The position numbers and the translations under genes are program-made. Positions 1 to 64,000 of a stretch of DNA of 64,000 nucleotides are shown piece by piece (within the stretch, counting starts at the first letter, position 1; each line of letters begins with the position of its first letter). The stretch is taken from NCBI GenBank assembly GCA_965371515.1, contig CBDUYR010000009.1:4602-68601 (forward strand). Direction: 5' to 3'. The DNA is from an uncultured bacterium (lineage in GTDB: Bacteria > Krumholzibacteriota > Krumholzibacteriia > Krumholzibacteriales > Krumholzibacteriaceae). Below the pieces are notes generated by a model. The model ran no database searches. It saw only the letters and a list, made by a program, of their open reading frames with translations, and had not been told where the DNA came from.

Positions 1-597
1 CTTCGCGATACGCTCGGCCAGGGGTACGCCGCGCTTGCGGATACCGACCAGTATTATGTCGCCGGTGCCCCTGTTCCGTTCTACTATTTCATGAGCTATT
101 CGCGTGACGGTGCGACGGAGTTGGCTGGTATCCATCACTACGGCTTTTCTGATTTTTTTCAAGAAGACCTCCCCGCGTACTGGATGGTAAAAAAAAATCC
201 ACTCGGCCGGAGAGGCAGAATGGATACGCGGGTCCTCGAGGCATCCCTTTCCTGGCCTCCCGGACCAGATTAAAAGGTCGTGTCAGGGATGATACTATAC
301 TACGCCGGGTCCTGTTGCAACATTTTTCTCCCCAATACACAGGGAAATGGTCCTGGTTCTGATTCCGAGAAATCCCTGAAAAATCTTCTGGAAAAATTGA
401 ATATTCGTGGATTTTTCGAAGATTTCTCTTGACGCGATTTTCAGCCCATTTTCCCGCAACTCGCTACCCCGCACTGATTTGCGCCCTGCGCGAGCCTCAA
501 GGCCCCAAGAAGCGGGTTTCCTGGATATTTCGACTCCAGCCTTGCCTCAACCTGAATCTGCGCGGTACAGGCGGTCTGTGAGCCTGCCGAAAACCTG

Positions 598-606
598 TGC
601 TATAAT
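598..606 (+). promoter_or_regulatory. Putative sigma70 promoter for the HNH gene: extended -10 TGcTATAAT (TATAAT at 601-606), weak -35 gtgagc about 17 nt upstream
   Basis: Perfect TATAAT with a TGn extension lies 55 nt upstream of the ATG at 662 in a locally AT-rich stretch. A GAAGGAGGAGGA Shine-Dalgarno lies at about 646-657. Confidence 0.4.
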
Positions 607-661
607 GCAGGTAGGGCAGATGAAATGGAGAGGCACTTTCATCTGAAGAAGGAGGAGGACG

Positions 662-1894
662 ATGAAGACGATGAAGCCCGCCAACAGTTCCAGTATCTCC
701 AACCGTAAATCCACCAGAGTGATTCCCGGCAGCAAGGCTCTCAAGGGTATCCCTGACACAAGGACTCTGAAGGGTATCTCCGACAGAGAGCTCCTCGGCA
801 GGATAAGAAAGCTCTCAGACACAGAGAGAAAGACTGTGCTTTTGATTCTCGCCCATCTGATCGAGATAGACAGACGAAGCCTCTACCTGCCGCGAGGCTA
901 CAGCTCGCTCTTTGAGTTCTGCGTAAAGCACCTCGGATACTCTGAGTCCACGGCCGGCAGGAGGATCAGCATAGCCAGATGCATCAGGGACTATCCGAGA
1001 ATTTACCGGCTGCTCGCAGAGGGCAAGACGAACTTCAGCAATGTGGCAAAGATCTCTAGGATCATCACTCCGGGGAACTCCGACAAGCTCCTTGCCGGAA
1101 TCGAGGGCAGGTCCGCTCGTGAGGTCGACCTGATCGTCAGCAGGCACAGGCCGAAGAGCTCGATCAGGGACCATGTCCGGCCGGTGTATGTGATGACCGA
1201 GCTTCAGGTACCTGTCGATGCTACCAATACAGGCACTTCCGGCAAGGCCGGCAGTGGGGGAAAATCCACTCCCAACGTTGGGAGTGGAAAATCCCCCAAC
1301 TCCGGCAAGCCAACCACCGAGAGCCGGATGGTCCTCGAGCAGAGGTTCAAGGTCGAGTTCGGGGTAGATCCCGAGTTTCTCGAGAAGCTCGAGCGGGTAC
1401 GCTCTCTCCTTTCTACGAAGCATCACGCAAAACTCGAGTTCGGGAAACTCTTCGAGGTCCTGATGGACGAGTATATCGAACGTCACAGCCCCGAGAGCAG
1501 GATCAGGAGGAAGACAGCACGCGCGAAGCGGAATGCAGAGCGGAAGAATGGGAAATCCTCGCAGAAAACATGGCAGAAAGACCAGAGATCCTCGCAGAAG
1601 CCATCTGTACCCCCGCAGAAGCGGGAAGACTCTCGATATATTCCCAAGTCTGTGCGGGACGAGGTCTACGCCAGGGACAAGGGGCGGTGTACGTATGTCG
1701 CACCCGGGGGGAAACGGTGCGGCTCGAAGTGGAACCTTCAGATAGACCACATCACTCCCTTTGCCAGGAGCGGGGACAACTCGCCGGGTAACCTGAGATT
1801 GTTATGCGCGAAACATAACCGGCTGGAGGCGGAGAGAGTCTACGGGAAAAAATTCATGAAGCAGTTTCATGAAGCTGGGCATGATACCAGGTAG
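662..1894 (+). CDS. HNH endonuclease with DUF222-like N-terminal region (selfish/homing-type nuclease)
   Basis: The C-terminus carries an HNH motif (CTYVAPGGKRCGSKWNLQIDHITPFARSGDNSPGNLRLLCAKHN) with two Cys pairs. The N-terminal helical region resembles DUF222. There is a low-complexity G/S/K-rich insert. ATG start with a strong RBS. Confidence 0.8.
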   Translation: MKTMKPANSSSISNRKSTRVIPGSKALKGIPDTRTLKGISDRELLGRIRKLSDTERKTVLLILAHLIEIDRRSLYLPRGYSSLFEFCVKHLGYSESTAGRRISIARCIRDYPRIYRLLAEGKTNFSNVAKISRIITPGNSDKLLAGIEGRSAREVDLIVSRHRPKSSIRDHVRPVYVMTELQVPVDATNTGTSGKAGSGGKSTPNVGSGKSPNSGKPTTESRMVLEQRFKVEFGVDPEFLEKLERVRSLLSTKHHAKLEFGKLFEVLMDEYIERHSPESRIRRKTARAKRNAERKNGKSSQKTWQKDQRSSQKPSVPPQKREDSRYIPKSVRDEVYARDKGRCTYVAPGGKRCGSKWNLQIDHITPFARSGDNSPGNLRLLCAKHNRLEAERVYGKKFMKQFHEAGHDTR

Positions 1895-1964
1895 ACAGCA
1901 GCCAGATACATTGCAGGTACCTGGTAACCTGACGGCATCTTTCGGGCAGATCAGGCCCGGACAG

Positions 1965-2384
1965 CTATTCGCCGATAATCTTGACCAGTACACGCTTTTT
2001 GCGGCGGCCGTCGAACTCTCCGTAGAAGATCTGCTCCCATGGGCCGAAATCGAGCGACCCCCCTGTGACGGCCACTACGACTTCGCGACCCATCACCTGT
2101 CTTTTCAAGTGGGCGTCGCCGTTGTCCTCGCCCGTCCGGTTGTGGCGGTAGGCACTGATCGGCTCATGAGGCGCCAGTTTCTCGAGCCACTTCTCGTAAT
2201 CTGCGTGCAGGCCGCTCTCGTCGTCGTTTATGAAGACGGACGCGGTGATGTGCATAGCGTTGACGAGGCAGAGTCCCTCCGATATCCCGCTCTCGTCGAG
2301 ACACTCGTCGACTTGAGGTGTGATATTTATCATCGCCCTTCGCTTCGAGATCTCGAACCACAATTCCTTACGATAACTCTTCAT
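1965..2384 (-). CDS. YjbQ/UPF0047 family protein (secondary thiamine-phosphate synthase-like)
   Basis: Family-typical pattern [15 protein letters not shown] ... [16 protein letters not shown] ... [17 protein letters not shown]. Alternative start at 2429. Confidence 0.7.
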
Positions 2385-2434
2385 CCTGAAATCCTTTCGT
2401 TGCTCCAGCGACAGTTCCAACGCTGGCATGCATC

Positions 2435-3370
2435 CTAGTAGATCAGCTTCGTCGCCACCACGCGATTGTCCGAAAATGTCGGTATCACGACCATATCGTA
2501 TTCGTCCACCAGCTCGATATCTGCAGCGTTGATCCCCTCCGACCTCGTATCGAGCAGGATGTAGATACCTCCGTCAGGCTCTATCAGTAATGTCCTGCCT
2601 TTCCAGTCTGTGACGATGTAATTCCCCTTCGAATCGATTTTCAATCCGTCGACCGACGACCCGACAGTTACCACCGTCGTGACGGTCCTGTCCACGAGAT
2701 CGATGGCCTTCAGTGTGGCATCACCCGAATTGCCGACGATCAGACGGCCGGCGGCGATGCAGAGGCCGTTGGGACTCTGGATATCCTTGTGACGCAGCCA
2801 GGCCTCGAGCGTCCCGTCCGAAAACCTGTAGATAGCGCTGTTATCACGCGACGAGTCAGAGATGTAGACGTTCCCCTTCCCGTCCACCGCAACGTCGTTG
2901 AGAAATACAGCTCCTTCGGCCGTGTGCCGTTCAACGACCTTGTCCGCCCTGATGTCGATCACAACGAGCTCGTCGATATCGCTCACGTAGATCCTGCCGC
3001 CGTAAACGGCCATACCCTTTGGAGCGTTGAGCCCCGTGACCCATTTGAGTTTCTTCACTTCCCCATCGATCGATACCCGCGAGATGAATCCCTCGCCGTC
3101 CTTCTCTCCCGGGCTGCCGGCGATATTGGAAACGTACAGTATCTCCCTGTCGAAATCCCAGCATACAGATTCGGGGGTGCTGAAAACGGGCTCTGTGGCC
3201 CACTTCTTCACGAGGTGAAAGGCTCCTGAAGAAGACGCCGCCAGAACGGTGAGAACAAGAGCAAGCGTCAAGACCAGGGCAGCCCTGCTCAAGACAGCAG
3301 CCCTGCACGAGACAGCAGCCCTGCACGAGACAGCAGCCCTGCTCGAGACAACCGATTGATTATACCTCAT
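2435..3370 (-). CDS. Secreted SMP-30/gluconolactonase/LRE-like (NHL-type beta-propeller) protein
   Basis: Repeated beta-propeller blades ([25 protein letters not shown]). N-terminal Arg-rich (SCRAAV)n tract is followed by a hydrophobic signal segment and SSSGA. ATG at 3370. Confidence 0.6.
3272..3346. repeat. 18-bp tandem repeat (gacagcagccctgcacga) x3 plus one degenerate copy, in-frame in the N-terminus of the beta-propeller gene
   Basis: Direct reading of the sequence. It encodes (SCRAAV)n on the minus strand. Confidence 0.8.
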
Positions 3371-3461
3371 GAAAAACCCCCTTACCTGTTTCATATCTTC
3401 GAATATGAAACCGATTATAGGGGGCTTCACTTACTTTTTACAGTGTATTTCAATGCTGCGC

Positions 3462-4349
3462 TCAGTTGCCGTCCCAACCTCCGAGCCTGGCCCAGAGATG
3501 CCAGGCCGCATACGCCTTGAGATTTGCGTTGAGCGGCTGGCTGTGCGCCGAATCACAGCTGTACCAATCGCCGACGTTGGCGTCCTGCCAGTTGATCGCC
3601 CAGTTCGAGTCCAGCGATCCGTTGTCGTCACTGTCGTAATCACAGTTGTCGTTGGCCGCCATCTGCAGGTAGTAGATATCGTCCGGATCGTACGACTCTA
3701 TATCGGCGAAGTCGTAGAGTGTCTTGTCGTTGGCCTCGCAGTACGCCCTGATCTGCTCGTTCCTGATGTGGAGATTGCCCGTTTCCCGCGAACTGTCCAG
3801 ATGACCGGTCATATAGACGAATCTCACGCCGGGATAATCGATCTCCAGCTGGTTCATCGCCGCGAGATAATCGACTATGTACTGCTCGGTCGCCGTGCTG
3901 ACCTGGCCGCACCACGACCATATCACGACGTTGACGTCGGGATTGTCGTCGAGATAGTTCCTCGTGGCTTCCGGCCATGTGGCGCTGCCCAGATCTAAGG
4001 AGCCGAATGCATAGTCATGCAGGTCGAGCGTCCCGCCAGTGCCGCCGTTGCTGTAGTTGTAGAGGTCGTCGCCGAGGAAAGCCGCCAGACCGTCCATCCC
4101 GGTTGTGAGCTGGCTCCCGTGGGACGTATGTCCGTAAGCTATGTGAAGATTGTCTATAGCATCCTGGATCGTCGACCGGGGAACGGCCGAGATATCACAG
4201 CATGTATGATCGATTATCATGCTGACGTCTTCACCTCCGTTATCGTTGACTGATGTCGGCGAACCATCGTCGGAATCGCACGACAGGACCAGAAGCACGG
4301 CCAGAGCCGCCATCAGCACAGGCACCTTGTTTTTCAATAACATCCTCAT
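3462..4349 (-). CDS. Hypothetical Asp/Asn/Gly-rich lipoprotein
   Basis: Hydrophobic N-terminus ends in an LSC lipobox (MRMLLKNKVPVLMAALAVLLVLSCDSDD). No catalytic motif recognised. ATG at 4349. Confidence 0.5.
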   Translation of the reverse strand: MRMLLKNKVPVLMAALAVLLVLSCDSDDGSPTSVNDNGGEDVSMIIDHTCCDISAVPRSTIQDAIDNLHIAYGHTSHGSQLTTGMDGLAAFLGDDLYNYSNGGTGGTLDLHDYAFGSLDLGSATWPEATRNYLDDNPDVNVVIWSWCGQVSTATEQYIVDYLAAMNQLEIDYPGVRFVYMTGHLDSSRETGNLHIRNEQIRAYCEANDKTLYDFADIESYDPDDIYYLQMAANDNCDYDSDDNGSLDSNWAINWQDANVGDWYSCDSAHSQPLNANLKAYAAWHLWARLGGWDGN

Positions 4350-4447
4350 TCCATATCCCCCTGTCAGGTATATCCGGCACATTAAATTAAATCCATGCAA
4401 GAATCATGAGAAAAATACCTGATTCCAAAGCGGATCTCGATATACAG

Positions 4448-4476
4448 AAAAAAGGCGTGCCACCGACGTGCACGCC
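4448..4476 (-). terminator. Rho-independent terminator downstream of the TPR gene ending at 4509
   Basis: GC hairpin ggcgtgc(c)ac-cgac-gtgcacgcc. On the minus strand it is followed by a TTTTTT run (aaaaaa on plus at about 4448-4453). Confidence 0.5.
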
Positions 4477-4508
4477 CTATTCCACCTAAGGTCCGCTGTG
4501 GCAGGAAG

Positions 4509-5216
4509 TTACTTCAACCGCTCGTCGTCCGGAGCGACTTTTTTGACTTTCTCGAGCAACTCGTTGTACTCGTCTGTCTTTCCGCATTTATCAAGCAGGT
4601 CGAGATGCAGAAAATACACGTCCAGGCTGGAAACTTCCTCCTCGGGATCCTCTATGTCCTTGCCGTAGTAGGTAAGACCTTTCTCGAGCGTCGCCAGCGC
4701 TGTCTCATACTCTTCGAGATCCCTGTAGACATCGGCGAGCATTACGTATGCGTCGTAATGGGTCTCGCGCGTCTCGATTGCCTTATTCAGGGCCATGACG
4801 GCGTCCGCCAGCTCGCCCTTCTTCCAGTATGCCTCTCCCTTGTGACGCCATGGGCAGGACCACTTGGGGCTCTTCTCGTTGAGGTTATCGTAGATCGCGA
4901 TCGCCTCGTCGTACCTGTCCATCTCCAGGAGGATGTTTCCGTAGCTGAACCGGTTGCGGTTGTTCAGTTCGGCTGTGTTTTCCTCCAGTATGTCGAGATT
5001 CTTTTCCAGTTCGATGAGACTCATGTATGCCAGGACCACTGCCGCGCTGTAATTGGCCGTGTCCGCCCTCAAGGTTTCGTAGTGATCGAACGCTTTCAGG
5101 AAATTCTCCGGGGTGCGGTCCTCGAGGTAGATGCTGAAAAGGCTCTTCTCCTTGGCAAGAGCCGCTCCCGGCAGCAGGATCGCTACAGCGACGGCGAATA
5201 TTACGAGCTTCTTCAT
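4509..5216 (-). CDS. Secreted TPR-repeat protein
   Basis: Signal peptide MKKLVIFAVAVAILLPGAALA. Multiple TPR-like helical repeats. Confidence 0.65.
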   Translation of the reverse strand: MKKLVIFAVAVAILLPGAALAKEKSLFSIYLEDRTPENFLKAFDHYETLRADTANYSAAVVLAYMSLIELEKNLDILEENTAELNNRNRFSYGNILLEMDRYDEAIAIYDNLNEKSPKWSCPWRHKGEAYWKKGELADAVMALNKAIETRETHYDAYVMLADVYRDLEEYETALATLEKGLTYYGKDIEDPEEEVSSLDVYFLHLDLLDKCGKTDEYNELLEKVKKVAPDDERLK

Positions 5217-5421
5217 TCCACTCTGTCCTTTCCTCTTCCCGTCCGTTACCGCTGCCTGGAGCATCTCGTTCGGACGGCCCTGTCCATTGATAAAATATGC
5301 CGGTCCCTGCCGGCCTTCCTTTAATATAAACGCATCGACCGGTCGATTCATGCGGAATAATCCATATATCCTGGGGGGACCCGCTGATCATCATGGCCAG
5401 GCCCTTGAACCTCGTCAGTAC

Positions 5422-5493
5422 GTAGACGTTACACCCGTTGTAGACGTTACACCCGTTGTAGACGTTACGCCAGCTGTAGACGTTACGCCCGTT
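5422..5493. repeat. 18-bp tandem repeat x4 (gtagacgttacacccgtt and variants), intergenic
   Basis: Direct reading. Copies 3 and 4 carry 2-4 substitutions. Confidence 0.8.
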
Positions 5494-5584
5494 GATGATT
5501 CGCCTTGAGATATCGGATGATCCGTGACCGCATCACAGTGGATGATTCGCCTTGAGATATCGGATGATCCGTGACCGCATCACA
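5494..5584. repeat. 44-bp unit directly duplicated with a 3-bp spacer (47-bp period x2); the second copy overlaps the stop codon of the EamA-like gene
   Basis: The two copies of gatgattcgccttgagatatcggatgatccgtgaccgcatcaca are identical. Confidence 0.8.
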
Positions 5585-6422
5585 TCGGCAGAAGGATCAG
5601 GGCCAGTGCCGCCAGGACGAGACCGGCCGTAGCCACAGGACCGAGCTTTTCCTTCCATAAGGCCAGGGCGAGAAGCATCGACCCGAATATCACGGTAAGA
5701 TTGATGAATGGGAATACTATCGAAGCCGGTACGCCGCGGAGCGCCAGCAGGGTGAATACAGTGCTGAACAGATTGGGCAACCCGAGCAGGAGGCCCAGAA
5801 GGAAAGTCGAGCGGTCGAACGGGACGCGCCTTATGACTATCATCAACCACGAGAATACGGCGGCGGATGTGAACAGAAGCCATGTGAATACAAGCCTCTC
5901 CGAGTCGGGCGACATCTCGCGGAACGCCTTGAGCAGAACATCACCCGTTCCCATGACAACGAACATCGTGACCATCAGCAGCCAGAATCTCTCTCCCGCC
6001 CGATGCTCCCCCTCCGGGGCCTTTATCCCCAGCCCGAAAAGGACGATCGCCGCAGCGCCGGCCGTGAGGCCGACCCACTGGAGCGGTCCCGGATATTCGT
6101 TCCAGAGAAATATCGCGACGACCACCGGCACCGCCACGGAGAGCCGCATGACGGTCACCGGCACGGCAAGCGGTCCCTTGGAGATCCCGGCCATGAGAAG
6201 GAGAAATCCGAGAACGTAGATGATCCCCGTCACCCCACCGAGCACCAGGGTCCCGGCAGATGGCAGCTCGACGCCGCCGCGAAGGATCAGGAAAGCGAAC
6301 ACAGAGGCGAAGAGATAATTGGCGCCCGCAAGCAGCAACCTGTCGCCTCCGCGTCTTTCATTTATCTTGAGTATCACCGCTATCGTTATCGAGCATAGCG
6401 CGGCAGGAAGAAGCCAGATCAA
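5580..6422 (-). CDS. DMT/EamA-family membrane transporter
   Basis: About 10 hydrophobic helices in 280 aa with a two-half EamA-like organisation. The first codon is TTG, overlapping the upstream stop (TTGA). Confidence 0.55.
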   Translation of the reverse strand: MIWLLPAALCSITIAVILKINERRGGDRLLLAGANYLFASVFAFLILRGGVELPSAGTLVLGGVTGIIYVLGFLLLMAGISKGPLAVPVTVMRLSVAVPVVVAIFLWNEYPGPLQWVGLTAGAAAIVLFGLGIKAPEGEHRAGERFWLLMVTMFVVMGTGDVLLKAFREMSPDSERLVFTWLLFTSAAVFSWLMIVIRRVPFDRSTFLLGLLLGLPNLFSTVFTLLALRGVPASIVFPFINLTVIFGSMLLALALWKEKLGPVATAGLVLAALALILLPM

Positions 6423-8113
6423 TCGTCGCCCTCCACATACTGCCCCACGAACTGTTCCACGAAATACTTCGCCTGAAGGGGCTCGCCCGTGACCTTCTCG
6501 ATGTGCTCCGTCCAGGGAACGGTATTCCCCTGCCTGTACACTCTGTCGCGGAAGAACTCTCCCACGGCGAGATTGCCGTAGATACCTCCGTCGGCCGCTC
6601 CTCCCTCGATCATCGTCATGACGTAATGGTGAAGCTGCGATGCGATCAGCTCGCCGAGCATGTAGTTTTGGTAGTAGACGGGGCTCGAGACTATGTGGAT
6701 CTTGGCCGCCCAGTCAGGCTCGTCGCGTCCATCCGGCCGGCGCACGAGCTGGTATCTCTCGACAAGGTCCCACCAGATCGTATTCAGATCGCCTTCCGGG
6801 TCGAGGTAGAGCTCTCTCTCGAACCTGAACATCACCTGAGTCCAGCGGCTGAATATGAGCTGTCTCGCCCTCAGCGACTTCTCGAGTACCGGTGCCAGTT
6901 TTTCGGTCTCATCAGCGCCGAGTTCCAGCGCCGCCCCGATCCACCGTGGATCCTGTGCGAGCCTGCCGAAGTACATCGCCGAAGCTTCCGTCGTTGCGAG
7001 ATGCGGATACGACCTGAGCAGCCACGGGAGTTCGCGCTGTATGTACTTGTCGTAAACGGCATGCCCGAGCTCGTGAAGCATCGTTCCCATCCAGTGGACA
7101 TTGTCTTTTACGTTGCACAACACGCGGATGTCGCCTTCGCGGTCGATATCGGTGCAGAAGGCATGGGGATTCTTGCCGTCCTTTTCGTACAGGTCGGATC
7201 CTGCGATAACGTCGTCGACCGGCATCCCAATGCTTTCATAGAAATCAGCCGCCAGCGCAACGATGTCCCGCTCCCTGAAATGCCGGTTGAGATCTGCCTT
7301 ATCGTCGACCGGCGCTTCCTGGAAGAATGGGTCGGCGTAGTGCCAGGGGCGGATCTCTCCCGGAGCTATTCCGAAACGTTTCGCCAGTCCGCCGTCGATC
7401 TCTTCCTTGAGCTCCCTGAACGGCTCCGCTGTCAGCTCGTCGAGTTCGTCGAACAGCGCAGCGAGGATCTCCTCGTCCTGCTCTCCGAGCGTGAGCGACA
7501 TCGAATAATAGTTGTCGAACCCGGCCTCCCGGGCCATCTCGTTGCGAAACCGGACGAGTTCGAGAAGATCGTCGACAACTTCCTTTCCTACAGCCTTGCC
7601 CGCCTCCCAGACTACCCTGCGGTATTCGCCGTCCTCGCTCTCTCGCAACACTGAGTAGACTTCATTCGTTGTCAGCTTCTTCCCGTCGACCGCGGCCCTG
7701 AATACATTGAACCTGTTCTCCACCTTCGCCGAAAGATCGACTATCCTCTCGAGAAGCTGAGGGTCGACCTGATTTCCCAGATATCTCAGATACAGGATAT
7801 CCGCCATTCTCCTGAGCAACAGATCCTTGAGTTTGCCGGAATCGCGGGCATCGCAGACCAACTCGAACGAGGCCTTGTCGGAATAGATCCTCTCCATCTC
7901 GAGCATGATATCGGAGTATTTCCTGAAATCTTCTTCATCCCCGCTGACGGCAGCCTTCCAGTATGCGATCGATCCTTCTTTCTCGAGGGGCGCCACTCTC
8001 TCGACATGCTTCTCGATGAACATTTCGAAATCCATTTCCACATCCTTGCCGCATGAACTGAAAACCGCAGCGGCGGCCAGAATCAGTATTGCTCCCGTAA
8101 ACCGGCCCTTCAC
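6419..8113 (-). CDS. M3-family (oligoendopeptidase F-like) zinc metallopeptidase, lipoprotein
   Basis: HELGH zinc motif with a downstream Glu (TTEASAM). About 564 aa. Lipoprotein signal MKGRFTGAILILAAAAVFSSCGKD. GTG start overlapping the upstream stop. Confidence 0.55.
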   Translation of the reverse strand: MKGRFTGAILILAAAAVFSSCGKDVEMDFEMFIEKHVERVAPLEKEGSIAYWKAAVSGDEEDFRKYSDIMLEMERIYSDKASFELVCDARDSGKLKDLLLRRMADILYLRYLGNQVDPQLLERIVDLSAKVENRFNVFRAAVDGKKLTTNEVYSVLRESEDGEYRRVVWEAGKAVGKEVVDDLLELVRFRNEMAREAGFDNYYSMSLTLGEQDEEILAALFDELDELTAEPFRELKEEIDGGLAKRFGIAPGEIRPWHYADPFFQEAPVDDKADLNRHFRERDIVALAADFYESIGMPVDDVIAGSDLYEKDGKNPHAFCTDIDREGDIRVLCNVKDNVHWMGTMLHELGHAVYDKYIQRELPWLLRSYPHLATTEASAMYFGRLAQDPRWIGAALELGADETEKLAPVLEKSLRARQLIFSRWTQVMFRFERELYLDPEGDLNTIWWDLVERYQLVRRPDGRDEPDWAAKIHIVSSPVYYQNYMLGELIASQLHHYVMTMIEGGAADGGIYGNLAVGEFFRDRVYRQGNTVPWTEHIEKVTGEPLQAKYFVEQFVGQYVEGDD

Positions 8114-8526
8114 CGTCGTTCCCCCGACGTGAGGGTGATCCTCCTGCCTTCCACCTCGAGCGACGTTTTCGTGTAGGTGATCTTCGCCGTGATCAGGCCG
8201 CCTTCGAATCTGATGAGGTCTATGCCCCTGCGTTTCTCATTTTTCCCCCCGAAACACTTAGCCGGACCTTCGTAGACCCAGGGAAAGACAACGATCTGCC
8301 TGTCTTCGTCGATGACAACATCCTCGCTGACAAATCGGAATCCGCCCGCCTTGAACCATTCATCCCAGGCCTTCCGGATATTTTCTCTGCCCTTGATCCT
8401 CATCCCCGACCATGTCTCGAATACAGCGTCATCACTGAACAGGGCGACGACCCCATCGAGATCGTAACGGTCCCACGCCGAAAGCCATCCCTCGAGAGCC
8501 GAGGCTATCTCTTCTCTTGTCATCAT
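8110..8526 (-). CDS. NTF2-like/SnoaL-like small protein
   Basis: 138 aa with an alpha+beta cone-fold signature (DGVVALFSDDAVFETWSG ... W). Overlaps both neighbours by 4 bp. Confidence 0.55.
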   Translation of the reverse strand: MMTREEIASALEGWLSAWDRYDLDGVVALFSDDAVFETWSGMRIKGRENIRKAWDEWFKAGGFRFVSEDVVIDEDRQIVVFPWVYEGPAKCFGGKNEKRRGIDLIRFEGGLITAKITYTKTSLEVEGRRITLTSGERR

Positions 8527-9278
8527 TTCTTCTCCAGAGCTCCGAGTCGCGTCCTCGCCTCATCAGCCCACTCGCTGTCTGAATCGAGTTCGAGATACTT
8601 TCTCCAGGTCCCTTTCGCATTCGATTTCTCGCCCATCTTCTCCTGGGACACGGCGAGAGAATACAGCGACGGCAGGTGACCGGGATCGTCGTCGAGCGCC
8701 CGGCGGAAAGCCCTTGCCGCATTGCTGTAATGGCCCTGGTGAAACCTCGAATTGCCCAGCGCGAAATAATACTCCGCGTTACCAGGCTCTTTCATCACGA
8801 GGTCCTCGAGAACTGTCTCGGCGTTGCTGTGAAGCCCCAGCTTCTGATAGGTAACGGCCATATTGAACGAGGCTTCATGAAGATCGGAGTCCTCCCTGAG
8901 GGCATCCCTGAATTTCTCGACCGCACCGGCGTAATCACCCATGGCGGCGAGATCGAGCCCCTCGTTGTAGATCAACGCCGCGTCGAGCCTCGAATCGAGT
9001 ATGTCGAGATCTTCCGGGGACAGAGGGATGCGGATGCCCTTTCCCGCGGGCGGCGAAGCATCCGGGTCCATCCCGTTGAACTGCGCGAGCGCCTCGGCCC
9101 TCACCGCGGAGCCGTAGAAGTCCTCGGAGATCGACGCCCAGCTCTCGCCGGGGATGACCTTGTGAGTGACTATCCTGGCCGTATCTCCCGTACTGACACT
9201 CTTTCTTCCACCGCCGCACGAAGCCATCGCGGCAGCGAGTATCGAAAGTAATATTGCCGTTCCTACACGGTTCATCAT
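8523..9278 (-). CDS. LysM-like + TPR lipoprotein
   Basis: Lipobox LAAAMASCGGG. LysM-like segment (HKVIPGESWASISEDFYG ... GIRIPL). Three TPR-like repeats. ATGA overlap with larC. Confidence 0.55.
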   Translation of the reverse strand: MMNRVGTAILLSILAAAMASCGGGRKSVSTGDTARIVTHKVIPGESWASISEDFYGSAVRAEALAQFNGMDPDASPPAGKGIRIPLSPEDLDILDSRLDAALIYNEGLDLAAMGDYAGAVEKFRDALREDSDLHEASFNMAVTYQKLGLHSNAETVLEDLVMKEPGNAEYYFALGNSRFHQGHYSNAARAFRRALDDDPGHLPSLYSLAVSQEKMGEKSNAKGTWRKYLELDSDSEWADEARTRLGALEKK

Positions 9279-10522
9279 TGTTTTCCGCCCCTTCCCTTCC
9301 CGGCGCCTCCTGCTTTTCCGCGTTTCACATCTTTCCCGGTGATGGAGGCAGCGACGGCGGCATCGAATACCTCTCTCGCTGTCACGTCGTGTTTTTTCGC
9401 GGCATTCCTGCACGATTCGTATTCGGGCGCTGTTTTGACGCCGCCCCCCGGAAGAACGGCGCGCTTCACCGCTATCCGGCCGAACGGGGTATCAACGTGA
9501 GCGGCGGAGCGTTTCAGCTCCATGCGTTCTTCGTACCCGATCCTCACGCCTATTGTGGTAGTCTCCTCGAAGATCGTTCCGACAAGGCTGTCGGCCAACC
9601 CTGGCTGGCACAACACGGTGAGCAGTACGCCGGGCCGGTTCTTCTTCATCGCGACGGGCGATGTGAAGACGTCGAGCGCCCCCTCCTCGAACAGCTTCTC
9701 CTGGACGTATCCGAAGAGCTCGGGCGTCATATCATCGATAGTCGTCCTGATGACGGTTACAAGTCCTCGTGGGTCGTCCTTTCCTCTGCTCGATCCAGAA
9801 TCAGAAGAGGTGTCCGGCCCGGAGCAGGCGGCAGCGCGGAGCATCCCCGGCTCGCCCCCCTTCTCACGGGTTCCTGCAGCGTATACGACCCTGTCTACCC
9901 TGAACGGTCTGTTGGCCGGCAATTCATCGGCAAGCGCTACGGCAAGCGCCGCTCCGGTGGGAGTCACGACCTCCCCCTCGATCGTGCCGAACGAGACTGT
10001 CCTGGATTTCAGTACCTCGAGCGTAGCCGGCGCGGGGAGAGGCAGTGTTCCGTGAGAGAAGTTGATCGTCCCGCTTCCGAGGATGAACGGCCTGTGATAG
10101 AGCTTCGGGAACCCGAGCAGCGACAAGGCCACTACCGTCCCGACAATATCGACAATCGAGTCGACCGCGCCGACCTCGTGGAAATGCACCTGGTCAGCCG
10201 GGACACCGTGTATCTTACCCTCCGCCTCTCCAAGCACGGTGAACGTCCTCGAAGCTGCTTCCTTCTCTTCCCTGCCGAGTTTGGACCGTCTTATCATGGA
10301 GAGGATGGACTTCAGGTCCCTCGGCTTAGCCCTGTCGGGACAGATGACCCTCGCCCTGACCGCCGTCACTCCCCTTCGCTTGACCCTTCCTGCGACGATG
10401 CGGAATCTCTCGAGACCCGGCAGCGTGGCGACCCGTTTCTGGACCTGGCGCCTGTCAGCACCCAGTGCGAAGAGGCACCCGAGAAACATGTCGCCGCTGA
10501 GGCCGGCAGAGGGATCCAGCAC
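9275..10522 (-). CDS. larC: Nickel-pincer cofactor biosynthesis protein LarC (DUF111 family)
   Basis: LarC signatures present: VLDPSAGLSGDMFLGCLFALGAD, HFHEVGAVDSIVDIVG, TPTGAA. A C-terminal LarC2-like domain follows. There is no in-frame ATG near the N-terminus. GTG at 10522 is proposed as the start, although the ORF stays open to 10822. Confidence 0.7.
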   Translation of the reverse strand: MLDPSAGLSGDMFLGCLFALGADRRQVQKRVATLPGLERFRIVAGRVKRRGVTAVRARVICPDRAKPRDLKSILSMIRRSKLGREEKEAASRTFTVLGEAEGKIHGVPADQVHFHEVGAVDSIVDIVGTVVALSLLGFPKLYHRPFILGSGTINFSHGTLPLPAPATLEVLKSRTVSFGTIEGEVVTPTGAALAVALADELPANRPFRVDRVVYAAGTREKGGEPGMLRAAACSGPDTSSDSGSSRGKDDPRGLVTVIRTTIDDMTPELFGYVQEKLFEEGALDVFTSPVAMKKNRPGVLLTVLCQPGLADSLVGTIFEETTTIGVRIGYEERMELKRSAAHVDTPFGRIAVKRAVLPGGGVKTAPEYESCRNAAKKHDVTAREVFDAAVAASITGKDVKRGKAGGAGKGRGGKQ

Positions 10523-10670
10523 TATCGTATCGATCGTATTACCAGCTCTGCTCGCGTTGTCCGCATTTTTCGCTCGCCTGGTGCTTTTTGAACTTCCTGT
10601 ATTATAAGATTTCGGCAATGCATCCTCCCGGCGCCTCACGGCTGGAAACTGCCGCGGGCCTGGAAACTTC

Positions 10671-11429
10671 TCATTTGTCCGGATATATCTTTCGGCAGAT
10701 GACCGCGGCGGCGTAGGCGGCGCCGAACCCGTTGTCGATGTTGACGACTGTGACTCCCCCGGCACAGCTGTTGAGCATCGCCAGAAGCGCAGCGAGCCCG
10801 CCGAAGCTCGCCCCGTAACCAATGCTCGTGGGAACTGCTATGACAGGAGCGGCGGCCATCCCCGCGACGACACTGGCGAGGGCGCCCTCCATACCAGCCA
10901 CTACGATGATGACATCGGCCTCCCTGATCTCCTCCCAGGACGAAAGGAGCCTGTGGAGCCCGGCCACCCCGACATCGTAGAACCTCCCCACCCTGCACCC
11001 CAGATACTGCGCAGTCAGGGCCGCCTCTTCGGAGACCAACCAGTCGGAGGTCCCTCCGGCGACGACGGCGACAAAACCCTTCTCTTCCGTATGTGACTGC
11101 CTGACGGCGAACAGCCTGCCCTCCTCATGATAGACGGCACCCTCGATCGAGCCGGATATCGCCGCGAACTGCTCAGGCACGCACCTGGTCGCGAGCAGGT
11201 CGGAGCCGTGCTCCAGGATCCTCGTCGCTATGCCCGTTATCTGCTCCGGCGTCTTGCCCTGGCAGAATATCACCTCGGGAAATCCGCGCCTCAGCTCCCT
11301 GTGATGATCGATCCGGGCATACCCGGTATCCTCGAAGGGCAGCGTCCTGAGGCGTTCGACCGCCTCGTCAACACCGGTCTTTCCGCCGGCCACATCGTCC
11401 AGGAGTCTCTTCAGGCTGTCCCTGTCCAT
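10671..11429 (-). CDS. larB: LarB (PurE-like pyridinium-3,5-biscarboxylic acid mononucleotide synthase)
   Basis: PurE-class fold motifs AVVAGGTSDW and IIVVAGMEGALASVVAGM ... PVIAVPTSIGYG. About 252 aa. Confidence 0.8.
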   Translation of the reverse strand: MDRDSLKRLLDDVAGGKTGVDEAVERLRTLPFEDTGYARIDHHRELRRGFPEVIFCQGKTPEQITGIATRILEHGSDLLATRCVPEQFAAISGSIEGAVYHEEGRLFAVRQSHTEEKGFVAVVAGGTSDWLVSEEAALTAQYLGCRVGRFYDVGVAGLHRLLSSWEEIREADVIIVVAGMEGALASVVAGMAAAPVIAVPTSIGYGASFGGLAALLAMLNSCAGGVTVVNIDNGFGAAYAAAVICRKIYPDK

Positions 11430-12412
11430 TTCTTATCCATATCCTCTCTGAGTTCGCATATTATCTCAGTCGTTTCGGCCATCGATTCAGCGGTGGAAAG
11501 CCTGATGCGGTAATCCTTCATATCGGGCAGCCCCCTGAGGAACCACCTGTACTGTTTGCGCATTTCGACCACGGCCCGTCTCTCGCCCTTCCATTCCTCC
11601 TCCATGCGGGCCAACCGGATCATCGCACCGATCTTTTCCGCCACACCGGGACCGGTCCACGGCCGTCCCTCGAGAGCCGCCTTTATCTCACTGAATACCC
11701 AGGGGCGCCCGAATGCAGCCCTGCCTATCATAACAGTTTCGCAACCTGTTATCTCGACAATTTTCAGGTAATCGTCCGCTCCCCGCACGTCGCCGCTCGC
11801 CACCACATCTATCGACAGCGTCTCGCGGAGCCTCGCGAGGTGCGTCCAGTCAGCCTCGCCCGAGAATCCCTGCGTGCGGTACCTCGGATGGAGCGTCACT
11901 GCCGCGATCCCCGCATCTTCCACCGTCTTCCCCGCCTCGACGAAGTTCTCCTCGGCCGGACTCCATCCGCTGCGAATCTTTACCGTCACGGGAACGGCCG
12001 ACGCCGAGACGACAGCCTTGCAGATCCGGCCCATCAAGTCGAGGTCGCGCATTATCGCCGCCCCGCCGTTTCGTTTTATCACTTTCTTTACGGGACACCC
12101 GAAGTTGAGATCGATAAACGCAGGCTCCGTCCGCGAGACGATCGCCGCCGCCTCGGCAAAAGCCGCGGGATCCGAACCGAAGAGCTGGACTCCCACCGGC
12201 CCTTCGCCTGGAAGCCGTTCGATCAGGCGTGCCGTCTTCTCGCCCCCGCGTATCAGCCCGTCGGCGCTGACCATCTCGGTAACGGTAAAATCTGCGCCGT
12301 ACCCGAAGCAGAGCAGCCGGAACGGCGGATCCGACCAGCCGGCCAGCGGGGCGAGCCCCACGGTGGTCCCGGCAAAGGGAGAATGCTTGCGTTCGGGAGG
12401 ATTATCAGTCAT
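11411..12412 (-). CDS. dusB: tRNA-dihydrouridine synthase (DusB-like)
   Basis: FMN TIM-barrel Dus motifs (LAPLAGWSDPPFR, IDLNFGCPVKKV, VTVKIRSGW). ATG at 12412; the ORF-track start at 12442 is TTG. Confidence 0.8.
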   Translation of the reverse strand: MTDNPPERKHSPFAGTTVGLAPLAGWSDPPFRLLCFGYGADFTVTEMVSADGLIRGGEKTARLIERLPGEGPVGVQLFGSDPAAFAEAAAIVSRTEPAFIDLNFGCPVKKVIKRNGGAAIMRDLDLMGRICKAVVSASAVPVTVKIRSGWSPAEENFVEAGKTVEDAGIAAVTLHPRYRTQGFSGEADWTHLARLRETLSIDVVASGDVRGADDYLKIVEITGCETVMIGRAAFGRPWVFSEIKAALEGRPWTGPGVAEKIGAMIRLARMEEEWKGERRAVVEMRKQYRWFLRGLPDMKDYRIRLSTAESMAETTEIICELREDMDKKWTGTA

Positions 12413-12420
12413 GGGGCGGC

Positions 12421-12459
12421 TCCCGTCAAAGGCTCCCGTCAAAGGCTCCCGTCAGAGGC
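12421..12459. repeat. 13-bp tandem repeat x3 (tcccgtcaaaggc), between the dusB start and the stop of the upstream membrane gene
   Basis: Direct reading. The third copy has one substitution (cagaggc). Confidence 0.7.
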
Positions 12460-13285
12460 TGTGCGGCACGAGATAAAGGGCCAGGCTGAGGACCGAAGTG
12501 ATGATGACGGCGACGGCGAAGATGCCCGGACGCACTGCGTCGCTTCCCGTCCTCCTGCCCACGAAGCTCTTCCACGAGAGAACCGCGATGATGAGCCAGA
12601 ATATGGCGATCAGCTGCGTCTTGTTGTCGGTGATGTCGTACCCGAAGGGAAAGCCTTCCCAGAACATGCCGAATCTCTGCCAGTTGAGGGCGAACCCGAG
12701 CGGCCACCCGCCGAGGAAGGTAAAGAGCAGGACCCACCTCGCCTGCGCCACAGTGAATTCCTTCTCCTCACCCATGAAGAGCATCGCAAACGCGCCGAGC
12801 AGCGCTTCGATAATGAAAAAGAAAGCGGCAAACATGCAGAGGATATGCAGGACGAGAACAGTAACCGATACTTCGCCCTTGTATTTGATCAGATAATTCC
12901 CTGTCTCAGAAGAAGCGCTTGATACACCAGCGTCGGATATTTCTTCATGCAATATCCGGAACCCGTACTCGATCCTGCTGCCCTTCTCCTTCCCGGGAAG
13001 CCTTGCCGCCCAGATCCCCTCCGAGATCTCCGACATCCGAATCGTCTCGAACACCTTCTCCCCCGGACTACGGTAGCGGACGACGGCGTCTATCTCCACG
13101 GGCGGAGTGACACTCAGTATGATCTCGGGCTGACCGGGGCCGACATGTTCGAATACAGTCGTATGGGCTATGTGCACCTCGCCGAAGGTCACATCCGTTT
13201 CGAAAGGCCTGTTTTTCGACATTCTCCTGGCAACGACGAATATGAGCAGTGTTATAAGTATTCCGACAAGTACCCGTTTTCTCAT
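12452..13285 (-). CDS. Hypothetical membrane protein (N-terminal TM, soluble domain, then about 4 C-terminal TM helices)
   Basis: Hydropathy pattern only. No recognisable motif. Confidence 0.4.
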   Translation of the reverse strand: MRKRVLVGILITLLIFVVARRMSKNRPFETDVTFGEVHIAHTTVFEHVGPGQPEIILSVTPPVEIDAVVRYRSPGEKVFETIRMSEISEGIWAARLPGKEKGSRIEYGFRILHEEISDAGVSSASSETGNYLIKYKGEVSVTVLVLHILCMFAAFFFIIEALLGAFAMLFMGEEKEFTVAQARWVLLFTFLGGWPLGFALNWQRFGMFWEGFPFGYDITDNKTQLIAIFWLIIAVLSWKSFVGRRTGSDAVRPGIFAVAVIITSVLSLALYLVPHSL

Positions 13286-13309
13286 CGACGACCTCCATTG
13301 CGTTTCGAT

Positions 13310-14185
13310 ATGAAAGATAATACATTATCGATTATGTACGGTTCAAAGGTTTTCATGGTGGATACCATAGTTCCCGGGGACGGGCTGCCGGTCCCAGTCG
13401 ACGTCAGAACCGCCTTCAGGGACACTGAGAGGCCCGTTATCGTCGTCTGCCCCGGATTTCTCGCCTACAGGAGATGGGGATTCTTTCCCTGGGTATCGGA
13501 ACACCTCGCCGCGGCCGGATTCCATGTCGTGACGATCAGTTTCTCTCACAGCGGCACCGACGACGGGACAGGGATGATCACCAGGCCCGTCGAATTCGCC
13601 TCGAACAAGGTATCGATCGAGCTCTCGGACCTCGAACGGGTCCTGCGCTGGATCGATTCTGGCGGCTTCCCCTTTCCCACAGCTTCGTCGAGGGGCCTCT
13701 TCGGCCACAGCAGGGGCGGATCGGTCTGCGTACTCGCCGCGCAGTCGTTTCCGGAAGTCAGGTCGATCGTCATCTGGTCGACACCGTCGAGGCTCGACCG
13801 GTACACCGACCGACGAAAAGAGGAATGGAAAAGGACCGGCGCTCTCGAATTCTCCGACAGCCGCTCACCCGTGCCGCTTCGGCTCGACTACTCGTACTAC
13901 GAGGACATCGAAGCGAACCGGGAGAGGTACGATCTCCCAAGAGCCGCCGCCGGGCTCGATATCCCCCTCCTCGTGGTACACGGGGAACGGGACGCGGCCG
14001 TGTCCATAAACGAGGCGAAGGCGTTCTTCAAACTGCCCGGCAGGAGCAAGCGGAGACTCGAAACGATAAAGGGATGCGGGCATACATTCGGGATCACGCA
14101 CCCCATGGCCGAACCGACGCCCGCACTCGAAAGAGCCGTATCGCGGACGGTCGAATGGTTTGCCTCGACCGTCAGTGTAGATTAG
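13310..14185 (+). CDS. Alpha/beta-hydrolase fold protein
   Basis: GHSRGG nucleophile elbow. Downstream Asp (VVHGERDAAV) and His (GCGHTF). The start was chosen downstream of the convergent gene; alternatives are 13334 and 13352. Confidence 0.65.
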   Translation: MKDNTLSIMYGSKVFMVDTIVPGDGLPVPVDVRTAFRDTERPVIVVCPGFLAYRRWGFFPWVSEHLAAAGFHVVTISFSHSGTDDGTGMITRPVEFASNKVSIELSDLERVLRWIDSGGFPFPTASSRGLFGHSRGGSVCVLAAQSFPEVRSIVIWSTPSRLDRYTDRRKEEWKRTGALEFSDSRSPVPLRLDYSYYEDIEANRERYDLPRAAAGLDIPLLVVHGERDAAVSINEAKAFFKLPGRSKRRLETIKGCGHTFGITHPMAEPTPALERAVSRTVEWFASTVSVD

Positions 14186-14271
14186 TATACAAATGACCGC
14201 GCTGACCGGCGCGCGGCCGATGTGATGTGATCTGCAGCGATCCTTGAAACGACTGAGTCCCTGGAGGAGAG

Positions 14272-14670
14272 ATGTCCGTTAAAGGAAGAAACGCTATTAT
14301 CGTCGGGGCGGCTGTCGTCGTCATCGTGGCGCTCGTGGCCGGAAGGGGATGGATCTCCTCGAGGTCGTACTACAGGGCCGCCGACAGGCTGTCCTCATCC
14401 ATGCCCGCCGACCTGCAGGCCAAGTACGGCGAGGAACTGAAGTACACGATCGACAAGTTCTGGAACTGCTACGAGGAAGACATCTGCTCGCGAAACGACA
14501 TGACCGACGTGATGGACGAAATGAAGCGCCTCACTTCAGGAGGCGAGATCACCGACAGCGATATATTCAAATTCATCGGGTTCGTCAGCCGCCTCTATAC
14601 CGACCGGCTGGATAAATATCACAGGGCAGACATTCGCAGGATGGAAGAGAAGAATCGGCAGAATCAGTAG
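14272..14670 (+). CDS. Hypothetical membrane-anchored small protein
   Basis: N-terminal TM (AIIVGAAVVVIVALVAG). Otherwise no motif. Confidence 0.35.
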   Translation: MSVKGRNAIIVGAAVVVIVALVAGRGWISSRSYYRAADRLSSSMPADLQAKYGEELKYTIDKFWNCYEEDICSRNDMTDVMDEMKRLTSGGEITDSDIFKFIGFVSRLYTDRLDKYHRADIRRMEEKNRQNQ

Positions 14671-14689
14671 CGTGTGAATACCTGTATGA

Positions 14690-15361
14690 TCAATCGGACA
14701 GGTAGAGCCTCGACATCATCTCGCGTTCTACGTCGCGGAAATTCTTGAAGCGGATGCAGTCTATCTTCTCGCGCTCGCAGTGGTCGAGCAGGTCCCCTTT
14801 GGCAAACACCATGTCGGCGTGCTCCGACGGACACCTGTCACTGTACCCGTTACCGATGTATACGGTGAAGTATCCCTCGCCGCGCAGTTTATCCACATGC
14901 GCTTTCTTGCAGTTCGCGCACATGTCGCAGAGCTCGGGTATGTACCAGGGGAATTCCACCCCGGTGATCCTGTCCCCGTCGGTGACGAGATGATTGGATT
15001 TATATTCGATGAATCCGTATCCGTATCTCATCAGGATCGAGTCGATATAGTAATCGAGCCCGTCGCTGAGGATCATCAGCTCGAACTTGCGTCTGTTGCA
15101 GAAATCGACGAAATCCTTGAAGAAGGAATCGAGAGGCTCGTTCTCGATGAAGGCATCGAGGTCACTGAGGCCCGCCTGCATCCAAGTGACCTCCTTCTCG
15201 AGGCACTCGCGGGAGCTGATCAGACCGATCTTCCACTTCTCGAGGAGTTCCTCGTGGGCTTTTCGATCGGGAATGAACTTCTCGAAGAAATGCTGCCCGA
15301 CATCCCGAAGCGTGATCGTACCGTCAAAATCGCTGACTATGGCGATCCGTTTGCTCTTCAA
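14690..15361 (-). CDS. HAD-IB hydrolase, MtnX-like phosphatase
   Basis: Motif I DFDGTIT. Cys cluster (CDMCANC). Motif IV GNGYSD. Overall similarity to 2-hydroxy-3-keto-5-methylthiopentenyl-1-phosphate phosphatase. Confidence 0.6.
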   Translation of the reverse strand: MKSKRIAIVSDFDGTITLRDVGQHFFEKFIPDRKAHEELLEKWKIGLISSRECLEKEVTWMQAGLSDLDAFIENEPLDSFFKDFVDFCNRRKFELMILSDGLDYYIDSILMRYGYGFIEYKSNHLVTDGDRITGVEFPWYIPELCDMCANCKKAHVDKLRGEGYFTVYIGNGYSDRCPSEHADMVFAKGDLLDHCEREKIDCIRFKNFRDVEREMMSRLYLSD

Positions 15362-17010
15362 TCGCCCTCCGTCTTCACGGCTTCGGCCTGCGCTTGGTCG
15401 GCCTGTGCTTGGTCGGCCTGTGCTTGCTCAGCCTGTGCTTGCTCAGCCTTCGCAAGCTCCTGCTTCTGGGCCGCGTAGGCGAACATCTCGTTCAGGGTCG
15501 AGGCCTCGTTAAACATCTCAAGAACCGCGTTGACCTCATCATCCTCGGGAAGGGTGGCCATGTAGGCCCCTTTCGTCCCGTAGAGCTTCCGGAAGACTTC
15601 GCGCCTGATCCCCAGCTCGACGTAATCGATGTTCTCCTCAGTCCAGCTGTCCTCCTCGTACTCGAATTCCTTCGCGTCGAGGTATTCACGGAACTCCTTC
15701 ATCACGTCGTCTGTGACAACGAAGTCTTCGCCTACCTGCTTGTGCTCAGCCGTGTAGTGGACGGCGAACGAGAAGAATATGCTTTTGATCTCGAGGGCGC
15801 GCTGCAAGTCGGTCCATTTGGGCAATTCCATCACCCAGTCGGGCGTGATGCCTCCGCCGCCGTAGACGATGCGTCCGCCCGCGGTGTAGTACTCCTTCGT
15901 CGCATCATCTTCATCGACGATCTCGTTCCCCTCACGATCGCTGTCCTTGTGGATACTTCGTCCGCTCGGAGTGAAGTACTTCTGAGTGGTCAGTTTCAGC
16001 GCCGAATCCCGGCCTATCTTGAAGACGGTCTGGACCGAGCCTTTGCCGAAGGTCGGCTGGCCGACGATGAGGCCGCGGTCCCAGTCCTGCAGCGCGCCCG
16101 AGACGATCTCGGACGCCGAGGCGCTGGCACCGTTGACGAGCACAACAACGGGATAATCGTTGTGAACGTTCTTTCCGTTCGAATAGAACTTCCGGCTGTC
16201 GTCGGGCAGGCGGCTCTCCGTGTAGACGATCATCTTTCCCTTGTCGAGAAAGAGATCGGATACGTGGAACGCTGCGGTGAGAAGGCCGCCGGGGTTCGAC
16301 CTGAGATCGATCATTGCCCCCTTGATACCTTCCTTCTCCATCCCGTCGAGTATGGCGTCAAGGTCACGCGCCGTGTTCTCGGCGAACCTGGCGATCCTCA
16401 CGTAGCCGACACTGTCTATGACGTCGTAATAAGTGATGCTGGGCACGGTGATGATCTCGCGGGTTATGGTCACAGCCAGCGAGTCGATCTCGTTGCCGGC
16501 GGCCTCACGCCCCACGGTGATGTTGACCTGAGTGCCGGGCGCTCCCCTGAGCTTCCCGACCGCCTCGTCGCTGCTCCACCCTTCGGTGGACTCGCCCTCT
16601 ATCTCGACGATCCTGTCACCAGCCTGGATACCCACCCTGTACGCCGGTGTATCCTCGATCGGGGATATCACCGTCGGAAACCCGTCCCTCACCGTAATCG
16701 TGATGCCGAGACCTCCGAACTCGCCCTTCGTGTCTATCATGAGGTTCTCGTACTGCCGCTTGTCGAGATACACAGAATGCGGATCGAGTTCCTCGAGGAT
16801 CCCGCGGATGGCGTCGTCGATTACGTCACCGAGCTCCTTCTCATCGACATAGAAGTCGAGGACCCTGGTCAGGACCTCGTTCAGCCTGTCTATCTCTTCG
16901 AGAGAAGTCTCCCTGTCTCTGCGCTGCTCCCCCGCTATTACATAGACCGCCGCTGCCACGAGCAGTATCACGGCCAGAGCCGATATCGCGAATCTCTTGT
17001 CGAGTCTCAA
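15358..17010 (-). CDS. ctpA: Carboxyl-terminal processing protease (S41, CtpA-like) with PDZ domain
   Basis: N-terminal TM. PDZ segment. S41 catalytic region LVNGASASASEIVSGALQD. C-terminal (AEQAQ/ADQAQ)n tail. Confidence 0.85.
   Translation of the reverse strand: MRLDKRFAISALAVILLVAAAVYVIAGEQRRDRETSLEEIDRLNEVLTRVLDFYVDEKELGDVIDDAIRGILEELDPHSVYLDKRQYENLMIDTKGEFGGLGITITVRDGFPTVISPIEDTPAYRVGIQAGDRIVEIEGESTEGWSSDEAVGKLRGAPGTQVNITVGREAAGNEIDSLAVTITREIITVPSITYYDVIDSVGYVRIARFAENTARDLDAILDGMEKEGIKGAMIDLRSNPGGLLTAAFHVSDLFLDKGKMIVYTESRLPDDSRKFYSNGKNVHNDYPVVVLVNGASASASEIVSGALQDWDRGLIVGQPTFGKGSVQTVFKIGRDSALKLTTQKYFTPSGRSIHKDSDREGNEIVDEDDATKEYYTAGGRIVYGGGGITPDWVMELPKWTDLQRALEIKSIFFSFAVHYTAEHKQVGEDFVVTDDVMKEFREYLDAKEFEYEEDSWTEENIDYVELGIRREVFRKLYGTKGAYMATLPEDDEVNAVLEMFNEASTLNEMFAYAAQKQELAKAEQAQAEQAQADQAQADQAQAEAVKTEGD
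15382..15456. repeat. 15-bp tandem repeat x5 (cggcctgtgcttggt and variants), encoding (A[ED]QAQ)n at the CtpA C-terminus
   Basis: Direct reading. Confidence 0.8.
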
Positions 17011-17141
17011 TGGAGACCTCCCCTTGTGTTGTTCAGTGCATCATCCCGGCCAGCGGGATATCCGTGCGCTCCCCCATGGGGCGCCACCCGCGGTACCCCT
17101 GAATATGGGGCCACCGGGAATCGGAATCAAACGCTTATTAA

Positions 17142-17804
17142 TTACAGGCTTTTTAACCCCGGCAGTGCCCGCAGGTTCCGTAGAACCGCCTCTATCACCT
17201 CGTCGATGGGAACGGAAGCATCTATGACCGCGACCCTGTCCGGCTCCCTCGATGCGATCCGCAGATATCCTTCCCTGACCTTCTCGTGAAAGGTCCTCTT
17301 CTCGAGTTCCAGCCTGTCCCTGCTCCGCATCCCTTCCGCCTCCCGCCTGTCAGGCCCCCTCTCGAACCCGTCGCTGACCTCGAGATCGAGCAGATATGTC
17401 CTGTCCGGCACCGCTCCCGCCACGGCGAACGAATTGAGGTCGGCCACGACATCCTCGCCGAGCCCCCTGGCCCAACCCTGGTACGCGACCGACGCGTCCA
17501 TGAACCTGTCGCAGAGAACACTCGTCCCGCTCTCCAGCGCGGGCCTTATCACCTCGCCCACGAGCTGTGCGCGGCTGGCCACGTAGAGAAGCAGCTCAGC
17601 CTGCGGAGAGATCGATGTGTTCGCCGGATCGAGCAGCATCTCCCTGATCTTTTCCGAGATCTCGTTTCCTCCCGGCTCGCGGGTGATGATGCATTCTAGA
17701 CCGGCCTGCAGGAACCTCTCCAGAATTGCTCGAGCCACCGTGGATTTGCCCGATCCCTCTATACCTTCGAAGGTTACAAAATATCCCTGTTTATCCTCAG
17801 TCAT
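17142..17804 (-). CDS. tmk: Thymidylate kinase
   Basis: P-loop FEGIEGSGKST. TMP-binding REPGG. Lid region. Confidence 0.85.
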   Translation of the reverse strand: MTEDKQGYFVTFEGIEGSGKSTVARAILERFLQAGLECIITREPGGNEISEKIREMLLDPANTSISPQAELLLYVASRAQLVGEVIRPALESGTSVLCDRFMDASVAYQGWARGLGEDVVADLNSFAVAGAVPDRTYLLDLEVSDGFERGPDRREAEGMRSRDRLELEKRTFHEKVREGYLRIASREPDRVAVIDASVPIDEVIEAVLRNLRALPGLKSL

Positions 17805-17933
17805 CCGGCTTCCTTGTATTTCGCGGCCAGGCGACGCGCCTGCCGCATCCTCATTGCAATACGTGAATGATCAGCGCCTGTTTCATACATGTGTCTGTCC
17901 TTTGTTCTCGACCAACTCACGAATACTCCCGTT

Positions 17934-19313
17934 TCACGCGTGAGCCGTCAGCTTCCTTATTCTCTTCCTGAATCGCCTTATAAACATCGTGAACTTGAAC
18001 ATCTCGTCGACTCCCGCCGCTATCCAGAGGCCCGCCAGTGACAGCCCCGCGGTGAACGCGAGATTGTAACCGAATATGACCTGGAAGATTATGACGCCGA
18101 AAAAGGCGAGGTACATCGGATAGCGGTTCTCGCCGATGCCGCGGAGGCTGAACGAGTATACATACGACAGTGCTTTCGGTATCTGGATAAGGGCGGCGAT
18201 CTTCAACGCGTAGACGCCGACCCGGATTACATCCGGATCTGATGTGAATATGATCACGAAGTGTCTCGCCCCGAAGTAGAGAACGGCGGTGATCACGATG
18301 ACCAGCCCGCTGACCAGCCAGGCGAACATCCTCGTCGTCTGCCTGGCCCTCGTGAATTCCCTCGCTCCGAAACGTTTTCCGACCAGCGTCAGCGCCGCCA
18401 TCCCGAACGCCTGGTACATCATCGAGAATATTCGCTGGTAAGTGAGTATGATGATGTGGCCTGCGGCGGCAGCCGGCGCGAGCCTGTTGCTGAATCCGAT
18501 GACGATCGTCATCCCGGTCATCCAGGCTAGCTGCTCGAGTGTGATCGGCGTGCCGGTCTGTATGATACGAACGATGCTGCGCCTGTTGATCTCCCTGAAA
18601 TCGCTCCAGTTGAATGTCAGTATCGAACGCCCCCGCAGTATGACGCTGAACGTGAAGAGGAATCCCACGGTATGCGCGATGCCGGCGGCCAGCGCCGCAC
18701 CCCTCACACCGAGCTCGGGGAATTTCCAGACGCCGAATATGAGGAGGACGGCGAGCACGAGGTGTATGCCGTTCACTAGCAGCCCCGTCACCATCGAGAG
18801 ATGCGTGTCTCCCGCACCCCGCACGATGCCGATAGCGACGAAGTTCATGATGATGAACGGCGCGAACCACGATACGGTCCTGAGGTAATCGACTCCGATC
18901 GCAGTCACCGCCTCGGACGTACCCAGCACGGTCCTGAAAATCAGGGGCGCCGCGAAATACCAGATCAGCGCGATGCCTATCGCGGGAAAGATGGCTGTAA
19001 ATACCGTCTGGCCGAGGAAGTGGTTCGCGTCTTCCTTCCTGTCCGCACCGAGCAGCCTGACGATGATGATCGATGCTCCGAAGACGAATATCAGGAGGAT
19101 AGTGCACGTGTAGAGTATCACCTGGACGATGTTCCCGACGGCCGTCAGCGCGTCCACGCCCGTCGCGCCGGTCCCGGGATAGTACTTAGCCAGTGTCGAG
19201 ATCGCTATGTGCCCGACCAGCGTCGTCTCGATCGTCCACATAAGGATCTGCGCGCCCAGATCTATCAGGATCGGCACGGAAGTCTTCAGGATAGGCCGGA
19301 TACTGCGTTTCAT
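17934..19313 (-). CDS. MATE-family efflux transporter
   Basis: About 12 TM helices in 459 aa. MATE-like N-terminus (SVPILIDLGAQILMWTIETTLVGHI). Confidence 0.7.
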   Translation of the reverse strand: MKRSIRPILKTSVPILIDLGAQILMWTIETTLVGHIAISTLAKYYPGTGATGVDALTAVGNIVQVILYTCTILLIFVFGASIIIVRLLGADRKEDANHFLGQTVFTAIFPAIGIALIWYFAAPLIFRTVLGTSEAVTAIGVDYLRTVSWFAPFIIMNFVAIGIVRGAGDTHLSMVTGLLVNGIHLVLAVLLIFGVWKFPELGVRGAALAAGIAHTVGFLFTFSVILRGRSILTFNWSDFREINRRSIVRIIQTGTPITLEQLAWMTGMTIVIGFSNRLAPAAAAGHIIILTYQRIFSMMYQAFGMAALTLVGKRFGAREFTRARQTTRMFAWLVSGLVIVITAVLYFGARHFVIIFTSDPDVIRVGVYALKIAALIQIPKALSYVYSFSLRGIGENRYPMYLAFFGVIIFQVIFGYNLAFTAGLSLAGLWIAAGVDEMFKFTMFIRRFRKRIRKLTAHA

Positions 19314-19379
19314 CGTGTCAAAAAAGTGCGCGGGCCGGGATCAGACTTCTTCCGGCGACTCTCCGTCGGCAGTGATATT

Positions 19380-20027
19380 TCAGATATCCTCCGTCGGCCT
19401 GTTGCCTCCGGTGATATTCCGGACATGAAGGACCCGCTGGATAAAAGTATATATGCTGAGTATCGCCAGCAGGATAATGACGGCGTCGAGAATCCTGCCT
19501 CCGAACAGCAGGCCCGTAACCAGCAGCACGACACGTTCAGGCCGCTCGAGGATACCGACCGCGCAGTCGAGGCCGAGGCCCTCTGCTCTCGCTCGTGCGT
19601 AGCTCGTAAGGAAGGAGCCGGCCAGGGCGGCGAGCGTGAAGAAGATCATTACACCGCTTCCCCTGCCCGAGTAATAGAGGGCCAGGGCGGCGAAATACGC
19701 GAATTCGGAGATCCTGTCCCCGGTCGAATCGAAGAAGGCCCCGAATTTCGATGTCTTTCCTGTCTTGCGGGCGAGCGAACCGTCGAGAGTGTCGCACATG
19801 CTCGCCACCACCAGTATTATACCGCCGGCGACCAGTCTGCCTGCCCCGGCGAACAGGGCACCCAGGACGCTGATGGCGACTCCGGCCAGCGACACACCCA
19901 TCGGTGTCACACCCATCGAATCGAGCATGTCCACCACCGGGGACATCAGCACTCTGAAGTGTTCCTTAATAATAGACTTGTCGATCATGCCGTTTAGCGG
20001 TCCTTCCGTGTCTCTGGGAATATTCAC
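19380..20027 (-). CDS. CDP-alcohol phosphatidyltransferase (PgsA-like)
   Basis: D-x2-DG-x2-AR ... G-x3-D-x3-D motif (DTLDGSLARKTGKTSKFGAFFDSTGDRISE). Multi-TM. Confidence 0.75.
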   Translation of the reverse strand: MNIPRDTEGPLNGMIDKSIIKEHFRVLMSPVVDMLDSMGVTPMGVSLAGVAISVLGALFAGAGRLVAGGIILVVASMCDTLDGSLARKTGKTSKFGAFFDSTGDRISEFAYFAALALYYSGRGSGVMIFFTLAALAGSFLTSYARARAEGLGLDCAVGILERPERVVLLVTGLLFGGRILDAVIILLAILSIYTFIQRVLHVRNITGGNRPTEDI

Positions 20028-20063
20028 GTATCGACGGATTATGAAACCTGAACCGTCATGCTG

Positions 20064-20768
20064 TCAAGCGGTTCCGCCCCTTCCCCTTTTCCCCGCTCCG
20101 CGGACGAGCAACGTTATCTCGCCCCTGACCCGGCGCCCCGCGAACTGCCCGGCCAGTTCTCCAGCGCTGCCCCGCGCCACCTCTTCGTGCAGCTTGGTCA
20201 GCTCCCTCGCGACTACAGCCTGGCGGTCAGGCAGCACCTCGGCAAGTGCCTCGAGTGTCGAGATTATCCTGTGGGGGCTCTCGAAAAACACCGCAGTACC
20301 TGCCGCGGCGCCCGCCTCCTCGAACAGCCTTACCCTCGCGCCCTTCTTCCTCGGAACGTAGCCGTAGAATGTGAACCTGTCGGTGGGAAGCCCCGACACG
20401 ACCAGGGCATGCATCACCGAACTCGGCCCGGGCAGGGCGGTGAACTCTATCCCTCTCTCGATCAGCGCCCTGACGAGATAATATCCGGGATCGGAGATAC
20501 CGGGCGTGCCGGCGTCGGTCACCAGGGCTCCTGTCTCTCCACCCTCGATCCTGTCGAGTATGCCGGGAGTGGCCCTTTCTTTATTATGATCATGATACGA
20601 AATCATTCTGCTATTGATGCCGTAATGCTTCAGAAGGATACCGGACTTTCTCGTATCCTCGGCCAGTATGAAGTCGACCGATGCGAGGATCTCGGCGGCG
20701 CGGCGGGCCAGGTCGGAAAGGTTTCCGATGGGGGTGCTTACGAGATAAAAGGAGAACTCTCTCATCAT
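20064..20768 (-). CDS. rsmI: 16S rRNA (cytidine1402-2'-O)-methyltransferase RsmI
   Basis: Tetrapyrrole-methylase fold (LVSTPIGNLSDL, ALVTDAGTPGISDPG). Confidence 0.85.
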   Translation of the reverse strand: MMREFSFYLVSTPIGNLSDLARRAAEILASVDFILAEDTRKSGILLKHYGINSRMISYHDHNKERATPGILDRIEGGETGALVTDAGTPGISDPGYYLVRALIERGIEFTALPGPSSVMHALVVSGLPTDRFTFYGYVPRKKGARVRLFEEAGAAAGTAVFFESPHRIISTLEALAEVLPDRQAVVARELTKLHEEVARGSAGELAGQFAGRRVRGEITLLVRGAGKRGRGGTA

Positions 20769-21796
20769 TCAGCGGCGATTCCCGGGAACGCCTCCTCGAA
20801 ATAGTCGATGTCGTCGTCTGTTATGTCGAGATGGGTGACCATCCTGACCCTGTCGGGACCGATCGCCAGGGCGAGCAGTCCCCTGTCGGCGAGCTTCGAG
20901 ACAAACTCGGCGGCGTCGGCGCCGCCGATAGTGAATATCACGATATTGGTGTCGACGGGAAAGACGAGCTCCATGCCGGGGGTCTCCTCGACTATGCGCC
21001 CTATCCGGGCCGCGCGCGCGTGATCGTCGGCGAGACGTTCGACGTTGTTGTCGAGGGCGTAGAGACAGGCAGCCGCCAGGATGCCCACCTGGCGCATCGC
21101 ACCGCCGAGTCTCTTTCTCCAGAACCTCGCCTTCTCGACGGTCTCCGCATCGGAGATCAGGATCGAGCCGACAGGCGTTCCAAGACCCTTGGAAAAGCAG
21201 ATATTAATTGAATCGGCCAGGGCGCCGTATCTCTCGAACGTGATCCCCGTTGCAACAACGGCATTGGCAAGCCTGGCGCCGTCCATGTGCAATCTCAGTC
21301 CCCTGGCGGCGGCGAACTTCGATACTGCCTCGAGGCGCTCGATCGGGTATATACGGCCCCCGCCCCTGTTGTGGGTGTTCTCCACTGTCACGAGCGTCGT
21401 TTTCGCATGGTGGATGTTCACCGGCCTGACGGCACGTTCGAGCTCATCTTCAGGAAGGAATCCGTCGGGGCTGTCGAGAGTATAAAACTGCACACCGCCG
21501 ATTACGGCCGAGCCCCCCGCCTCGTAGTTGATTATATGACAGTTACGATCGAGTATGATCTCGTCGCCCGGCGAGGTCTGCGTGAGGACCCCGAGCAGGT
21601 TCGCCATAGTACCGCTCGGCACGTATAATGCCGCTTCCTTTCCGAGGAGCAAGGCCATCCTCTCCTCGAGGACACGGACGGTAGGATCGTCACCGAGCAC
21701 ATCGTCGCCGACCTTCGCCTCAACCATCGCCTGACGCATTCCAGCGGACGGCTTTGTCACAGTGTCGCTTCTGAGATCTACGACGCGGTCGCTCAT
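20765..21796 (-). CDS. ltaE: Low-specificity L-threonine aldolase
   Basis: PLP fold type I. DLRSDTVTKP N-terminus. PLP-Lys region FSKGLGTPVGS. Confidence 0.8.
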   Translation of the reverse strand: MSDRVVDLRSDTVTKPSAGMRQAMVEAKVGDDVLGDDPTVRVLEERMALLLGKEAALYVPSGTMANLLGVLTQTSPGDEIILDRNCHIINYEAGGSAVIGGVQFYTLDSPDGFLPEDELERAVRPVNIHHAKTTLVTVENTHNRGGGRIYPIERLEAVSKFAAARGLRLHMDGARLANAVVATGITFERYGALADSINICFSKGLGTPVGSILISDAETVEKARFWRKRLGGAMRQVGILAAACLYALDNNVERLADDHARAARIGRIVEETPGMELVFPVDTNIVIFTIGGADAAEFVSKLADRGLLALAIGPDRVRMVTHLDITDDDIDYFEEAFPGIAAE

Positions 21797-21896
21797 ATTC
21801 CTCTCCCATAGGATCGATTAAGCTTTTGCTTGATACAATACCCCGTCGTTCCGCCGCGGGGCGGAGCCGGGTCGTGATGCGGCCTTGCGGTCCGGA

Positions 21897-22175
21897 TCAG
21901 GGCTGTGCGACGAGCTCCTTGAGCTCTCTCGACACTTTGAACACCGGAACCTTGCGGTCGGGAACCGGTACAGGTTCGCCGGTCCTGGGGTTCCGGGCCA
22001 TCCGCGCCTTGCGGTCCTTTACCTTGAAGGTCCCGAACCCGCGGATTTCGTAATGCTTACCTTCAGCGAGTCCCTTCGAGATGCTCGCGAGAAACTGGTC
22101 CACAGCCTCGGCGACCTCTTTCTTCGTCAGACCCGTCCTGCTGGCAATGTTTTCCACGATTTCCGCTTTAGTCAT
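21897..22175 (-). CDS. HU/IHF-family DNA-binding protein
   Basis: 92 aa with HU fold signature (GFGTFKV ... ARNPRTGEPV). Confidence 0.85.
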   Translation of the reverse strand: MTKAEIVENIASRTGLTKKEVAEAVDQFLASISKGLAEGKHYEIRGFGTFKVKDRKARMARNPRTGEPVPVPDRKVPVFKVSRELKELVAQP

Positions 22176-22251
22176 TTACCCTTCCTCCTTCCAGGCAGCA
22201 GGAGCCTATGCCCCTCCACATGGTTTGCTCATAAGCACACTATTGAACAAT

Positions 22252-22280
22252 CAAATACCCTATAAGTTAAAATGTGTCAA
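22252..22280 (-). promoter_or_regulatory. Putative sigma70 promoter for the HU gene (TTGACA, 17 nt spacer, TATTTG)
   Basis: On the minus strand, a perfect TTGACA and a 3/6 -10 lie about 77 nt upstream of the start codon. Confidence 0.3.
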
Positions 22281-22706
22281 GGGAAAAGAGAGATGGAACC
22301 CGTAGCTGCCCCACGCCTGTCAGAGACAGTGGGTGCATACGGCGGCCAGACATCCTGACATCTGCCGTTTTTGCATCGGACGCGTTGCAAGTGGCAAGCC
22401 GCACAGGCCGGGGACCGTAACTGTCCGGGGAACAACGGGGAATCACAAGGACCAGAGAGCAACATCCCCTTTTCCCCCATAGATCTGTACAAGCCCCTGC
22501 CGATAAAGGAAGAACGGGGCATCAGGACTTTTTTGACAACGCTCTGGTATGCACCTTGCTGTTTAGTTCGAACGCTGCGAGGTGGTCGCCGCCTTCACGA
22601 ACCCGACCCTGCATCGTATCATCTCGCAGCGCTTTTTTTGCGCCGTATCGCGGGACATTCTTACGTCCTGTGGAGGCGTTTTTTCATGTCCGGAGGATAA
22701 TGGAGA

Positions 22707-23444
22707 TCACGGCAGGCCCAGCATCAGGTGACACTGCGGTATGATCCGTACGTCCTCGAGCAGGGGAGCCGCCAGAGCCGCAAGATCGAGAAGGAGTTGT
22801 GGGTCAGGCGGTATGCAGGCCCCGGCTGGAGTAGCCGGCTGTATGACAAGCGGTATCCCCGCATCGAGCTCCGCTATCAGCGTGACCGCCTTTTCGAACT
22901 CCTCTTTATCGGTGCCACCGGCGATCACAATCTTGCAGAACAGGGCCTTTTCGATCGCGACTTTCAGTGTCTCCCTGTAGGCGGGGAAAACGTTGTCGCC
23001 GCCGCACAGAGAGGGCAGCTTGATGTCGAGAGAGATTATGTCGACTAGAGGCATGATGGACTCCAGCCCGGCAGTGTCCAACCCGTTCGTTTCGAGATAG
23101 AGGGGCAGCCCGCCCCTTCGCACCAGCTCGAGAAAGTCTGCGAGGAACTCGGGCTGCTCGAGCGGTTCGCCGCCCGTGATGCTTATTGAATGGGTACCGG
23201 GCATGGCGGCGAGAGACAGCGTCAGCGTTGCTGCGGCCTCGGGGCTGACGGGATTTTCCAGCTCGACGGCACCGCCGGGCATCCTGCAGGTGCAGCTCTC
23301 GACCCTCTCCTTCGCAGCTTCCGTATCGCAGTATGAACAAGAGAAGCCGCAGCCCGACAGCCTCACGAAGGCCTGCATCACTCCAGTGTAGATCCCCTCA
23401 CCCTGGACCGAGCGGAACATCTCGTGCAACCAGCCTCCCGTCAT
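22707..23444 (-). CDS. queE: 7-carboxy-7-deazaguanine synthase QueE-like radical-SAM protein
   Basis: CxxxCxxC (CGFSCSYCDT) near the N-terminus. About 245 aa. Co-operonic with queC and queD. Confidence 0.65.
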   Translation of the reverse strand: MTGGWLHEMFRSVQGEGIYTGVMQAFVRLSGCGFSCSYCDTEAAKERVESCTCRMPGGAVELENPVSPEAAATLTLSLAAMPGTHSISITGGEPLEQPEFLADFLELVRRGGLPLYLETNGLDTAGLESIMPLVDIISLDIKLPSLCGGDNVFPAYRETLKVAIEKALFCKIVIAGGTDKEEFEKAVTLIAELDAGIPLVIQPATPAGACIPPDPQLLLDLAALAAPLLEDVRIIPQCHLMLGLP

Positions 23445-24013
23445 CCTACACCCCTGACTTTACGTATGGCCCTGTCGATGGAGAGACATTCCTGCCTGTA
23501 CCTCTCGAGAACGGCCACAGTAAATCTCTCCTCGTCCACGCCGATCTCTCCCAGGCCGACCGCCGGAACCGGCGCGCCCTGCGGGTCTATGTTAACGCCG
23601 CAGTGGAAGACGGTCGAGACGGGTGTGACTGTCGCGATGGCAACGGTAAGCTTCTTCCCCGCGATGTAGAGATCGTCCCCGTCTCTGTTAAGAACGAGAG
23701 TCGGCACGAGTTCTCTGATCAATTCACCGACGATGCTGACAAACAGGCGCAGCCTGTAGTTGGTCTCCCTGAGCGTGCATTCGAAATGCTCCCCGATAAA
23801 ATGAAGCATCTCCTCGGCGATGATGCTGCTGTGCTGGTCGGCGTCTTCGAGGTCTACCAGACGCGAGCCCGTCACGGCGCACGCTCCCCTGAACGCCACG
23901 ACGCCGTCCGACGTGATGCCGGCCTTCCCCCTCACGAAATGGCTGCGCAGCTGATCGCCGGTGTAGTCGATACGCTCCTCGAGGATCTTCGTCTCAAGCA
24001 TCAGATCATCCAT
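23441..24013 (-). CDS. Conserved hypothetical protein embedded in the queD-queC-queE operon
   Basis: 190 aa with no motif I can name. Has 4-bp overlaps with the neighbouring que genes. Confidence 0.45.
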   Translation of the reverse strand: MDDLMLETKILEERIDYTGDQLRSHFVRGKAGITSDGVVAFRGACAVTGSRLVDLEDADQHSSIIAEEMLHFIGEHFECTLRETNYRLRLFVSIVGELIRELVPTLVLNRDGDDLYIAGKKLTVAIATVTPVSTVFHCGVNIDPQGAPVPAVGLGEIGVDEERFTVAVLERYRQECLSIDRAIRKVRGVG

Positions 24014-24055
24014 CTCCTGTTATCGTTTTCCCTTGAGTCACAGGTCGTCCCTGCA

Positions 24056-24763
24056 TCATCGGTCGTCTTCAAAGAAGATCGAAGCCCGGGCGTGCGTTCC
24101 GCCGACTGCCCTCTTGAGCCGGACACACGACTCGCATCTCCCGCACATCCTTTCGCCGCCGCGGTAGCACGACCAGATGTGATCCCAGGGCAGGTCGAGT
24201 TCTATCCCCCGTTCGACTACCTCTTTCTTCTGCATTGCCAGGGTCGGGCTTTCCACCCTTACCGGCGCACCTGTGCTTATGGCAAGCGCCCTGTTGACGA
24301 CATCGACGAACTCCTCGCTGTTGTCGGGAAAGGCGCCGGCCTCCTCGCTGTTGAATCCGGTTATGATCACGGCTGCACCGCGGGCGGCGGCGAAGGCCGC
24401 TGCGACGTTGACGAAGATCCCGTTGCGGTTTTCGACCCAGACAGCCCTCGAAACGCGGGCCTGGTCGTCGGGATGGCCCTCGGCGGGATAGTCCGGAGTA
24501 TCGTCTCCGCCCGGGGTCATCGTCGACGAAGAGATATGCCCGAGCCACTGCAGTTCGACCTTCTCGAACGCCGTTCCGTAATGATCAGCGAAGGCCTTCG
24601 AGGACTTCTCCTCCTTCTCTGCGGGTACCTGTCCATAATCAAAGAAGATCGAGAGACCCACGTCGTACTCACCGGCCGCGATAGCCAGCGAAACGGCGGA
24701 ATCGAGCCCGCCCGACAGGAGAACAACCGCCGATTCCCTGCCCTTCGCAACATCATTCTCCAT
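24056..24763 (-). CDS. queC: 7-cyano-7-deazaguanine synthase QueC
   Basis: PP-loop VVLLSGGLDS. C-terminal zinc cluster WSCY ... CGRCESCVRLKRA. ATG at 24763. Confidence 0.85.
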   Translation of the reverse strand: MENDVAKGRESAVVLLSGGLDSAVSLAIAAGEYDVGLSIFFDYGQVPAEKEEKSSKAFADHYGTAFEKVELQWLGHISSSTMTPGGDDTPDYPAEGHPDDQARVSRAVWVENRNGIFVNVAAAFAAARGAAVIITGFNSEEAGAFPDNSEEFVDVVNRALAISTGAPVRVESPTLAMQKKEVVERGIELDLPWDHIWSCYRGGERMCGRCESCVRLKRAVGGTHARASIFFEDDR

Positions 24764-25133
24764 AGCGCACCATATCCTTCGATGTTTCCCAGAGTTCGAC
24801 TTCCCTGAGCAGACCTCCCTCGAACACCAGTTTTTCGCGGCACATTCTGAATATCTCGGCAGCGAGGTTCTCCGAGGTCGGGCTGATCGTGTCGAACGGA
24901 GGGATATGGTTGAGATGCAGATGATCGAATCTCGGCAGGACGACCTTCTCGAGCCCCGTTTTGAGCTCGAGATAGTCGATGGTAAGTCCCCTGCCATCGA
25001 CCGCCTCGAATTCGTAGTAAACCCGCAGGACCCAGTTGTGTCCGTGCACTCTCGAGCACATACCGTCGTACTCATCGAGGCAGTGAGACGACGAAAACTC
25101 GATCTCTGTCGAGACAGTCCATTTTCCAGTCAT
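24753..25133 (-). CDS. queD: 6-carboxy-5,6,7,8-tetrahydropterin synthase QueD
   Basis: PTPS fold with the SSHCL Cys and HGHNW zinc/His motifs. 126 aa. Confidence 0.8.
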   Translation of the reverse strand: MTGKWTVSTEIEFSSSHCLDEYDGMCSRVHGHNWVLRVYYEFEAVDGRGLTIDYLELKTGLEKVVLPRFDHLHLNHIPPFDTISPTSENLAAEIFRMCREKLVFEGGLLREVELWETSKDMVRYGE

Positions 25134-25378
25134 AATCCCCCGGACGCCCTGTGAAAGGAATGTAACCCTTTATCTGCATGCCGCTTATGCATAATGCAAA
25201 CGGGGGCGTCTGCGGCGGCCCGCATGCGCCCGTGAATGTACACCTAACTCCCCGCCTTATCAACGGTTAAAACACGCCGAAAAATTATCCCGGCTGGTAC
25301 ACATTTCGCATAAAGCCCATAAAACCGGGTGATATTCGTGAATCCGCGATTCAGCGGAGTGAAAGGCGGAACGAGGCA

Positions 25379-28300
25379 GTGTTTCTGACACAGGAAAAAG
25401 CGCTCAAGAGGATCGTCCAGGAACGCCAGAAAGGCGACAGGAAAAGAGCCTTGAGAAACGCGATGAGCGCGCTGAAGAAATGGCCTGATGATTTCGATAT
25501 CGCAACGGAGGCGATACAGCTCTGTCTCGATATCTCCGATTTCAAGGAAGCCGTTTCCCTGATGAAGAACACGATCAGACACCACCCCAGATCGAAGCAA
25601 CAACTCTTATCGATAGCCCGCGAGGCGCTTCACTTATCGTTCGATCCCTTTCTCGCAAGTTTCGTCATCGAATTCCTCATCAGAAGCGGGGATTTTGATT
25701 CAGCCCGCCAGGCGATACGGGCGGGGTCCACTTCCTATATCGAGGGGATGATCAAGCGCTCCGAGACGAGATCGAAGGAATTCGAGGAAAGCGACAAGAA
25801 GAAATCGTCCACCTATGCTGAAAACGAGATCCTCCTGGGTCTTTTATTCCTTGAGGCAAGACGCTGGTCCGAGGCGGTCGAACCGCTCGGCAGGGCGATG
25901 AAGAGTCTGCCCGACGAGGCGCATGGCATCGGTGCAGCCCTGCTCGAGGTCGAACGCGAATGCCCGACGAACTCGCACATCCAGTACTATCTCGGAATCG
26001 CATCGATCCTGTTGTCTCATCTGGATAAAGCAGAGTCGAGATTCTTCCGCGCGCTCGAGCTGGAGGACCCGCCGGCGACTGAGATTCTGAAGATACTCGA
26101 GGCGAAAGAGGCAAGATCGAAAAACTGGCTGCTGATGAAGGGCGAGGCCCTCATCTCGGCGGGGATGGGGCCGGAAGGCACGGCAGGCATAAGGGACTAT
26201 CTCGAAGCGAAGGACGGCGGGTGGGACCGGAAGGATATTCCGGGAGACATCAACCAGCTATTCCCCGAACAGGTCGACAGGCAGAAATTCGCGTTCGCAA
26301 GACTCGAAAAACTCCCTCCTGACAGACTCGACGACATCGAAGTAACGTTCCTCTACAGCGAGATCGCTTCGGCGATGCAAAGAGCCAAAGATGCTGTGGA
26401 GGCGCTGAAGACATATTTTGGAAATCATCGTGAGTCGGCTGCGAGGCTCGCGGACTGGGCTGCCGGGAACGAGGCGGTTTCGAACAGCGCTCCGGGACAG
26501 GAGTTGCTCGTCCAGCTGAATCTGCATCTCGGGAAGGGCGAGACGGCGGCGGCCGCATCCGGCAACGCGGCCGAGATGGATCCGTCACGCATACCCTCCA
26601 TCCTCGAGATGATCCAGATCGCTCTCGACGCCGGATTCGAGGAGAAGGCGCCGCTCCTGTCGATCCAGGCGGAGCTCTACGCCCGGGGGGGCAACGAAGA
26701 GAAGGCGTCCGAACTTATCAGGGAGATGGAATCGCAGGAAACACTCGAGAAGGAAGAGCTCCTCAGACTCTCCGGCGAGGTGATGCGGCACTGCGGGGTG
26801 AGTCTCGACGGGGTGATCTCTACGATCGAGCTCGGGATAAGAAATTCGCGCGTCGCGGAGGCCCTCACCTACTCCCTCGAATTCTATCGGGACAATCCGG
26901 ACTCGCACGTCCACTTCGCCGAGCAGATCGCCGGGATCGCCGAAAAGGACCCCGATGCATGGCCGGCACTGGCCGAGCTGTGCGAGCTGTTCGCCGCCGA
27001 AGAGGAACTCGACCAATCGATGAGATTCCTCAGGGCAAAATCGCACATAAAAAGCGGGCAGATCGAGAGGGCCGTCTTCGAGTTCGACCAGCTGATGATG
27101 TTCGACGATTCACTGAGATCCTCCGTGACCGATCTCTACGAAGAAGCCATCGGCGGCAATCCCGAAAACACGACCCTGCATCTCGCCCTATACCAGATAT
27201 ACTTCGAGGACGAAAGATACGCATCCGCCTCCCGACATCTAGGCCGGGCGTTGGAGACCGACCCGGCACAGATACGCGACATCGTGCCGCGGTTCGAGAA
27301 ACTCGTCGAACGCGATCACGCCAACAGTGCAATCTGGGACGAGATACTCGGCTCGGCAATGAAGATCAGGCACTTCGACTTTGCCCGCGAGCTGCTGAAC
27401 AAGGCCGTTCAGGCCCTTCCCAAGAGCGAGTCTGCCGCCCTTCACATATTCGGCGCGAGGATCTCGACGACCGAGGGGAACATCGAAGACGCGTTGAGAT
27501 GCCTGGCAATGACCCTGACCTCCACCCACGCCGATTTGGGCTCGGTAAAAGCGGAGCTCGGAGAGATCATCGCGAAGGAACCTTCGAGCGCCGAAGCAAG
27601 ATATCTTCTTGGAGAGACGATGTTGAGGCTCGGGTCCGAGGACGAGGCCACCGCCGAGCTTGAAAGATGCATCTCCCTTTCCCCCGCATATCTCGACAAG
27701 GTGGGACAAAGGCTCGAGAAGCTTCTTCCCGTCAGCATAAAGCCCTGGCTCATATCGAGGATACTGGGAGAGGTGCACTGGGCCGGATCGAGACGCGACG
27801 AGGCGATGAGATATCTCGAGTCGGCACAGAAGGGCCCGCAGGAATCGCTTCCGCAACTGGGAGAGACTCTGAAGAGGCTCACCGCCGGTTCGCCCGATGA
27901 CGCGGAGCTCGTGTTTATCTACGCAAGGAATCTCGTCCGAACAGGCGGAAACGACGAGTCGGTCGGAATACTCGAAAGATTCGTCTCCGCGGACGGAACG
28001 ATCTCCTCCGGAGCCGTCGCCGTACTGAGAGAAATAATCGAAAACGAACCGGGGCACCTGGGAGCCAACAGGCTCCTCGCCTCGATACTTTCCGAAACCG
28101 ACGACAACGGAAGGGCCGTCGACGCCCTCCTCCGTATAACCGGCATCGAGAATACCGCTCCGGAGACCCTCATCGAGATGATCGAGCCCTTCCTCGAAAA
28201 GTACGGTGAAGAGCCGAGGCTGCTTGTGCCGCTCGGAGGGCTGAGGAGCAGATCAGGCGGCCTCAGCAAGGGCCTCACAGACTTAGAGAAGACACTGGCC

Positions 28301-29245
28301 CTGGACAGCTCCTTCGCTCAAGCGATACTTGACGAGACGACAAACATCGAGTGGTCGAAAAAGTACATCATCCGCAGCCGGCTCCTCGAGGCCGACTGCC
28401 GCATCGTCACGGGCGACCGGGAAACGGCGTTCTCGATACTCGGGGAGATCGACTCCGGATCGCGTTCCGTACGGACGAAGGTGATAGAACGGATCCGCAG
28501 TCTGATCAACGCCGGTCAGAAGAAGGAATACTACGAGTTCGCATCTCAGCTCCTTGCCGGCGGCGGTGACACGAAGGGAGCCGAATCGATCCTGAGGGAA
28601 GGCATCGATTCCCTGGGCGGCGAGGACGCGGGCGATCTCCTTATCACGATGGGCGGAATCTTCGAGGCCGCCGGAATGGAAGAAAAGGCGGCCGGGTGTT
28701 TCCGTGAGGTCCTAGACGGTTCCGTTGACAAGCAGAAGATACTCGTCAGGATCGAGAAGATATGGTCGTCGTGGAAGGAAAGGGAGATCCGTTCCGGACT
28801 CGAAAGGATCACAGCAGGCGAGACCGACGCGGCGGAGACGGAAAAACTCGTCCGAACAGCCATCGAGACGGGAGATCTCGACTCGGCCGGAAAGATGATC
28901 GATGCCGGCGGCATCGAACCCCTGAGAAGAAAAGCGCTTCTGTCGAGACTGCACATGGCCGCGGACAGGCCTCTGAGCGCACTCGCAGTGGCAGGTTCAG
29001 CCCCGAGAGAAGACGGCGACGAAGAATCAATACTGGAACTCCTATATGTAGAAGGTGCTGCGAGCGAGATGCTGGGCGACTACGGAAGGGCCGCCGCAGC
29101 ATTCTCGCGTATCCTCGGGATCCGCAGTGAATATCTCGATGCCGGCAGCAGGGCGGAGAGCGCCTACGCCAGGTACATCGCTTCGCAATGTGAAGAAAAC
29201 GCCGGCCTGCTGATCGCGACCGGCGATCTCGATCTGGAAAAGTGA
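25379..29245 (+). CDS. Giant (1288 aa) all-helical TPR-like repeat protein
   Basis: Continuous TPR/Sel1-like helical repeats with no enzymatic motif. GTG start with an AGGCGGA RBS. Confidence 0.6.
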   Translation: MFLTQEKALKRIVQERQKGDRKRALRNAMSALKKWPDDFDIATEAIQLCLDISDFKEAVSLMKNTIRHHPRSKQQLLSIAREALHLSFDPFLASFVIEFLIRSGDFDSARQAIRAGSTSYIEGMIKRSETRSKEFEESDKKKSSTYAENEILLGLLFLEARRWSEAVEPLGRAMKSLPDEAHGIGAALLEVERECPTNSHIQYYLGIASILLSHLDKAESRFFRALELEDPPATEILKILEAKEARSKNWLLMKGEALISAGMGPEGTAGIRDYLEAKDGGWDRKDIPGDINQLFPEQVDRQKFAFARLEKLPPDRLDDIEVTFLYSEIASAMQRAKDAVEALKTYFGNHRESAARLADWAAGNEAVSNSAPGQELLVQLNLHLGKGETAAAASGNAAEMDPSRIPSILEMIQIALDAGFEEKAPLLSIQAELYARGGNEEKASELIREMESQETLEKEELLRLSGEVMRHCGVSLDGVISTIELGIRNSRVAEALTYSLEFYRDNPDSHVHFAEQIAGIAEKDPDAWPALAELCELFAAEEELDQSMRFLRAKSHIKSGQIERAVFEFDQLMMFDDSLRSSVTDLYEEAIGGNPENTTLHLALYQIYFEDERYASASRHLGRALETDPAQIRDIVPRFEKLVERDHANSAIWDEILGSAMKIRHFDFARELLNKAVQALPKSESAALHIFGARISTTEGNIEDALRCLAMTLTSTHADLGSVKAELGEIIAKEPSSAEARYLLGETMLRLGSEDEATAELERCISLSPAYLDKVGQRLEKLLPVSIKPWLISRILGEVHWAGSRRDEAMRYLESAQKGPQESLPQLGETLKRLTAGSPDDAELVFIYARNLVRTGGNDESVGILERFVSADGTISSGAVAVLREIIENEPGHLGANRLLASILSETDDNGRAVDALLRITGIENTAPETLIEMIEPFLEKYGEEPRLLVPLGGLRSRSGGLSKGLTDLEKTLALDSSFAQAILDETTNIEWSKKYIIRSRLLEADCRIVTGDRETAFSILGEIDSGSRSVRTKVIERIRSLINAGQKKEYYEFASQLLAGGGDTKGAESILREGIDSLGGEDAGDLLITMGGIFEAAGMEEKAAGCFREVLDGSVDKQKILVRIEKIWSSWKEREIRSGLERITAGETDAAETEKLVRTAIETGDLDSAGKMIDAGGIEPLRRKALLSRLHMAADRPLSALAVAGSAPREDGDEESILELLYVEGAASEMLGDYGRAAAAFSRILGIRSEYLDAGSRAESAYARYIASQCEENAGLLIATGDLDLEK

Positions 29246-30657
29246 AAGGAAAGGCCATGAAGATCTGTCCATTAATCACGCAGGTATCGATCCTCGAGGA
29301 ACCCCGCGACGTCATCCTCCTCGGAGAAACTCATGACACAGAGCTCCACAACGGGGACATCGGCGAAAATGACGGGGATAAAGACGAAGGGGATGAGGGC
29401 AGCGACATCTTCATGAATCCCGACGCAGAGGATTCATCTGACGAAGATTCTGGAGATGATTCCGACGAGGAAAGCGAAGGGGACGACGGCGAGAACGAGA
29501 CAGGATCCACCGGGGAATCGCCCGACGAGGAGAAGTGCGATGACGCATCCTCCACGCCTGTCAGATTCGTCGCGAGGTCGACACGCGGCGAGGTTCACTG
29601 CCTCGGCAGTCAGTGCCGCTTCCATGACGACAAAAGCGGAGAGTGCGGTATCGAGATACTGCTCAGGAACGGTTTGACCCGAGACAACGGACACGCTGAA
29701 GAGAGCCGCGAGACAGACGGAAAACTCGACGAAAGGCTCGAATCGATCCGCGGCGACCTGGAAAAATCGTGGGACTTCCAGCAGAGAAGCACCGGCGATA
29801 TCCTCGGCTTATTCAAGGAACTCGAGGAAAAGACGACCGCATCGGCGGACACGCTGAAAGAGTCGTTCGATAAGAGTTTCGACGAAATAAAAGAGCTGAT
29901 CTCGTCGGTCAACGAAGACAACAAGCTTATCGTCGATTCGCTGTCCGACACCCTCGCCGAAAGGAGCGAGGATCTCGACGACAGGCTCGGCGAGAGCAGC
30001 AAGAGTATCGAGCAATTCCGTGGCGAGGTCTCGAACTGGAAGGAATCCCTCGACGAGAGCATCAGCAAGATCGAGAGCGACCTGAAAGAGAACAGGCGAC
30101 TCGCCCAGGAGGTCTCAGAGAACAACAGCGATATCATGCAGGTCGTCGAGAACCAGAAGATAGCGCTCGAGGAAGAGGAAGAGAGACGCCGGGTGGACGA
30201 GGCGAAAAAGCTCAACAACGCAGGCGTCATGTCGTATCACAGCGGCCATTACGAAAAAGCCCTCGACCTTTTTAAAAAAGCGATAGAGATAGACGACAAA
30301 TTCACCGAGGGTTACAACAACCTGGGACTGACATACACCGAGATGAACGAGGAAGACAATGCCACCGAGGCGTTCAAGAAGGCTATCGAGCTCAATCCCG
30401 ATCTCGCCGCCACTTACAATAACCTCGGCTACGTATTCTACAGGCTGGGATCGTATACTGAAGCGATCGAGATGTATAACGAGGCGATCGGCCGCAGCGG
30501 CGACAACAGCTCGGCCTACACCAATCTTGGAAACGCCTGCTACAAGCTCGACCGTGTCGAGGACGCGATCGAGGCCTGGCAGAAGGCGCTCGACATCGAC
30601 CCGTCGAACGAAAAGGCGAAGCGCAATCTCAAGCGTTTCCACGCCGAATCGAAATAA
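29242..30657 (+). CDS. Acidic coiled-coil protein with a split Cys4 element and C-terminal TPR repeats
   Basis: ATGA overlap with the upstream gene. A CPLI Cys and a HCLGSQC ... GEC Cys group flank an Asp/Glu-rich segment. Central coiled coil. 4-5 TPRs at the C-terminus. Confidence 0.6.
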   Translation: MKGKAMKICPLITQVSILEEPRDVILLGETHDTELHNGDIGENDGDKDEGDEGSDIFMNPDAEDSSDEDSGDDSDEESEGDDGENETGSTGESPDEEKCDDASSTPVRFVARSTRGEVHCLGSQCRFHDDKSGECGIEILLRNGLTRDNGHAEESRETDGKLDERLESIRGDLEKSWDFQQRSTGDILGLFKELEEKTTASADTLKESFDKSFDEIKELISSVNEDNKLIVDSLSDTLAERSEDLDDRLGESSKSIEQFRGEVSNWKESLDESISKIESDLKENRRLAQEVSENNSDIMQVVENQKIALEEEEERRRVDEAKKLNNAGVMSYHSGHYEKALDLFKKAIEIDDKFTEGYNNLGLTYTEMNEEDNATEAFKKAIELNPDLAATYNNLGYVFYRLGSYTEAIEMYNEAIGRSGDNSSAYTNLGNACYKLDRVEDAIEAWQKALDIDPSNEKAKRNLKRFHAESK

Positions 30658-30674
30658 ACAGACGATTAATCACA

Positions 30675-30703
30675 GGGACCGGGTCATCCCGGTCCCTTTT
30701 TTT
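30675..30703 (+). terminator. Rho-independent terminator after the TPR gene pair
   Basis: Hairpin gggaccggg-tcat-cccggtccc followed by TTTTTTT. The T-run overlaps the cspA stop on the other strand. Confidence 0.55.
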
Positions 30704-30911
30704 AATCGAGCGTGCGGACGTTCCTGGCCTCGAGTCCCCGTTCGCCGTCGCTCAGATCGAACTCCACTAATTCACCCTCACTGAGCGTCCTGAACCCCTC
30801 CCCCTCGATGTCCGAGTAATGGACGTAGATCTCGTTGCCGCCCGTCTCCCGGCGGATGAAACCGTAGCCCCTGCTCTCATTGAACCACTTGACCTTGCCG
30901 CGTTCAGGCAA
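30702..30911 (-). CDS. cspA: Cold-shock protein (CspA family)
   Basis: CSD with RNP1-like KWFNESRGYGFI and RNP2-like VHYS. Confidence 0.9.
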   Translation of the reverse strand: MPERGKVKWFNESRGYGFIRRETGGNEIYVHYSDIEGEGFRTLSEGELVEFDLSDGERGLEARNVRTLD

Positions 30912-31103
30912 CGCTGGCCTCCCCCTCTTCCGACCGTTTCTGCATCATTGCTGGCGAATGGCGATAATAGCAGTTCTCCGGCCATCAATCAACCTCCGAT
31001 TTCCTTATATCCCAAAGATTTAAGCGATACCGCCCCCGCCCCTCTTTGGCACTTTTCTTGCGTGTTTGATTGCGGAAGATTACTCGGAAAGGATAAAAGT
31101 GTC

Positions 31104-32444
31104 ATGTCGAGGCTTCAGATACCGTACACCAGCGTACTGGTGGACCCGACCGATTACGATCCCGATCATTTTGAATCGGTCCTGAGAAAGTACCTCGGTG
31201 ACAGGCGCGGAGACCCAGTCGTCATCGAGGTGTTCAACGATCACGTTCAGTATTTGACGTTCATAAGGGATGGTCAGATCTACTGGTGCTGCACGAGCGC
31301 TCCGGACGACTTCAGCGGACTGTCCGTGCGGGAGTATTTCTCTTCGCTGCGCAGGACCCAGTTCCCGAAGGTGATTGTATACTCGGTCGACCTTCTGCTG
31401 TTCCATTCCCTCATCGTCTACCTCCAGACCACGCCCGAGCTGAAGGTCAGCTCGACTCTCGTCGACTTTGACGAGCTCCTCGACAGAATCGAATCCGAGA
31501 ACCGAAGCGCCCTCGTCACCGCCCTGCAGCCGGGTAACCTCGTGATGCTCAGATACAAGGAAGGCGTTCCTGTAGCTTGTTATCACGGTCTCCACACAGG
31601 CGCGTCGGGTGAGACGAGCCATCGCGAGAGCTTCCTCGTGAAGGTATACACGATGGCCGCGAGAGTCCCGTTTGAAATCAGGATATTCACCGAACTGGTC
31701 GTCACGCATTCCGAAGACGCGAGGCAGATACCCGATGATTTCGAGGGTCCTGTCCCGTCGTTCTTCCTCAGCCAGCCCCCGAAGCTGATCGTCAGATTGA
31801 AAAACAGGCCGCTGAAGACATACAACTTCACCGGCAAGCAGATCACGATCGGCAGGCTGCCCGAGAACGACATAGTGATAGACAACCTCAGCGTCTCGAG
31901 AAAGCATGCCGTCATCCATTCAGTCAGGTCCGGTTACGTCCTCCGCGACCTGGGCAGCAAAAACGGAACGCTTCTCAACGGCGAGAAAGTCGAGCACGGC
32001 GAACTCAAGGCCGGCGACTCGATAACGATCGGCAAGTACGAGATAATCTTTCAGATCAGCACCGGCGAGGAAAACACCACCGACACGCTCGACCAGACCA
32101 TCATCATCCCCCGCTTTCATAGTGAATCCGGCCATAAGGAGAAGGATCCGCTGAATAAACAGGCAGCCGCCCCCCCGAGACTGTACCGCCGTTCCGAGCA
32201 GGAGGAATACGCCATCGAGGGCGACAGATTCGTAATCGGCAGGGGCAGGGGATCGGATATCAAGCTGAAGGGCCTCTTCGCCCCCCGCGTAAAGGTAAGC
32301 ATCCACAGGAACGGACCCGACTGGATCATCCAGGCGGATGGGAAGAATAGCGTGACAGTCAACGGCGAGAAGATGGAGGAGAAGGTCCTGCAGGAAGAGG
32401 ATCTGATCGCCATCGGCTCGGAGGAATTCGTCTTCAAGCACTGA
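31104..32444 (+). CDS. Protein with an unknown N-terminal domain and two FHA domains
   Basis: FHA 1: ITIGRLPENDIVIDNLSVSRKHAVI ... GSKNGTLLNGEKV. FHA 2: FVIGRGRGSDIKL ... NSVTVNGEKM. The N-terminal 260 aa is unassigned (possibly DUF4388/roadblock-like). Confidence 0.7.
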   Translation: MSRLQIPYTSVLVDPTDYDPDHFESVLRKYLGDRRGDPVVIEVFNDHVQYLTFIRDGQIYWCCTSAPDDFSGLSVREYFSSLRRTQFPKVIVYSVDLLLFHSLIVYLQTTPELKVSSTLVDFDELLDRIESENRSALVTALQPGNLVMLRYKEGVPVACYHGLHTGASGETSHRESFLVKVYTMAARVPFEIRIFTELVVTHSEDARQIPDDFEGPVPSFFLSQPPKLIVRLKNRPLKTYNFTGKQITIGRLPENDIVIDNLSVSRKHAVIHSVRSGYVLRDLGSKNGTLLNGEKVEHGELKAGDSITIGKYEIIFQISTGEENTTDTLDQTIIIPRFHSESGHKEKDPLNKQAAAPPRLYRRSEQEEYAIEGDRFVIGRGRGSDIKLKGLFAPRVKVSIHRNGPDWIIQADGKNSVTVNGEKMEEKVLQEEDLIAIGSEEFVFKH

Positions 32445-32448
32445 TACA

Positions 32449-33177
32449 ATGAAATACTTAGTATTTTCAGATATTCATGGCAACGCGCAGGCTCTCGAGA
32501 AGGTCATCGAGGAGATCGCCGAGATCAGGCCCGATTTCGTCGTCTCACTGGGCGACGTCGTCGGCTACGGAGCGAACCCTTCGGACTGCGTCGACCTCGT
32601 CGACGAGCACTGCGACATCCGGGTCTGCGGCAATCACGATTTCGTGGCCGCCGGCCTGGCAGAGAGCGAGGACTTCAACGTCACCGCGAGGATATCGATC
32701 GAATGGACGAAGAGCTCGCTTTCCGCACGGCAGAAGGAACTTCTCGCTGCCTACGATACTGTCAGGCGGCACGGGGAGTGCCTGTTCGCGCACTCCTCCC
32801 CCATCTCTCCCCTCGACTGGGAATACATCTACACTACAGGACAGGCGGAGAGGATCTTCAGGGAGACCGACGCCAGATTCATCTTCATAGGACATACGCA
32901 CGTGCCGGGGATCATCAGCCACGACCCGGTATCAGGATACACGGTGGAGAACAGCTCGAGGATCGAGGCCGAACCAGGCCGTCGATACCTGATAAATGCG
33001 GGAAGCATCGGTCAGCCGAGGGACGGTGTCAGCGCAGCGAGCTTCGCCGTCATCGACGTGCAGCGAAGCAGGATCAGCATGCGGAGGATCCCTTACGACG
33101 TGACGGAAGCCCAGGAGAGGATCAGGGCGGAAGGACTGCCCGAATCACTCGCCTCGAGGCTCACCCTTGCGAGATGA
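32449..33177 (+). CDS. PPP-family metallophosphoesterase (putative Ser/Thr protein phosphatase)
   Basis: Motifs DIHGN, GDVVGYG, GNHD, GHTH. Confidence 0.7.
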   Translation: MKYLVFSDIHGNAQALEKVIEEIAEIRPDFVVSLGDVVGYGANPSDCVDLVDEHCDIRVCGNHDFVAAGLAESEDFNVTARISIEWTKSSLSARQKELLAAYDTVRRHGECLFAHSSPISPLDWEYIYTTGQAERIFRETDARFIFIGHTHVPGIISHDPVSGYTVENSSRIEAEPGRRYLINAGSIGQPRDGVSAASFAVIDVQRSRISMRRIPYDVTEAQERIRAEGLPESLASRLTLAR

Positions 33178-34922
33178 GAGAGATGGAAGAAAGAAACTAC
33201 CAGATACTGAGCACCCTCGCCACCGGCGGAACCGCCGTACTGTACAAGGCGATCCAGAAATCTCTCGACCGCGAGGTGGTCATAAAGAGGCTCCATTCCC
33301 ATCTCACGTCCGACACGAATTTCACGAGACGTTTCGAGGTGGAGGCCAAAGCCGCGGCAAGCCTCGACCACGAAAATATCGTCCGTATCATCGATTCGGG
33401 CAACTCCGAGGGGAACTACTTCATAGTGATGGAATACATCGACGGTTTCTCGCTCAGCGAGATCCTCGAGAAGCACGGCCTGATCGACGACGAGCTCACC
33501 CTGCTGATAGCGCGTGAGATCTGCATCGGTCTCGATCACGCCCACCAGCACGGGATTATCCACAGGGACATCAAGCCGGCCAACATCATGATCACATCGA
33601 CCGGCCAGGTAAAGATCACCGATTTCGGGCTTGTAAAACTGATCGGCAACCAGCTCCAGCATACGGTAGCCGACACACTGCTCGGCACGCCCCTCTACAT
33701 GTCGCCCGAACAGGCAATCGGCGACGGCATCGACGGACGCAGTGATATCTTCTCCCTCGGCACGATCTGTTACGAAATGGTCACTGGAAAACAGCCCTTC
33801 ACAGGGAACACATATGCAGCCGTCATACAGAGGATAATCGAAGGTCACATCCCACATCCCTGCCGCGTCAACGAAAAGGTATCCCCCGAAATCAGCCGCA
33901 TCATCATGAAGGCTCTCAGCAGGGAACCATCGAAGAGGTACGGGACCGCTCTCGAGATGGCCAGAACGATAGAGACATGCATCGGCCAGGAGAAAGTCTG
34001 GTCGCTGAGGAACAGGGTCCGCAGACTCGTCTGCGGGCACGACCCGCTCGAGACCGTCGCCGAGTCCACCCCCAGGCGCCGACGCAGGGGAAGCGCGAAA
34101 AAATGGCTCGCCGGCATGGCGGCCGCCGCTGTGGTGATCGCGTCCGGCTACACCGCTGTCGAGCGCCCCGACATCATCCGGGGACTGAGGACGAAGGTAG
34201 AAGGCGTGCTGTCGGGTTTGAGTACGGAAAAGCCCGAAGGGCTGCTCGATGCTTCGAACACTCCCGGAGGATTGATGGAAAGCATGTTCACTGCGGCCGC
34301 AGACACCGGCGCGGTGGAGACCGATTCCCTGGCGGCAGTGACGGAGACATTCGATCCCGTGTCACCAGCCGGACCGCCCGAAGGGATCGCGCCCGAACCT
34401 GACACTCTCGCGGCCGTCAACGAGCCCGCCCGCGAAGAGATTTCATCCGACGGGCAGGACGAGAAACCGGTCGTCGAAGAGGAACCGGCGCCCGCCGTCG
34501 GCCTGATCGACATCTACGTCGAGCCCGAGGCCGAGATACACATCGACGGGCGCTGGCGCGCATCGACCGACAGGTTCGGTCCTGTGGAACTCTCCGCAGG
34601 GCCTCACGATATTACGCTCAAGCAGCGCGATTACAGGGAATACACCGAGAGGATCGTGATCAGGAAGGGGGAGCTGTCGCGGAGGAGGATCGAACTGCAG
34701 CGCGTTACAGGCAGCCTTGATTTTACAACGGTCGCCGGAGCGAGCGTCTTCGTCAACGGAAAATTCCACGGGATTACTCCGCTTAAGAACCCGATACAGC
34801 TGACTTCGGGTAAATATCTCGTCGAGCTGAAGAAGCACGGTTATCTCACGTGGACCGGCGAGGTAGACATCCCGTCGAGTGAGAAACTCTCCCTGAAGAT
34901 CAACATGATCCAGCGCCAGTAA
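33174..34922 (+). CDS. Ser/Thr protein kinase with TM segment and C-terminal PEGA-like domains
   Basis: Hanks motifs (GGTAVLYKA ... VVIKRL, HRDIKPANIM, DFGL, SPE). TM segment (LAGMAAAAVVIASGY). PEGA-like beta domains. ATGA overlap with the phosphatase. Confidence 0.8.
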   Translation: MREMEERNYQILSTLATGGTAVLYKAIQKSLDREVVIKRLHSHLTSDTNFTRRFEVEAKAAASLDHENIVRIIDSGNSEGNYFIVMEYIDGFSLSEILEKHGLIDDELTLLIAREICIGLDHAHQHGIIHRDIKPANIMITSTGQVKITDFGLVKLIGNQLQHTVADTLLGTPLYMSPEQAIGDGIDGRSDIFSLGTICYEMVTGKQPFTGNTYAAVIQRIIEGHIPHPCRVNEKVSPEISRIIMKALSREPSKRYGTALEMARTIETCIGQEKVWSLRNRVRRLVCGHDPLETVAESTPRRRRRGSAKKWLAGMAAAAVVIASGYTAVERPDIIRGLRTKVEGVLSGLSTEKPEGLLDASNTPGGLMESMFTAAADTGAVETDSLAAVTETFDPVSPAGPPEGIAPEPDTLAAVNEPAREEISSDGQDEKPVVEEEPAPAVGLIDIYVEPEAEIHIDGRWRASTDRFGPVELSAGPHDITLKQRDYREYTERIVIRKGELSRRRIELQRVTGSLDFTTVAGASVFVNGKFHGITPLKNPIQLTSGKYLVELKKHGYLTWTGEVDIPSSEKLSLKINMIQRQ

Positions 34923-36030
34923 CGGAAAGCCCTGCCAGAAATCCGGCCACCGCTTTCAATACGTCACCCGTCATCACCGAACCCACCTCACCGTCATTCG
35001 ACCTTACAGCGACTACCAGGTCAGATACCGGCTTCCATCTAAGCGGATCTGTGGGGCCGAATATTTCCACGCACCTCGCTCCGACCGCGCCGGCGATGTG
35101 GGCCACTCCAGTATCGTTACATACGGATACGGCAGCACCCTGCATCAACACACCGAGAAATCCGACAGTCGGGCAGGAGATTACCTGCGGCGGCGTCCCG
35201 CAGGCCTCGAGGAACCTTGTAAAGAAAACATCGTCGACGGGACCGCGCACCGCGACCGAACGTATATCGTACTGTTCGAGCAACGCGTCGGAGACCTCTG
35301 CGAATCTCTCGGGCGGCCAGATGTTCTGCACCTTACCCGCACCGGGGTGGATCACCGCATAACGGCCGTCCCCGAAAGCGGCTGCGGTGAACTCCCTGCA
35401 TCCCCTCTCCTCCCATTCGAAGGGAACAAGGACCGACGATAGATCAGTCTCCTCTATTCCGATGGCTCGGAGCGGGTAGAGATTATGCTCGCTTTCATGC
35501 ATCAGTGCGAGCTCCTCATCGCCGGGAAGCGGGAGCTCGAGATGGTAGTATTTCGAGGTGAGGCCGGTGCCGAACTTCGAACTCGACGAACCTGCCCTCC
35601 ATTTCGCGCCGCTGACAGCGCCGAGCAGCATGCTCGTGACAGAGAACGAGACGGTGTTGAGGACTATCAACACGTCGAACCGGCGCTTCCGCAATCCACT
35701 GATAAATCTGATCGTCGCGAAGGGGTCTTTCCTGCCGCGCTCCTTCGACCAGGTGATCACCTCATCGACGCAGGGGTTGTTCTGCATCACTCCCGAGTTG
35801 ATCGAAGCGGCGAGCAGTGTGATGCGCGCATTCGGGAACTTCTTTCTTATGCCCCTGAAGGCGGGAACGGCGAGCAGCATGTCGCCCATCTGGTTGTGCT
35901 GCCTTATAACGAGCAGGTTTTCGACCGTACCCGGTCCGGGAATCGGGACCTTCTTTCCCCTCGTGCCGAGAAGGGGCGCAAGCACCTCGGCAAGCACCAC
36001 CTTTCCTCTTCTCTCGAGCTTTTTTTTCAA
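34900..36030 (-). CDS. Glycosyltransferase family 9 (ADP-heptose:LPS heptosyltransferase-like)
   Basis: GT9 signatures (VIHPGAG, CNDTGVAHIAGAVG). 23-bp convergent overlap with the kinase. Confidence 0.7.
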   Translation of the reverse strand: MKKKLERRGKVVLAEVLAPLLGTRGKKVPIPGPGTVENLLVIRQHNQMGDMLLAVPAFRGIRKKFPNARITLLAASINSGVMQNNPCVDEVITWSKERGRKDPFATIRFISGLRKRRFDVLIVLNTVSFSVTSMLLGAVSGAKWRAGSSSSKFGTGLTSKYYHLELPLPGDEELALMHESEHNLYPLRAIGIEETDLSSVLVPFEWEERGCREFTAAAFGDGRYAVIHPGAGKVQNIWPPERFAEVSDALLEQYDIRSVAVRGPVDDVFFTRFLEACGTPPQVISCPTVGFLGVLMQGAAVSVCNDTGVAHIAGAVGARCVEIFGPTDPLRWKPVSDLVVAVRSNDGEVGSVMTGDVLKAVAGFLAGLSVTGAGSC

Positions 36031-36221
36031 CTCCTGCCGTCTCCCGCGGAAAAATCTTCTATCGATCTGAAAAAATACTGGAACATAACAAGTGGTGATT
36101 CGTACGAGATGATAGAGAGCGGATCATTAGTCCCACCACCTTCAATCTCTCCTTACCTTTGGAGCGGCCCGCAACGGGCCGCTCTCCTCATATATGTCCG
36201 TGCCGGGACACCTGACACTCA

Positions 36222-37151
36222 CTACAGGCTCTCCAGCATACGCAGATAACTGTCGTAGCGGGCCTCCGAGATCGCCCCCTCGTCCACCGCCTCTTTCACG
36301 GCGCATTTCGGCTCGTGGCTGTGGGTACACGTGTTGAACCTGCATCCACCGAGGTAAGGCTCGAAATCGCGGAAATATTCGCCCAGCGTTTCTTTCTCCA
36401 CTCCCCATATCCCGAACTCCCTGATGCCCGGCGAATCCCCCAGCCAGCCGCCCGAGGAGAGACTGTGCAGCTCGAAGTGCGTTGTCGTATGCCTCCCCTT
36501 GCCGGTGCTCGCGCTCACGTTCGAGATCCTCGCCTCGATCCCGGGCTCGATCCTCGAGAGCAGCGAGGTCTTGCCCGCTCCGGAAGGGCCGGTGAGCATC
36601 GTGCTGCGGCCTTCCATCATCCCGGCGAGTTCGCCGATACCCTCTCCGGTAACGGCGCTCGTGCGGACTACCGCGTATTCCATATCCGGATAAGGGGCGA
36701 GAGTCGCCGCCAGCTCCGCTTCATCCTCGAGAAGATCGATCTTGTTGACGACTATGACCGGCTCGATGCCTGCTCGTTCGGCGCCAGTCAACATCCGGTC
36801 GATGAGTCTCGCGTTGAGGACGGGATCTCTCACCGAATGGACGAGGAAGACGAAATCGAGATTCGCCCCAAGTATCCTGTACCCCTTCCGCCCACCCGTT
36901 TCGGACCTGGCAAACAGCGACCTGCGCGGTTTCACGGCAGTTATCAGCCCCGAGGGACCACTCGAATCCCGCTGGGGCTCCCTTCGGTACACCACTATGT
37001 CTCCGACAACAGGAAGGACCTCGGCATCACTACGCCCGATCCGGAACTTCCCCCTCACACTGCATCTGATTTCCTCATCTGAATCGTAAACGTAATGATT
37101 TGAACCTTTTATCCTTATCAATAATCCTTCCGAGATCTTTTTTTCGTTCAT
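36222..37151 (-). CDS. rsgA: Ribosome small-subunit-dependent GTPase A
   Basis: Circularly permuted GTPase: VNKIDL (G4) precedes GPSGAGKTSL (G1). Zn cluster CRFNTCTHSHEPKCAV. Confidence 0.8.
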   Translation of the reverse strand: MNEKKISEGLLIRIKGSNHYVYDSDEEIRCSVRGKFRIGRSDAEVLPVVGDIVVYRREPQRDSSGPSGLITAVKPRRSLFARSETGGRKGYRILGANLDFVFLVHSVRDPVLNARLIDRMLTGAERAGIEPVIVVNKIDLLEDEAELAATLAPYPDMEYAVVRTSAVTGEGIGELAGMMEGRSTMLTGPSGAGKTSLLSRIEPGIEARISNVSASTGKGRHTTTHFELHSLSSGGWLGDSPGIREFGIWGVEKETLGEYFRDFEPYLGGCRFNTCTHSHEPKCAVKEAVDEGAISEARYDSYLRMLESL

Positions 37152-37284
37152 ATCGAAGCCACTGATTCCGATAAAGTAACTCTCTGCCAATAAACAATTT
37201 TGGCAATGATAGCAAAAATATGTTGTTTAAAAAAGTTCAAATTGCTATACACAGAATAAGTTGACTGTGAAAGCAAGAGAGGAT

Positions 37285-37752
37285 ATGGAATCTAAAAAGC
37301 TCGCTTCCCTGTTCCAGGAAGAACTCTGCATCTTCAGTCTGCGATCCCGGAAAAAGACTTCAGTCCTGCAGGAGATGGTCAGGCATCTCAAGGCGTCCGG
37401 GAATATCGCCGACGAGCATTTCATCCTCGAGATGCTCAAAAACCGCGAAAGCCTAGGATCAACGGGCCTCGGGCTCGGTGTAGCCTTCCCTCACGGAAGA
37501 TCCATAGCGATACCGGATCTCACCGTGCTGTTCGCGCGCTCTCCGTCGGGAATCGATTTCGAAGCCCTCGACGGCGAACCCACGAAGGTCTTCTTTCTCA
37601 TCCTCGCCCCTTCCGAGAAGGGTGCTGAGACCTATCTCGCCCTCCTCAGTAAACTGACGGCCCTCGTCCAGCAGCCCGAGACGCTCGAAAAGCTTTACAA
37701 GGTAAAGGATTTCGAGTCCCTTCAGGCAGTTCTCGGGGGTGACAACAAATGA
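37285..37752 (+). CDS. ptsN: PTS EIIA(Ntr)-type regulatory protein
   Basis: PTS_EIIA_2 fold with active-site His in GVAFPHGRS. Confidence 0.7.
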   Translation: MESKKLASLFQEELCIFSLRSRKKTSVLQEMVRHLKASGNIADEHFILEMLKNRESLGSTGLGLGVAFPHGRSIAIPDLTVLFARSPSGIDFEALDGEPTKVFFLILAPSEKGAETYLALLSKLTALVQQPETLEKLYKVKDFESLQAVLGGDNK

Positions 37753-38093
37753 GAGAGGAATTCAAGCTCCTCGTCGCCCTCCAGGATCTCGACATAATGA
37801 TCAAGGAAGTCGAGGAGAAAAAGACTTCCGATAAACTGAAGAACATGGGATTCCAGCTCGACGGGCTCGAGGAGCTCCAGAAGGCGAGGGCAAAGCTCGC
37901 CGGGAAGATCCCCAAGGCCCTCAGAAACCGTTACGAGAAGCTCGCCGGGCATTACAGCATGGCCATCATCCCCGTCACCGACAACAGGTGTCTCGGCTGT
38001 TTCAGCAAACTCCCCACCTCGTTCTTCTCGTCGGCCTACAGCAGCGAGCTGCTTACCTGCGAAAACTGCGGCCGACTCCTCTTCATACCGTAA
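37749..38093 (+). CDS. Coiled-coil C4 zinc-ribbon protein (zf-RING_7/DUF164-like, short form)
   Basis: C-terminal CLGC ... CENCGRLL. Helical N-terminus. ATGA overlap with ptsN. Confidence 0.5.
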   Translation: MREEFKLLVALQDLDIMIKEVEEKKTSDKLKNMGFQLDGLEELQKARAKLAGKIPKALRNRYEKLAGHYSMAIIPVTDNRCLGCFSKLPTSFFSSAYSSELLTCENCGRLLFIP

Positions 38094-38182
38094 ATCAATC
38101 CTTGTAATTCACACAGAATTGCAGTAAAGTATTTTTACCGGTTAAATTCTTTAACAGCAGCCATCTGAATCGGTCGGTAAAA

Positions 38183-41100
38183 ATGAAAAACGAGCCAGGA
38201 TTCACCTCACGCTATGCGATCAAGAAGGCACTCGGTGCCTATTCCCCATGGCAGGGGTTCGGTGTCACCGATTCCCTCAGTGGTAAGGACTACCTCCTCT
38301 TCTCGCTGGTCATCCCAGTCGAGACATCGATATCAACAGACGATCTGCTGATGAGGGATTACCTCTTCGCCGACGCGGCCGGCGACAACATCCGCGCCCT
38401 CTCGATCCAGGACAACGGCGGCGGCGTGTTTTTCCTTCTTCCCTGGCAGGAACTCGTACCAATCACGAAGATGCTTCCCTCCCTCAAACCCGAAGAAAGT
38501 CTGGAGCTGACTCGCTCCCTGACATCCACCTTTCTCGACTGTATATCGACGGGGCGGTTTTTTCACAACCTCTCGATCGAATCCGTCGTAATGCAGGGAA
38601 CCTCGGCCGGCATCCTCCCGACCGCCTATCTCGTCCCGGAGGCTGTGCTCGACAGGCTCGGTGCTTCGCGCGGGGACGGCAGCGGCGAGAACCTCTTCGA
38701 CGACCTGAACGCTTTCGGCGAACTGCTTGCCCTCTTGTGCAGGTATCTTCCCGCGGAACACTCCACCGCATGCGCGGAAACGGCCGAGAAGCTGCGGGCA
38801 ATCGGGCCCAGGACCGGTGACAATCTCTTTCCCCTCATCGAGAAGCTCGGTGAACTGGCAGGGAAAAAATCCGGAACTCCCGTCGTACTGGCCGGAAGGA
38901 AACCGGTGCTGAAGAACCATTCAGCGGTGATGAACCTCGTGAGACAGGCAGCGTTCAGATCTCGCGAAGATAGAAAGCAGATGGTGATCGTCTCGGGCCG
39001 GGCGGGCGAGGGCAAGACATCCCTGCTCGAGGAGATGGCGAGAAAACTGAGCGGGGAATGGGGATTCGAGGGCGATGGTATAGCCGGGGACCAGAGCGTC
39101 TTCAGTGATTTCCGGGACCGTGAGGAAAGTCCCGAGGCCGAGTTCACGATCCATGACGACCATCACCAGGATCCGGTCCTGAGCGGCCTCATCGTCGACC
39201 GTCTCTCCCACGACCTGGAGAAGAGCAGGCTCGCCGTCATCGGCCTGAGCGACGATTCGCCGGCCTGGTTCTCCGACGCTGTCCGTTCGGAGGGCCGCGA
39301 GAGAGGCTTCCATATTACCGATATCGAGATATCCGACCCGAGTTTCGCCCGGAAAAGTGGAGCGGTACTGAAACTTCTCCCGAAAGAACAGCGGACCGCC
39401 GTGAAGAAGACATTCAGCTGCAACGACAGCTTTGCCGTCGTGGAGCTCAAGACAAGGCTGGCCGCTGAAAACGCGACCGCGGACAGAACGGTCGGCAACG
39501 TCATAGATTTTCTCGACGACGAGGAAAGGTCGGTCCTTTCATTCATCGCCGTTTTCAGGTTCGAGGTTCCTCTCTCCATCCTCAAGGAGATCTTCTCCAC
39601 CGAGGAGGGCCGCTTCTACAGGATCCTGCACCGCCTGGTCACGCTGGACATCATCCGTAAGAAGGCGGGCAGATCGTGTTTCGCCAACGACGGCTTCTGC
39701 ACGCTCTTCAGCATCAGCGGCAAGAGTATCTCTTCGATGATAGAGGAATCGATCGATCCCGAACGGCGAGTGCAGCTTCACAGGAACATCGCCCAGATTC
39801 TCAAGGAGGCGCAGGGAGCGCCCGCCGCGTATATTTTCTACCACCTCGTACGGTCGGGCGACATGCAGGAAGCCGCGTTCAAGGGGCTGAGGGTCTTCAA
39901 GCTGCTCCTCACCCGGAAGCGCCTTAACGCGATAAATTCATTTAACGACGGATACATCACCCTCGGTCTCGACCGTCACCTCCCGATGGAGATGAGGCTG
40001 AACCTGCTCCTCGAACTGGGAAATTACTATGCGAACATCGGCAAGATCGAGAAGGCCGAGGAGTTCTTCAGGAATTGCCGTGAGGAAACGAGCACGAGCG
40101 ACAGGTGGCAGAGCCACAGGGAACTAGCAGTCGAGGCGATCAGGAAAGAATGTGAGATCCTCGAGAAGCGCGGCGAGTTCATAGTCGCCGAGGAGCTGCT
40201 CAAAAAAGCTCTTGAGACACATGGCGAGCATATAATGGCCCAGGAGAGGGCGAAGCTCTACAACGATATCGCATGGGTATACTACCGCCTCGGCAAGTTC
40301 GACAAGTCGTGGGAAAACTGCCTCCTCGTCCACAAGCTGCTCGACAAGAAGCAGCACCCGATGGAACTGGCCCAGTCCTACAACCTCATGGGCGCGATCA
40401 ACTGGAACAGGAGCAAGTACGACGAGGCCCTACTCTGCCACAAGAAATGTCACGCGCTGCGCGAGGACTGCAACGATGAACTCGGGGTCGCGGCCAGCTT
40501 CAACAACCTCGGCCTCGTCTACCGCTCGATGGGAAGGATCAAGGAGGCACTCGAGAGTTTCACGAAGAGCATGCGCATCAAGCAACGCAACAACAACCGC
40601 CCCGGTCTCGCGGCGGTCCATCTCAACATAGCCCTCGCCTGTCTCGACACAGAGGAGCTCGAGAAGGCCGAGTCGAACTGCATGACGGCTGTCAAACTGG
40701 CTGAGGATCTCGGCAATCAGCAGCTGCTCGCGGAGATCTACGGGACCCTCGGCGAGATCCACTTCAGGAAGGGCGATCATACCGAGACGCGGAACCATTA
40801 TTTCAGGGCGCTTCACATATGCCAGAAAACACGCTCGCTGCGTGAGAAGGCCGTCGTGCTGAGAAGGCTCGGAGAGCTCGGCCTCGTCGAGGGAAAGATC
40901 GACGAGACGAAGGACCTCCTGGGAGAAGCAAGAGAGCTCAACAAGCAGATCGGATCGCGCCTCGAGACGGCGCTGCTCGACCTGCTAGATGGAAGAGTGC
41001 AGCTCGCCGAGGGTAAGCGAGAGCACGGGCGGCGCATCCTCGAGGAAACGAGTTTCGAGCTGTCGCTGCTCGGCAGGAAGGGAACGGCCGCCTCCATCGC

Positions 41101-42817
41101 GTCGGAGCTCGGTGAGCTATACCTCGAGGAGGGGAACGAACCTCTCGCACGCGAGTACCTTCTCAGGGCAATCTCCCTCTTCGGCGAATCGGAGAAACTC
41201 CCCACCAAGGTTTCCCATCTCCAGAAACATCTCGAGCAGAGAACTGCCCTCGACCTCGAAAAGATCCACTCCGATTCGGCGAGGTTCAGAGTCCTCTGCC
41301 GCCTCATCTCCCTGATACGGACTATCCACGATCCCGACAGGCTGCACAAAACGATTACAGAAATGGCGATGAAAGTGACGAGCATGGAGCGGGCAGCGCT
41401 CATCCTCCAGAGCGATGGCCAGGACACTTACAGGATCCTCGCGTCGATCGGCGACTTCGACTCGGAGTCGATACTGACCGACCACAACATCATAGCGATA
41501 CTGAACATCGCCAGGCAGCTCGGATACCCGCTCGATATTTCGAGGACGAGGATCCCGTCCGGCAAGGTCGAGGAGAATTTCCTCTCTGATCATCCGGGGA
41601 TTATCTGTACGCCCCTCTGGATCCACGAGGAAGTGACGGGTTATCTCTACCTCGACGCAAGCCGTGAAGGGGCCGGGACGACCGACGAGGACCACACATT
41701 CCTCGTCGCGTTCAGCCAGCAGATCGCCCTGGGCCTGGAAAGGATGCTCCTTTCCGACAGGCTCAGGCAGAAGGAAAAGCCGTCCGGAGAGAAGGTATCG
41801 GTGATCGCCAGTCCGGGCGACAGGGTCACATTCCAGGACATCATCGGGAAGTCGGCGGCGATAAGGAAGATCTACGACCTCATAGACGGCATCAAGGACA
41901 TGGACACGACGGTCCTGCTCACCGGCGCGAACGGGGCGGGAAAGGACCTCATAGCGAAAACGATCCACTACACCGGCCCGAGGAAAGACAAGCCGTTCCA
42001 CACACTGAACTGCCCGGCGCTCCCCGACCAGCTGATCGAGAGCGAGCTGTTCGGTCACGAGAAGGGCTCCTTCACCGGCGCGTACAAGCAGAAAATCGGC
42101 CATTTCGAGTCGGCCAGCGACGGCACGATCTTCCTCAACGAGATCGGTGACCTTCCGCTGAAACTCCAGCCGAAACTCCTGCGGGTACTCGAAGACATGA
42201 GGTTCTTTCGCGTCGGCGGAACGAAGGAGATCAAAACGAGCGCGAGGATTATCTGCGCAACGAACAAAGATCTGATGAAACTGGTCAAGGAAGGCACGTT
42301 CCGTGAGGACCTCTATTACAGGATCAACATATTCCCGATCAGGGTACCGGGGCTGGCCGAGCGCAGGGAGGACATCAAACTACTCTGCAACCATTTCTTG
42401 ACCATGTACTGCCGCCTGTACAATACTGCAACAAAGCGTATCTCGCCCGAGGCGATGGTCTACATGACCGAGTACGACTGGCCGGGCAACGTCAGGGAGC
42501 TGGAAAACACGATCAACCGGCTCATGATCATCTCGAAGAAGGACACGATCCTTCCCGAGGACCTGCCGGTCAATATCGTCAAGCACAGGGAAAGCGTCGA
42601 GACCAGGTCGCTCAGCACTCTCGAGGAGATGATCGAATCGATCCTCGAAACGGTCGAGTTCTCCGACAGCGACCCGATACTGCCCAGGGTAAAGCGGACG
42701 CTGATAAGCAAGGTAGTGGAAAAAACAGGAGACAAGACGAGGGCCGCGCAGATACTCGGTATCTCGAAGCCCACTCTCTACAGCCACCTCAGGAGCCATG
42801 AGCGGAAAAACCGCTAG
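38183..42817 (+). CDS. 1544-aa sigma54-dependent transcriptional activator fused to N-terminal pseudokinase-like, STAND P-loop NTPase, TPR and GAF modules
   Basis: The C-terminal part is a sigma54 AAA+ activator: LLTGANGAGKDLIAKTIHY, ESELFGHEKGSFTGA (GAFTGA-type), RVPGLAERREDI, plus a Fis-type HTH (AAQILGISKPTLYSHL). A GAF-like region lies around aa 1000-1150. TPR repeats span about aa 560-950. The P-loop is VIVSGRAGEGKTSLLEEMARKL. The N-terminal 170 aa is kinase-like but lacks the catalytic Lys/Asp. Confidence 0.8.
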   Translation: MKNEPGFTSRYAIKKALGAYSPWQGFGVTDSLSGKDYLLFSLVIPVETSISTDDLLMRDYLFADAAGDNIRALSIQDNGGGVFFLLPWQELVPITKMLPSLKPEESLELTRSLTSTFLDCISTGRFFHNLSIESVVMQGTSAGILPTAYLVPEAVLDRLGASRGDGSGENLFDDLNAFGELLALLCRYLPAEHSTACAETAEKLRAIGPRTGDNLFPLIEKLGELAGKKSGTPVVLAGRKPVLKNHSAVMNLVRQAAFRSREDRKQMVIVSGRAGEGKTSLLEEMARKLSGEWGFEGDGIAGDQSVFSDFRDREESPEAEFTIHDDHHQDPVLSGLIVDRLSHDLEKSRLAVIGLSDDSPAWFSDAVRSEGRERGFHITDIEISDPSFARKSGAVLKLLPKEQRTAVKKTFSCNDSFAVVELKTRLAAENATADRTVGNVIDFLDDEERSVLSFIAVFRFEVPLSILKEIFSTEEGRFYRILHRLVTLDIIRKKAGRSCFANDGFCTLFSISGKSISSMIEESIDPERRVQLHRNIAQILKEAQGAPAAYIFYHLVRSGDMQEAAFKGLRVFKLLLTRKRLNAINSFNDGYITLGLDRHLPMEMRLNLLLELGNYYANIGKIEKAEEFFRNCREETSTSDRWQSHRELAVEAIRKECEILEKRGEFIVAEELLKKALETHGEHIMAQERAKLYNDIAWVYYRLGKFDKSWENCLLVHKLLDKKQHPMELAQSYNLMGAINWNRSKYDEALLCHKKCHALREDCNDELGVAASFNNLGLVYRSMGRIKEALESFTKSMRIKQRNNNRPGLAAVHLNIALACLDTEELEKAESNCMTAVKLAEDLGNQQLLAEIYGTLGEIHFRKGDHTETRNHYFRALHICQKTRSLREKAVVLRRLGELGLVEGKIDETKDLLGEARELNKQIGSRLETALLDLLDGRVQLAEGKREHGRRILEETSFELSLLGRKGTAASIASELGELYLEEGNEPLAREYLLRAISLFGESEKLPTKVSHLQKHLEQRTALDLEKIHSDSARFRVLCRLISLIRTIHDPDRLHKTITEMAMKVTSMERAALILQSDGQDTYRILASIGDFDSESILTDHNIIAILNIARQLGYPLDISRTRIPSGKVEENFLSDHPGIICTPLWIHEEVTGYLYLDASREGAGTTDEDHTFLVAFSQQIALGLERMLLSDRLRQKEKPSGEKVSVIASPGDRVTFQDIIGKSAAIRKIYDLIDGIKDMDTTVLLTGANGAGKDLIAKTIHYTGPRKDKPFHTLNCPALPDQLIESELFGHEKGSFTGAYKQKIGHFESASDGTIFLNEIGDLPLKLQPKLLRVLEDMRFFRVGGTKEIKTSARIICATNKDLMKLVKEGTFREDLYYRINIFPIRVPGLAERREDIKLLCNHFLTMYCRLYNTATKRISPEAMVYMTEYDWPGNVRELENTINRLMIISKKDTILPEDLPVNIVKHRESVETRSLSTLEEMIESILETVEFSDSDPILPRVKRTLISKVVEKTGDKTRAAQILGISKPTLYSHLRSHERKNR

Positions 42818-42995
42818 ACAGCTGTCCCCCTTCATCCGGATCATGATCGCGATCTTCCTCATTCTGCTCGCGGTCTGGATCGTGCTGAAGATCTATATAG
42901 CCCGCACTGAGCCTTCCGCGCCACCGGCCGACGGGACGAAGGTGAGTGTCTTCGTTACCGCCGGGCTCAAGGGGTACCGCGAACCCTGCGGCTGA
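42798..42995 (+). CDS. Short TM-anchor ORF, in frame with the next ORF across a single TGA
   Basis: ATG with an AGGAG just upstream. One TM helix. Ends REPCG-TGA. The downstream ORF continues in the same frame. Confidence 0.3.
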   Translation: MSGKTARQLSPFIRIMIAIFLILLAVWIVLKIYIARTEPSAPPADGTKVSVFVTAGLKGYREPCG

Positions 42996-43016
42996 AAGAA
43001 GGACACCTTTTCCGGG

Positions 43017-43832
43017 ATGGCCAGGTGGGCTTCCCTGATTGACAAACGAAGGACGCAGCATCCCGCGATACTTCTCGACGTGGGAGATTTCTGCAATCCC
43101 GCTCAGGGAGGCACGGCCGCTTTCGACCTTGATTACTTCTTTGAGGGGATGCGGATGATCGGCTATGCCGCCGTAGGCGTCGGGGCCGGCGAGATCAAGT
43201 TCGGGCGCAAGCGTCTCCTCGAGAGAGTAGACCGGGCGGGATTCGAGCTGCTCTCAGCCAACATTTATGACAAACGAGGCGGGGAGATGCTCGGCGCGAA
43301 ATACACGATAATAAAGGTCGGCGGGAGGATGACACTGAGCGGCACGAAGGGTGGTTTGAAGATAGGCGTCTTCTCCATCGCCCTTCCGCTCTTCATACAC
43401 GAGATAGATCCGAATATCCCGCTGTACTACGATGTCCTCGACCCGAGGATCGCCGCACTCGAGGCAGTATCGGTCCTGAAGGAAAAGGGTTGCGACCTGA
43501 TCGTGGCTCTGAGCTACCAGGGCTGGTCCAGGAGCCTCGCCCTTGCCGAAAGCATCGACGGGATCGACATAGTGATCAACGGGAGGCGCGAGCACAATCA
43601 GCCCACAGGGGAAAAGGTCGGGCAGACGACGGTCGTCGACACAGGGATCAGGAGGATATCGCTCACCGAGGTGTTCGTAGAGTGGGCAGGCGGCAGCCCC
43701 CGGGTAAAGGTCCGCGAGTCGGGGCCCGAAGCGAAGAGAATGAAGGGCAGGAACGATCTCGTCGAGCTCGAGAAGAAATACGAACGCGAGCTCAAGGCCC
43801 GCGGCATCAAGGATGCCCGGGAGGGCAGCTGA
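43017..43832 (+). CDS. Degenerate 5'-nucleotidase/metallophosphatase-like domain protein (catalytic His/Asn residues replaced)
   Basis: Resembles the 5'-NT N-terminal domain (LLDVGDF, LLSANIYD, DLIVALSYQGW ... GIDIVINGRREH). GNHE is replaced by GAGE, and there is no DxH. Confidence 0.5.
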   Translation: MARWASLIDKRRTQHPAILLDVGDFCNPAQGGTAAFDLDYFFEGMRMIGYAAVGVGAGEIKFGRKRLLERVDRAGFELLSANIYDKRGGEMLGAKYTIIKVGGRMTLSGTKGGLKIGVFSIALPLFIHEIDPNIPLYYDVLDPRIAALEAVSVLKEKGCDLIVALSYQGWSRSLALAESIDGIDIVINGRREHNQPTGEKVGQTTVVDTGIRRISLTEVFVEWAGGSPRVKVRESGPEAKRMKGRNDLVELEKKYERELKARGIKDAREGS

Positions 43833-43910
43833 CAGCGTGCTCGGCAGGCATCGGCCCGATTTCACAAACGAGTTCCATACAATGAGATATACAGAAAGAG
43901 GTATCGCGTA

Positions 43911-44666
43911 ATGAGACTGGACAAGGTGACCGGTTTTCTCGAGGAGACCCTGAGTCTTGAGTCGTTTTCAGCGGATCCGTCCATGAACGGGTTACAGGTC
44001 GAGGCGTCGAGTGAAGTGAGGAAAGTCGCGCTGGCGGTGGATGCCTGCAGAGAATCGATCAGCCGTGCGGCCCGCCGCGACGCCGACCTGCTGATCGTCC
44101 ATCACGGCCTCTTCTGGGGCGGCATGGTGCCGATTACGGGGATCATGGCCGCGCGTGTGAAGGCCCTTCTCGACAGGAACGTCTCACTCTACGCCGCCCA
44201 CCTCCCGCTCGACTGCCACCCGGAGATCGGAAACAACTCCCGGATAGCGAGCGTGCTCGGTATCGGGAAAACGGAGCACTTCGGCAAGTATGCCGGCGTC
44301 GACATCGGGCTCTGCGGCAAGCTGTCCAGGCCGCTGAAGATAGAGGGCCTGCGCCGGAAACTTTCGGGCATCCTCGATTCACCCGTCCAGACCTTTACAT
44401 TCGGGCCGGCTGTGGTAAGGAAGCTGGGCATCGTCTCGGGCGGCGGCGCTTCCCTCACCCAGGCAGCCGCAGAAGCGGGCTGCGACGCGCTCCTTACGGG
44501 CGAGACGTCACACTCGTCATATCACACGGCGAGGGAAAACGGGATCAGCCTGATATTCGCCGGTCATTACGCCTCGGAGACATTCGGCATCAAGGCGCTC
44601 GGCGAGCTCATGAAGGAGAAGCTGGGCCTGCAGACGTTCTTCATCGACCTGCCGACCGGGCTCTAG
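43911..44666 (+). CDS. Nif3-family dinuclear metal-centre protein
   Basis: NIF3 signatures (LLIVHHGLFW, AGHYASE). Confidence 0.8.
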   Translation: MRLDKVTGFLEETLSLESFSADPSMNGLQVEASSEVRKVALAVDACRESISRAARRDADLLIVHHGLFWGGMVPITGIMAARVKALLDRNVSLYAAHLPLDCHPEIGNNSRIASVLGIGKTEHFGKYAGVDIGLCGKLSRPLKIEGLRRKLSGILDSPVQTFTFGPAVVRKLGIVSGGGASLTQAAAEAGCDALLTGETSHSSYHTARENGISLIFAGHYASETFGIKALGELMKEKLGLQTFFIDLPTGL

Positions 44667-44696
44667 CCACTTCGAAGGGATAACAATAAAACAAAA

Positions 44697-44720
44697 GGGG
44701 AAGGGCCCGCGCCCTTCCCC
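44697..44720. terminator. Bidirectional terminator hairpin between the convergent Nif3 and tricorn-like genes
   Basis: ggggaagggc-ccgc-gcccttcccc. T-rich on the minus-strand side (ttttgttttattgtt) and weakly T-rich on the plus side. Confidence 0.5.
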
Positions 44721-44744
44721 TTCTCCATTCATATATCACCGCTC

Positions 44745-47700
44745 TCAACGGTCGATCTTGAACTTGTCGTGCTTCGGCCAGGGCTTCGGGTCCTCCTTTA
44801 TATTCTTCATCAGGACCTCTATCCCCTTGAGCAGCTGAGCGTCTTCACCCCTCGACATCTCTACCGGATCGAGATCGATCTCGATATCGGGGGTTACCCC
44901 CTCGTTTTCTACGATCCAGCGGCCATCGGGATCGTAGATCCTGTAGTCGGGAGCGGACATCCCGCCGCCGTCGATCAGGCCGATCCACATCGAGACGCCT
45001 ACCAGCCCGCCCCATGTCCTCGTGCCGATGACCGGCCCCATCTTCATCATCTGGAACTCCATCGGGAGCATGTCGCCACCCGAGCCGGCCTGGCGGTTGG
45101 TCAGGCATACGAGATGGGCGTTTGTAACGATCGCCGGGTCAGTCTGGTCGTGAGAGTACCTGCGGGTCCAGTATGCGAGGATTTCCCTGTTGAGTCGCTG
45201 GAGGAAGATCGCGGGATCCAGGCCTCCGCCGTTGAATCGACCATCGACTATGATCCCCTTCTTGCGTGTCTGCGTGTAGAAGAGCTTGGGAAACTCGGTC
45301 GCGGAGCCGAGATATGTGTCGGGCATATGCAGGTAACCGATCTTACCTCCCGATTTCTCGTCGACGAGCTGCCTGTTGTGCTCGACCCAGGCGTGATACC
45401 TCATCCAGTATCCGTTCCTCGCCGGTTTGATCGTGTATTCCCTCGCCCCCTTCTTCGTCGGCTTCTCGTTCACGAGGATCGTCACCTGCTTGCCGGCGAG
45501 GTCCTCGAAGTAGCTGTATATGTTCCTGCCGGCAGTGACGTCGACGCCGTTGACCTCGAGCAGGTAGTCACCCTCGGCAACATTCACGCCGGGCCTCGAC
45601 AGCGGAGGAACGATACCGCGCGACCAGTCGGGAACATCGAGGATCTTTTCGAACCGGTACATGCCCGCTTTTTCGTCCAGTGCCCAGTCGACACCGAGCA
45701 GCCCGACGCTGACGCGGTCGGAGTTGCGGCGGTTGTCGCCGCCGAAGACGTAGGTGTGCGATGTGCTCAGTTCACCGATCAGCTCGCCTATGATGAACCG
45801 TACATCCTGCCGACATGTCGCGCGGTCGATCAGCCTCCCGTACTTCTCACCCATCTCGTCCCAGTCGAGGCCCTGCATCGCCGGCTCGTAGTAGAAGTCG
45901 CGCTCCATCCTCCAAGCTTCGGCGAATATCTGCTTCCACTCGGACAGCGGGTCCAATTTCATCTTCAGGCCCGAAGTGCTGATCTTGTTGCCCTTCGAGT
46001 CTTTGGCGGACGACTTGATGATGCCGAGCCCGTGGTGCATGCCGCGGCGCTTCGTGTAGACGATGCTCTTACCGTCTGCCGAAAGGGCATATCTGCCTAT
46101 ACTGGAGATAACCTTTTCTTCCTCTCTGTCCTCGAAGGAAAAGCGGTAGAGATCCATCGCGCCGATAGCGCGGAACTCGAACCTGTTGAAATCGCCCTCG
46201 TCCTTATTGAGATAAAAGAGCGACCCGTCCGCGGCGGTCAGATGCCTGTAGTTCGCTCTGGGGACCGGAAGGGCCTCGATACGGCCGGCTAGCCCTTCGA
46301 AATCGATCTTCACCGGCTTCTCGTCGTCGCCGTTTTTCTTGTCTTTTTTGTTCTTACTATCCTTCTTGTCATTCTTGTTATCTTCTTCCCCGTTCTCGTC
46401 AGCCTGCTCCTCGTCGCTGCGCGGGGGCAGCAGCGCCTCGCCGTCGGCGCTGAGAGTGACGGCATATATACCGGCGACCTTTTTATATACCATCTCCCAC
46501 TCGAAATCGCAGAATGTCGGGCTGAACCTGCGGTTGGAGATAAAGAAGAGATGCTTCCCGTCCTTGGAGAAAACTGGGTTGAAGTCGTTGAACAGTCCGT
46601 TGCTCACCCTCTCGCTCTTACCCGTCTCGAGCGAATGGATATGGACCTGGGTGACCTGGTCGGCATTCATCTTCGAATAGGCTATCCAGCGGCTGTCGGG
46701 CGACCATGAGAAATCGTAGATCGGCTTGAGTTCGAGGGCCACGTCGATATTCTCGAACTCGGCCCTGTCAACTTCGGACTTCTTCCCCGAATCGACATCG
46801 ATCCACCAGCACCGCAGGGTCTGGTCGGCGTATGCCAGTTTTTTGCTGTCGGGCGACCAGCGCAGCGTGTGCCTGTAGCCATCCTTGTGACTCGTAAGTT
46901 TCTTCGCCTCACCGTCCGGGCCGGTACCCCGGACCCAGATCTCGTACTCGCCGCTCGCGTCGGAGAAATATGCGATCTTCGAGCCGTCGGGGGACCATAC
47001 GGCGTCCTTCTCCCTCGAACCGCTGCTGCTGGTCAGGTTACGTGTAGGTCCGTGCTCGAGCGGCACGGTGAAGACCTCGCCCCTTGCCGAGACGAGAGCT
47101 CTCTTCCCCGAAGGTGATATATCGATATCGGTGATCAGCCGGTTGACTTTCCTCAGGTAGGGCCTCAGCTCGGGGGCATCGCTGCTGACCCTGATATCGA
47201 CCTTCGCCGTCTTTCCCGAATCGATATCGAGCATCCAGATATCGCCTCCGAGTTCGTAGACGATCCTGCCGGTTTCCTCGCTCGGGCGCCTGACATCGTA
47301 CTTCGTATGATCGGTCAACTGTTCCACAGCCCCTGTCTCCGGATCGAGACGCCAGATATTGAGGACCCGGCTGCGGTCCGAGCTGAAATATATCTTGTCG
47401 CCGATCCACATCGGTATGCGATCGGTCCCCTCGAAGTCTGTTACCTTCGAATCGGCCATCTTCTCGAAATCGAATATGTAGATCTCCTGAGCGGTGCCGC
47501 CCTTGTAGCGTTTCCACGTCCTGTTCTCACGCGATATGCGGTTATAGGCGATCTTCTTTCCATCGGGAGAGAAGCTTCCCCGTACCGCCTCGTGCATGAT
47601 CAGCTCCTCGAGGCCAGTGCCGTCGGGATTGACCATGTAGAGCCTTGAAAAACGACTGAACGACCGCCTGGCGGAATTGAATATGATCTTGCCGTTGACC

Positions 47701-48113
47701 GGGTGCCAGCCTACGACCTCGTCATAAGCCGGATGCCACGTCACCCTTGTGATCCCGCCGCCGTGGGCGTTCATCACGTAGACGTCGGCGTTGCCGTCAT
47801 AATCGCCGGTAAAGGCGATCATGCCGCCGTCGGGGGAGAACTTCGGATAACGTTCCGCCCCGTCATGTATCGTGAGCCTGACAGCCTCTCCGCCCGAGGT
47901 GCGTGCGGTCCAGATATCCTCGCCGCTGACAAAGACGATCGTGTTTTCATGGATGTCGGGAAAACGCAGGAGCGCCTCGCCCGGGCTGCCCGTGATGGGA
48001 GCTGCGGCAGTACCGGCCGCCGGCCAGGCAATCGCGGCGATCAGCAGAACGGCCGCGGCAAATACGTACGCGGTCTTCGGATCGATAAAAGTGATGCGGG
48101 GACGTGAAAGCAT
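44745..48113 (-). CDS. Tricorn-protease-like multidomain peptidase (beta-propellers + PDZ + S41-like C-terminal domain)
   Basis: Signal/TM at the N-terminus. TolB/WD40-like blades. C-terminal S41-like core (CLTNRQAGSGGDMLPMEF). Lys/Asp-rich low-complexity insert. ATG at 48113. Confidence 0.65.
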   Translation of the reverse strand: MLSRPRITFIDPKTAYVFAAAVLLIAAIAWPAAGTAAAPITGSPGEALLRFPDIHENTIVFVSGEDIWTARTSGGEAVRLTIHDGAERYPKFSPDGGMIAFTGDYDGNADVYVMNAHGGGITRVTWHPAYDEVVGWHPVNGKIIFNSARRSFSRFSRLYMVNPDGTGLEELIMHEAVRGSFSPDGKKIAYNRISRENRTWKRYKGGTAQEIYIFDFEKMADSKVTDFEGTDRIPMWIGDKIYFSSDRSRVLNIWRLDPETGAVEQLTDHTKYDVRRPSEETGRIVYELGGDIWMLDIDSGKTAKVDIRVSSDAPELRPYLRKVNRLITDIDISPSGKRALVSARGEVFTVPLEHGPTRNLTSSSGSREKDAVWSPDGSKIAYFSDASGEYEIWVRGTGPDGEAKKLTSHKDGYRHTLRWSPDSKKLAYADQTLRCWWIDVDSGKKSEVDRAEFENIDVALELKPIYDFSWSPDSRWIAYSKMNADQVTQVHIHSLETGKSERVSNGLFNDFNPVFSKDGKHLFFISNRRFSPTFCDFEWEMVYKKVAGIYAVTLSADGEALLPPRSDEEQADENGEEDNKNDKKDSKNKKDKKNGDDEKPVKIDFEGLAGRIEALPVPRANYRHLTAADGSLFYLNKDEGDFNRFEFRAIGAMDLYRFSFEDREEEKVISSIGRYALSADGKSIVYTKRRGMHHGLGIIKSSAKDSKGNKISTSGLKMKLDPLSEWKQIFAEAWRMERDFYYEPAMQGLDWDEMGEKYGRLIDRATCRQDVRFIIGELIGELSTSHTYVFGGDNRRNSDRVSVGLLGVDWALDEKAGMYRFEKILDVPDWSRGIVPPLSRPGVNVAEGDYLLEVNGVDVTAGRNIYSYFEDLAGKQVTILVNEKPTKKGAREYTIKPARNGYWMRYHAWVEHNRQLVDEKSGGKIGYLHMPDTYLGSATEFPKLFYTQTRKKGIIVDGRFNGGGLDPAIFLQRLNREILAYWTRRYSHDQTDPAIVTNAHLVCLTNRQAGSGGDMLPMEFQMMKMGPVIGTRTWGGLVGVSMWIGLIDGGGMSAPDYRIYDPDGRWIVENEGVTPDIEIDLDPVEMSRGEDAQLLKGIEVLMKNIKEDPKPWPKHDKFKIDR

Positions 48114-48305
48114 CGTGCTCTCCCTCTGTTGAAAAATGATGTAACGGATTCGCGGTTCCAGAAAACCGCCCCGCCACGATAGCAGAAACACCTCGATGCG
48201 GCAAGTGAGCGTGAGGCCCGCGCCGTCAGAAAGGATTTGATATATATACGGGTCAGGGGATATTCTGTTCCCGGAAGTCATTGTTTACGGTCCGGTCAGG
48301 TGAAT

Positions 48306-48698
48306 ATGATCAAGAAGAACAGCGATCCTCTCCACATCTTTCTTGTGAGTCTCAGCACCCACAGGGGAGTCATCCCTCCTTTTGCGCTCGAGCTCGTGCT
48401 GATCGACGGCATGTACTACTACATACACTCGGTCGAGGAGGCGGGAGAAGATTCAGTCTCGATAGCCATCCGTATCTGGGACACGAGGAACCTCGACGAC
48501 GAGGAACTGGGCCGGCTGAGGAAGGAAGTGGCGGGGCTGGACGACCCGGCGAGACTGGCCGACCCGAAAAGCCTCCATCCGTCACTGGACTGGGGCATCC
48601 TCAGGATCGACTTCGACCATATCTCCTACTGCATCGAGTGGCACCACAAGCTGTGGCCTGTCGCGGGCAAAAAGGCCATGCACAACCGCCTGCACTGA
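48306..48698 (+). CDS. Hypothetical protein
   Basis: 131 aa ORF with ATG. No motif. Confidence 0.3.
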   Translation: MIKKNSDPLHIFLVSLSTHRGVIPPFALELVLIDGMYYYIHSVEEAGEDSVSIAIRIWDTRNLDDEELGRLRKEVAGLDDPARLADPKSLHPSLDWGILRIDFDHISYCIEWHHKLWPVAGKKAMHNRLH

Positions 48699-48855
48699 TA
48701 TAACACCGTTTTGCGCCCCCTGTGCCCGGGAACAGGGCAGGAACGGATCCATCATTTTCCGTTTAAATCCCTCGTATCTTCCTGTATAATAAAAATGTCC
48801 GCCAGCGCCATACTGAAGCGGGCATGGGGAACCTTCCTTCAACAGGAGAATAAAG

Positions 48856-49809
48856 ATGAGATATTTGTTCGCTGTTATCACAGTGGGCCTTGTGCTGTCC
48901 TTTATGGTCGAGCCGGCGGCGGCGGACGAGGGAATCCCCGCGGCCATCCTCCTCTCCTGCTCGGGCAAGGTTACCGTAGTGAGAAGTGACGGCAAAACAG
49001 TGCCCGGGAGTTTCGGCCTGCAATTGTACGCCGGCGATGAAGTGAAGACCTCCGCGGCTTCGCAAGCGGAGATCCACCTGGAAAGCGGCATGTGGCTCCA
49101 GGTGGGCCCCAGCAGCAGCATGAAGATCCAGGGCGCAAGGACGATGGACCAGTCGTCGGGCGTCCAGGTCGGAGACAAGAGCTTCAAGGTCGTCCAGAAC
49201 ATGATGCGCCTGAAGGACCCCAAGGGTACCAGTTCGCTCGCGGCGCTCAGGTCCTCCCCCGGCAAACCGGAGATAGCGCTCATATCACCCTGCCAGACCA
49301 GGGTACTCACGGCGAAACCGACATTCGAATGGGAATCAAGCGGTCTCGATGAGGCATTGCTCCTCACTGTCTACAACGAGAAAGGCGTCCACTACGAGAC
49401 GAAGATACCGGGCGGCTCGAGCTACGACTATCCTTCCGGCGCCCCCGCGATCTCACCGGGCATATCATATTCCTGGACCGTCGAGACGACCGATCCGCTG
49501 CGGGTCCCTCCCCTCCACAGCACCACCGCATTCTTCGAGGTAATATCGGAGGACGATGCCGGGAAACTCGACGGGTCGCTCGGGATGATCGATCCGGAAG
49601 AGATCCCCAACAGCTCCACATATCACTTCCTGAGGGCAAGCGTCTACTTCGACCACGGGCTCCTCGAGAACGCCATCAGCGAGATGGAGCGAGCCATGGA
49701 GGGAGACGCAGGTACTAAGGAGATGCATTCGATCCTCGCAAGGCTCTACGCCGAGGCGGGACGGACCGGGGAAGCAATGTCCGAATACGACCGCATCTTC
49801 GAGAAATAG
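48856..49809 (+). CDS. Secreted protein with FecR-like N-domain and C-terminal TPR-like helices
   Basis: Signal peptide. FecR-like stretch (GKVTVVRSDGKTVPGSFGLQLYAGDEVKTSAASQAEIHLESGMWLQVGPSS). Confidence 0.45.
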   Translation: MRYLFAVITVGLVLSFMVEPAAADEGIPAAILLSCSGKVTVVRSDGKTVPGSFGLQLYAGDEVKTSAASQAEIHLESGMWLQVGPSSSMKIQGARTMDQSSGVQVGDKSFKVVQNMMRLKDPKGTSSLAALRSSPGKPEIALISPCQTRVLTAKPTFEWESSGLDEALLLTVYNEKGVHYETKIPGGSSYDYPSGAPAISPGISYSWTVETTDPLRVPPLHSTTAFFEVISEDDAGKLDGSLGMIDPEEIPNSSTYHFLRASVYFDHGLLENAISEMERAMEGDAGTKEMHSILARLYAEAGRTGEAMSEYDRIFEK

Positions 49810-49864
49810 CTACACCCGCAGATCTGCATCGACGGGCTACCGAAGATATTATCGAAAGGACCGC

Positions 49865-51379
49865 GTGGACAGTATCGCCGGATTCGAGATCGTCAGACCC
49901 ATCGGCAAGGGGGGCATGGGCATTGTCTATCTCGCCCGGGATGAGACGCTGCAGCGAGACCTCGCCATAAAAGTCCTCAGGAAGGAACTCATCGGATCCG
50001 AGGGATCGGAAAGGTTCATCAGGGAAGCGAGGGCCTGCTCGAGAATCAACCATCCCAACATCGTCACCGTTTATTCGGCCGGCAAGCACGATGGCGATCT
50101 GTACATCGCGATGGAGCTCCTGGAGGGCCGTACCCTGCGAGAGACGATCAAGGCGGAGGAAAAGATCGAATGGCGGAAGGCGGTTGCCTGGACGGTCTCG
50201 CTCCTCTCGGCACTCCAGCGGCTTCACGACGAGGGGATCATCCACCGCGACCTCAAGCCCGAAAACATCATGATCAGCTCCCAAGGCGGCGTAAAGCTCA
50301 TGGACTTCGGCATCGCCCACGTCGATTCGGAGAACAGGATCACCATCGACACCTCGATGCTTGGAACGGCCCAGTACATGTCGCCTGAGCAGACAACGGG
50401 GATGAAAACCAGCGCGAGGAGCGACATCTTCTCACTGGGAACGATCCTGTACGAAATGCTGTCGGGAGAGCTTCCCTTCGACGCTCCCCATCCGATGGCG
50501 GTCCTCTACAGCATCGCCAACGAGAAGCAGAGACCCCTCGACGAACTCGTCGACGATCTGCCGGACGGGCTCCCGGCCATCATCGACAGGGCCCTCGAGA
50601 AGGATTCTGAAGCGAGGTTCGAGAGCGCCGGCGCATTCTCGGAAGAGCTCGCCTCGCTGGCGGGATTATCCGGCGGAGGGGCTTACGGAGCATGGAAACG
50701 GGCGCCTCTGTGGCGCAGGATCGCCGTACCGACAGCGACCCTCGCAGTTGCGGCCGCTCTCATCGCCTGGGCTTTCACGCGAGGTCCGGAGAAAGGCGAC
50801 AGGACAAAGGCAGAGAACCACACCCACCTGGGCCAGCAATACGAGGAAGAGAATAACAAGCCCGGTGCACAGGTGGAGTACCGTAACGCGATCATAGCCG
50901 ATCCGAGCTGGGAGGTCCCGTGGAACAATCTCGCCATGATCGAACTCAGCGAAAATGACTATGAGGAGGCCGATTCCCTCCTCGGCGAGGCCTTGGAGAG
51001 GAACTCGAAATACGCGGGAGCGCTATACAACATGTCCGCTGTCTACTGGGACAAATCGGATCTCGAAAGCGCCGAAAGCTTCCTGCGCAGGGCTATCGAC
51101 GCCGAAACCCTGTTCATGCCCGCATACAACAACCTCGGGAAACTCCTGATCACCACCGATCGGCCCGCTGAAGCCGCCGCCATACTTGATAACGCCCTCT
51201 CGAAGATCGACTCGACGACTTATCCCGACGAAGTGAAAGCGTGCCTTCTCAAAAACAGGGGGATAGCCGCCGCGGAGATGGACGACGCGAGCGCCGAGAC
51301 CTGGTGGCGGAAATCTCTCGAGATAATGCCCGACAATGATGAAACCAGAAGGCTGCTCGAGAGCGTCGACGCTCTATAG
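49865..51379 (+). CDS. Ser/Thr protein kinase with TM segment and extracytoplasmic TPR domain
   Basis: Hanks motifs (GKGGMGIVYLA, AIKVL, HRDLKPENIM, DFGIA, SPEQ). TM segment (IAVPTATLAVAAALIAWAF). TPR repeats. Confidence 0.8.
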   Translation: MDSIAGFEIVRPIGKGGMGIVYLARDETLQRDLAIKVLRKELIGSEGSERFIREARACSRINHPNIVTVYSAGKHDGDLYIAMELLEGRTLRETIKAEEKIEWRKAVAWTVSLLSALQRLHDEGIIHRDLKPENIMISSQGGVKLMDFGIAHVDSENRITIDTSMLGTAQYMSPEQTTGMKTSARSDIFSLGTILYEMLSGELPFDAPHPMAVLYSIANEKQRPLDELVDDLPDGLPAIIDRALEKDSEARFESAGAFSEELASLAGLSGGGAYGAWKRAPLWRRIAVPTATLAVAAALIAWAFTRGPEKGDRTKAENHTHLGQQYEEENNKPGAQVEYRNAIIADPSWEVPWNNLAMIELSENDYEEADSLLGEALERNSKYAGALYNMSAVYWDKSDLESAESFLRRAIDAETLFMPAYNNLGKLLITTDRPAEAAAILDNALSKIDSTTYPDEVKACLLKNRGIAAAEMDDASAETWWRKSLEIMPDNDETRRLLESVDAL

Positions 51380-51411
51380 GCAAAATCCACTGCAAGATCA
51401 TGAATGGAAAG

Positions 51412-52638
51412 TCATAAATCGCGGATTCGATCCGTGATAACGGACAGCATAGCATCGAGCCTGTCGGGGTAATTCTCCTTCGAAATACTGCGCTCGGCCC
51501 ACCGGCGGGCGTTTCCGCCGAGCCTTTCGGCCTCTTCGCCGTTTCGAAGCAGTGAGATCACCGCCTTCGCCATCGCCGCCGCGTCCGCCGCCTCGAGGTA
51601 GTTGCTGCCGGACTCGAGGCCCATCCCTGCGACCCCGGCCGGAGTGCTGACGACCGCAGTGCCCATCGCCGCCGCCTCCATCATCCTGATGCGTACGCCT
51701 CCACTGAACCTCAGCGGAAGGACCATCAGGGAACAGCGCCCCAGATATGGAACGATGTCCTCTACACCGCCGGTAAATTCGACGCTCTCTCCCGCCTCCC
51801 CCCTCAGCCTTTCGTCCGCCCCGTGCCCCACAACCTCGAGCACCGCTTCGGGGATCTCCCGGCGAATCGATGGAAATACATCAGAGACAAAGTGACGAAG
51901 CGCGTCCCTGTTGAAATCTGAATGGAACGATCCGAGAAACAGGATCCTGTTCTTCTCCCTCTCGAATACCCCGGGAGTGAATACGGAAAGATCGAGCGCC
52001 AGCGGAAGCGGCAGGATGGTCTTCCCCTCGCATGCGGGGATACATTGCAGCGCTTCGGTGTCCGAGGCGGTCACCGTGAGTATCGTGTCAAATCTTCGAT
52101 ATGCCTTCATCTCGAATATCTCCAGCCTGGCGGCCTTCTTTTCGGCTTTTACCCGTCCGGGACCGGTGCGTGTCAGATCGAGCCTGTCGCGGTTTACGAA
52201 ATGGTCGATATCATGTGTAACGAGAGCCAGTCTTGTATCCCTTACGAATTCGGGCAGCCTGTACATGTGCCAGTACGACGCCAGAACGAGATCGGCCGCT
52301 TCCCGGGAGGCGGTATCGGCGATCAGGCGGAGGAACTCCGCGGGCGCGCTGTAGCTCACGTCCTGAGGTATATCAAACACTAAATCTGAGATCACGTTGC
52401 GTACCTTGTGGAGCAGCTTTCCCGATGCTCCGCGCCTGTGGGGAGCAAGCATAGCCCTGACCTTCATCCCGGGCTTTTCGAGCTCATTCAATTTTTCCAG
52501 CTCGACTTTCGAGAGGGTCATGGTGACGAGCGTTACCTCATGGCGTTCCGACAGGCCTTCGATGAGATTGACGATGAGCCTGCCCGTCCCGCGCGTGACG
52601 GGCCATGGAGTGTACGGTACTGTGACGACGATCTTCAT
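51412..52638 (-). CDS. Glycosyltransferase family 4 (GT-B, Glycos_transf_1)
   Basis: C-terminal GT1 domain with EAAAMGTAVVSTPAGV. Confidence 0.75.
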   Translation of the reverse strand: MKIVVTVPYTPWPVTRGTGRLIVNLIEGLSERHEVTLVTMTLSKVELEKLNELEKPGMKVRAMLAPHRRGASGKLLHKVRNVISDLVFDIPQDVSYSAPAEFLRLIADTASREAADLVLASYWHMYRLPEFVRDTRLALVTHDIDHFVNRDRLDLTRTGPGRVKAEKKAARLEIFEMKAYRRFDTILTVTASDTEALQCIPACEGKTILPLPLALDLSVFTPGVFEREKNRILFLGSFHSDFNRDALRHFVSDVFPSIRREIPEAVLEVVGHGADERLRGEAGESVEFTGGVEDIVPYLGRCSLMVLPLRFSGGVRIRMMEAAAMGTAVVSTPAGVAGMGLESGSNYLEAADAAAMAKAVISLLRNGEEAERLGGNARRWAERSISKENYPDRLDAMLSVITDRIRDL

Positions 52639-52700
52639 ATCGGCGGGATTATATCAGAAAACCCGCCCGAGTCCAGAGGATCCGGGCGGGCCTGTAGATG

Positions 52701-53777
52701 CTACTCCGCGCAGAGCCGCATGATCTCGACGATCATCTTCAGCGCCTTTTCCATGTCGGCGACATGGATGTGCTCTTCTGTCGAATGCTCGAGCCGGGCC
52801 CCGATGCCCACTACGGCGACCTCGATCCCCTTGTTGTTGTAGATCGAGGCATCGGTGAAACCGGTTATGAACGTAGTCTCAGCGTCTATCCCGACCGTCT
52901 TCAGCGCCTTCTTCGAGATCTCCACAGATATTGAATCTTCGGGGATGTCGACGGCCCTGCAGAGATTGTCCACCTTGATCTCGACTGAAGCTCCGAAGCC
53001 CTCCACCTCCGATTTTATCGTCTCGACCATCTTGTCGGCCAAAGCCTGTCCCTTCTCGTGATCCAGGCTTCTGCATTCGGCCAGGAAGCTCGCCGCGTCG
53101 GGGACACCGTTACGGATCAGACCGCCCTTGATCACGCCGACGTTGGCTGTCGTGTCGGCAGCGAGCCGGCCGAGCTCGAGGGCGGAAATCGCCCTGGCAG
53201 CAGCCTGGATAGCGTTTATCCCCTTCTCAGGCTCCATCCCCGCGTGGGCGGACCGGCCCTTTATGTCGACGTCTATGGCAAAATACGAAGGCCCCCCGAT
53301 CACTATCGTGTCGAGCGTGTCGTTATCGAGCAGGAATCCTATCTTTGCGGTGATACGGCCGAAGTCCATGTTCTTCACACCGAGCAGGCCGACCTCTTCC
53401 TGGCGGCTGATCGCCACCTCGACCGGCGGATGAACTTCGGCGATCCTCAACGCTTCCAGCATCTCGGCAATGCCGGCCTTGTCGTCGGCGCCGAGGATCG
53501 TATCGCCCTCGGAGCGGATCACTCCGTCCTTCAGGACAGGCTTGATCCCCTGCCCAGGCATGACCGTGTCGGCATGGCATGACAGAAGGATGGGATCCTT
53601 CCCGGAGCATCCCTTTTCGGGGAATCTCGCCACGAGGTTTCCGTAGCTGTCTATTACGGAATCGGCGCCCATCTCCGAAAAAGTCTTGTGAAGATATTCT
53701 ATCATCGTCGCTTCATTGCCCGATTCGCTGTCGATCCGGACCATCTCCATGAACTGCTCGATCATTCTCTCCGACAT
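52701..53777 (-). CDS. M20/M42-family peptidase (PepT/YgeY-like)
   Basis: Metal-binding motifs CHADTV, GADDKAGIA, EEVGLLG. Confidence 0.75.
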   Translation of the reverse strand: MSERMIEQFMEMVRIDSESGNEATMIEYLHKTFSEMGADSVIDSYGNLVARFPEKGCSGKDPILLSCHADTVMPGQGIKPVLKDGVIRSEGDTILGADDKAGIAEMLEALRIAEVHPPVEVAISRQEEVGLLGVKNMDFGRITAKIGFLLDNDTLDTIVIGGPSYFAIDVDIKGRSAHAGMEPEKGINAIQAAARAISALELGRLAADTTANVGVIKGGLIRNGVPDAASFLAECRSLDHEKGQALADKMVETIKSEVEGFGASVEIKVDNLCRAVDIPEDSISVEISKKALKTVGIDAETTFITGFTDASIYNNKGIEVAVVGIGARLEHSTEEHIHVADMEKALKMIVEIMRLCAE

Positions 53778-53916
53778 TCAAGTCCCTCCAGTGGTTTGCA
53801 GGTTTCGAGCGAGAGCTTTCACTCCTCGACTCAGTCCCAGCATGCAAGGATGTCTCCCGATGTGTTCATTTGTTCCCCACAACGTGGGCATGGGGTTTGC
53901 CCAGGTTCATGCATAG

Positions 53917-54315
53917 TCAGACCTCGTTGTCTTGTAACCCAAGCCACTCCCGAGCTTCTCCGACAGTTCTGAAGACCTCAACTGTTAATGGTGACTCCTG
54001 TAGCTCAGCGAGCGATTGGTACATCCTCGCAAATCCAAACAGCAAGTCGGTACTTGCAACTATCGCCGTTCGCATCCCAGCCAGTTTCTCGCTATGGGCA
54101 CGATCTATTCGGATATTGGTCTCGAGCGAACTTGACGAGCCCTGGATATCCTCAATGCCGGCCAGATCAACTAATTCCCGCGCTCCAGGTTTGATCCGGG
54201 GGTCTGCTGCAACAGCTTCCGCCTGATCCCTGAGGTCTTTGTCAATCACTACCCCGAAGAAACGCGTGTAAAGGATATTATGTTCTTCATCGTATGTATA
54301 CTCGACCGACATCAC
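53917..54315 (-). CDS. Hypothetical small cytoplasmic protein (STAS-like?)
   Basis: 132 aa. Fold guess only. Confidence 0.35.
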   Translation of the reverse strand: MMSVEYTYDEEHNILYTRFFGVVIDKDLRDQAEAVAADPRIKPGARELVDLAGIEDIQGSSSSLETNIRIDRAHSEKLAGMRTAIVASTDLLFGFARMYQSLAELQESPLTVEVFRTVGEAREWLGLQDNEV

Positions 54316-54431
54316 TCACCTCTTAGTGTATCTACCGTCAGTTTCACCCGCAAAGCCTGAATGGCGCTCTCTGTCTCCTTGCACAGAGCGTGACAGATGG
54401 CTTTGTCAGGTGCAAGCGCTTGTTATCTTTC

Positions 54432-54935
54432 TCACTCCCCCTCAACCAACTTACCCCGTGCTCGAAAATACTCCAAAAACACATTGGACTCGCAAGGATT
54501 AGCCGACTGAACAGAATCCGGCAATTGCTCATAGACAAGCCGTAGATTACTATCGCCGGATAATATCAACGAATCGTATAGCACAAACCCGTCGTACAGT
54601 TTAGATGACGCCCGCGATGAGAAGTGACCTTCAAAAACGAGTTCGCCGGATATCTCCAAGCGAAACATTTGCCCAGTCAATTCACTCAGCATCGGAATCT
54701 CTCTGTCGCCGACAATCTTGCTATGCTCCCACTTTGACCAACGCAGGGACCCCTCTGCAGTAAGTGTAAGCCCGCCGGTCGCTGGGTTGTATTCGTTGAT
54801 GTCGCTACCAGCGAGAATAGTATCTCCACCGGCGAGAATGAGCAATTCACCGGACCATGCGCTTACGCTACACCCGACAACCGCCACCACGAGAATAATT
54901 GCCAAGAAAACTGGTGCCCCGTGAAGACCTCTCAT
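54432..54935 (-). CDS. Hypothetical lipoprotein
   Basis: Signal peptide with a VVGCS lipobox. Confidence 0.4.
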   Translation of the reverse strand: MRGLHGAPVFLAIILVVAVVGCSVSAWSGELLILAGGDTILAGSDINEYNPATGGLTLTAEGSLRWSKWEHSKIVGDREIPMLSELTGQMFRLEISGELVFEGHFSSRASSKLYDGFVLYDSLILSGDSNLRLVYEQLPDSVQSANPCESNVFLEYFRARGKLVEGE

Positions 54936-55243
54936 TGCCACACTCCTTAGGCTACCGCCACCAATGACCCATGGTGTATCTGCTACGTCTCCCTGCCCCG
55001 CTACATTCTGCAAAGATAACGGTAATGTATCTTGAACTAGCATATTGGATATCACTGCGAGCCTGACGATGTATCCAATATCGTGTTATGAGTTTATATC
55101 CTGTATCCCCTATAAATCAACAGGATATGCATCCCCCCCCAATACTTCATTGTAATAGACTGCGAGCTGCTGCTTCGCATCTGGAAATGTGCCAGAAAAC
55201 CGACTCGAACAATATGTGGCTCTCTTACTTGCAGTATTAAATA

Positions 55244-55319
55244 TGGTGGGAACTACAGGATTTGAACCTGTGACTTCTACCGTGTGAAGATAGCACTCTA
55301 ACCACTGAGTTAAGCTCCC
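55244..55319 (-). tRNA. tRNA-Val (anticodon CAC)
   Basis: On the minus strand there is a cloverleaf with a GGGAGCT/AGTTCCC acceptor stem. D-arm ACTC-AGTGGTTA-GAGT. Anticodon stem CTATC with loop TTCACAC. T-arm ACAGG-TTCAAAT-CCTGT. CCA is encoded. Confidence 0.8.
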
Positions 55320-55382
55320 ACCCAACGGCAGAATCTATGATAACGACTCCCCTGCCCGCGGGCAAGGGAGAATCACTGGATT

Positions 55383-55700
55383 CTAGTGGGCCGATGTATC
55401 GGGCGGCTCCCAGTCGGCCAGTGTCTTTCTCAGGATCGGGTTATCCTCGTCCTGATTATATTCCTCGAGTATCTTCTTCGCCTTCTCGAGGTCTTTATTC
55501 CTGACCATGATCCTGACGGCGCCCATGCCGTCAACGGTAAAGGGAAGGGCGCTGAACGTCTGTTGGGACCGCATCATCGCCTCGATACCCTCTGACTCGA
55601 GAAGTCCGATTATCACCTGCGCGTTCATCTCTCCCTGAACGGAGATGAGCTCGGTCAGGCTTTTCTCGTTTTCCTCTTCGCGTCTTTTCTCTTCTGTCAT
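55383..55700 (-). CDS. Small DUF2007-like protein
   Basis: About 105 aa, Glu-rich at the N-terminus. ATG at 55700. Confidence 0.4.
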   Translation of the reverse strand: MTEEKRREEENEKSLTELISVQGEMNAQVIIGLLESEGIEAMMRSQQTFSALPFTVDGMGAVRIMVRNKDLEKAKKILEEYNQDEDNPILRKTLADWEPPDTSAH

Positions 55701-55766
55701 TTTCCACCTCGCATCGCTGTGACTATCTGTGATATTACTACTGAATCGAATATCCGGCAAGGAGGC

Positions 55767-56624
55767 ATGATGAATCTCGGAGCGCACATGTCGATCGCGG
55801 GCGGCGTCCACCTCGCGCTCCAGCGGGGGAAGTCGGTCGGTTGCAACGCCGTACAGCTCTTCGTGAAGAGCTCCAACCAGTGGCGCGCAAAGGCGTTGTC
55901 GCCTGAGGAGATCGACCTCTTCCACAAGGAGAGCGCTTCTCTAACACCGGGTTTCGTGATCGCGCACACGAGCTACCTGATAAATATCGCCTCGCCCGAC
56001 CCGGCGCTTCTGAAAAAGTCCGCCGATTCCCTCCTTGTCGAACTCGAGAGGTGCTCCGTTCTCAAGATCCCATATCTCGTCCTTCACCCCGGCTCGCACC
56101 GTGGCGCGGGCATCGATCAGGGGATCGGGACGATCGCCGCGACTCTCAACGGTCTCTTCGAGAAGACAGCAGGCGACGGCGTGTCGATCCTCCTCGAGAT
56201 CACCGCCGGACAGGGCAACACGATCGGCTCGACCTTCGAGGAACTCGCCGGTATCATCGATCTCATCGAGGACCGCTCGCGCGTCGGCGTCTGCTTCGAC
56301 ACATGCCACGCTTTCGCCGCCGGATACGACATAAGGACAAAGAAGACGTACAATGCCACATTCAGGGCCCTTGACGACATCGTCGGGTTCGACTATCTCA
56401 AAGCCTTCCATCTCAACGATTCGCTGAAGGAGTTCGGCAGCCGGCGCGATCGGCACACCCACATAGGAAAGGGCGAGATAGGCATCGAGGCATTCGCCAA
56501 CCTGATGCGGGACAAACGTTTCCTCGACCGGCCGATGGTTCTGGAAACGCCGAAGGGGCCGGACATGAAGGAAGACGTCGAGAACCTCGCTCTGCTGCGC
56601 AGCCTGCGCAATGCAAAGAAATGA
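55767..56624 (+). CDS. nfo: Endonuclease IV (AP endonuclease, TIM barrel)
   Basis: Nfo zinc-ligand pattern (HTSYLINIASPD, HPGSH, DTCHAFAAGYD, HLNDS). Confidence 0.85.
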   Translation: MMNLGAHMSIAGGVHLALQRGKSVGCNAVQLFVKSSNQWRAKALSPEEIDLFHKESASLTPGFVIAHTSYLINIASPDPALLKKSADSLLVELERCSVLKIPYLVLHPGSHRGAGIDQGIGTIAATLNGLFEKTAGDGVSILLEITAGQGNTIGSTFEELAGIIDLIEDRSRVGVCFDTCHAFAAGYDIRTKKTYNATFRALDDIVGFDYLKAFHLNDSLKEFGSRRDRHTHIGKGEIGIEAFANLMRDKRFLDRPMVLETPKGPDMKEDVENLALLRSLRNAKK

Positions 56625-56703
56625 TTTCGCTTGAGTCTGCGCCTTTACCCTCATATACTTCCATTTCCGCAAACATGAAATTCATGACGGCCAGGAGGAT
56701 ATA

Positions 56704-57642
56704 ATGATGTACGACGTAGCGATTATCGGATCGGGACCTGCAGGGCTTACCGCGGCTATCTACACCTGCCGCGCCGACCTCAAGACGATCGTGATGGACG
56801 GGATGGCGCCGGGCGGCCAGTTGATGATCACATCCGAGGTAGATAACTTTCCGGGTTTCCCCGATGGGATCGAGGGACCCGAACTGATGGGAAAGATGAG
56901 GAAGCAGGCGGAGAAGTTCGGAGCCGAGTTCAAGGGAGGAGAACTCTCCGCGATAGATACCGACAGCAAGCCGTTCAAGCTCACCGCCGGAGGCGACACC
57001 TTCGAGGCGAAAAGCGTGATCATCGCCACCGGTTCATCATCGAGATGGCTCGGGCTCGAGTCGGAGCAGGAGTTGCGCGGCAAGGGCGTGTCGGCATGCG
57101 CGACCTGCGACGGGTTCTTCTTCCAGGACCGCGTTGTGGCCGTCATCGGAGGCGGGGACGCAGCGGCTGAGGAGGCTACCTTCCTGACGCGCTTCGCCAG
57201 CAAGGTCTACCTCGTCCACAGGCGCGACGAGCTGAGAGCCTCTGCCGCGATGCAGAAGAGGACTTTCGATAGCGACAAGATCGAGATCATATGGGACTCG
57301 GTACCGGTCGATATCCTCGACAAAGCCGCGGGCAAGGTCACAGCGCTAGTACTGAAAAACGTCAAGACCGATGAGACAACCGAGCTTCCAGTCGACGGCG
57401 TCTTCGTGGCGATCGGCCACGATCCGGCGACCGGCATCTTCGCTGGCAAGATCGAGCTCGACAAGGCCGGGTATATTATCCCCGGCGAGAACTCATCTAC
57501 ATCGGTACCGGGGATATTCGTCGCGGGCGACGTCAGCGACACGAGATACAAGCAGGCTATATCGGCCGCCGGCAGCGGCTGCAGAGCCGCGATCGACGCC
57601 CTGAAATTCCTCGAAGGTGAGGAAACAAGCGCGGGATGGTAA
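56704..57642 (+). CDS. trxB: Thioredoxin-disulfide reductase
   Basis: IIGSGPAG FAD motif. CATC redox centre. VIGGGDAA NADPH motif. Confidence 0.85.
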   Translation: MMYDVAIIGSGPAGLTAAIYTCRADLKTIVMDGMAPGGQLMITSEVDNFPGFPDGIEGPELMGKMRKQAEKFGAEFKGGELSAIDTDSKPFKLTAGGDTFEAKSVIIATGSSSRWLGLESEQELRGKGVSACATCDGFFFQDRVVAVIGGGDAAAEEATFLTRFASKVYLVHRRDELRASAAMQKRTFDSDKIEIIWDSVPVDILDKAAGKVTALVLKNVKTDETTELPVDGVFVAIGHDPATGIFAGKIELDKAGYIIPGENSSTSVPGIFVAGDVSDTRYKQAISAAGSGCRAAIDALKFLEGEETSAGW

Positions 57643-57645
57643 TCG

Positions 57646-58395
57646 ATGAATGATTTCAGCGGAAAGAAGGCGCTCGTAACGGGAGGTTCGCGGGGGCTCG
57701 GCAAGGCAATATCCCTCGAGCTGGCCCGGCGCGGCGCCGACATAGCGATCAACTACGTGAAGAACGAAGTAGCGGCCGAGGAGACGGCAGGAGAGATCCG
57801 TGCGCTCGGCGTCGAGTGCATCGTCCTGCAGGCCGACGTCTCCGACCACAAGTCGGTCAAGGAGCTGTTCAAGTCGTTAAAGGAGGGATTCGGGCATATC
57901 GACATGCTCGTATCCAATGCTGTTTCGGGCGTGCTCGGGCCGGCCGACAGGATCGGCAGACTCGGCTGGGAGAAGGCGATGAACACCAACGCCCGCTCCT
58001 TCATGCTTCTGATGCAGCAGGCGATAAAGCTCTTCCCCGAAACGGGCGGCAGGGCCGTCGCAATCTCCTCGATCGGCAGCCATACATGCCTGTCGGGATA
58101 TACAGCCGTCGGAGCGAGCAAGGCAGCGCTCGAGGCGCTTGTCAGATACTTCGGCAGGGAGCTCGCCCCCCGGGGCATTGGCGTAAACGCCGTCTCGGGC
58201 GGTCCGATACAAACCTCTGCTCTCGACTACTTCCCCGACAAGGATCAGCTCCTCGAGGAATGGACAGCGCGGTCACCGCAGAAGAGGATCGCTCAGCCGG
58301 AAGATATCGCGCCTGTCGTCGCCTTTCTACTCTCTGAGGATGCGCACTGGATTGCGGGACAGACGATCGTAGTCGATGGCGGCATGACCCTGTGA
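57646..58395 (+). CDS. SDR-family oxidoreductase (FabG/FabL-like)
   Basis: TGGSRGLGKA Rossmann motif. Catalytic S ... YTAVGASK. Confidence 0.8.
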   Translation: MNDFSGKKALVTGGSRGLGKAISLELARRGADIAINYVKNEVAAEETAGEIRALGVECIVLQADVSDHKSVKELFKSLKEGFGHIDMLVSNAVSGVLGPADRIGRLGWEKAMNTNARSFMLLMQQAIKLFPETGGRAVAISSIGSHTCLSGYTAVGASKAALEALVRYFGRELAPRGIGVNAVSGGPIQTSALDYFPDKDQLLEEWTARSPQKRIAQPEDIAPVVAFLLSEDAHWIAGQTIVVDGGMTL

Positions 58396-58468
58396 ATTTG
58401 ACAATTGAGCGGATCGACAATATCTTGATCCGTACCGATTATCGATACGATATACGAAAGGAATACAG

Positions 58469-58975
58469 ATGGAAGAAAGACAGGATCTAACGACTCTCGA
58501 GGTTCTGACCGTAGGAATCAAGGCCGAGATGGCGGCGGTCGCGCTCTATACGAAGATGAAGGAGATGTCGGCCGGAAAAGATCTTAAGGAGACGATGGAC
58601 TTCCTGATCGGCCAGGAGCAACGTCACGAGGAGATCATGAGGGAAGCCTTCGCGAAGCAGTTCCCTGACGTCGATCTGAAGCTCCCGAAGAACTCGATTG
58701 TCCCGACGATCGACGACAACCTCGATAATAAAGCTGGGATGAAAGAGTTGTTCGAGAAGGCGATGGAGGCGGAAAAGAAGGCGAACGAGTTCTACACCAA
58801 CCTAGCCTCCGGGACACGCGACCCGAACAGCAGGAAGCTCCTCGAGTACCTCGCAAGCATGGAACGCAGCCACCTCTCGATACTCCAGGCCGAGTATCAC
58901 CAGTTCGAGCTCTCGACCGACCAGGATCTCGACGATTTCCTCAGAGGCGAGCGGATGATGCACTTCGGTCCGTGA
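58469..58975 (+). CDS. Ferritin-like (rubrerythrin-family) four-helix-bundle protein
   Basis: Paired E ... ExxH-type helices (KAEMAA, EQRHEEIM, AEKKANEFY, MERSHL). Confidence 0.5.
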   Translation: MEERQDLTTLEVLTVGIKAEMAAVALYTKMKEMSAGKDLKETMDFLIGQEQRHEEIMREAFAKQFPDVDLKLPKNSIVPTIDDNLDNKAGMKELFEKAMEAEKKANEFYTNLASGTRDPNSRKLLEYLASMERSHLSILQAEYHQFELSTDQDLDDFLRGERMMHFGP

Positions 58976-58981
58976 TCGACT

Positions 58982-60271
58982 CTACCGCGTGTGGAAATCG
59001 ATCATGTCCTCGATCGCCTTCCTGCATACGGGGCAGAAATCGACCAGGCCTTTCTCGAACATCCTGCACGTTGAGTACGGCCTGTACAGCCCCTCAGCCG
59101 AATAGCCGGCGCCCTCGAAGCAGCCTACAATGTCTGTGTGAAGCGAGTCATCGGGAGTCGGAACAGGCGTTCCTTCTTCTATCATATCACCCCACTTGAC
59201 GTTTTCCGGATCGAGAAGGGCTGTGATGTTCGGCTCCCACGGCTCTATCCCCCGCGGGTACATCTCGTTGTACGCAACCGCCGAAGAGTAGTATTCGTCG
59301 GCCAGCCCGGCAAAGGCGTGACCGAATTCATGCGTGAAGATGTAGCCGTCGTGTTCGTTGTCCGAGACGCAGGTCGCGTAGAGGTTTAAGATACCCCCTC
59401 CCCCGTACTTCTCCTCGTTGGCCAGCAGGATGATGATGTCGTAGGGGACCTTGGCCGCGACGTCCCTTATCGTCTTGTTCGAGAGCGAGAGCATGTATCT
59501 GTCCAATTCGAGGCTGTTAAATGAAAGACCGAGGAGATTGTCGCGGTATACGCTTTTTCTCGGATCATCGACGCCCGACTCGGCCGAGATGCTCTCGATG
59601 AGCCTCACGTTGAAATCCCTGCGCCTGCTCGCATACGGCTCGGTATCGAAGAATACTTTCATGAAGCGCTTCACGTCGTCGCGGAGCTTGTGGATCTCGT
59701 CCTTGTCGTACCCGTCGGCGAGGATCGCTATATCGACCTTGTTTGTCGGCGAGCCGTTGTTCTCCAGCGAGCGTACCCGGAATCCCGAGAATCTCGTCTC
59801 GGTCATTATGTGATAATCGACCGGATCGACGACGAGATCGTAGACGTTATGGAAAATGTTCTTCCTGTCGCGCCTGTCTATCCGTATCTGGACGGGGTAT
59901 TTCGGCATCGGCAGCAGGAGCGTCTCGTGAAACGTCCGCGGGATCCCCTCGATCGCCTCGTCGGTCGTCGCCCATTCGCCGAAGATCGAGCAGTATCCGC
60001 GCGAGAAGATCTCCCTGTTAGTCTCGAGATCGTAGACGCGCATGATATGGCCACCGAGGTTCATCGTATCGAGCAGCCGTTTCTTGTTGCCGCCCCAGTG
60101 AGGCTCGCGTATCAGCTCGTCGACCGCGTAGGTCTCGCTCTCCGCCGTTCCCGTGTGATACAGATCGACCCGCAGGCAACCGTCGGTGAAGTAGTCGTCG
60201 AATTCGATATCCCCGGCCGCAGCGGGGACCGACAGAACAAGTGTGATGATGAGGATCCTCAGAAAACGCAT
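58982..60271 (-). CDS. M64-family (IgA-peptidase-like) zinc metallopeptidase, secreted
   Basis: Signal peptide. HEFGHAF zincin motif. M64 N-domain. ATG at 60271. Confidence 0.7.
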   Translation of the reverse strand: MRFLRILIITLVLSVPAAAGDIEFDDYFTDGCLRVDLYHTGTAESETYAVDELIREPHWGGNKKRLLDTMNLGGHIMRVYDLETNREIFSRGYCSIFGEWATTDEAIEGIPRTFHETLLLPMPKYPVQIRIDRRDRKNIFHNVYDLVVDPVDYHIMTETRFSGFRVRSLENNGSPTNKVDIAILADGYDKDEIHKLRDDVKRFMKVFFDTEPYASRRRDFNVRLIESISAESGVDDPRKSVYRDNLLGLSFNSLELDRYMLSLSNKTIRDVAAKVPYDIIILLANEEKYGGGGILNLYATCVSDNEHDGYIFTHEFGHAFAGLADEYYSSAVAYNEMYPRGIEPWEPNITALLDPENVKWGDMIEEGTPVPTPDDSLHTDIVGCFEGAGYSAEGLYRPYSTCRMFEKGLVDFCPVCRKAIEDMIDFHTR

Positions 60272-60297
60272 CGTCTCTCCTTTTACAGGAATCATGT

Positions 60298-60999
60298 TCA
60301 ACGTGACCGGGTTACGCCGACGCGGCCGCAATAATTGATTATACCACATCTTGAGCACCACGGTGAGACCGGGTTGCAGACCGCCTTCCCGTACATCACG
60401 AGCAGGTCGTTGATCTCGATCCAGTTCCTCTTCGGAAGGACTTCCCGCAGGGCAAACTCGGTCTCGGTGGGATTCTTCGTCTGTACGGCCTTGAGCCGGT
60501 TGCACACGCGGTGTACATGCGTATCGACGCATATTCCCGGTTTCCCGAATCCGAGAGTCAGAACCAGGTTAGCCGTCTTCCTCCCCACTCCTGGGAACCG
60601 GACGAGTGCGTCGATCTCGTCGGGCACATTGCCGCCGTATTCATCGACGAGCATCCTGCAGAGATTTTTTATCGCCTTCGCCTTCGTTTTGTAGAAGCCG
60701 GCCGGATAAATAGCCTTCTCTATGGAAGTAACCCTCAGGCGTGACATCTCTTCCGGCGTAGAGGCAAGCGCGTAGAGTCTCTCGCTGGCTGCGCCCGTGA
60801 CCTCGTCCTTCGTCCTTGCACTGATAACGGTCGACACAAGCACCCTGAAGGGAGACTTCGACCTCTTCGCTATCTGTGTGACGGAAGGATCGCGGAAGTC
60901 CTTCACGGCCTTCCTGATCACCGGCACGACCTTCCTGAAAATGTTCGTCGAGCCTCCGCGCCCGAGAGGAAACCATTCATCTCTTGCTGAAACCTTCAT
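60298..60999 (-). CDS. nth: Endonuclease III
   Basis: HhH-GPD motif (FPGVGRKTANLV). [4Fe-4S] cluster CxxxxxxCxxCxxxxxC at the C-terminus. Confidence 0.85.
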   Translation of the reverse strand: MKVSARDEWFPLGRGGSTNIFRKVVPVIRKAVKDFRDPSVTQIAKRSKSPFRVLVSTVISARTKDEVTGAASERLYALASTPEEMSRLRVTSIEKAIYPAGFYKTKAKAIKNLCRMLVDEYGGNVPDEIDALVRFPGVGRKTANLVLTLGFGKPGICVDTHVHRVCNRLKAVQTKNPTETEFALREVLPKRNWIEINDLLVMYGKAVCNPVSPWCSRCGIINYCGRVGVTRSR

Positions 61000-61107
61000 G
61001 GGACTGGTAAGGTATCATGGAGGATAAACGAGGGACAACTCATTTCGCTTGACCCCCGGAAAATCCATTACATATTCTGACAATTCACATCTAAGGAGGA
61101 AATATCG

Positions 61108-62259
61108 ATGGAATGGACATTCACCGATGAACAGAACATGCTCAGGGACATGGTCCGCAAGTTCGTTAATAAAGAACTCAAACCTATTGCGGCAAAGATA
61201 GACGAAGAGCACAAGATACCCCCCGAAATCATCAAACAGTGCGGCGAGCTGGGATTTCTCGGCATCTCGTTCCCGCCCGAGTACGGCGGCGCGGGGATGG
61301 GCGAGATGGGTTACTGCATCATGCAGGAAGAGATCGGCCGCGGCTGTGCCTCGACGGCGACTTTTATCGGCGCTCATCAGAGCATCGGCGCCTCGGGCAT
61401 ATACATGTTCGGTACCGAGGAGCAGAAGCAGAAGTATCTCGTACCCCTCGCGGAGGGAAAAATGATCGCCGCCTACGCTCTTACCGAGACGAACGCGGGA
61501 TCCGACGCCTATAACTCGGAGACGACCGCCGAGGACAAGGGCGACCACTACCTGCTCAACGGGCAAAAGGTATTTATCACGAACGGCAGTTTCGCCGACA
61601 TCTTCACGACATTCGCCAAGATGAAAGGCGGACCGTCCGACGGCAAGCTCAGCACATTTATAGTGGAAAAAGAATTCGAGGGCTTCAGCGTCGGCAAGAT
61701 CGAGGAAAAGATGGGGATTAGGGGTTCGGAGACTGCCGAGCTCATCTTCGAGAACGTAAAGGTCCCCAAGGAAAACCTCCTCGGCCGCGAGGGCCGTGGC
61801 TTCCTCGTCGGGATGAAGGTCCTGAACACGGGGCGCCTGGGACTCGGAGCGGCAGCGCTCGGCTCAGCGAAGGAGTGCCTCGCCCTCAGCGCGGCCTACT
61901 CGAAGGAACGCGTCCAGTTCGGCAAGAAGATCTCGGCCAACCAGGGCATCCAGTGGATGCTCGCCGACATGGCTATGGAAATCTACAACATGGAGTCTAT
62001 CCTCTACCGCACCGCCTGGTTGTACGACGAGGGCAAAAACATCACCCGCGAGTCCTCGATCGTGAAGCTCTACTGCTCCGAGGCACTCGATCGCATTGTC
62101 GACAAGGCGATGCAGATATTCGGAGGATACGGATTCATATGCGAGTACCCCATCGAGAGGATGTACCGCGACTCGAGGATCAACAGGATCTTCGAGGGAA
62201 CGAGCGAGATCCAGAGAATGATCATCGCAAGGGACATCCTCCACGCGAGGAACTTGTAG
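61108..62259 (+). CDS. Acyl-CoA dehydrogenase
   Basis: ACAD N-, middle- and C-domain signatures (AYALTETNAGSD, catalytic-Glu region YRDSRINRIFEGTSEIQR). Confidence 0.85.
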   Translation: MEWTFTDEQNMLRDMVRKFVNKELKPIAAKIDEEHKIPPEIIKQCGELGFLGISFPPEYGGAGMGEMGYCIMQEEIGRGCASTATFIGAHQSIGASGIYMFGTEEQKQKYLVPLAEGKMIAAYALTETNAGSDAYNSETTAEDKGDHYLLNGQKVFITNGSFADIFTTFAKMKGGPSDGKLSTFIVEKEFEGFSVGKIEEKMGIRGSETAELIFENVKVPKENLLGREGRGFLVGMKVLNTGRLGLGAAALGSAKECLALSAAYSKERVQFGKKISANQGIQWMLADMAMEIYNMESILYRTAWLYDEGKNITRESSIVKLYCSEALDRIVDKAMQIFGGYGFICEYPIERMYRDSRINRIFEGTSEIQRMIIARDILHARNL

Positions 62260-62315
62260 TCCATTCGACTGAAAACACCTGTCAGGCCCCGGGATAGTGC
62301 GATTCCGGGGCTTTT

Positions 62316-63839
62316 TCACAGCAGATCGGGAGGCACCCTGTACTGAACTGCTTCCGCTACGTGCGCGGAGGCTATCCTCTCCGTTCCTTCGAGATCCGCT
62401 ATCGTCCTGGCTACCTGTATAATATTCCTTCTCGACCTCGCGCTGAACCTCAGTGTCCTCTGGGCGCGGTCAAGGAGACCGCGTGCGTCGTCCTCCATCG
62501 GGCAGAACCTTTCGAGGGCGTAAAGCGGCACGTCGGCATTCCTCCTGAAATCCGGGGAGTCCCCGTACCTGTCTTTCTGAATCCCGGCCGCAAAGAGCAC
62601 ACTTTCGAGGATCTCTCGTGAAGACGTACCGCTCTCGTTATTCGATTCGAACTTCTCCGGCTCGACCGCCATTACGGGGATATGAATCGATATACGATCG
62701 AGAAGAGGTCCTGAGATCTTCGCCAGGTAACGCTTCAAGGTCGCGGGTGTGCAGCGGCAGTCTCGTGACGTACTGCCTCGGAAACCGCATGGACAGGGAT
62801 TCATCGCAGCAAGGAGCTGGAACCTCGCCGGATAGCGGCATACAGCGCCGGCGCGGGCTATCACTATGCTGCCCTCCTCGAGCGGCTGTCTGAGGGTCTC
62901 GAGTACGTTTCGCCTGAATTCGCTCAACTCGTCGAGAAAGAGGACTCCCCCGTGAGCCAGAGTGATCTCGCCGGCGGAAGCGTTCCTTCCCCCGCCAATC
63001 AGGCCCGCGTCACTCGCCGAATGATGGGGCGCCCTGAACGGCCGTCTCGACAGCGGGACTTTCGGCAAGCACCTTCCAGTCACACTGCGGATCTTCGCCA
63101 CCTCGAGCGTCTCGTCCACGTCGAGCGGCGGGAGGACGGTCGCCAGCCTCCTCGCGAGCATCGTTTTTCCCGAGCCGGGCGGCCCGACCATCATGGTGTG
63201 ATGCCCGCCGGCAGCAGCTACCTGCAGGGCTCTGATTGCTGACTGGTGTCCCGTCACCTGCGAGAAATCGAGACCGTCCCCGTTAAACGGGGCCTCGGGA
63301 GGCACGGCCGGACGGGGCGGTGCGGGTCCGCCGGACAGGTAGGCAAGGGTCTCCATTATATCCGGGCACGGAACGATATCCATGCCTCCGGCTACCGAGG
63401 CCTCCGCACCGTTCCCTTCGGGGATGACGACCGCGCCGTACCCCATGGCCTTGGCGTGGCAGATGATCGGCAGGATGCCGCGAATCGGTTTGAGCCTGCC
63501 GTCGAGGGCCAGTTCGCCGGTGAGCAGGACTTTGTCCGGCGTCGGGAAAACGGCCTGGCCGCTCGCCAGGAGTATTCCGACGGCTATCGGTAGATCGAAT
63601 GAGCTTCCCTCCTTCCGGATGTCCGCCGGAGCGAGATTGACCGTTATCCTGCTGCCCGGTATCTTGAACCCGTTGTTGCGCAGGGCGGCGCTCACCCTCT
63701 CGCGGCTCTCCCTCACCGCCGCGTCGGGCATGCCCACTATAGTAAATGTCGGAAGTCCCCTGGTAATGTCGACTTCGACGCTCACGCCGTACCCGTCGAT
63801 CCCCACCACCGCGCCGGAACGTATCTCGGCGATCATCAC
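62316..63839 (-). CDS. comM: YifB/ComM-family Mg-chelatase-like AAA+ ATPase
   Basis: Lon-like N-domain. Walker A in MVGPPGSGKTMLARR. ChlI-like core. C-terminal ComM domain. Confidence 0.85.
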   Translation of the reverse strand: MMIAEIRSGAVVGIDGYGVSVEVDITRGLPTFTIVGMPDAAVRESRERVSAALRNNGFKIPGSRITVNLAPADIRKEGSSFDLPIAVGILLASGQAVFPTPDKVLLTGELALDGRLKPIRGILPIICHAKAMGYGAVVIPEGNGAEASVAGGMDIVPCPDIMETLAYLSGGPAPPRPAVPPEAPFNGDGLDFSQVTGHQSAIRALQVAAAGGHHTMMVGPPGSGKTMLARRLATVLPPLDVDETLEVAKIRSVTGRCLPKVPLSRRPFRAPHHSASDAGLIGGGRNASAGEITLAHGGVLFLDELSEFRRNVLETLRQPLEEGSIVIARAGAVCRYPARFQLLAAMNPCPCGFRGSTSRDCRCTPATLKRYLAKISGPLLDRISIHIPVMAVEPEKFESNNESGTSSREILESVLFAAGIQKDRYGDSPDFRRNADVPLYALERFCPMEDDARGLLDRAQRTLRFSARSRRNIIQVARTIADLEGTERIASAHVAEAVQYRVPPDLL

Positions 63840-63916
63840 ATCCTCCCATCTCCCCCACCGCGACCGCCTCGACCGGTATCTACCAGTCGACGATCTCTGA
63901 TATGTGTTTACCCGGT

Positions 63917-64000
63917 CTCAGCTTTCCCTCTCTTCTCGTCAAAAGGGCCGCCGCCGCAATCGGCAGGGCTATCGTCGCGTCGCAGAGAACGCTCACCGTC
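63917..64000 (-). CDS. 3' end of an unidentified gene running off the window edge
   Basis: Open frame on the minus strand with a TAA stop at about 63917. It is too short to identify. Confidence 0.25.

Follow-up and report, generated by a model that had tools for sequence, protein, structure and literature searches.

Gene organization of the locus

The window analysed, a stretch of 64,000 nucleotides (64 kb) from a member of the uncultured phylum Krumholzibacteriota, contains three adjacent genes on the plus strand. The first (31104..32444; 446 aa) encodes an FHA adaptor, identified by Pfam domains and orthologue comparison as a putative phospho-Thr (pThr) reader. The second (32449..33177; 242 aa) encodes a metallophosphoesterase (MPE) of the calcineurin superfamily that matches PDB entry 3RQZ and is a candidate eraser; and the third (33174..34922; 582 aa) encodes a Hanks-type Ser/Thr kinase (STK), recognised by Pfam, a hydrophobic segment and its catalytic motifs. 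Four nucleotides (TACA) lie between the FHA stop codon and the MPE ATG, and an ATGA is common to the MPE stop and the kinase start. The co-directional arrangement, 4-bp gap and overlap given in the first-pass annotation were exact to the base.

A longer mechanical ORF (30819-32444) was rejected as the FHA gene; on its 5′ side it runs into a cold-shock gene encoded on the minus strand and is therefore too long. The start at 31104 aligned with an ATG in 16 and a GTG in one of the 18 orthologues with their start in view; the exception is L011, where the alignment was broken.

Upstream lie TPR1 (25379..29245, plus strand), the first of a conserved five-gene block, which encodes a 1288-aa cytoplasmic TPR-repeat protein (Pfam TPR families) with no TM or signal-like segment, and TPR2 (29242..30657, plus strand), whose 471-aa cytoplasmic product has an acidic N-terminus followed by a coiled-coil-like middle part and by TPRs at the C-terminus. 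The two genes overlap by 4 nt. A terminator-like GC-rich hairpin with a T-run (30674..30697; 10-bp stem, 8 GC pairs, T7 tail) is located between TPR2 and the convergent cold-shock protein gene csp (30702..30911, minus strand; 69 aa, TTG start), the translation of which contains GKVKWFNESRGYGF. A scan of about 35 neighbouring ORFs in the window turned up no secretion genes, in line with the first-pass annotation.

FHA domains and linker of the reader protein

Pfam detected FHA in two stretches (98.6 bits) of the first protein. This protein starts with an N-terminal domain of 232 aa, followed by a canonical FHA domain, then by a linker containing DQ-T-IIIP, and finally by a second, degenerate FHA domain. 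FHA1 (residues 247-310; 31842..32033, plus strand) is the best Pfam stretch and carries the pThr-binding residues GR, SRxH and NGT, which are kept in nearly all aligned Krumholzibacteriota sequences (n = 17); the Gly of NGT is replaced in L017 and L019. Residue alignment placed FHA2 at residues ~377-440 (32232..32423, plus strand), with APRVKV instead of SRxH and NS/NGE instead of NGT. The first-pass term "tandem FHA" agrees with the two Pfam stretches but has to be qualified, because FHA2 is without the pThr-binding Ser and His.

The linker motif LDQTIIIP (32088..32111, plus strand; Thr332, with Ile at +3) is a candidate phospho-acceptor or FHA ligand, and Thr332 may be phosphorylated. The pattern (L/M)DQT(V/I/M)(I/V)(I/V)P was present in 17/17 aligned Krumholzibacteriota sequences, and most of the distant relatives have Q/E/T-T at this position.

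The N-terminal domain

The N-terminal ~232 aa had no match of their own in Pfam, NCBIfam or PDB sequences. The domain was thus correctly described before as unassigned, although its length had been put at 260 aa. An AlphaFold2 model (pLDDT 91.5, pTM 0.88) predicted a confident fold of two repeated α/β modules, for which no match among solved structures was found. By this model and hhalign, module 1 would span residues ~10-108 (31131..31427, plus strand; β-α-β-β-β-β-α-β-α) and module 2, its repeat, residues ~113-195 (31440..31688, plus strand; β-α-β-β-β-α-β). The two halves aligned with each other by hhalign with a probability of 80% (E = 1.4e-5), and module 2 modelled alone reached a pLDDT of 89.4.

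DUF4388 (PATAN; PF14332) was the only Pfam family recurring in the N-domain family (7 of 23 members, best E 1.1e-5). It was the sole match of the half-1 consensus (E = 0.04) and the top match of the half-2 consensus (E = 0.012), both halves matching the same part of the model. With 25.1 bits, the family consensus only just reached the cutoff of 25, and the FHA protein of the window itself had no PATAN/DUF4388 match in Pfam. The earlier guess of a DUF4388-like domain therefore pointed in the right direction, but the similarity suggested by these profiles is borderline. The N-domain family is small, almost always fused to FHA and usually located beside a Hanks kinase.

The kinase

Pfam matched the kinase to Pkinase (185 bits; residues 9-258, 33198-33947, plus strand) and to PEGA in two stretches (60.5 bits; ~34500-34703 and 34725-34910, plus strand). 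The sole hydrophobic segment (residues 311-329; 34104-34160, plus strand) corresponds to a single TM helix, which an acidic/Pro-rich linker separates from the two extracytoplasmic PEGA domains, and the catalytic motifs VVIK, HRDIKPAN, DFG and SPE are intact. These features bear out the earlier description of a membrane Ser/Thr kinase with PEGA-like domains. The PEGA part is kept in the kinase orthologues and in one distant STK-PEGA partner.

The kinase domain also strongly matched the PADLOC models PD-T4-6 and mad6, with NCBIfam MAD6 below threshold, as would be seen if the kinase served anti-phage defence in a PD-T4-6 or MADS type system. These matches are limited to the generic kinase domain, the FHA and TPR proteins had no specific PADLOC match, and those of TPR2 and the MPE were marginal only (E≈3e-4 to 1e-3). 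The locus belongs to the core genome, keeps its gene order throughout the phylum and has housekeeping genes on either side, and no mobile-element genes were seen. A defence role is very improbable.

The metallophosphoesterase

The middle protein matched Metallophos_2 (69.9 bits) and Metallophos (61.2 bits) in Pfam, and carries the motifs SDIHGN, GDVVGYG, GNHD, AHSSP, GHTHVP and GSIGQPRDG. The metal ligands D8, H10, D36, N62, H63, H115, H149 and H151 do not vary among 25 orthologues. PDB 3RQZ aligned over the full length (E = 7e-46, ~39% identity), and by sequence the MPE belongs with it to an uncharacterised Metallophos_2 branch. The first-pass annotation was right that the phosphatase candidate is not a PP2C, and the DIHGN, GDVVGYG and GNHD motifs that it named are present, but its assignment to the PPP type does not hold. 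A true PPP enzyme was rejected, as the GDxVDRG arginine motif is absent and the PrpA/PrpB model gave 32.7 bits against a 326-bit cutoff. Among characterised proteins, those closest in sequence are phosphodiesterases or nucleotide hydrolases (YfcE, SapH, ApaH-like); λ Ser/Thr phosphatase matches the MPE about equally. Protein-phosphatase activity of the MPE is a prediction.

Conservation within Krumholzibacteriota

Phylogenetic profiling, which had been proposed as a check, found the cassette syntenic in the order TPR1-TPR2-(csp)-FHA-MPE-STK in 19/19 related genomes, down to ~50% identity; being recurrent in all 19, the arrangement is beyond chance. The order was also found in a deeper relative (L113) with an N-domain only 33% identical. 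Of 18 related loci, 15 retain the 4-nt overlap of MPE and kinase genes; the gap between FHA and MPE genes ranges from 2 to 13 nt.

Seventeen related loci have TPR1 upstream of the cassette, and TPR2 is conserved adjoining the FHA gene. The intervening csp is missing from several related genomes and is not part of the module. In the csp-less loci L009, L010, L014 and L018, the gap between TPR2 and FHA genes is only 25 nt, so in genomes without csp the TPR genes are linked to the cassette at the operon level. Against such a link, the convergent csp and the terminator-like hairpin part them from the cassette in the present genome. That the TPR proteins are clients of the cassette, as proposed at first pass, is speculation.

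Synteny inside the phylum discriminates weakly, because the whole region, about 20.7-42.8 kb in related loci, is collinear together with housekeeping genes (threonine aldolase, HU, QueE/QueC, GT9, RsgA, an EIIA-like gene and a σ54 activator). The three genes could accordingly be independent neighbours without functional coupling in a phylum of very stable gene order. The 4-nt overlap and the 2-13 nt gaps, however, go beyond mere neighbourhood, and the pairs of N-domain-FHA and kinase genes and of MPE and kinase genes recur in unrelated genomic backgrounds and in other phyla, as given below. We consider inherited collinearity an improbable explanation.

Partnerships outside the phylum

All metagenomic loci that extended far enough (12/12) had a kinase-domain match ~1.7 kb downstream of the N-domain-FHA gene. 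In the five loci with mapped ORFs, this gene overlaps an ORF of ~805 aa by 4 nt; Pfam assigned TPRs and a C-terminal kinase to that of L079. Where kinases of other lineages carry fused TPR regions, these showed no specific homology to TPR1 or TPR2. Locus L109 has a convergent STK-PEGA gene built like the kinase gene of the window; the kinase domains are 35% identical, and the PEGA region aligns. Three distant N-domain-FHA relatives had no kinase within view. The gene orders are N-domain-FHA, PP2C, FHA beside a TPR-STK in L110, and CHASE2-STK, PP2C, N-domain-FHA-FHA in L115; thus a PP2C gene adjoins the reader gene in both, like the MPE gene here. The soil clade had no phosphatase in the cluster.

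MPE homologues were searched among 72,556 plasmids. The three closest, all from Alphaproteobacteria (Rhodobacter, 39% identity; Shinella, 36%; Pseudoroseomonas, 33%), are each followed by a Hanks kinase within 1-70 nt, and homologues at ≤32% identity were in unrelated contexts. In a neighbour-joining tree the three were sister to the clade of Krumholzibacteriota and 3RQZ. A Usp domain, which binds nucleotides, is present in the partner kinases from Alphaproteobacteria.

These data also bear on whether the MPE is instead a nucleotide or phosphodiester hydrolase of the YfcE/SapH/ApaH type, placed with the kinase by accident or degrading a small-molecule signal (Ap4A, cNMP), in which case the cassette would lack a protein phosphatase of its own. 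The Pfam family of the MPE, Metallophos_2, is that of YfcE/MJ0936; its best NCBIfam matches, both sub-threshold, are phosphodiesterase (PRK09453) and YfcE; and JGI labels its homologues "predicted phosphodiesterase" or "ApaH/...". Remoter homologues lie in sugar-biosynthesis, ars, zinc-paralogue and ADP-ribosylglycohydrolase contexts, and the Usp domain and the soil-clade cassettes that work without a phosphatase gene fit this explanation as well. The MPE nevertheless fails the YfcE (37.5 versus 56.25 bits) and ApaH (20.3 versus 176 bits) models, kinase adjacency is confined to its closest homologues, and its overlap with the kinase gene is kept across the phylum. Together with the PP2C genes that adjoin the reader gene in two homologous cassettes, like the MPE gene here, this makes the hydrolase explanation rather unlikely.

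A putative phospho-Thr signalling unit

With moderate confidence, we interpret the three genes as a phospho-Thr signalling unit in the core genome of Krumholzibacteriota. That it is a reader/writer/eraser module, as first proposed, in which a 3RQZ-like enzyme replaces PP2C, is somewhat probable; translational coupling kept across the phylum, and distant FHA relatives beside Hanks kinases, two of them with PP2C, fit this reading. The analysis establishes the structure of the genes, their domains, the intactness of catalytic and pThr-binding residues, the conserved coupling and the recurrence of the partnerships in other lineages, whereas the input signal, phospho-site, N-domain partner and MPE substrate given below are inferred. 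The writer would be the single-pass membrane kinase, its PEGA β-domains presumably responding to an envelope-side cue. The reader would be a cytoplasmic adaptor whose FHA1 docks on pThr of the kinase or of the adaptor itself, with T332 of the inter-FHA linker as the likeliest acceptor in a GarA-like self- or trans-recognition switch. The tandem PATAN-like N-domain may form an output or interaction surface, by PATAN analogy for protein-protein contact, possibly with the two co-conserved cytoplasmic TPR proteins. The eraser, the 3RQZ-like MPE coupled translationally to the kinase, would reset the system by removing phosphate from pThr; comparative genomics suggests that it takes the place of PP2C in homologous cassettes.

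Comparison with known systems

The actinobacterial operon fhaA-fhaB-pstP-rodA-pbpA-pknA-pknB encodes FhaA, with a globular N-domain and a C-terminal FHA domain, the PP2C PstP, and PknB, a membrane STK with extracytoplasmic PASTA repeats. Both operons thus combine an FHA adaptor with an extra N-domain, a phosphatase and a single-pass Hanks kinase with extracytoplasmic repeats. They differ in the phosphatase, here a Metallophos_2 enzyme, and in the sensor, here PEGA (PknB_PASTA model, 325 versus 450 bits). The N-domain of the window has no Pfam match at all, and therefore none to the FhaA N-domain family; and the cell-wall synthesis genes of the actinobacterial operon have no counterpart in the operon here. 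PASTA-STKs are co-transcribed with their cognate PP2C (PMC6213207).

The T6SS switch Fha1-PpkA-PppA of Pseudomonas aeruginosa likewise comprises an FHA reader, a membrane Hanks kinase as writer and an eraser, PppA, which is a PP2C (PMC6213207). This shared logic is the resemblance noted at first pass. The phosphatase class differs, as also noted there, the ORFs scanned over the 64 kb included none for T6SS or other secretion, and the reader fell short of the TagH/Fha model (56.5 versus 120.25 bits).

In the FHA proteins GarA and OdhI, an N-terminal phospho-acceptor Thr motif binds the protein's own FHA domain. The reader here similarly has a canonical FHA domain beside a strictly conserved Thr motif, DQ-T-IIIP, a candidate intra- or intermolecular pThr ligand; however, this motif is C-terminal to FHA1, a large N-domain and a second degenerate FHA domain are added, and the OdhI model gave 75.8 versus 200 bits.

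In Synechocystis, PatA-type response regulators contact PilB1, the ATPase of type IV pili, through their PATAN domains (bioRxiv 10.1101/2021.06.11.447907). By analogy, the PATAN-like N-domain is expected to be a protein-protein interaction or localisation module, but it occurs as a tandem pair whose fusion partner is FHA instead of a receiver domain. PDB 3RQZ, a Sphaerobacter thermophilus metallophosphoesterase, is a structural genomics deposit without stated function and shares all MPE motifs, including GQPRDG and a C-terminal GLPESL helix.

Anabaena prpA-pknE is a linked pair of PPP-like phosphatase and kinase. In Sulfolobus, an archaeal network of ArnA (FHA), ArnB, the kinases ArnC and ArnD and PP2A controls the archaellum (PMC7472852, PMC12852372). 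Both are prokaryotic FHA/Hanks-kinase signalling systems with a calcineurin-like phosphatase instead of PP2C; theirs are bona fide PPP enzymes, whereas the MPE, lacking GDxVDRG and falling short of the PrpA/PrpB model, is not. The logic of the cassette is ordinary, but the class of its phosphatase candidate is non-standard, and the PATAN-like double domain of its FHA reader is previously undescribed.

Gene organization of the cassette

The cassette consists of three genes on the forward strand. Gene 1 (31104-32444) encodes a 446-aa FHA-domain adaptor, the putative reader; gene 2 (32449-33177) starts after a 4-nt spacer, TACA, and encodes a 242-aa metallophosphoesterase (MPE), the candidate eraser; and gene 3 (33174-34922), whose ATG shares the sequence ATGA with the stop codon of gene 2, encodes a 582-aa Hanks-type Ser/Thr kinase (STK), the writer. 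The overall span, the 4-nt gap and the ATGA overlap are exactly those of the first-pass annotation. The mechanical ORF list contained a longer gene 1 (30819-32444), the extension of which overlaps the minus-strand cold-shock gene described below; the position aligned to 31104 is the start used by nearly all orthologues.

Upstream of the cassette are two genes for TPR proteins, TPR1 (25379-29245, +) and TPR2 (29242-30657, +). Neither product has a signal or transmembrane segment, and both are therefore predicted to be cytoplasmic. Between TPR2 and gene 1 lies the cold-shock gene csp (30702-30911, -), with a TTG start, encoding a 69-aa protein that contains GKVKWFNESRGYGF. A strong hairpin followed by a T-run (30674-30697), located between TPR2 and the convergent csp, forms a shared terminator. 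Rfam and tRNA scans found nothing relevant, the only tRNA being a tRNA-Val (55244-55319).

Several other genes of the window were noted. A 7-deazaguanine (queuosine precursor) cluster (22707-25133, -), containing a radical-SAM QueE-like gene, DUF366, QueC and a 126-aa conserved ORF, is directly upstream of and divergent from TPR1. A gene at 38183-42817 (+), which related genomes also keep downstream of the cassette, encodes a 1544-aa protein in which a STAND-type NTPase (AAA_16/nSTAND) is joined to TPR, GAF, σ54-interaction AAA+ and HTH_8 domains, its first ~250 residues having no Pfam assignment. A 1178-aa tricorn-like protease with PD40 β-propeller repeats, Tricorn C1, PDZ and S41 peptidase domains is encoded at 44745-48281 (-). 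Five ORFs of 271-631 aa (15394-17289, 43017-43832, 48856-49809 and 11840-12922 on the plus strand; 3462-4400 on the minus strand) matched no Pfam family at E≤1e-4.

Conservation in Krumholzibacteriota

When one genome per species was scanned, full-length relatives of gene 1 proved to be encoded at 19 loci (50-87% identity), mostly labelled Candidatus Krumholzibacteriota or Krumholzibacteria, the others being unclassified MAGs. The order TPR1-TPR2-(csp)-FHA-MPE-STK was found in every locus of adequate length, with an FHA-MPE gap of 2-13 nt and the 4-nt MPE/kinase overlap retained at 15 of 18 loci. A deeper relative, L113, in which the N-terminal domain of gene 1 is 33% identical, has the same order, FHA-MPE-STK(PEGA)-GT9-RsgA-EIIA-Zn-ribbon.

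The csp gene was found in about 11 related genomes and is absent from seven loci (L007, L009-L012, L014 and L018). At four of these (L009, L010, L014 and L018) only 25 nt separate TPR2 from the FHA gene, so that the five genes form an operon there. csp and its terminator (30674-30911) look like a lineage-specific insertion which split an ancestral five-gene operon.

The shared gene order could also be explained by collinearity without coupling. The entire 20.7-42.8 kb region is collinear in related genomes, including the genes for threonine aldolase, HU, QueE, DUF366, QueC, GT9, RsgA, an EIIA-like protein and a σ54 activator, so that shared gene order inside the phylum says little about function. 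A search of 353 kb of Krumholzibacteriota sequence revealed no PP2C gene; as most of this is one same region in 20 genomes, the result is uninformative on whole genomes.

The kinase

The kinase domain of gene 3 is intact (Pkinase PF00069, 185.3 bits), with VVIK, HRDIKPAN, DFG and an APE-like SPE motif. Beyond it come a single hydrophobic segment at residues 311-329, a linker rich in acidic residues and Pro, and a pair of PEGA domains (PF08308, two stretches, 60.5 bits versus a cutoff of 20.8), in agreement with the earlier description of a membrane Ser/Thr kinase with PEGA-like extracytoplasmic domains. The PASTA kinase model (Stk1/PknB, NF033483) scored 325 versus 450 bits, with a match confined to the kinase domain; PEGA makes up the extracytoplasmic part. 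PADLOC matches raised the reading of the locus as a defence kinase, but they span the generic kinase domain only, and that reading was dropped.

A second Hanks kinase of 504 aa, with C-terminal TPR repeats, is encoded 15 kb downstream of the cassette (49865-51379, +); it shares 33-40% identity with the cassette kinases in the kinase domain.

The FHA adaptor

Two FHA stretches were found in gene 1 (PF00498, 98.6 bits). In nearly all orthologues FHA1 (residues 247-310) keeps the canonical GR, SRxH and NGT motifs. FHA2 (~377-440) is degenerate, SRxH being replaced by APRVKV and NGT by NS or NGE, and lacks the pThr-binding Ser, His and NGT; of the tandem phospho-Thr readers described earlier, only the first thus retains its binding residues. 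Between the two domains the motif (L/M)DQT(V/I/M)(I/V)(I/V)P is present in all 17 aligned Krumholzibacteriota sequences. Ile stands at +3 from its Thr332, as is typical of FHA ligands, and a Thr occupies the equivalent linker place in most distant relatives.

The N-terminal domain (N-domain, residues 1-232) had no match in Pfam, NCBIfam or PDB sequences, the PDB being searched with both sequence and profile. Word-indexed homology searches returned only 6-8 close matches, even with a profile, and an exhaustive HMMER search was required. The exhaustive profile search of 1.84 billion representative proteins gave a family of 58 proteins at E≤1e-3, one named as Acidobacteriota and the others metagenomic; 40 of the 46 examined carry one or two C-terminal FHA domains. 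The ten short stretches matched in P0036, a protein of 978 aa with near-identical repeats of ~75 aa, appear to be spurious low-complexity hits, probably to a translated repeat array.

An AlphaFold2 model of the N-domain, built from a 23-sequence alignment, was confident (pLDDT 91.5, pTM 0.88) and contains two copies of (β)-α-β-β-β-α-β. Profile-profile alignment of the two halves (probability 80%, E=1.4e-5) supports an internal duplication, and module 2 modelled in isolation also gave a confident fold (pLDDT 89.4). Foldseek searches of the PDB yielded no true match: sliding clamps and GyrB for the whole domain (TM ≤0.19) and GHKL fragments for the single module (TMq 0.35-0.40, rmsd 6-8 Å) were rejected as fold assignments.

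DUF4388 (PATAN, PF14332), which the first-pass annotation had suggested as a check, was the only Pfam family recurring among members of the N-domain family, with matches in 7 of 23, all sub-threshold (best E=1.1e-5) and falling on either half of the domain. It was also the top match for each half-consensus. Against a gathering score of 25 bits the window protein gave no match, whereas the family consensus reached a borderline 25.1 bits (E=1.9e-5). Because of these matches of members, halves and consensus, the N-domain is described here as a divergent tandem PATAN-like domain, a probable homology. PATAN domains occur in many architectures, and in response regulators of cyanobacteria their binding partner is the pilus ATPase PilB1 (bioRxiv 10.1101/2021.06.11.447907); by analogy, this suggests a protein-interaction role for the N-domain. 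The tandem PATAN-like/FHA proteins supply a defined domain family whose fold is predicted with confidence and for which neither a dedicated Pfam model nor a solved structure exists; in several uncultured lineages it is linked to phospho-threonine signalling.

Gene partners of the adaptor in other lineages

Loci of a soil/sediment clade were retrieved with a 5-sequence sub-alignment of the N-domain family. All 12 with adequate downstream sequence have a kinase-domain match ~1.7 kb downstream of the N-domain-FHA gene, which at the five mapped loci overlaps an ORF of ~805 aa by 4 nt. In L079 this ORF encodes TPR repeats with a C-terminal kinase and is followed by a 282-aa TPR protein. The N-domain-FHA gene there is preceded by genes for a DksA/TraR-type zinc-finger protein (142 aa) and an unassigned 142-aa ORF (7050-7903), and ORFs of similar size are located upstream of it in L084, L087, L089 and L097. 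TPR1 and TPR2 showed only generic TPR similarity, with no specific homology, to the TPR regions fused to kinases elsewhere.

Other arrangements were also found. In L109 the N-domain-FHA gene lies beside a convergent STK-PEGA gene (kinase 35% identical, PEGA aligned) and another FHA gene; in L110 a divergent TPR-STK gene is followed by N-domain-FHA, PP2C and FHA genes; and in L115 the order is CHASE2-STK, PP2C, N-domain-FHA-FHA. The deltaproteobacterial L021, whose FHA-FHA protein has no N-domain, has the order CHASE2-STK, PP2C, FHA-FHA. With a kinase near most of these genes and none in view in L111, L112 and L117, the link between reader and kinase outside the phylum is frequent but not universal. 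Where an eraser gene adjoins the reader gene in other lineages, it is a PP2C. In L110 a 152-aa Metallophos_2 gene (10053-10511) was also seen 3 kb downstream of the PP2C-containing cassette; it is of the short YfcE/MJ0936 size and not of the 242-aa type of 3RQZ, a structural-genomics metallophosphoesterase of Sphaerobacter thermophilus.

The metallophosphoesterase

The MPE passed the Pfam models Metallophos_2 (PF12850, 69.9 bits, cutoff 27) and Metallophos (PF00149, 61.2 bits, cutoff 21.5). The DIHGN, GDVVGYG and GNHD motifs noted earlier are present, as SDIHGN (residues 7-12), GDVVGYG and GNHD (residues 61-64), together with AHSSP, GHTHVP and GSIGQPRDG; none of the metal ligands D8, H10, D36, N62, H63, H115, H149 and H151 varies among 25 orthologues. 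SDIHGN, with Asp and His invariant in the same 25, corresponds to PPP motif 1 (GDxHG) and GNHD to motif 3 (GNHE/D). Motif 2, GDxVDRG, with the phosphate-binding Arg, is missing, and GDVVGYG, orthologue-invariant and without D-R, stands in its place. The PrpA/PrpB models were also missed by about tenfold (NF008516, 32.7 versus a cutoff of 326 bits; NF007425, 21.8 versus 332). Membership of the PPP family was therefore rejected, and the earlier term "PPP-type" is wrong in the family sense. λ-PP (1G5B) matched residues 4-78 only.

The MPE might instead be a nucleotide or phosphodiester hydrolase. Against a YfcE or diadenosine-tetraphosphatase (ApaH) type, the cutoffs of TIGR00040 (37.5 versus 56.25), PRK09453 (44 versus 117) and NF001204 (20.3 versus 176) were all missed; YfcE, λ phosphatase, SapH and an ApaH-like protein gave weak and about equal matches. 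The only close solved relative is 3RQZ (~39% identity; E=7e-46 alone, 2.8e-58 with a profile), deposited without stated function. A literature search on SapH, 3RQZ and MJ0936 returned unrelated acronyms only.

The sequences listed by homology search with the MPE were all orthologues of ≥55% identity, and distant contexts were taken from a tblastn search of 72,556 plasmids, which matched 108 records. In the three best plasmid homologues, from Rhodobacter sp. CZR27 (39%), Shinella sp. PSBB067 (36%) and Pseudoroseomonas cervicalis (33%), a Hanks kinase is encoded directly 3′ of the MPE gene, two of these kinases being annotated as [quoted passage not shown]. Five homologues of ≤32% identity are in unrelated contexts (sugar biosynthesis, an ars operon, zinc-paralogue clusters and ADP-ribosylglycohydrolase). 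In a rough neighbour-joining tree the Krumholzibacteriota MPEs grouped with 3RQZ, with the three kinase-adjacent alphaproteobacterial proteins as sister; these have in common a WxY insertion, GQPRDG and a GLPxSLxxRL tail. Given these contexts, the tree and the substitution of PP2C for MPE in other lineages, a protein phosphatase is the best-supported role that we infer for the MPE. The recurrent alphaproteobacterial 3RQZ-like MPE-kinase units (L101, 4745-6211; L102, 4746-6155; L105, ~4808-5560) come from cultured strains and lie on large replicons filed as plasmids.

Proposed mechanism and comparison with known systems

In the mechanism that we propose, the PEGA domains of the kinase would receive an envelope-side input, and the kinase would phosphorylate itself and the adaptor, most likely at T332. 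FHA1, judging from its intact residues, may recognise pThr either in the kinase or at T332, which would create a switch of the GarA type. The tandem PATAN-like domain would contact an output partner, for which the co-conserved cytoplasmic TPR proteins are candidates, and the MPE would reset the phospho-state. We tentatively propose, at somewhat less than even odds, that 3RQZ-like Metallophos_2 proteins are an unrecognised third class of cognate Ser/Thr protein phosphatases of bacterial Hanks kinases, next to PP2C/PPM and true PPP enzymes, in Krumholzibacteriota and some Alphaproteobacteria, and that the tandem PATAN-like/FHA proteins are a new phospho-dependent adaptor family that links membrane kinases with a target in localisation or assembly.

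If the MPE is an eraser, kinase-coupled protein phosphatases would be present among the many proteins that now carry the label "metallophosphoesterase family protein" or "predicted phosphodiesterase", a function could be given to the structural-genomics orphan 3RQZ, and counts of phosphatases made with PP2C and PPP models would be too low. The idea is testable at present, as the proteins are small and soluble-looking and the MPE-kinase pair occurs in cultured Rhodobacter, Shinella and Pseudoroseomonas.

According to reviews, PP2C enzymes are the cognate phosphatases co-transcribed with bacterial Hanks kinases, and the characterised partner phosphatases are nearly all PP2C/PPM with a few true PPPs (PMC6213207). 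Our literature search found no published description of a cassette of Metallophos_2/metallophosphoesterase, Hanks kinase and FHA protein, nor published work on signalling in Krumholzibacteriota. The first-pass interpretation of a complete reader/writer/eraser cassette is only partly supported: the unit is real, with the phosphatase family misnamed and the eraser role one that we infer.

Its likeness to the T6SS Fha-PpkA-PppA system holds for the logic only. Gene 1 scored 56.5 bits against a cutoff of 120.25 for the T6SS FHA protein TagH/Fha1 (TIGR03354), and no T6SS families were found among the neighbouring genes scanned in the window, in agreement with the earlier remark that secretion genes are absent nearby. 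The GarA/OdhI model (NF041660) scored 75.8 versus 200 bits, over the FHA region only. Because the TagH and PASTA models were missed and the phosphatase candidate is a Metallophos_2 protein, in contrast to the PP2C eraser of both systems, we place the cassette outside the actinobacterial FhaA/PstP/PknB operon and the T6SS Fha1/PpkA/PppA switch, with both of which it shares the same logic.

Follow-up and report, generated by a model that had tools for sequence, protein, structure and literature searches.

The window (the whole stretch of DNA analyzed, 64 kb) contains two open reading frames that share one frame and are separated by a TGA at 42993-42995 and seven sense codons (KKDTFSG). The first, 42798-42995, encodes 65 amino acids ending in ...GYREPCG-TGA and includes a hydrophobic helix at approximately residues 11-37, with basic residues K4, R7 and R14 N-terminal to or at the helix. 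The second opens with an ATG at 43017 and encodes 271 amino acids, with its stop at 43832. On re-reading the sequence, we found the coordinates, the shared frame, the REPCG-TGA ending and the KKDTFSG-MARW readthrough given in the preliminary description of this locus to be exact. The features at and around the two frames, several of them predicted, are as follows.

38183..42817, + strand: 1544-aa sigma-54-dependent activator (AAA_16, TPR and sigma-54 AAA+ by Pfam), upstream of the putative selenoprotein gene
42798..43832, + strand: predicted UshA-like selenoprotein coding sequence, 344 codons plus stop, with selenocysteine (Sec) as codon 66 (continuous frame; uninterrupted homologs)
42828..42908, + strand: signal-anchor transmembrane (TM) helix, residues ~11-37 (from the sequence; helix 11-37 in the AlphaFold model of ortholog P0001)
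42984..42995, + strand: P-C-G-U motif, CCC TGC GGC TGA, with the putative Sec codon at 42993-42995 (TGA conserved; Cys in homologs; NCBIfam UshA_like_PCGU)
43014..43035, + strand: candidate bacterial SECIS hairpin, GGGA-U-GGCC / AGGUG / GGCU-UCCC (folding, conservation, bSECIS criteria)
43017..43832, + strand: ligand-depleted metallophosphatase domain (5'-nucleotidase N-terminal type) plus C-terminal helix (alignment, P0001 model, Foldseek)
43830..43832, + strand: the gene's true terminator, likewise TGA (reading of the frame; stop identity varies among orthologous loci)
43911..44666, + strand: NIF3/DUF34 family gene, a conserved downstream neighbor (family match, synteny)

We found that the in-frame TGA is conserved. 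The preliminary description had proposed aligning orthologs across the junction, and we compared the window protein with sequences from independent Krumholzibacteriota assemblies that are 44-90% identical to it in amino-acid sequence. Among 31 distinct orthologs, 29 had a TGA at exactly this codon, following YREPC(G/T) (15/15 Krumholzibacteriota genome loci and 14/16 further metagenome sequences). TAA or TAG was found at the internal codon in none of the 31. On this comparison, the recurrence of a TGA at one fixed codon is far beyond what chance would be expected to produce. More distant TGA-bearing homologs (L017 and L053) have the identical EPCG-TGA motif. Approximately half of the ORFs in the window end normally at TGA, indicating that the genetic code has not been reassigned.

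Homologs without the TGA are uninterrupted across the junction. A Cys is aligned to the TGA, in a (P)CGC motif, in four long homologs (P0052, P0056, L016 and L054) and in seven short homologs (P0094, P0096, P0135, P0137, P0147, P0165 and P0201). The preceding Cys and the Sec are both replaced in P0001 (RGS), P0002 (GGA), P0018 (RGS) and P0068 (PGN), and three of these four homologs share the syntenic context. Joint replacement would be expected of two residues that function as a pair, and these four proteins are a natural experiment suggesting paired action. The orthologs P0001, P0002 and P0018, like the more distant Cys-form homologs, are single polypeptides across the junction.

These comparisons bear on the possibility that the locus contains two genuine genes, one for a 65-aa membrane peptide ending at the TGA and one for a 271-aa soluble protein starting at ATG 43017. 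Public gene calls are nearly always the 271-aa product beginning MARWAS, the Met is conserved in 30/31 sequences, and there is an AGGA in the spacer, 14-17 nt upstream of Met 43017. However, the spacer between the TGA and the ATG is invariably 21 nt and in frame (in all 30 family sequences with an ATG there). The internal stop is always TGA (29/29) even though the terminal stop varies (TGA in 10, TAA in 4 and TAG in 2 of 16 orthologous loci). One ortholog (L048) has GCG (Ala) where the Met would be, which leaves its downstream part unable to initiate at that position. Cys-form and non-Sec homologs are not divided at all, and the 271-aa product would lack both the export anchor and part of the core sheet (the VSVFVTA strand). 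Two separate genes thus seem quite unlikely, although some independent initiation at Met 43017 may occur.

We found a candidate SECIS element just downstream of the TGA. The preliminary description had reported no convincing SECIS-like hairpin within 30 nt; there is one at 43014-43035, with an apical loop beginning 27 nt past the UGA, near that 30-nt limit. The stem starts 18 nt from the UGA and has 8 bp (4+4) with one bulged U, the 5-nt loop is AGGUG, and the element overlaps the codons for G-M-A-R-W-A-S. Its fold energy is about -11.7 to -12.5 kcal/mol. In E. coli fdhF, the SECIS stem-loop lies within the coding sequence immediately 3' of the UGA; its stem has a bulged U, and its apical loop is small and contains G-U. 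The window hairpin is like this element in its placement, the bulged U of the stem and the G-U of the loop; the sequence differs. Published bSECIS criteria specify a loop of 3-9 nt, an upper stem of 4 bp or more, a G in the first two loop positions, a location 16-37 nt from the UGA and an MFE of -7.5 kcal/mol or lower (PMC13188914). A bSECIS prediction had also been proposed in the preliminary description, and the folded hairpin lies within every one of these limits (AGGUG, 4+4 bp, 27 nt, ~-12 kcal/mol). The bSECIS model itself is permissive, and therefore conservation of the hairpin and suppression of synonymous change carry most of the weight.

The hairpin is highly conserved. In an alignment of 26 sequences, 98% of cells were paired. 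There were no double compensatory substitutions in the stem in these 26 sequences, the only changes being G-C to G-U and one shift of the bulge. Covariation analysis is uninformative because the hairpin sequence barely varies, and the support for the putative element comes from conservation and not from covariation. Synonymous codon entropy was 0.44 bits under the hairpin versus 1.59 bits at 64 further conserved columns of four- or six-fold degeneracy (Mann-Whitney p = 1.8e-4), and individual synonymous sites under the hairpin were nearly frozen (GGG in 29/31, GCC in 30/31 and TCC in 26/26). Three TGA-bearing sequences (L048, L017 and L053) have different hairpins, with loops GUG, GUCU and GGUGUG, respectively, at a similar distance from the UGA. 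Folding of the Cys forms L016 and L054 gave no comparable hairpin. The 91-nt region folds no better than shuffled sequence (z = +1.05). In addition, the hairpin is almost intact in the non-Sec orthologs L040, L050 and L064, the sole change being GGG to GGA in L064, so the conserved GMARWAS peptide could account for some of the hairpin's conservation.

We found that the encoded protein has a real but remote resemblance to 5'-nucleotidases. The fused protein had no domain match in Pfam, including PF00149 and PF02872. Its matches in NCBIfam were UshA-like, SoxB and cyclic-nucleotide phosphodiesterase models, and a profile of the family matched solved structures of the 5'-nucleotidase family down to E = 2e-19. 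The AlphaFold model of a full-length ortholog (P0001, 78% identical to the window protein; pLDDT 86.8) was compared with known structures using Foldseek. It matched 5'-nucleotidases, YfkN and SoxB (3ivd, 1ush, 3gve and 2wdc) with TM of 0.64-0.74 and E = 1e-17 to 1e-20. The codons for VSVFVTA, which forms the first beta-strand (E48-54 in the P0001 model), lie upstream of the TGA, and the window protein ends approximately 60 residues past the catalytic-type domain. UshA, YfkN, CD73 and SoxB have the metallophosphatase fold in common with the window protein. In contrast to it, they have no Cys-x-Sec motif; the window protein lacks the PF02872 substrate-binding domain and most of its dimetal ligands are substituted.

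The loss of ligands is extensive. Relative to true 5'-nucleotidases, TNDxHG has become TAGLKG, GNHEF has become GAGEIKF, GHSH has become GRREH, and the His of motif IV is a Tyr (SYQG in the window). VGDF in the window keeps the D of the GD motif; most orthologs have G or N there. The loss is family-wide and extends to the intact Cys forms. With most of the dimetal ligands gone, these motifs suggest that the window protein is unlikely to be a phosphoesterase. The layout recognized in the preliminary description, an N-terminal anchor joined to a ligand-depleted metallophosphatase, was therefore correct by the TM helix, the fold matches and the alignment with true 5'-nucleotidases, and the same alignment bore out the loss of GNHE (now GAGE) and other ligands. 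That description had also placed the TGA within the region of the DxH motif. The resemblance to 5'-nucleotidases held up, but the DxH-equivalent lies approximately 10 residues upstream of the TGA, within ORF 42798-42995, and the TGA falls in the loop between motifs I and II.

The fused protein most likely belongs with a known group of selenoproteins. Its best NCBIfam match was NF041198, UshA_like_PCGU, described as 'UshA-like (seleno)protein' (97.7 bits, E = 6.1e-28, profile positions 3-300 of 519). The window protein is below the curated cut-off of 275 bits because it has no C-terminal tetraheme cytochrome; the long homolog P0056 is above it, at 295 bits. NF041198 is the 'COG0737 UshA-like' CxU selenoprotein family of Zhang & Gladyshev 2008 (PMC2398784), and UshA-like CxU selenoproteins are listed in PMC2398784, PMC9312934 and PMC13188914. 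The window protein and NF041198 have in common a homologous N-terminal 5'-nucleotidase-like domain, a P-C-G-U/C motif after strand beta-1 with interchange of Sec and Cys, degenerate metal-ligand motifs, and the character of an exported, membrane-tethered protein. They also differ. The window protein has no CXXCH motifs, whereas the long forms L016, L017, L053 and L054 have four each. It has a signal-anchor TM helix and not a lipoprotein signal. Finally, the window form occurs only in Krumholzibacteriota, where it follows a sigma-54 activator in a fixed operon. Distant homologs have lipoprotein signal peptides with lipobox-like sequences (LFSC, LLAC, LTGC and VAGC), implying an extracytoplasmic location. 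A second model, NF049981 ('UshA-like (seleno)protein family 2'; profile of 262 aa), likewise describes a short UshA-like domain selenoprotein, but its motif is CxxU and that of the window protein is CxU. The match to it was weak (20.5 bits versus a cut-off of 140) and covered only residues 50-133.

We looked for the Sec machinery and for other selenoprotein genes. Family scans of ~40 window proteins revealed no selA, selB or selD in the 64-kb window, and none was found in 21 related loci. ARAGORN likewise detected no tRNA-Sec, either in the window or in those 21 loci, and Rfam at gathering thresholds detected only a tRNA-Val over the 64 kb. We also scanned the window for further genes with an in-frame TGA and coding-like GC3 on both sides, and inspected two candidates. 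Neither is a selenoprotein: the TGA at 17287 is in an antisense shadow of an S41 peptidase gene, and the TGA at 62316 is the normal end of its gene, the product of which is presumably a Mg-chelatase-like ATPase.

Based on these results, we suggest that 42798-43832 is a single gene for a membrane-anchored UshA-like protein and that the TGA at 42993-42995 is most likely a Sec codon; we give this reading a probability of roughly 85%. The in-frame TGA is then most likely an annotation problem, neither a broken gene nor a new kind of system. The preliminary description had left a choice among a pseudogene, programmed recoding and a sequencing or assembly error. The conserved TGA, the Sec/Cys pairs, the hairpin and the PCGU family strongly favor recoding with Sec, and the evidence went against the other two.

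Our results might also indicate readthrough of the UGA without Sec, either by near-cognate suppression (with Trp, Cys or Arg) or by a lineage-specific context effect. The hairpin would then be only a stimulator of readthrough, or a mirror of peptide conservation. The lack of Sec machinery in the 64-kb window and related loci fits this explanation. So do the CGA (Arg) that L050 has at the TGA position and the Trp in the database translation of P0071, the latter probably reflecting the code chosen by the gene caller. However, the position aligns specifically with the conserved Cys of a CxC motif in a curated (seleno)protein family, the hairpin follows the bSECIS rules, including the G/U in the loop, and TGA terminates normally both in the genome and in this same gene. 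We consider readthrough of this sort improbable.

A nonsense mutation in a decaying 5'-nucleotidase-like gene would account for the lost metal ligands as well as the TGA, and in a few close relatives the Cys/Sec motif has been replaced completely. But the identical 'lesion' is in 29 distinct sequences of 44-90% identity, none with frameshifts or extra stops, and dN/dS is 0.12 upstream of the TGA (65 codons) and 0.14 downstream of it (29 codons), indicating purifying selection on both sides. Both halves are also retained throughout the phylum. Loss of the ligands in intact Cys forms also argues against decay, and a pseudogene is very improbable. An error of sequencing or assembly, or a strain-specific change of a sense codon (e.g., TGC) to TGA, is extremely improbable, since the TGA is seen in dozens of independent assemblies, which cover many samples and projects (NCBI, ENA and JGI contigs).

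If the TGA is a Sec codon, the hairpin at 43014-43035 would act as a bacterial SECIS and direct decoding of the UGA at 42993-42995 as Sec, and translation would end at the second TGA (43830-43832), where there is no hairpin of this kind. Insertion of Sec at the UGA is the step that we infer from sequence comparisons. The product would have 344 residues and an N-terminal membrane anchor, with a predicted topology that probably faces the periplasm. Its functional center would be Cys64-Gly-Sec66, placed by alignment in the loop after strand beta-1, beside the former metal site. This motif might cycle between selenenylsulfide and thiol/selenol forms, or might bind a soft metal or chalcogen. The fused tetraheme cytochrome c of the long relatives would exchange electrons with the motif; in the window protein, the motif would work with a separate partner. 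The window protein is probably a periplasmic Cys-Sec redox site.

The gene neighborhood is also conserved. The 3' end of the sigma-54 activator gene overlaps the start of the putative selenoprotein gene by 20 nt, and the adjacency and overlap were found in every Krumholzibacteriota locus with DNA reaching upstream (14 of 15 loci). The overlap suggests that the two genes may be co-transcribed and translationally coupled. No terminator-like sites were found on the + strand at either gene junction, and there is a strong terminator-like hairpin at 44693-44724; the NIF3/DUF34 gene is probably the last gene of the transcription unit. Conceivably, though we regard the idea as doubtful, the short cytochrome-less form is not a free-standing enzyme but a periplasmic Cys-Sec partner of the overlapping giant sigma-54 activator, sensing redox state or chalcogens. 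If this is true, the selenoprotein would be the input module of a transcriptional signaling system.

The finding has consequences for annotation. Public annotations, in genomes and metagenomes, are shortened to a 271-aa 'hypothetical protein' or '2',3'-cyclic-nucleotide 2'-phosphodiesterase', a call missing the membrane anchor as well as the first beta-strand and the sole plausible active-site motif. The short Krumholzibacteriota form also escapes the curated NCBIfam models. The locus is no new category: both the recoding mechanism and the family are known, and this is a well-supported case of them. What is new for the UshA-like selenoprotein family is the cytochrome-less, TM-anchored architecture. 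None of the papers searched names both Krumholzibacteriota and 'selenocysteine'. The gene suggests that Krumholzibacteriota use selenocysteine, which would be the first sign of this for the phylum.

We found that the predicted UshA-like gene is laid out across its internal TGA exactly as the preliminary description had read it.

42798-42995, plus strand: ORF1, 65 codons, from the ATG at 42798 to the TGA at 42993-42995; basic N-terminus and hydrophobic helix, ending ...VSVFVTAGLKGYREPCG-TGA
Between the TGA at 42993-42995 and the ATG at 43017, plus strand: spacer of seven in-frame sense codons (KKDTFSG)
43017-43832, plus strand: ORF2, 271 codons, from the ATG at 43017 to the TGA at 43830-43832, in frame with ORF1

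The start at 42798 sits 20 nt within the 3' end of the gene for a sigma-54-dependent activator. That description had offered three explanations for the TGA: a pseudogene, selenocysteine (Sec) recoding, and a sequencing or assembly error. Our results support Sec recoding of the UGA at 42993-42995, to which we give a probability of roughly 85%, on the basis of the conserved TGA, Sec/Cys pairs and a hairpin; the comparative data speak against the other two. Reassignment of the genetic code can be dismissed because TGA ends about half of the ORFs in the window, including the UshA-like gene itself.

Searching a protein collection with the fused sequence returned approximately 45 relatives of 261-276 aa. 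Those that we aligned or read start at the same Met (MARWAS...) or a few residues from it, as is expected of gene callers halting at an in-frame TGA. Three relatives were full length (P0001, P0002 and P0018; 333-335 aa; P-numbers are homologous database proteins and L-numbers homologous DNA loci). We then compared DNA from 15 genome loci (44-90% identity), which come entirely or almost entirely from Candidatus Krumholzibacteriota MAGs, and additionally from 17 metagenome loci, translating the junction in every case. TGA occupied the identical codon after YREPC(G/T) in 29/31 distinct sequences, and none had TAA or TAG there. The two exceptions had a sense codon (GCC in L040, which encodes P0002, and CGA in L050). 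L050 retains the Cys and has CGA (Arg) where the others have TGA.

The junction translations also gave an in-frame spacer of 21 nt between TGA and ATG, without variation. The N-terminal helix and first strand were conserved among the orthologous sequences, and dN/dS was 0.12 for the 65 codons 5' of the TGA and 0.14 for the 29 codons 3' of it. In contrast to the internal TGA, the true terminator varied across 16 loci (TGA in 10, TAA in 4, TAG in 2). In L048, Ala replaces the conserved downstream Met, so the downstream part of that gene would be unable to initiate there. Taken together, the conserved TGA, fixed spacer, dN/dS, varying terminator and L048 are strong evidence that the region is neither a sequencing error nor a pseudogene nor a pair of independent genes.

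More distant homologues have a Cys opposite the TGA, within a C-G-C motif. Such Sec/Cys pairing is a standard signature for recognising selenoproteins (PMC13188914). CGC was found in long forms, which have a tetrahaem C-terminal region (P0052, P0056, L016 from Nitrospinales, and L054), and, in an exhaustive representative search, in short forms of 309-345 aa (P0094, P0096, P0135, P0137, P0147, P0165 and P0201). EPCG-TGA itself recurs in two distant homologues, L017 and L053. Both are long forms, and the Sec-position codon is TGA in these two and TGT or TGC in L016 and L054; L017 was binned as 'Rickettsiales', which looks like mis-binning. Both motif residues were swapped together in four homologues: RGS (P0001, P0018), GGA (P0002) and PGN (P0068). 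This joint replacement fits a pair acting as a couple. The rest of each of these four proteins is intact despite loss of the Cys and Sec positions, and P0001 (L064:2139-3146) and P0018 keep the same synteny. In another database protein, P0071, the Sec position is occupied by Trp (LEPCGWKK). This is probably a hidden selenoprotein call, the TGA having been translated with genetic code 4 by the gene-calling pipeline.

The preliminary description had seen no convincing SECIS-like hairpin within 30 nt of the TGA, but we found a candidate whose loop starts close to that limit.

43014-43035, plus strand: candidate SECIS hairpin, GGGA-U-GGCC / AGGUG / GGCU-UCCC; 8 bp with a bulged U

The stem starts 18 nt and the loop 27 nt after the UGA. 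The published bacterial SECIS (bSECIS) model calls for an apical loop of 3-9 nt that has a G among its first two nucleotides, an upper stem of 4 bp or more, a distance of 16-37 nt to the UGA, and an MFE of -7.5 kcal/mol or lower (PMC13188914). The hairpin lies within all four constraints of this model, which is a permissive one. All family members share the hairpin, and 98% of cells are paired (26 sequences); the stems vary only by GC/GU alternation and a shifted bulge, so this is not true covariation. Codons in the hairpin were nearly frozen at synonymous sites (GGG 29/31, GCC 30/31, TCC 26/26), and the Arg codons within it all had third-position G. Mean codon entropy was 0.44 bits in the hairpin; elsewhere in these genes, 64 conserved columns with four- or six-fold degeneracy averaged 1.59 bits (Mann-Whitney p = 1.8e-4). 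L048, L017 and L053 differ in downstream sequence and have other hairpins at a similar distance, with loops GUG, GUCU and GGUGUG. We found no comparable hairpin in the Cys forms L016 and L054. As caveats, non-Sec orthologues retain the hairpin, and the 91-nt region as a whole folded no better than shuffled sequence.

We found no selA, selB, selD or tRNA-Sec in the 64-kb window or the related loci. These were the DNA searched, so the Sec-decoding capacity of the source organism is predicted from evolutionary evidence alone. No further selenoprotein genes were found in the window. One plus-strand ORF (15394-17289) that seemed to continue past an in-frame TGA was rejected as an antisense shadow of two minus-strand genes.

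15358-17010, minus strand: S41 C-terminal processing peptidase, the real gene opposite the shadow ORF
17142-17804, minus strand: dTMP kinase, a real gene in the same region (15358-17804)

A Pfam search with the fused protein gave no match. The best NCBIfam match was NF041198 (UshA_like_PCGU, 'UshA-like (seleno)protein'; E = 6e-28), whose score of 97.7 bits falls short of the cut-off (275) and whose alignment spans only profile positions 3-300 of 519; SoxB and cyclic-nucleotide phosphodiesterase models matched more weakly. The PCGU of the family name corresponds to the PCG-TGA of the window gene. The 'COG0737 UshA-like' family of CxU selenoproteins is listed in tables of a 2008 GOS analysis and of 2022 and 2026 reviews (PMC2398784, PMC9312934, PMC13188914). 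In canonical NF041198 members (P0056, L016, L017, L053, L054), a lipoprotein or signal sequence precedes the UshA-like domain, which is followed by a helical linker and four CXXCH haem motifs. In contrast, the window protein ends after the first helix of the linker and lacks haem motifs, which makes it a short relative rather than an NF041198 equivalog. The representative search also returned proteins of 1000-3300 aa (P0072-P0078 and others) with two to five stretches matching the ligand-poor UshA-like domain.

An AlphaFold model of the orthologue P0001 (pLDDT 86.8, pTM 0.83) resembled 5'-nucleotidases, YfkN and SoxB (TM 0.64-0.74). However, alignment with true enzymes indicated that most canonical dimetal ligands are replaced (DxH to G.K, GNHE to GAGE, motif-IV His to Tyr, and the first His of GHxH to Arg). 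The Asp of the GD motif is the only ligand kept in the window protein, and most orthologues have G or N there. Unlike true 5'-nucleotidases, the window protein also lacks the C-terminal nucleotide-binding domain. Together, these differences make phosphoesterase activity unlikely.

Gene order was kept in all 15 Krumholzibacteriota loci, as far as each contig reaches.

Ser/Thr kinase with PEGA domain
Minus strand: heptosyltransferase
Minus strand: RsgA
PTS-EIIA (PtsN-like)
Zinc-ribbon protein
38183-42817, plus strand: sigma-54-dependent activator, 1544 aa, with AAA_16, long TPR and sigma-54 AAA+ domains
UshA-like gene, its start overlapping the activator's end
NIF3
Minus strand: tricorn protease

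The activator and UshA-like genes are syntenic across Krumholzibacteriota down to ~52% identity. No terminator-like site was found on the plus strand at the activator/UshA-like or UshA-like/NIF3 junctions; the matches were two weak ones within the activator coding sequence and a strong hairpin after NIF3. A sensing role for the UshA-like protein, hinted at solely by this tight coupling to a regulator, has a low probability. On either side of the locus, an FHA-domain protein and two Ser/Thr kinases (one with PEGA, one with TPR repeats) at 30819-34922 and 49865-51379 suggest a signalling-rich neighbourhood. Adjoining the TPR-containing kinase is a conserved 317-aa ORF (48856-49809, plus strand) with no Pfam match and 69-79% identity in closer Krumholzibacteriota loci. 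Elsewhere in the window, a LarC-type gene for nickel-pincer cofactor biosynthesis (9275-10822, minus strand) encodes LarC1 and LarC2 domains and ~165 extra N-terminal residues.

No feature of these proteins other than Cys-Gly-Sec/Cys is at once family-specific, conserved and chemically reactive. By alignment, this motif falls in the loop after strand beta-1, ~7-9 residues past the ancestral DxH position, which would place it beside the former metal site. Known redox-active shuttles include CxC motifs such as CGC, for example in the Erv2 tail and in CGC peptide mimics of PDI. The tetrahaem cytochrome fused in long forms and the family-wide export signals point to a periplasmic electron-transfer role. 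Taken with the joint replacement of the motif residues and the loss of metal ligands, these features suggest that the protein is a retired metallophosphatase scaffold that may carry a selenol/thiol redox site, tethered to the membrane in the periplasm. Alternatively, the same scaffold could hold a soft-metal/chalcogen-binding site. A sulfur or selenium substrate would be attractive given the kinship to SoxB, but is speculation.

The gene adds a new, unannotated short form to a known selenoprotein family and is not a new kind of system. In the literature searched, no paper had both Krumholzibacteriota and 'selenocysteine', and this phylum has not yet been discussed for selenium use. The finding helps annotation and is of mild interest for the biology of the UshA-like selenoprotein family.
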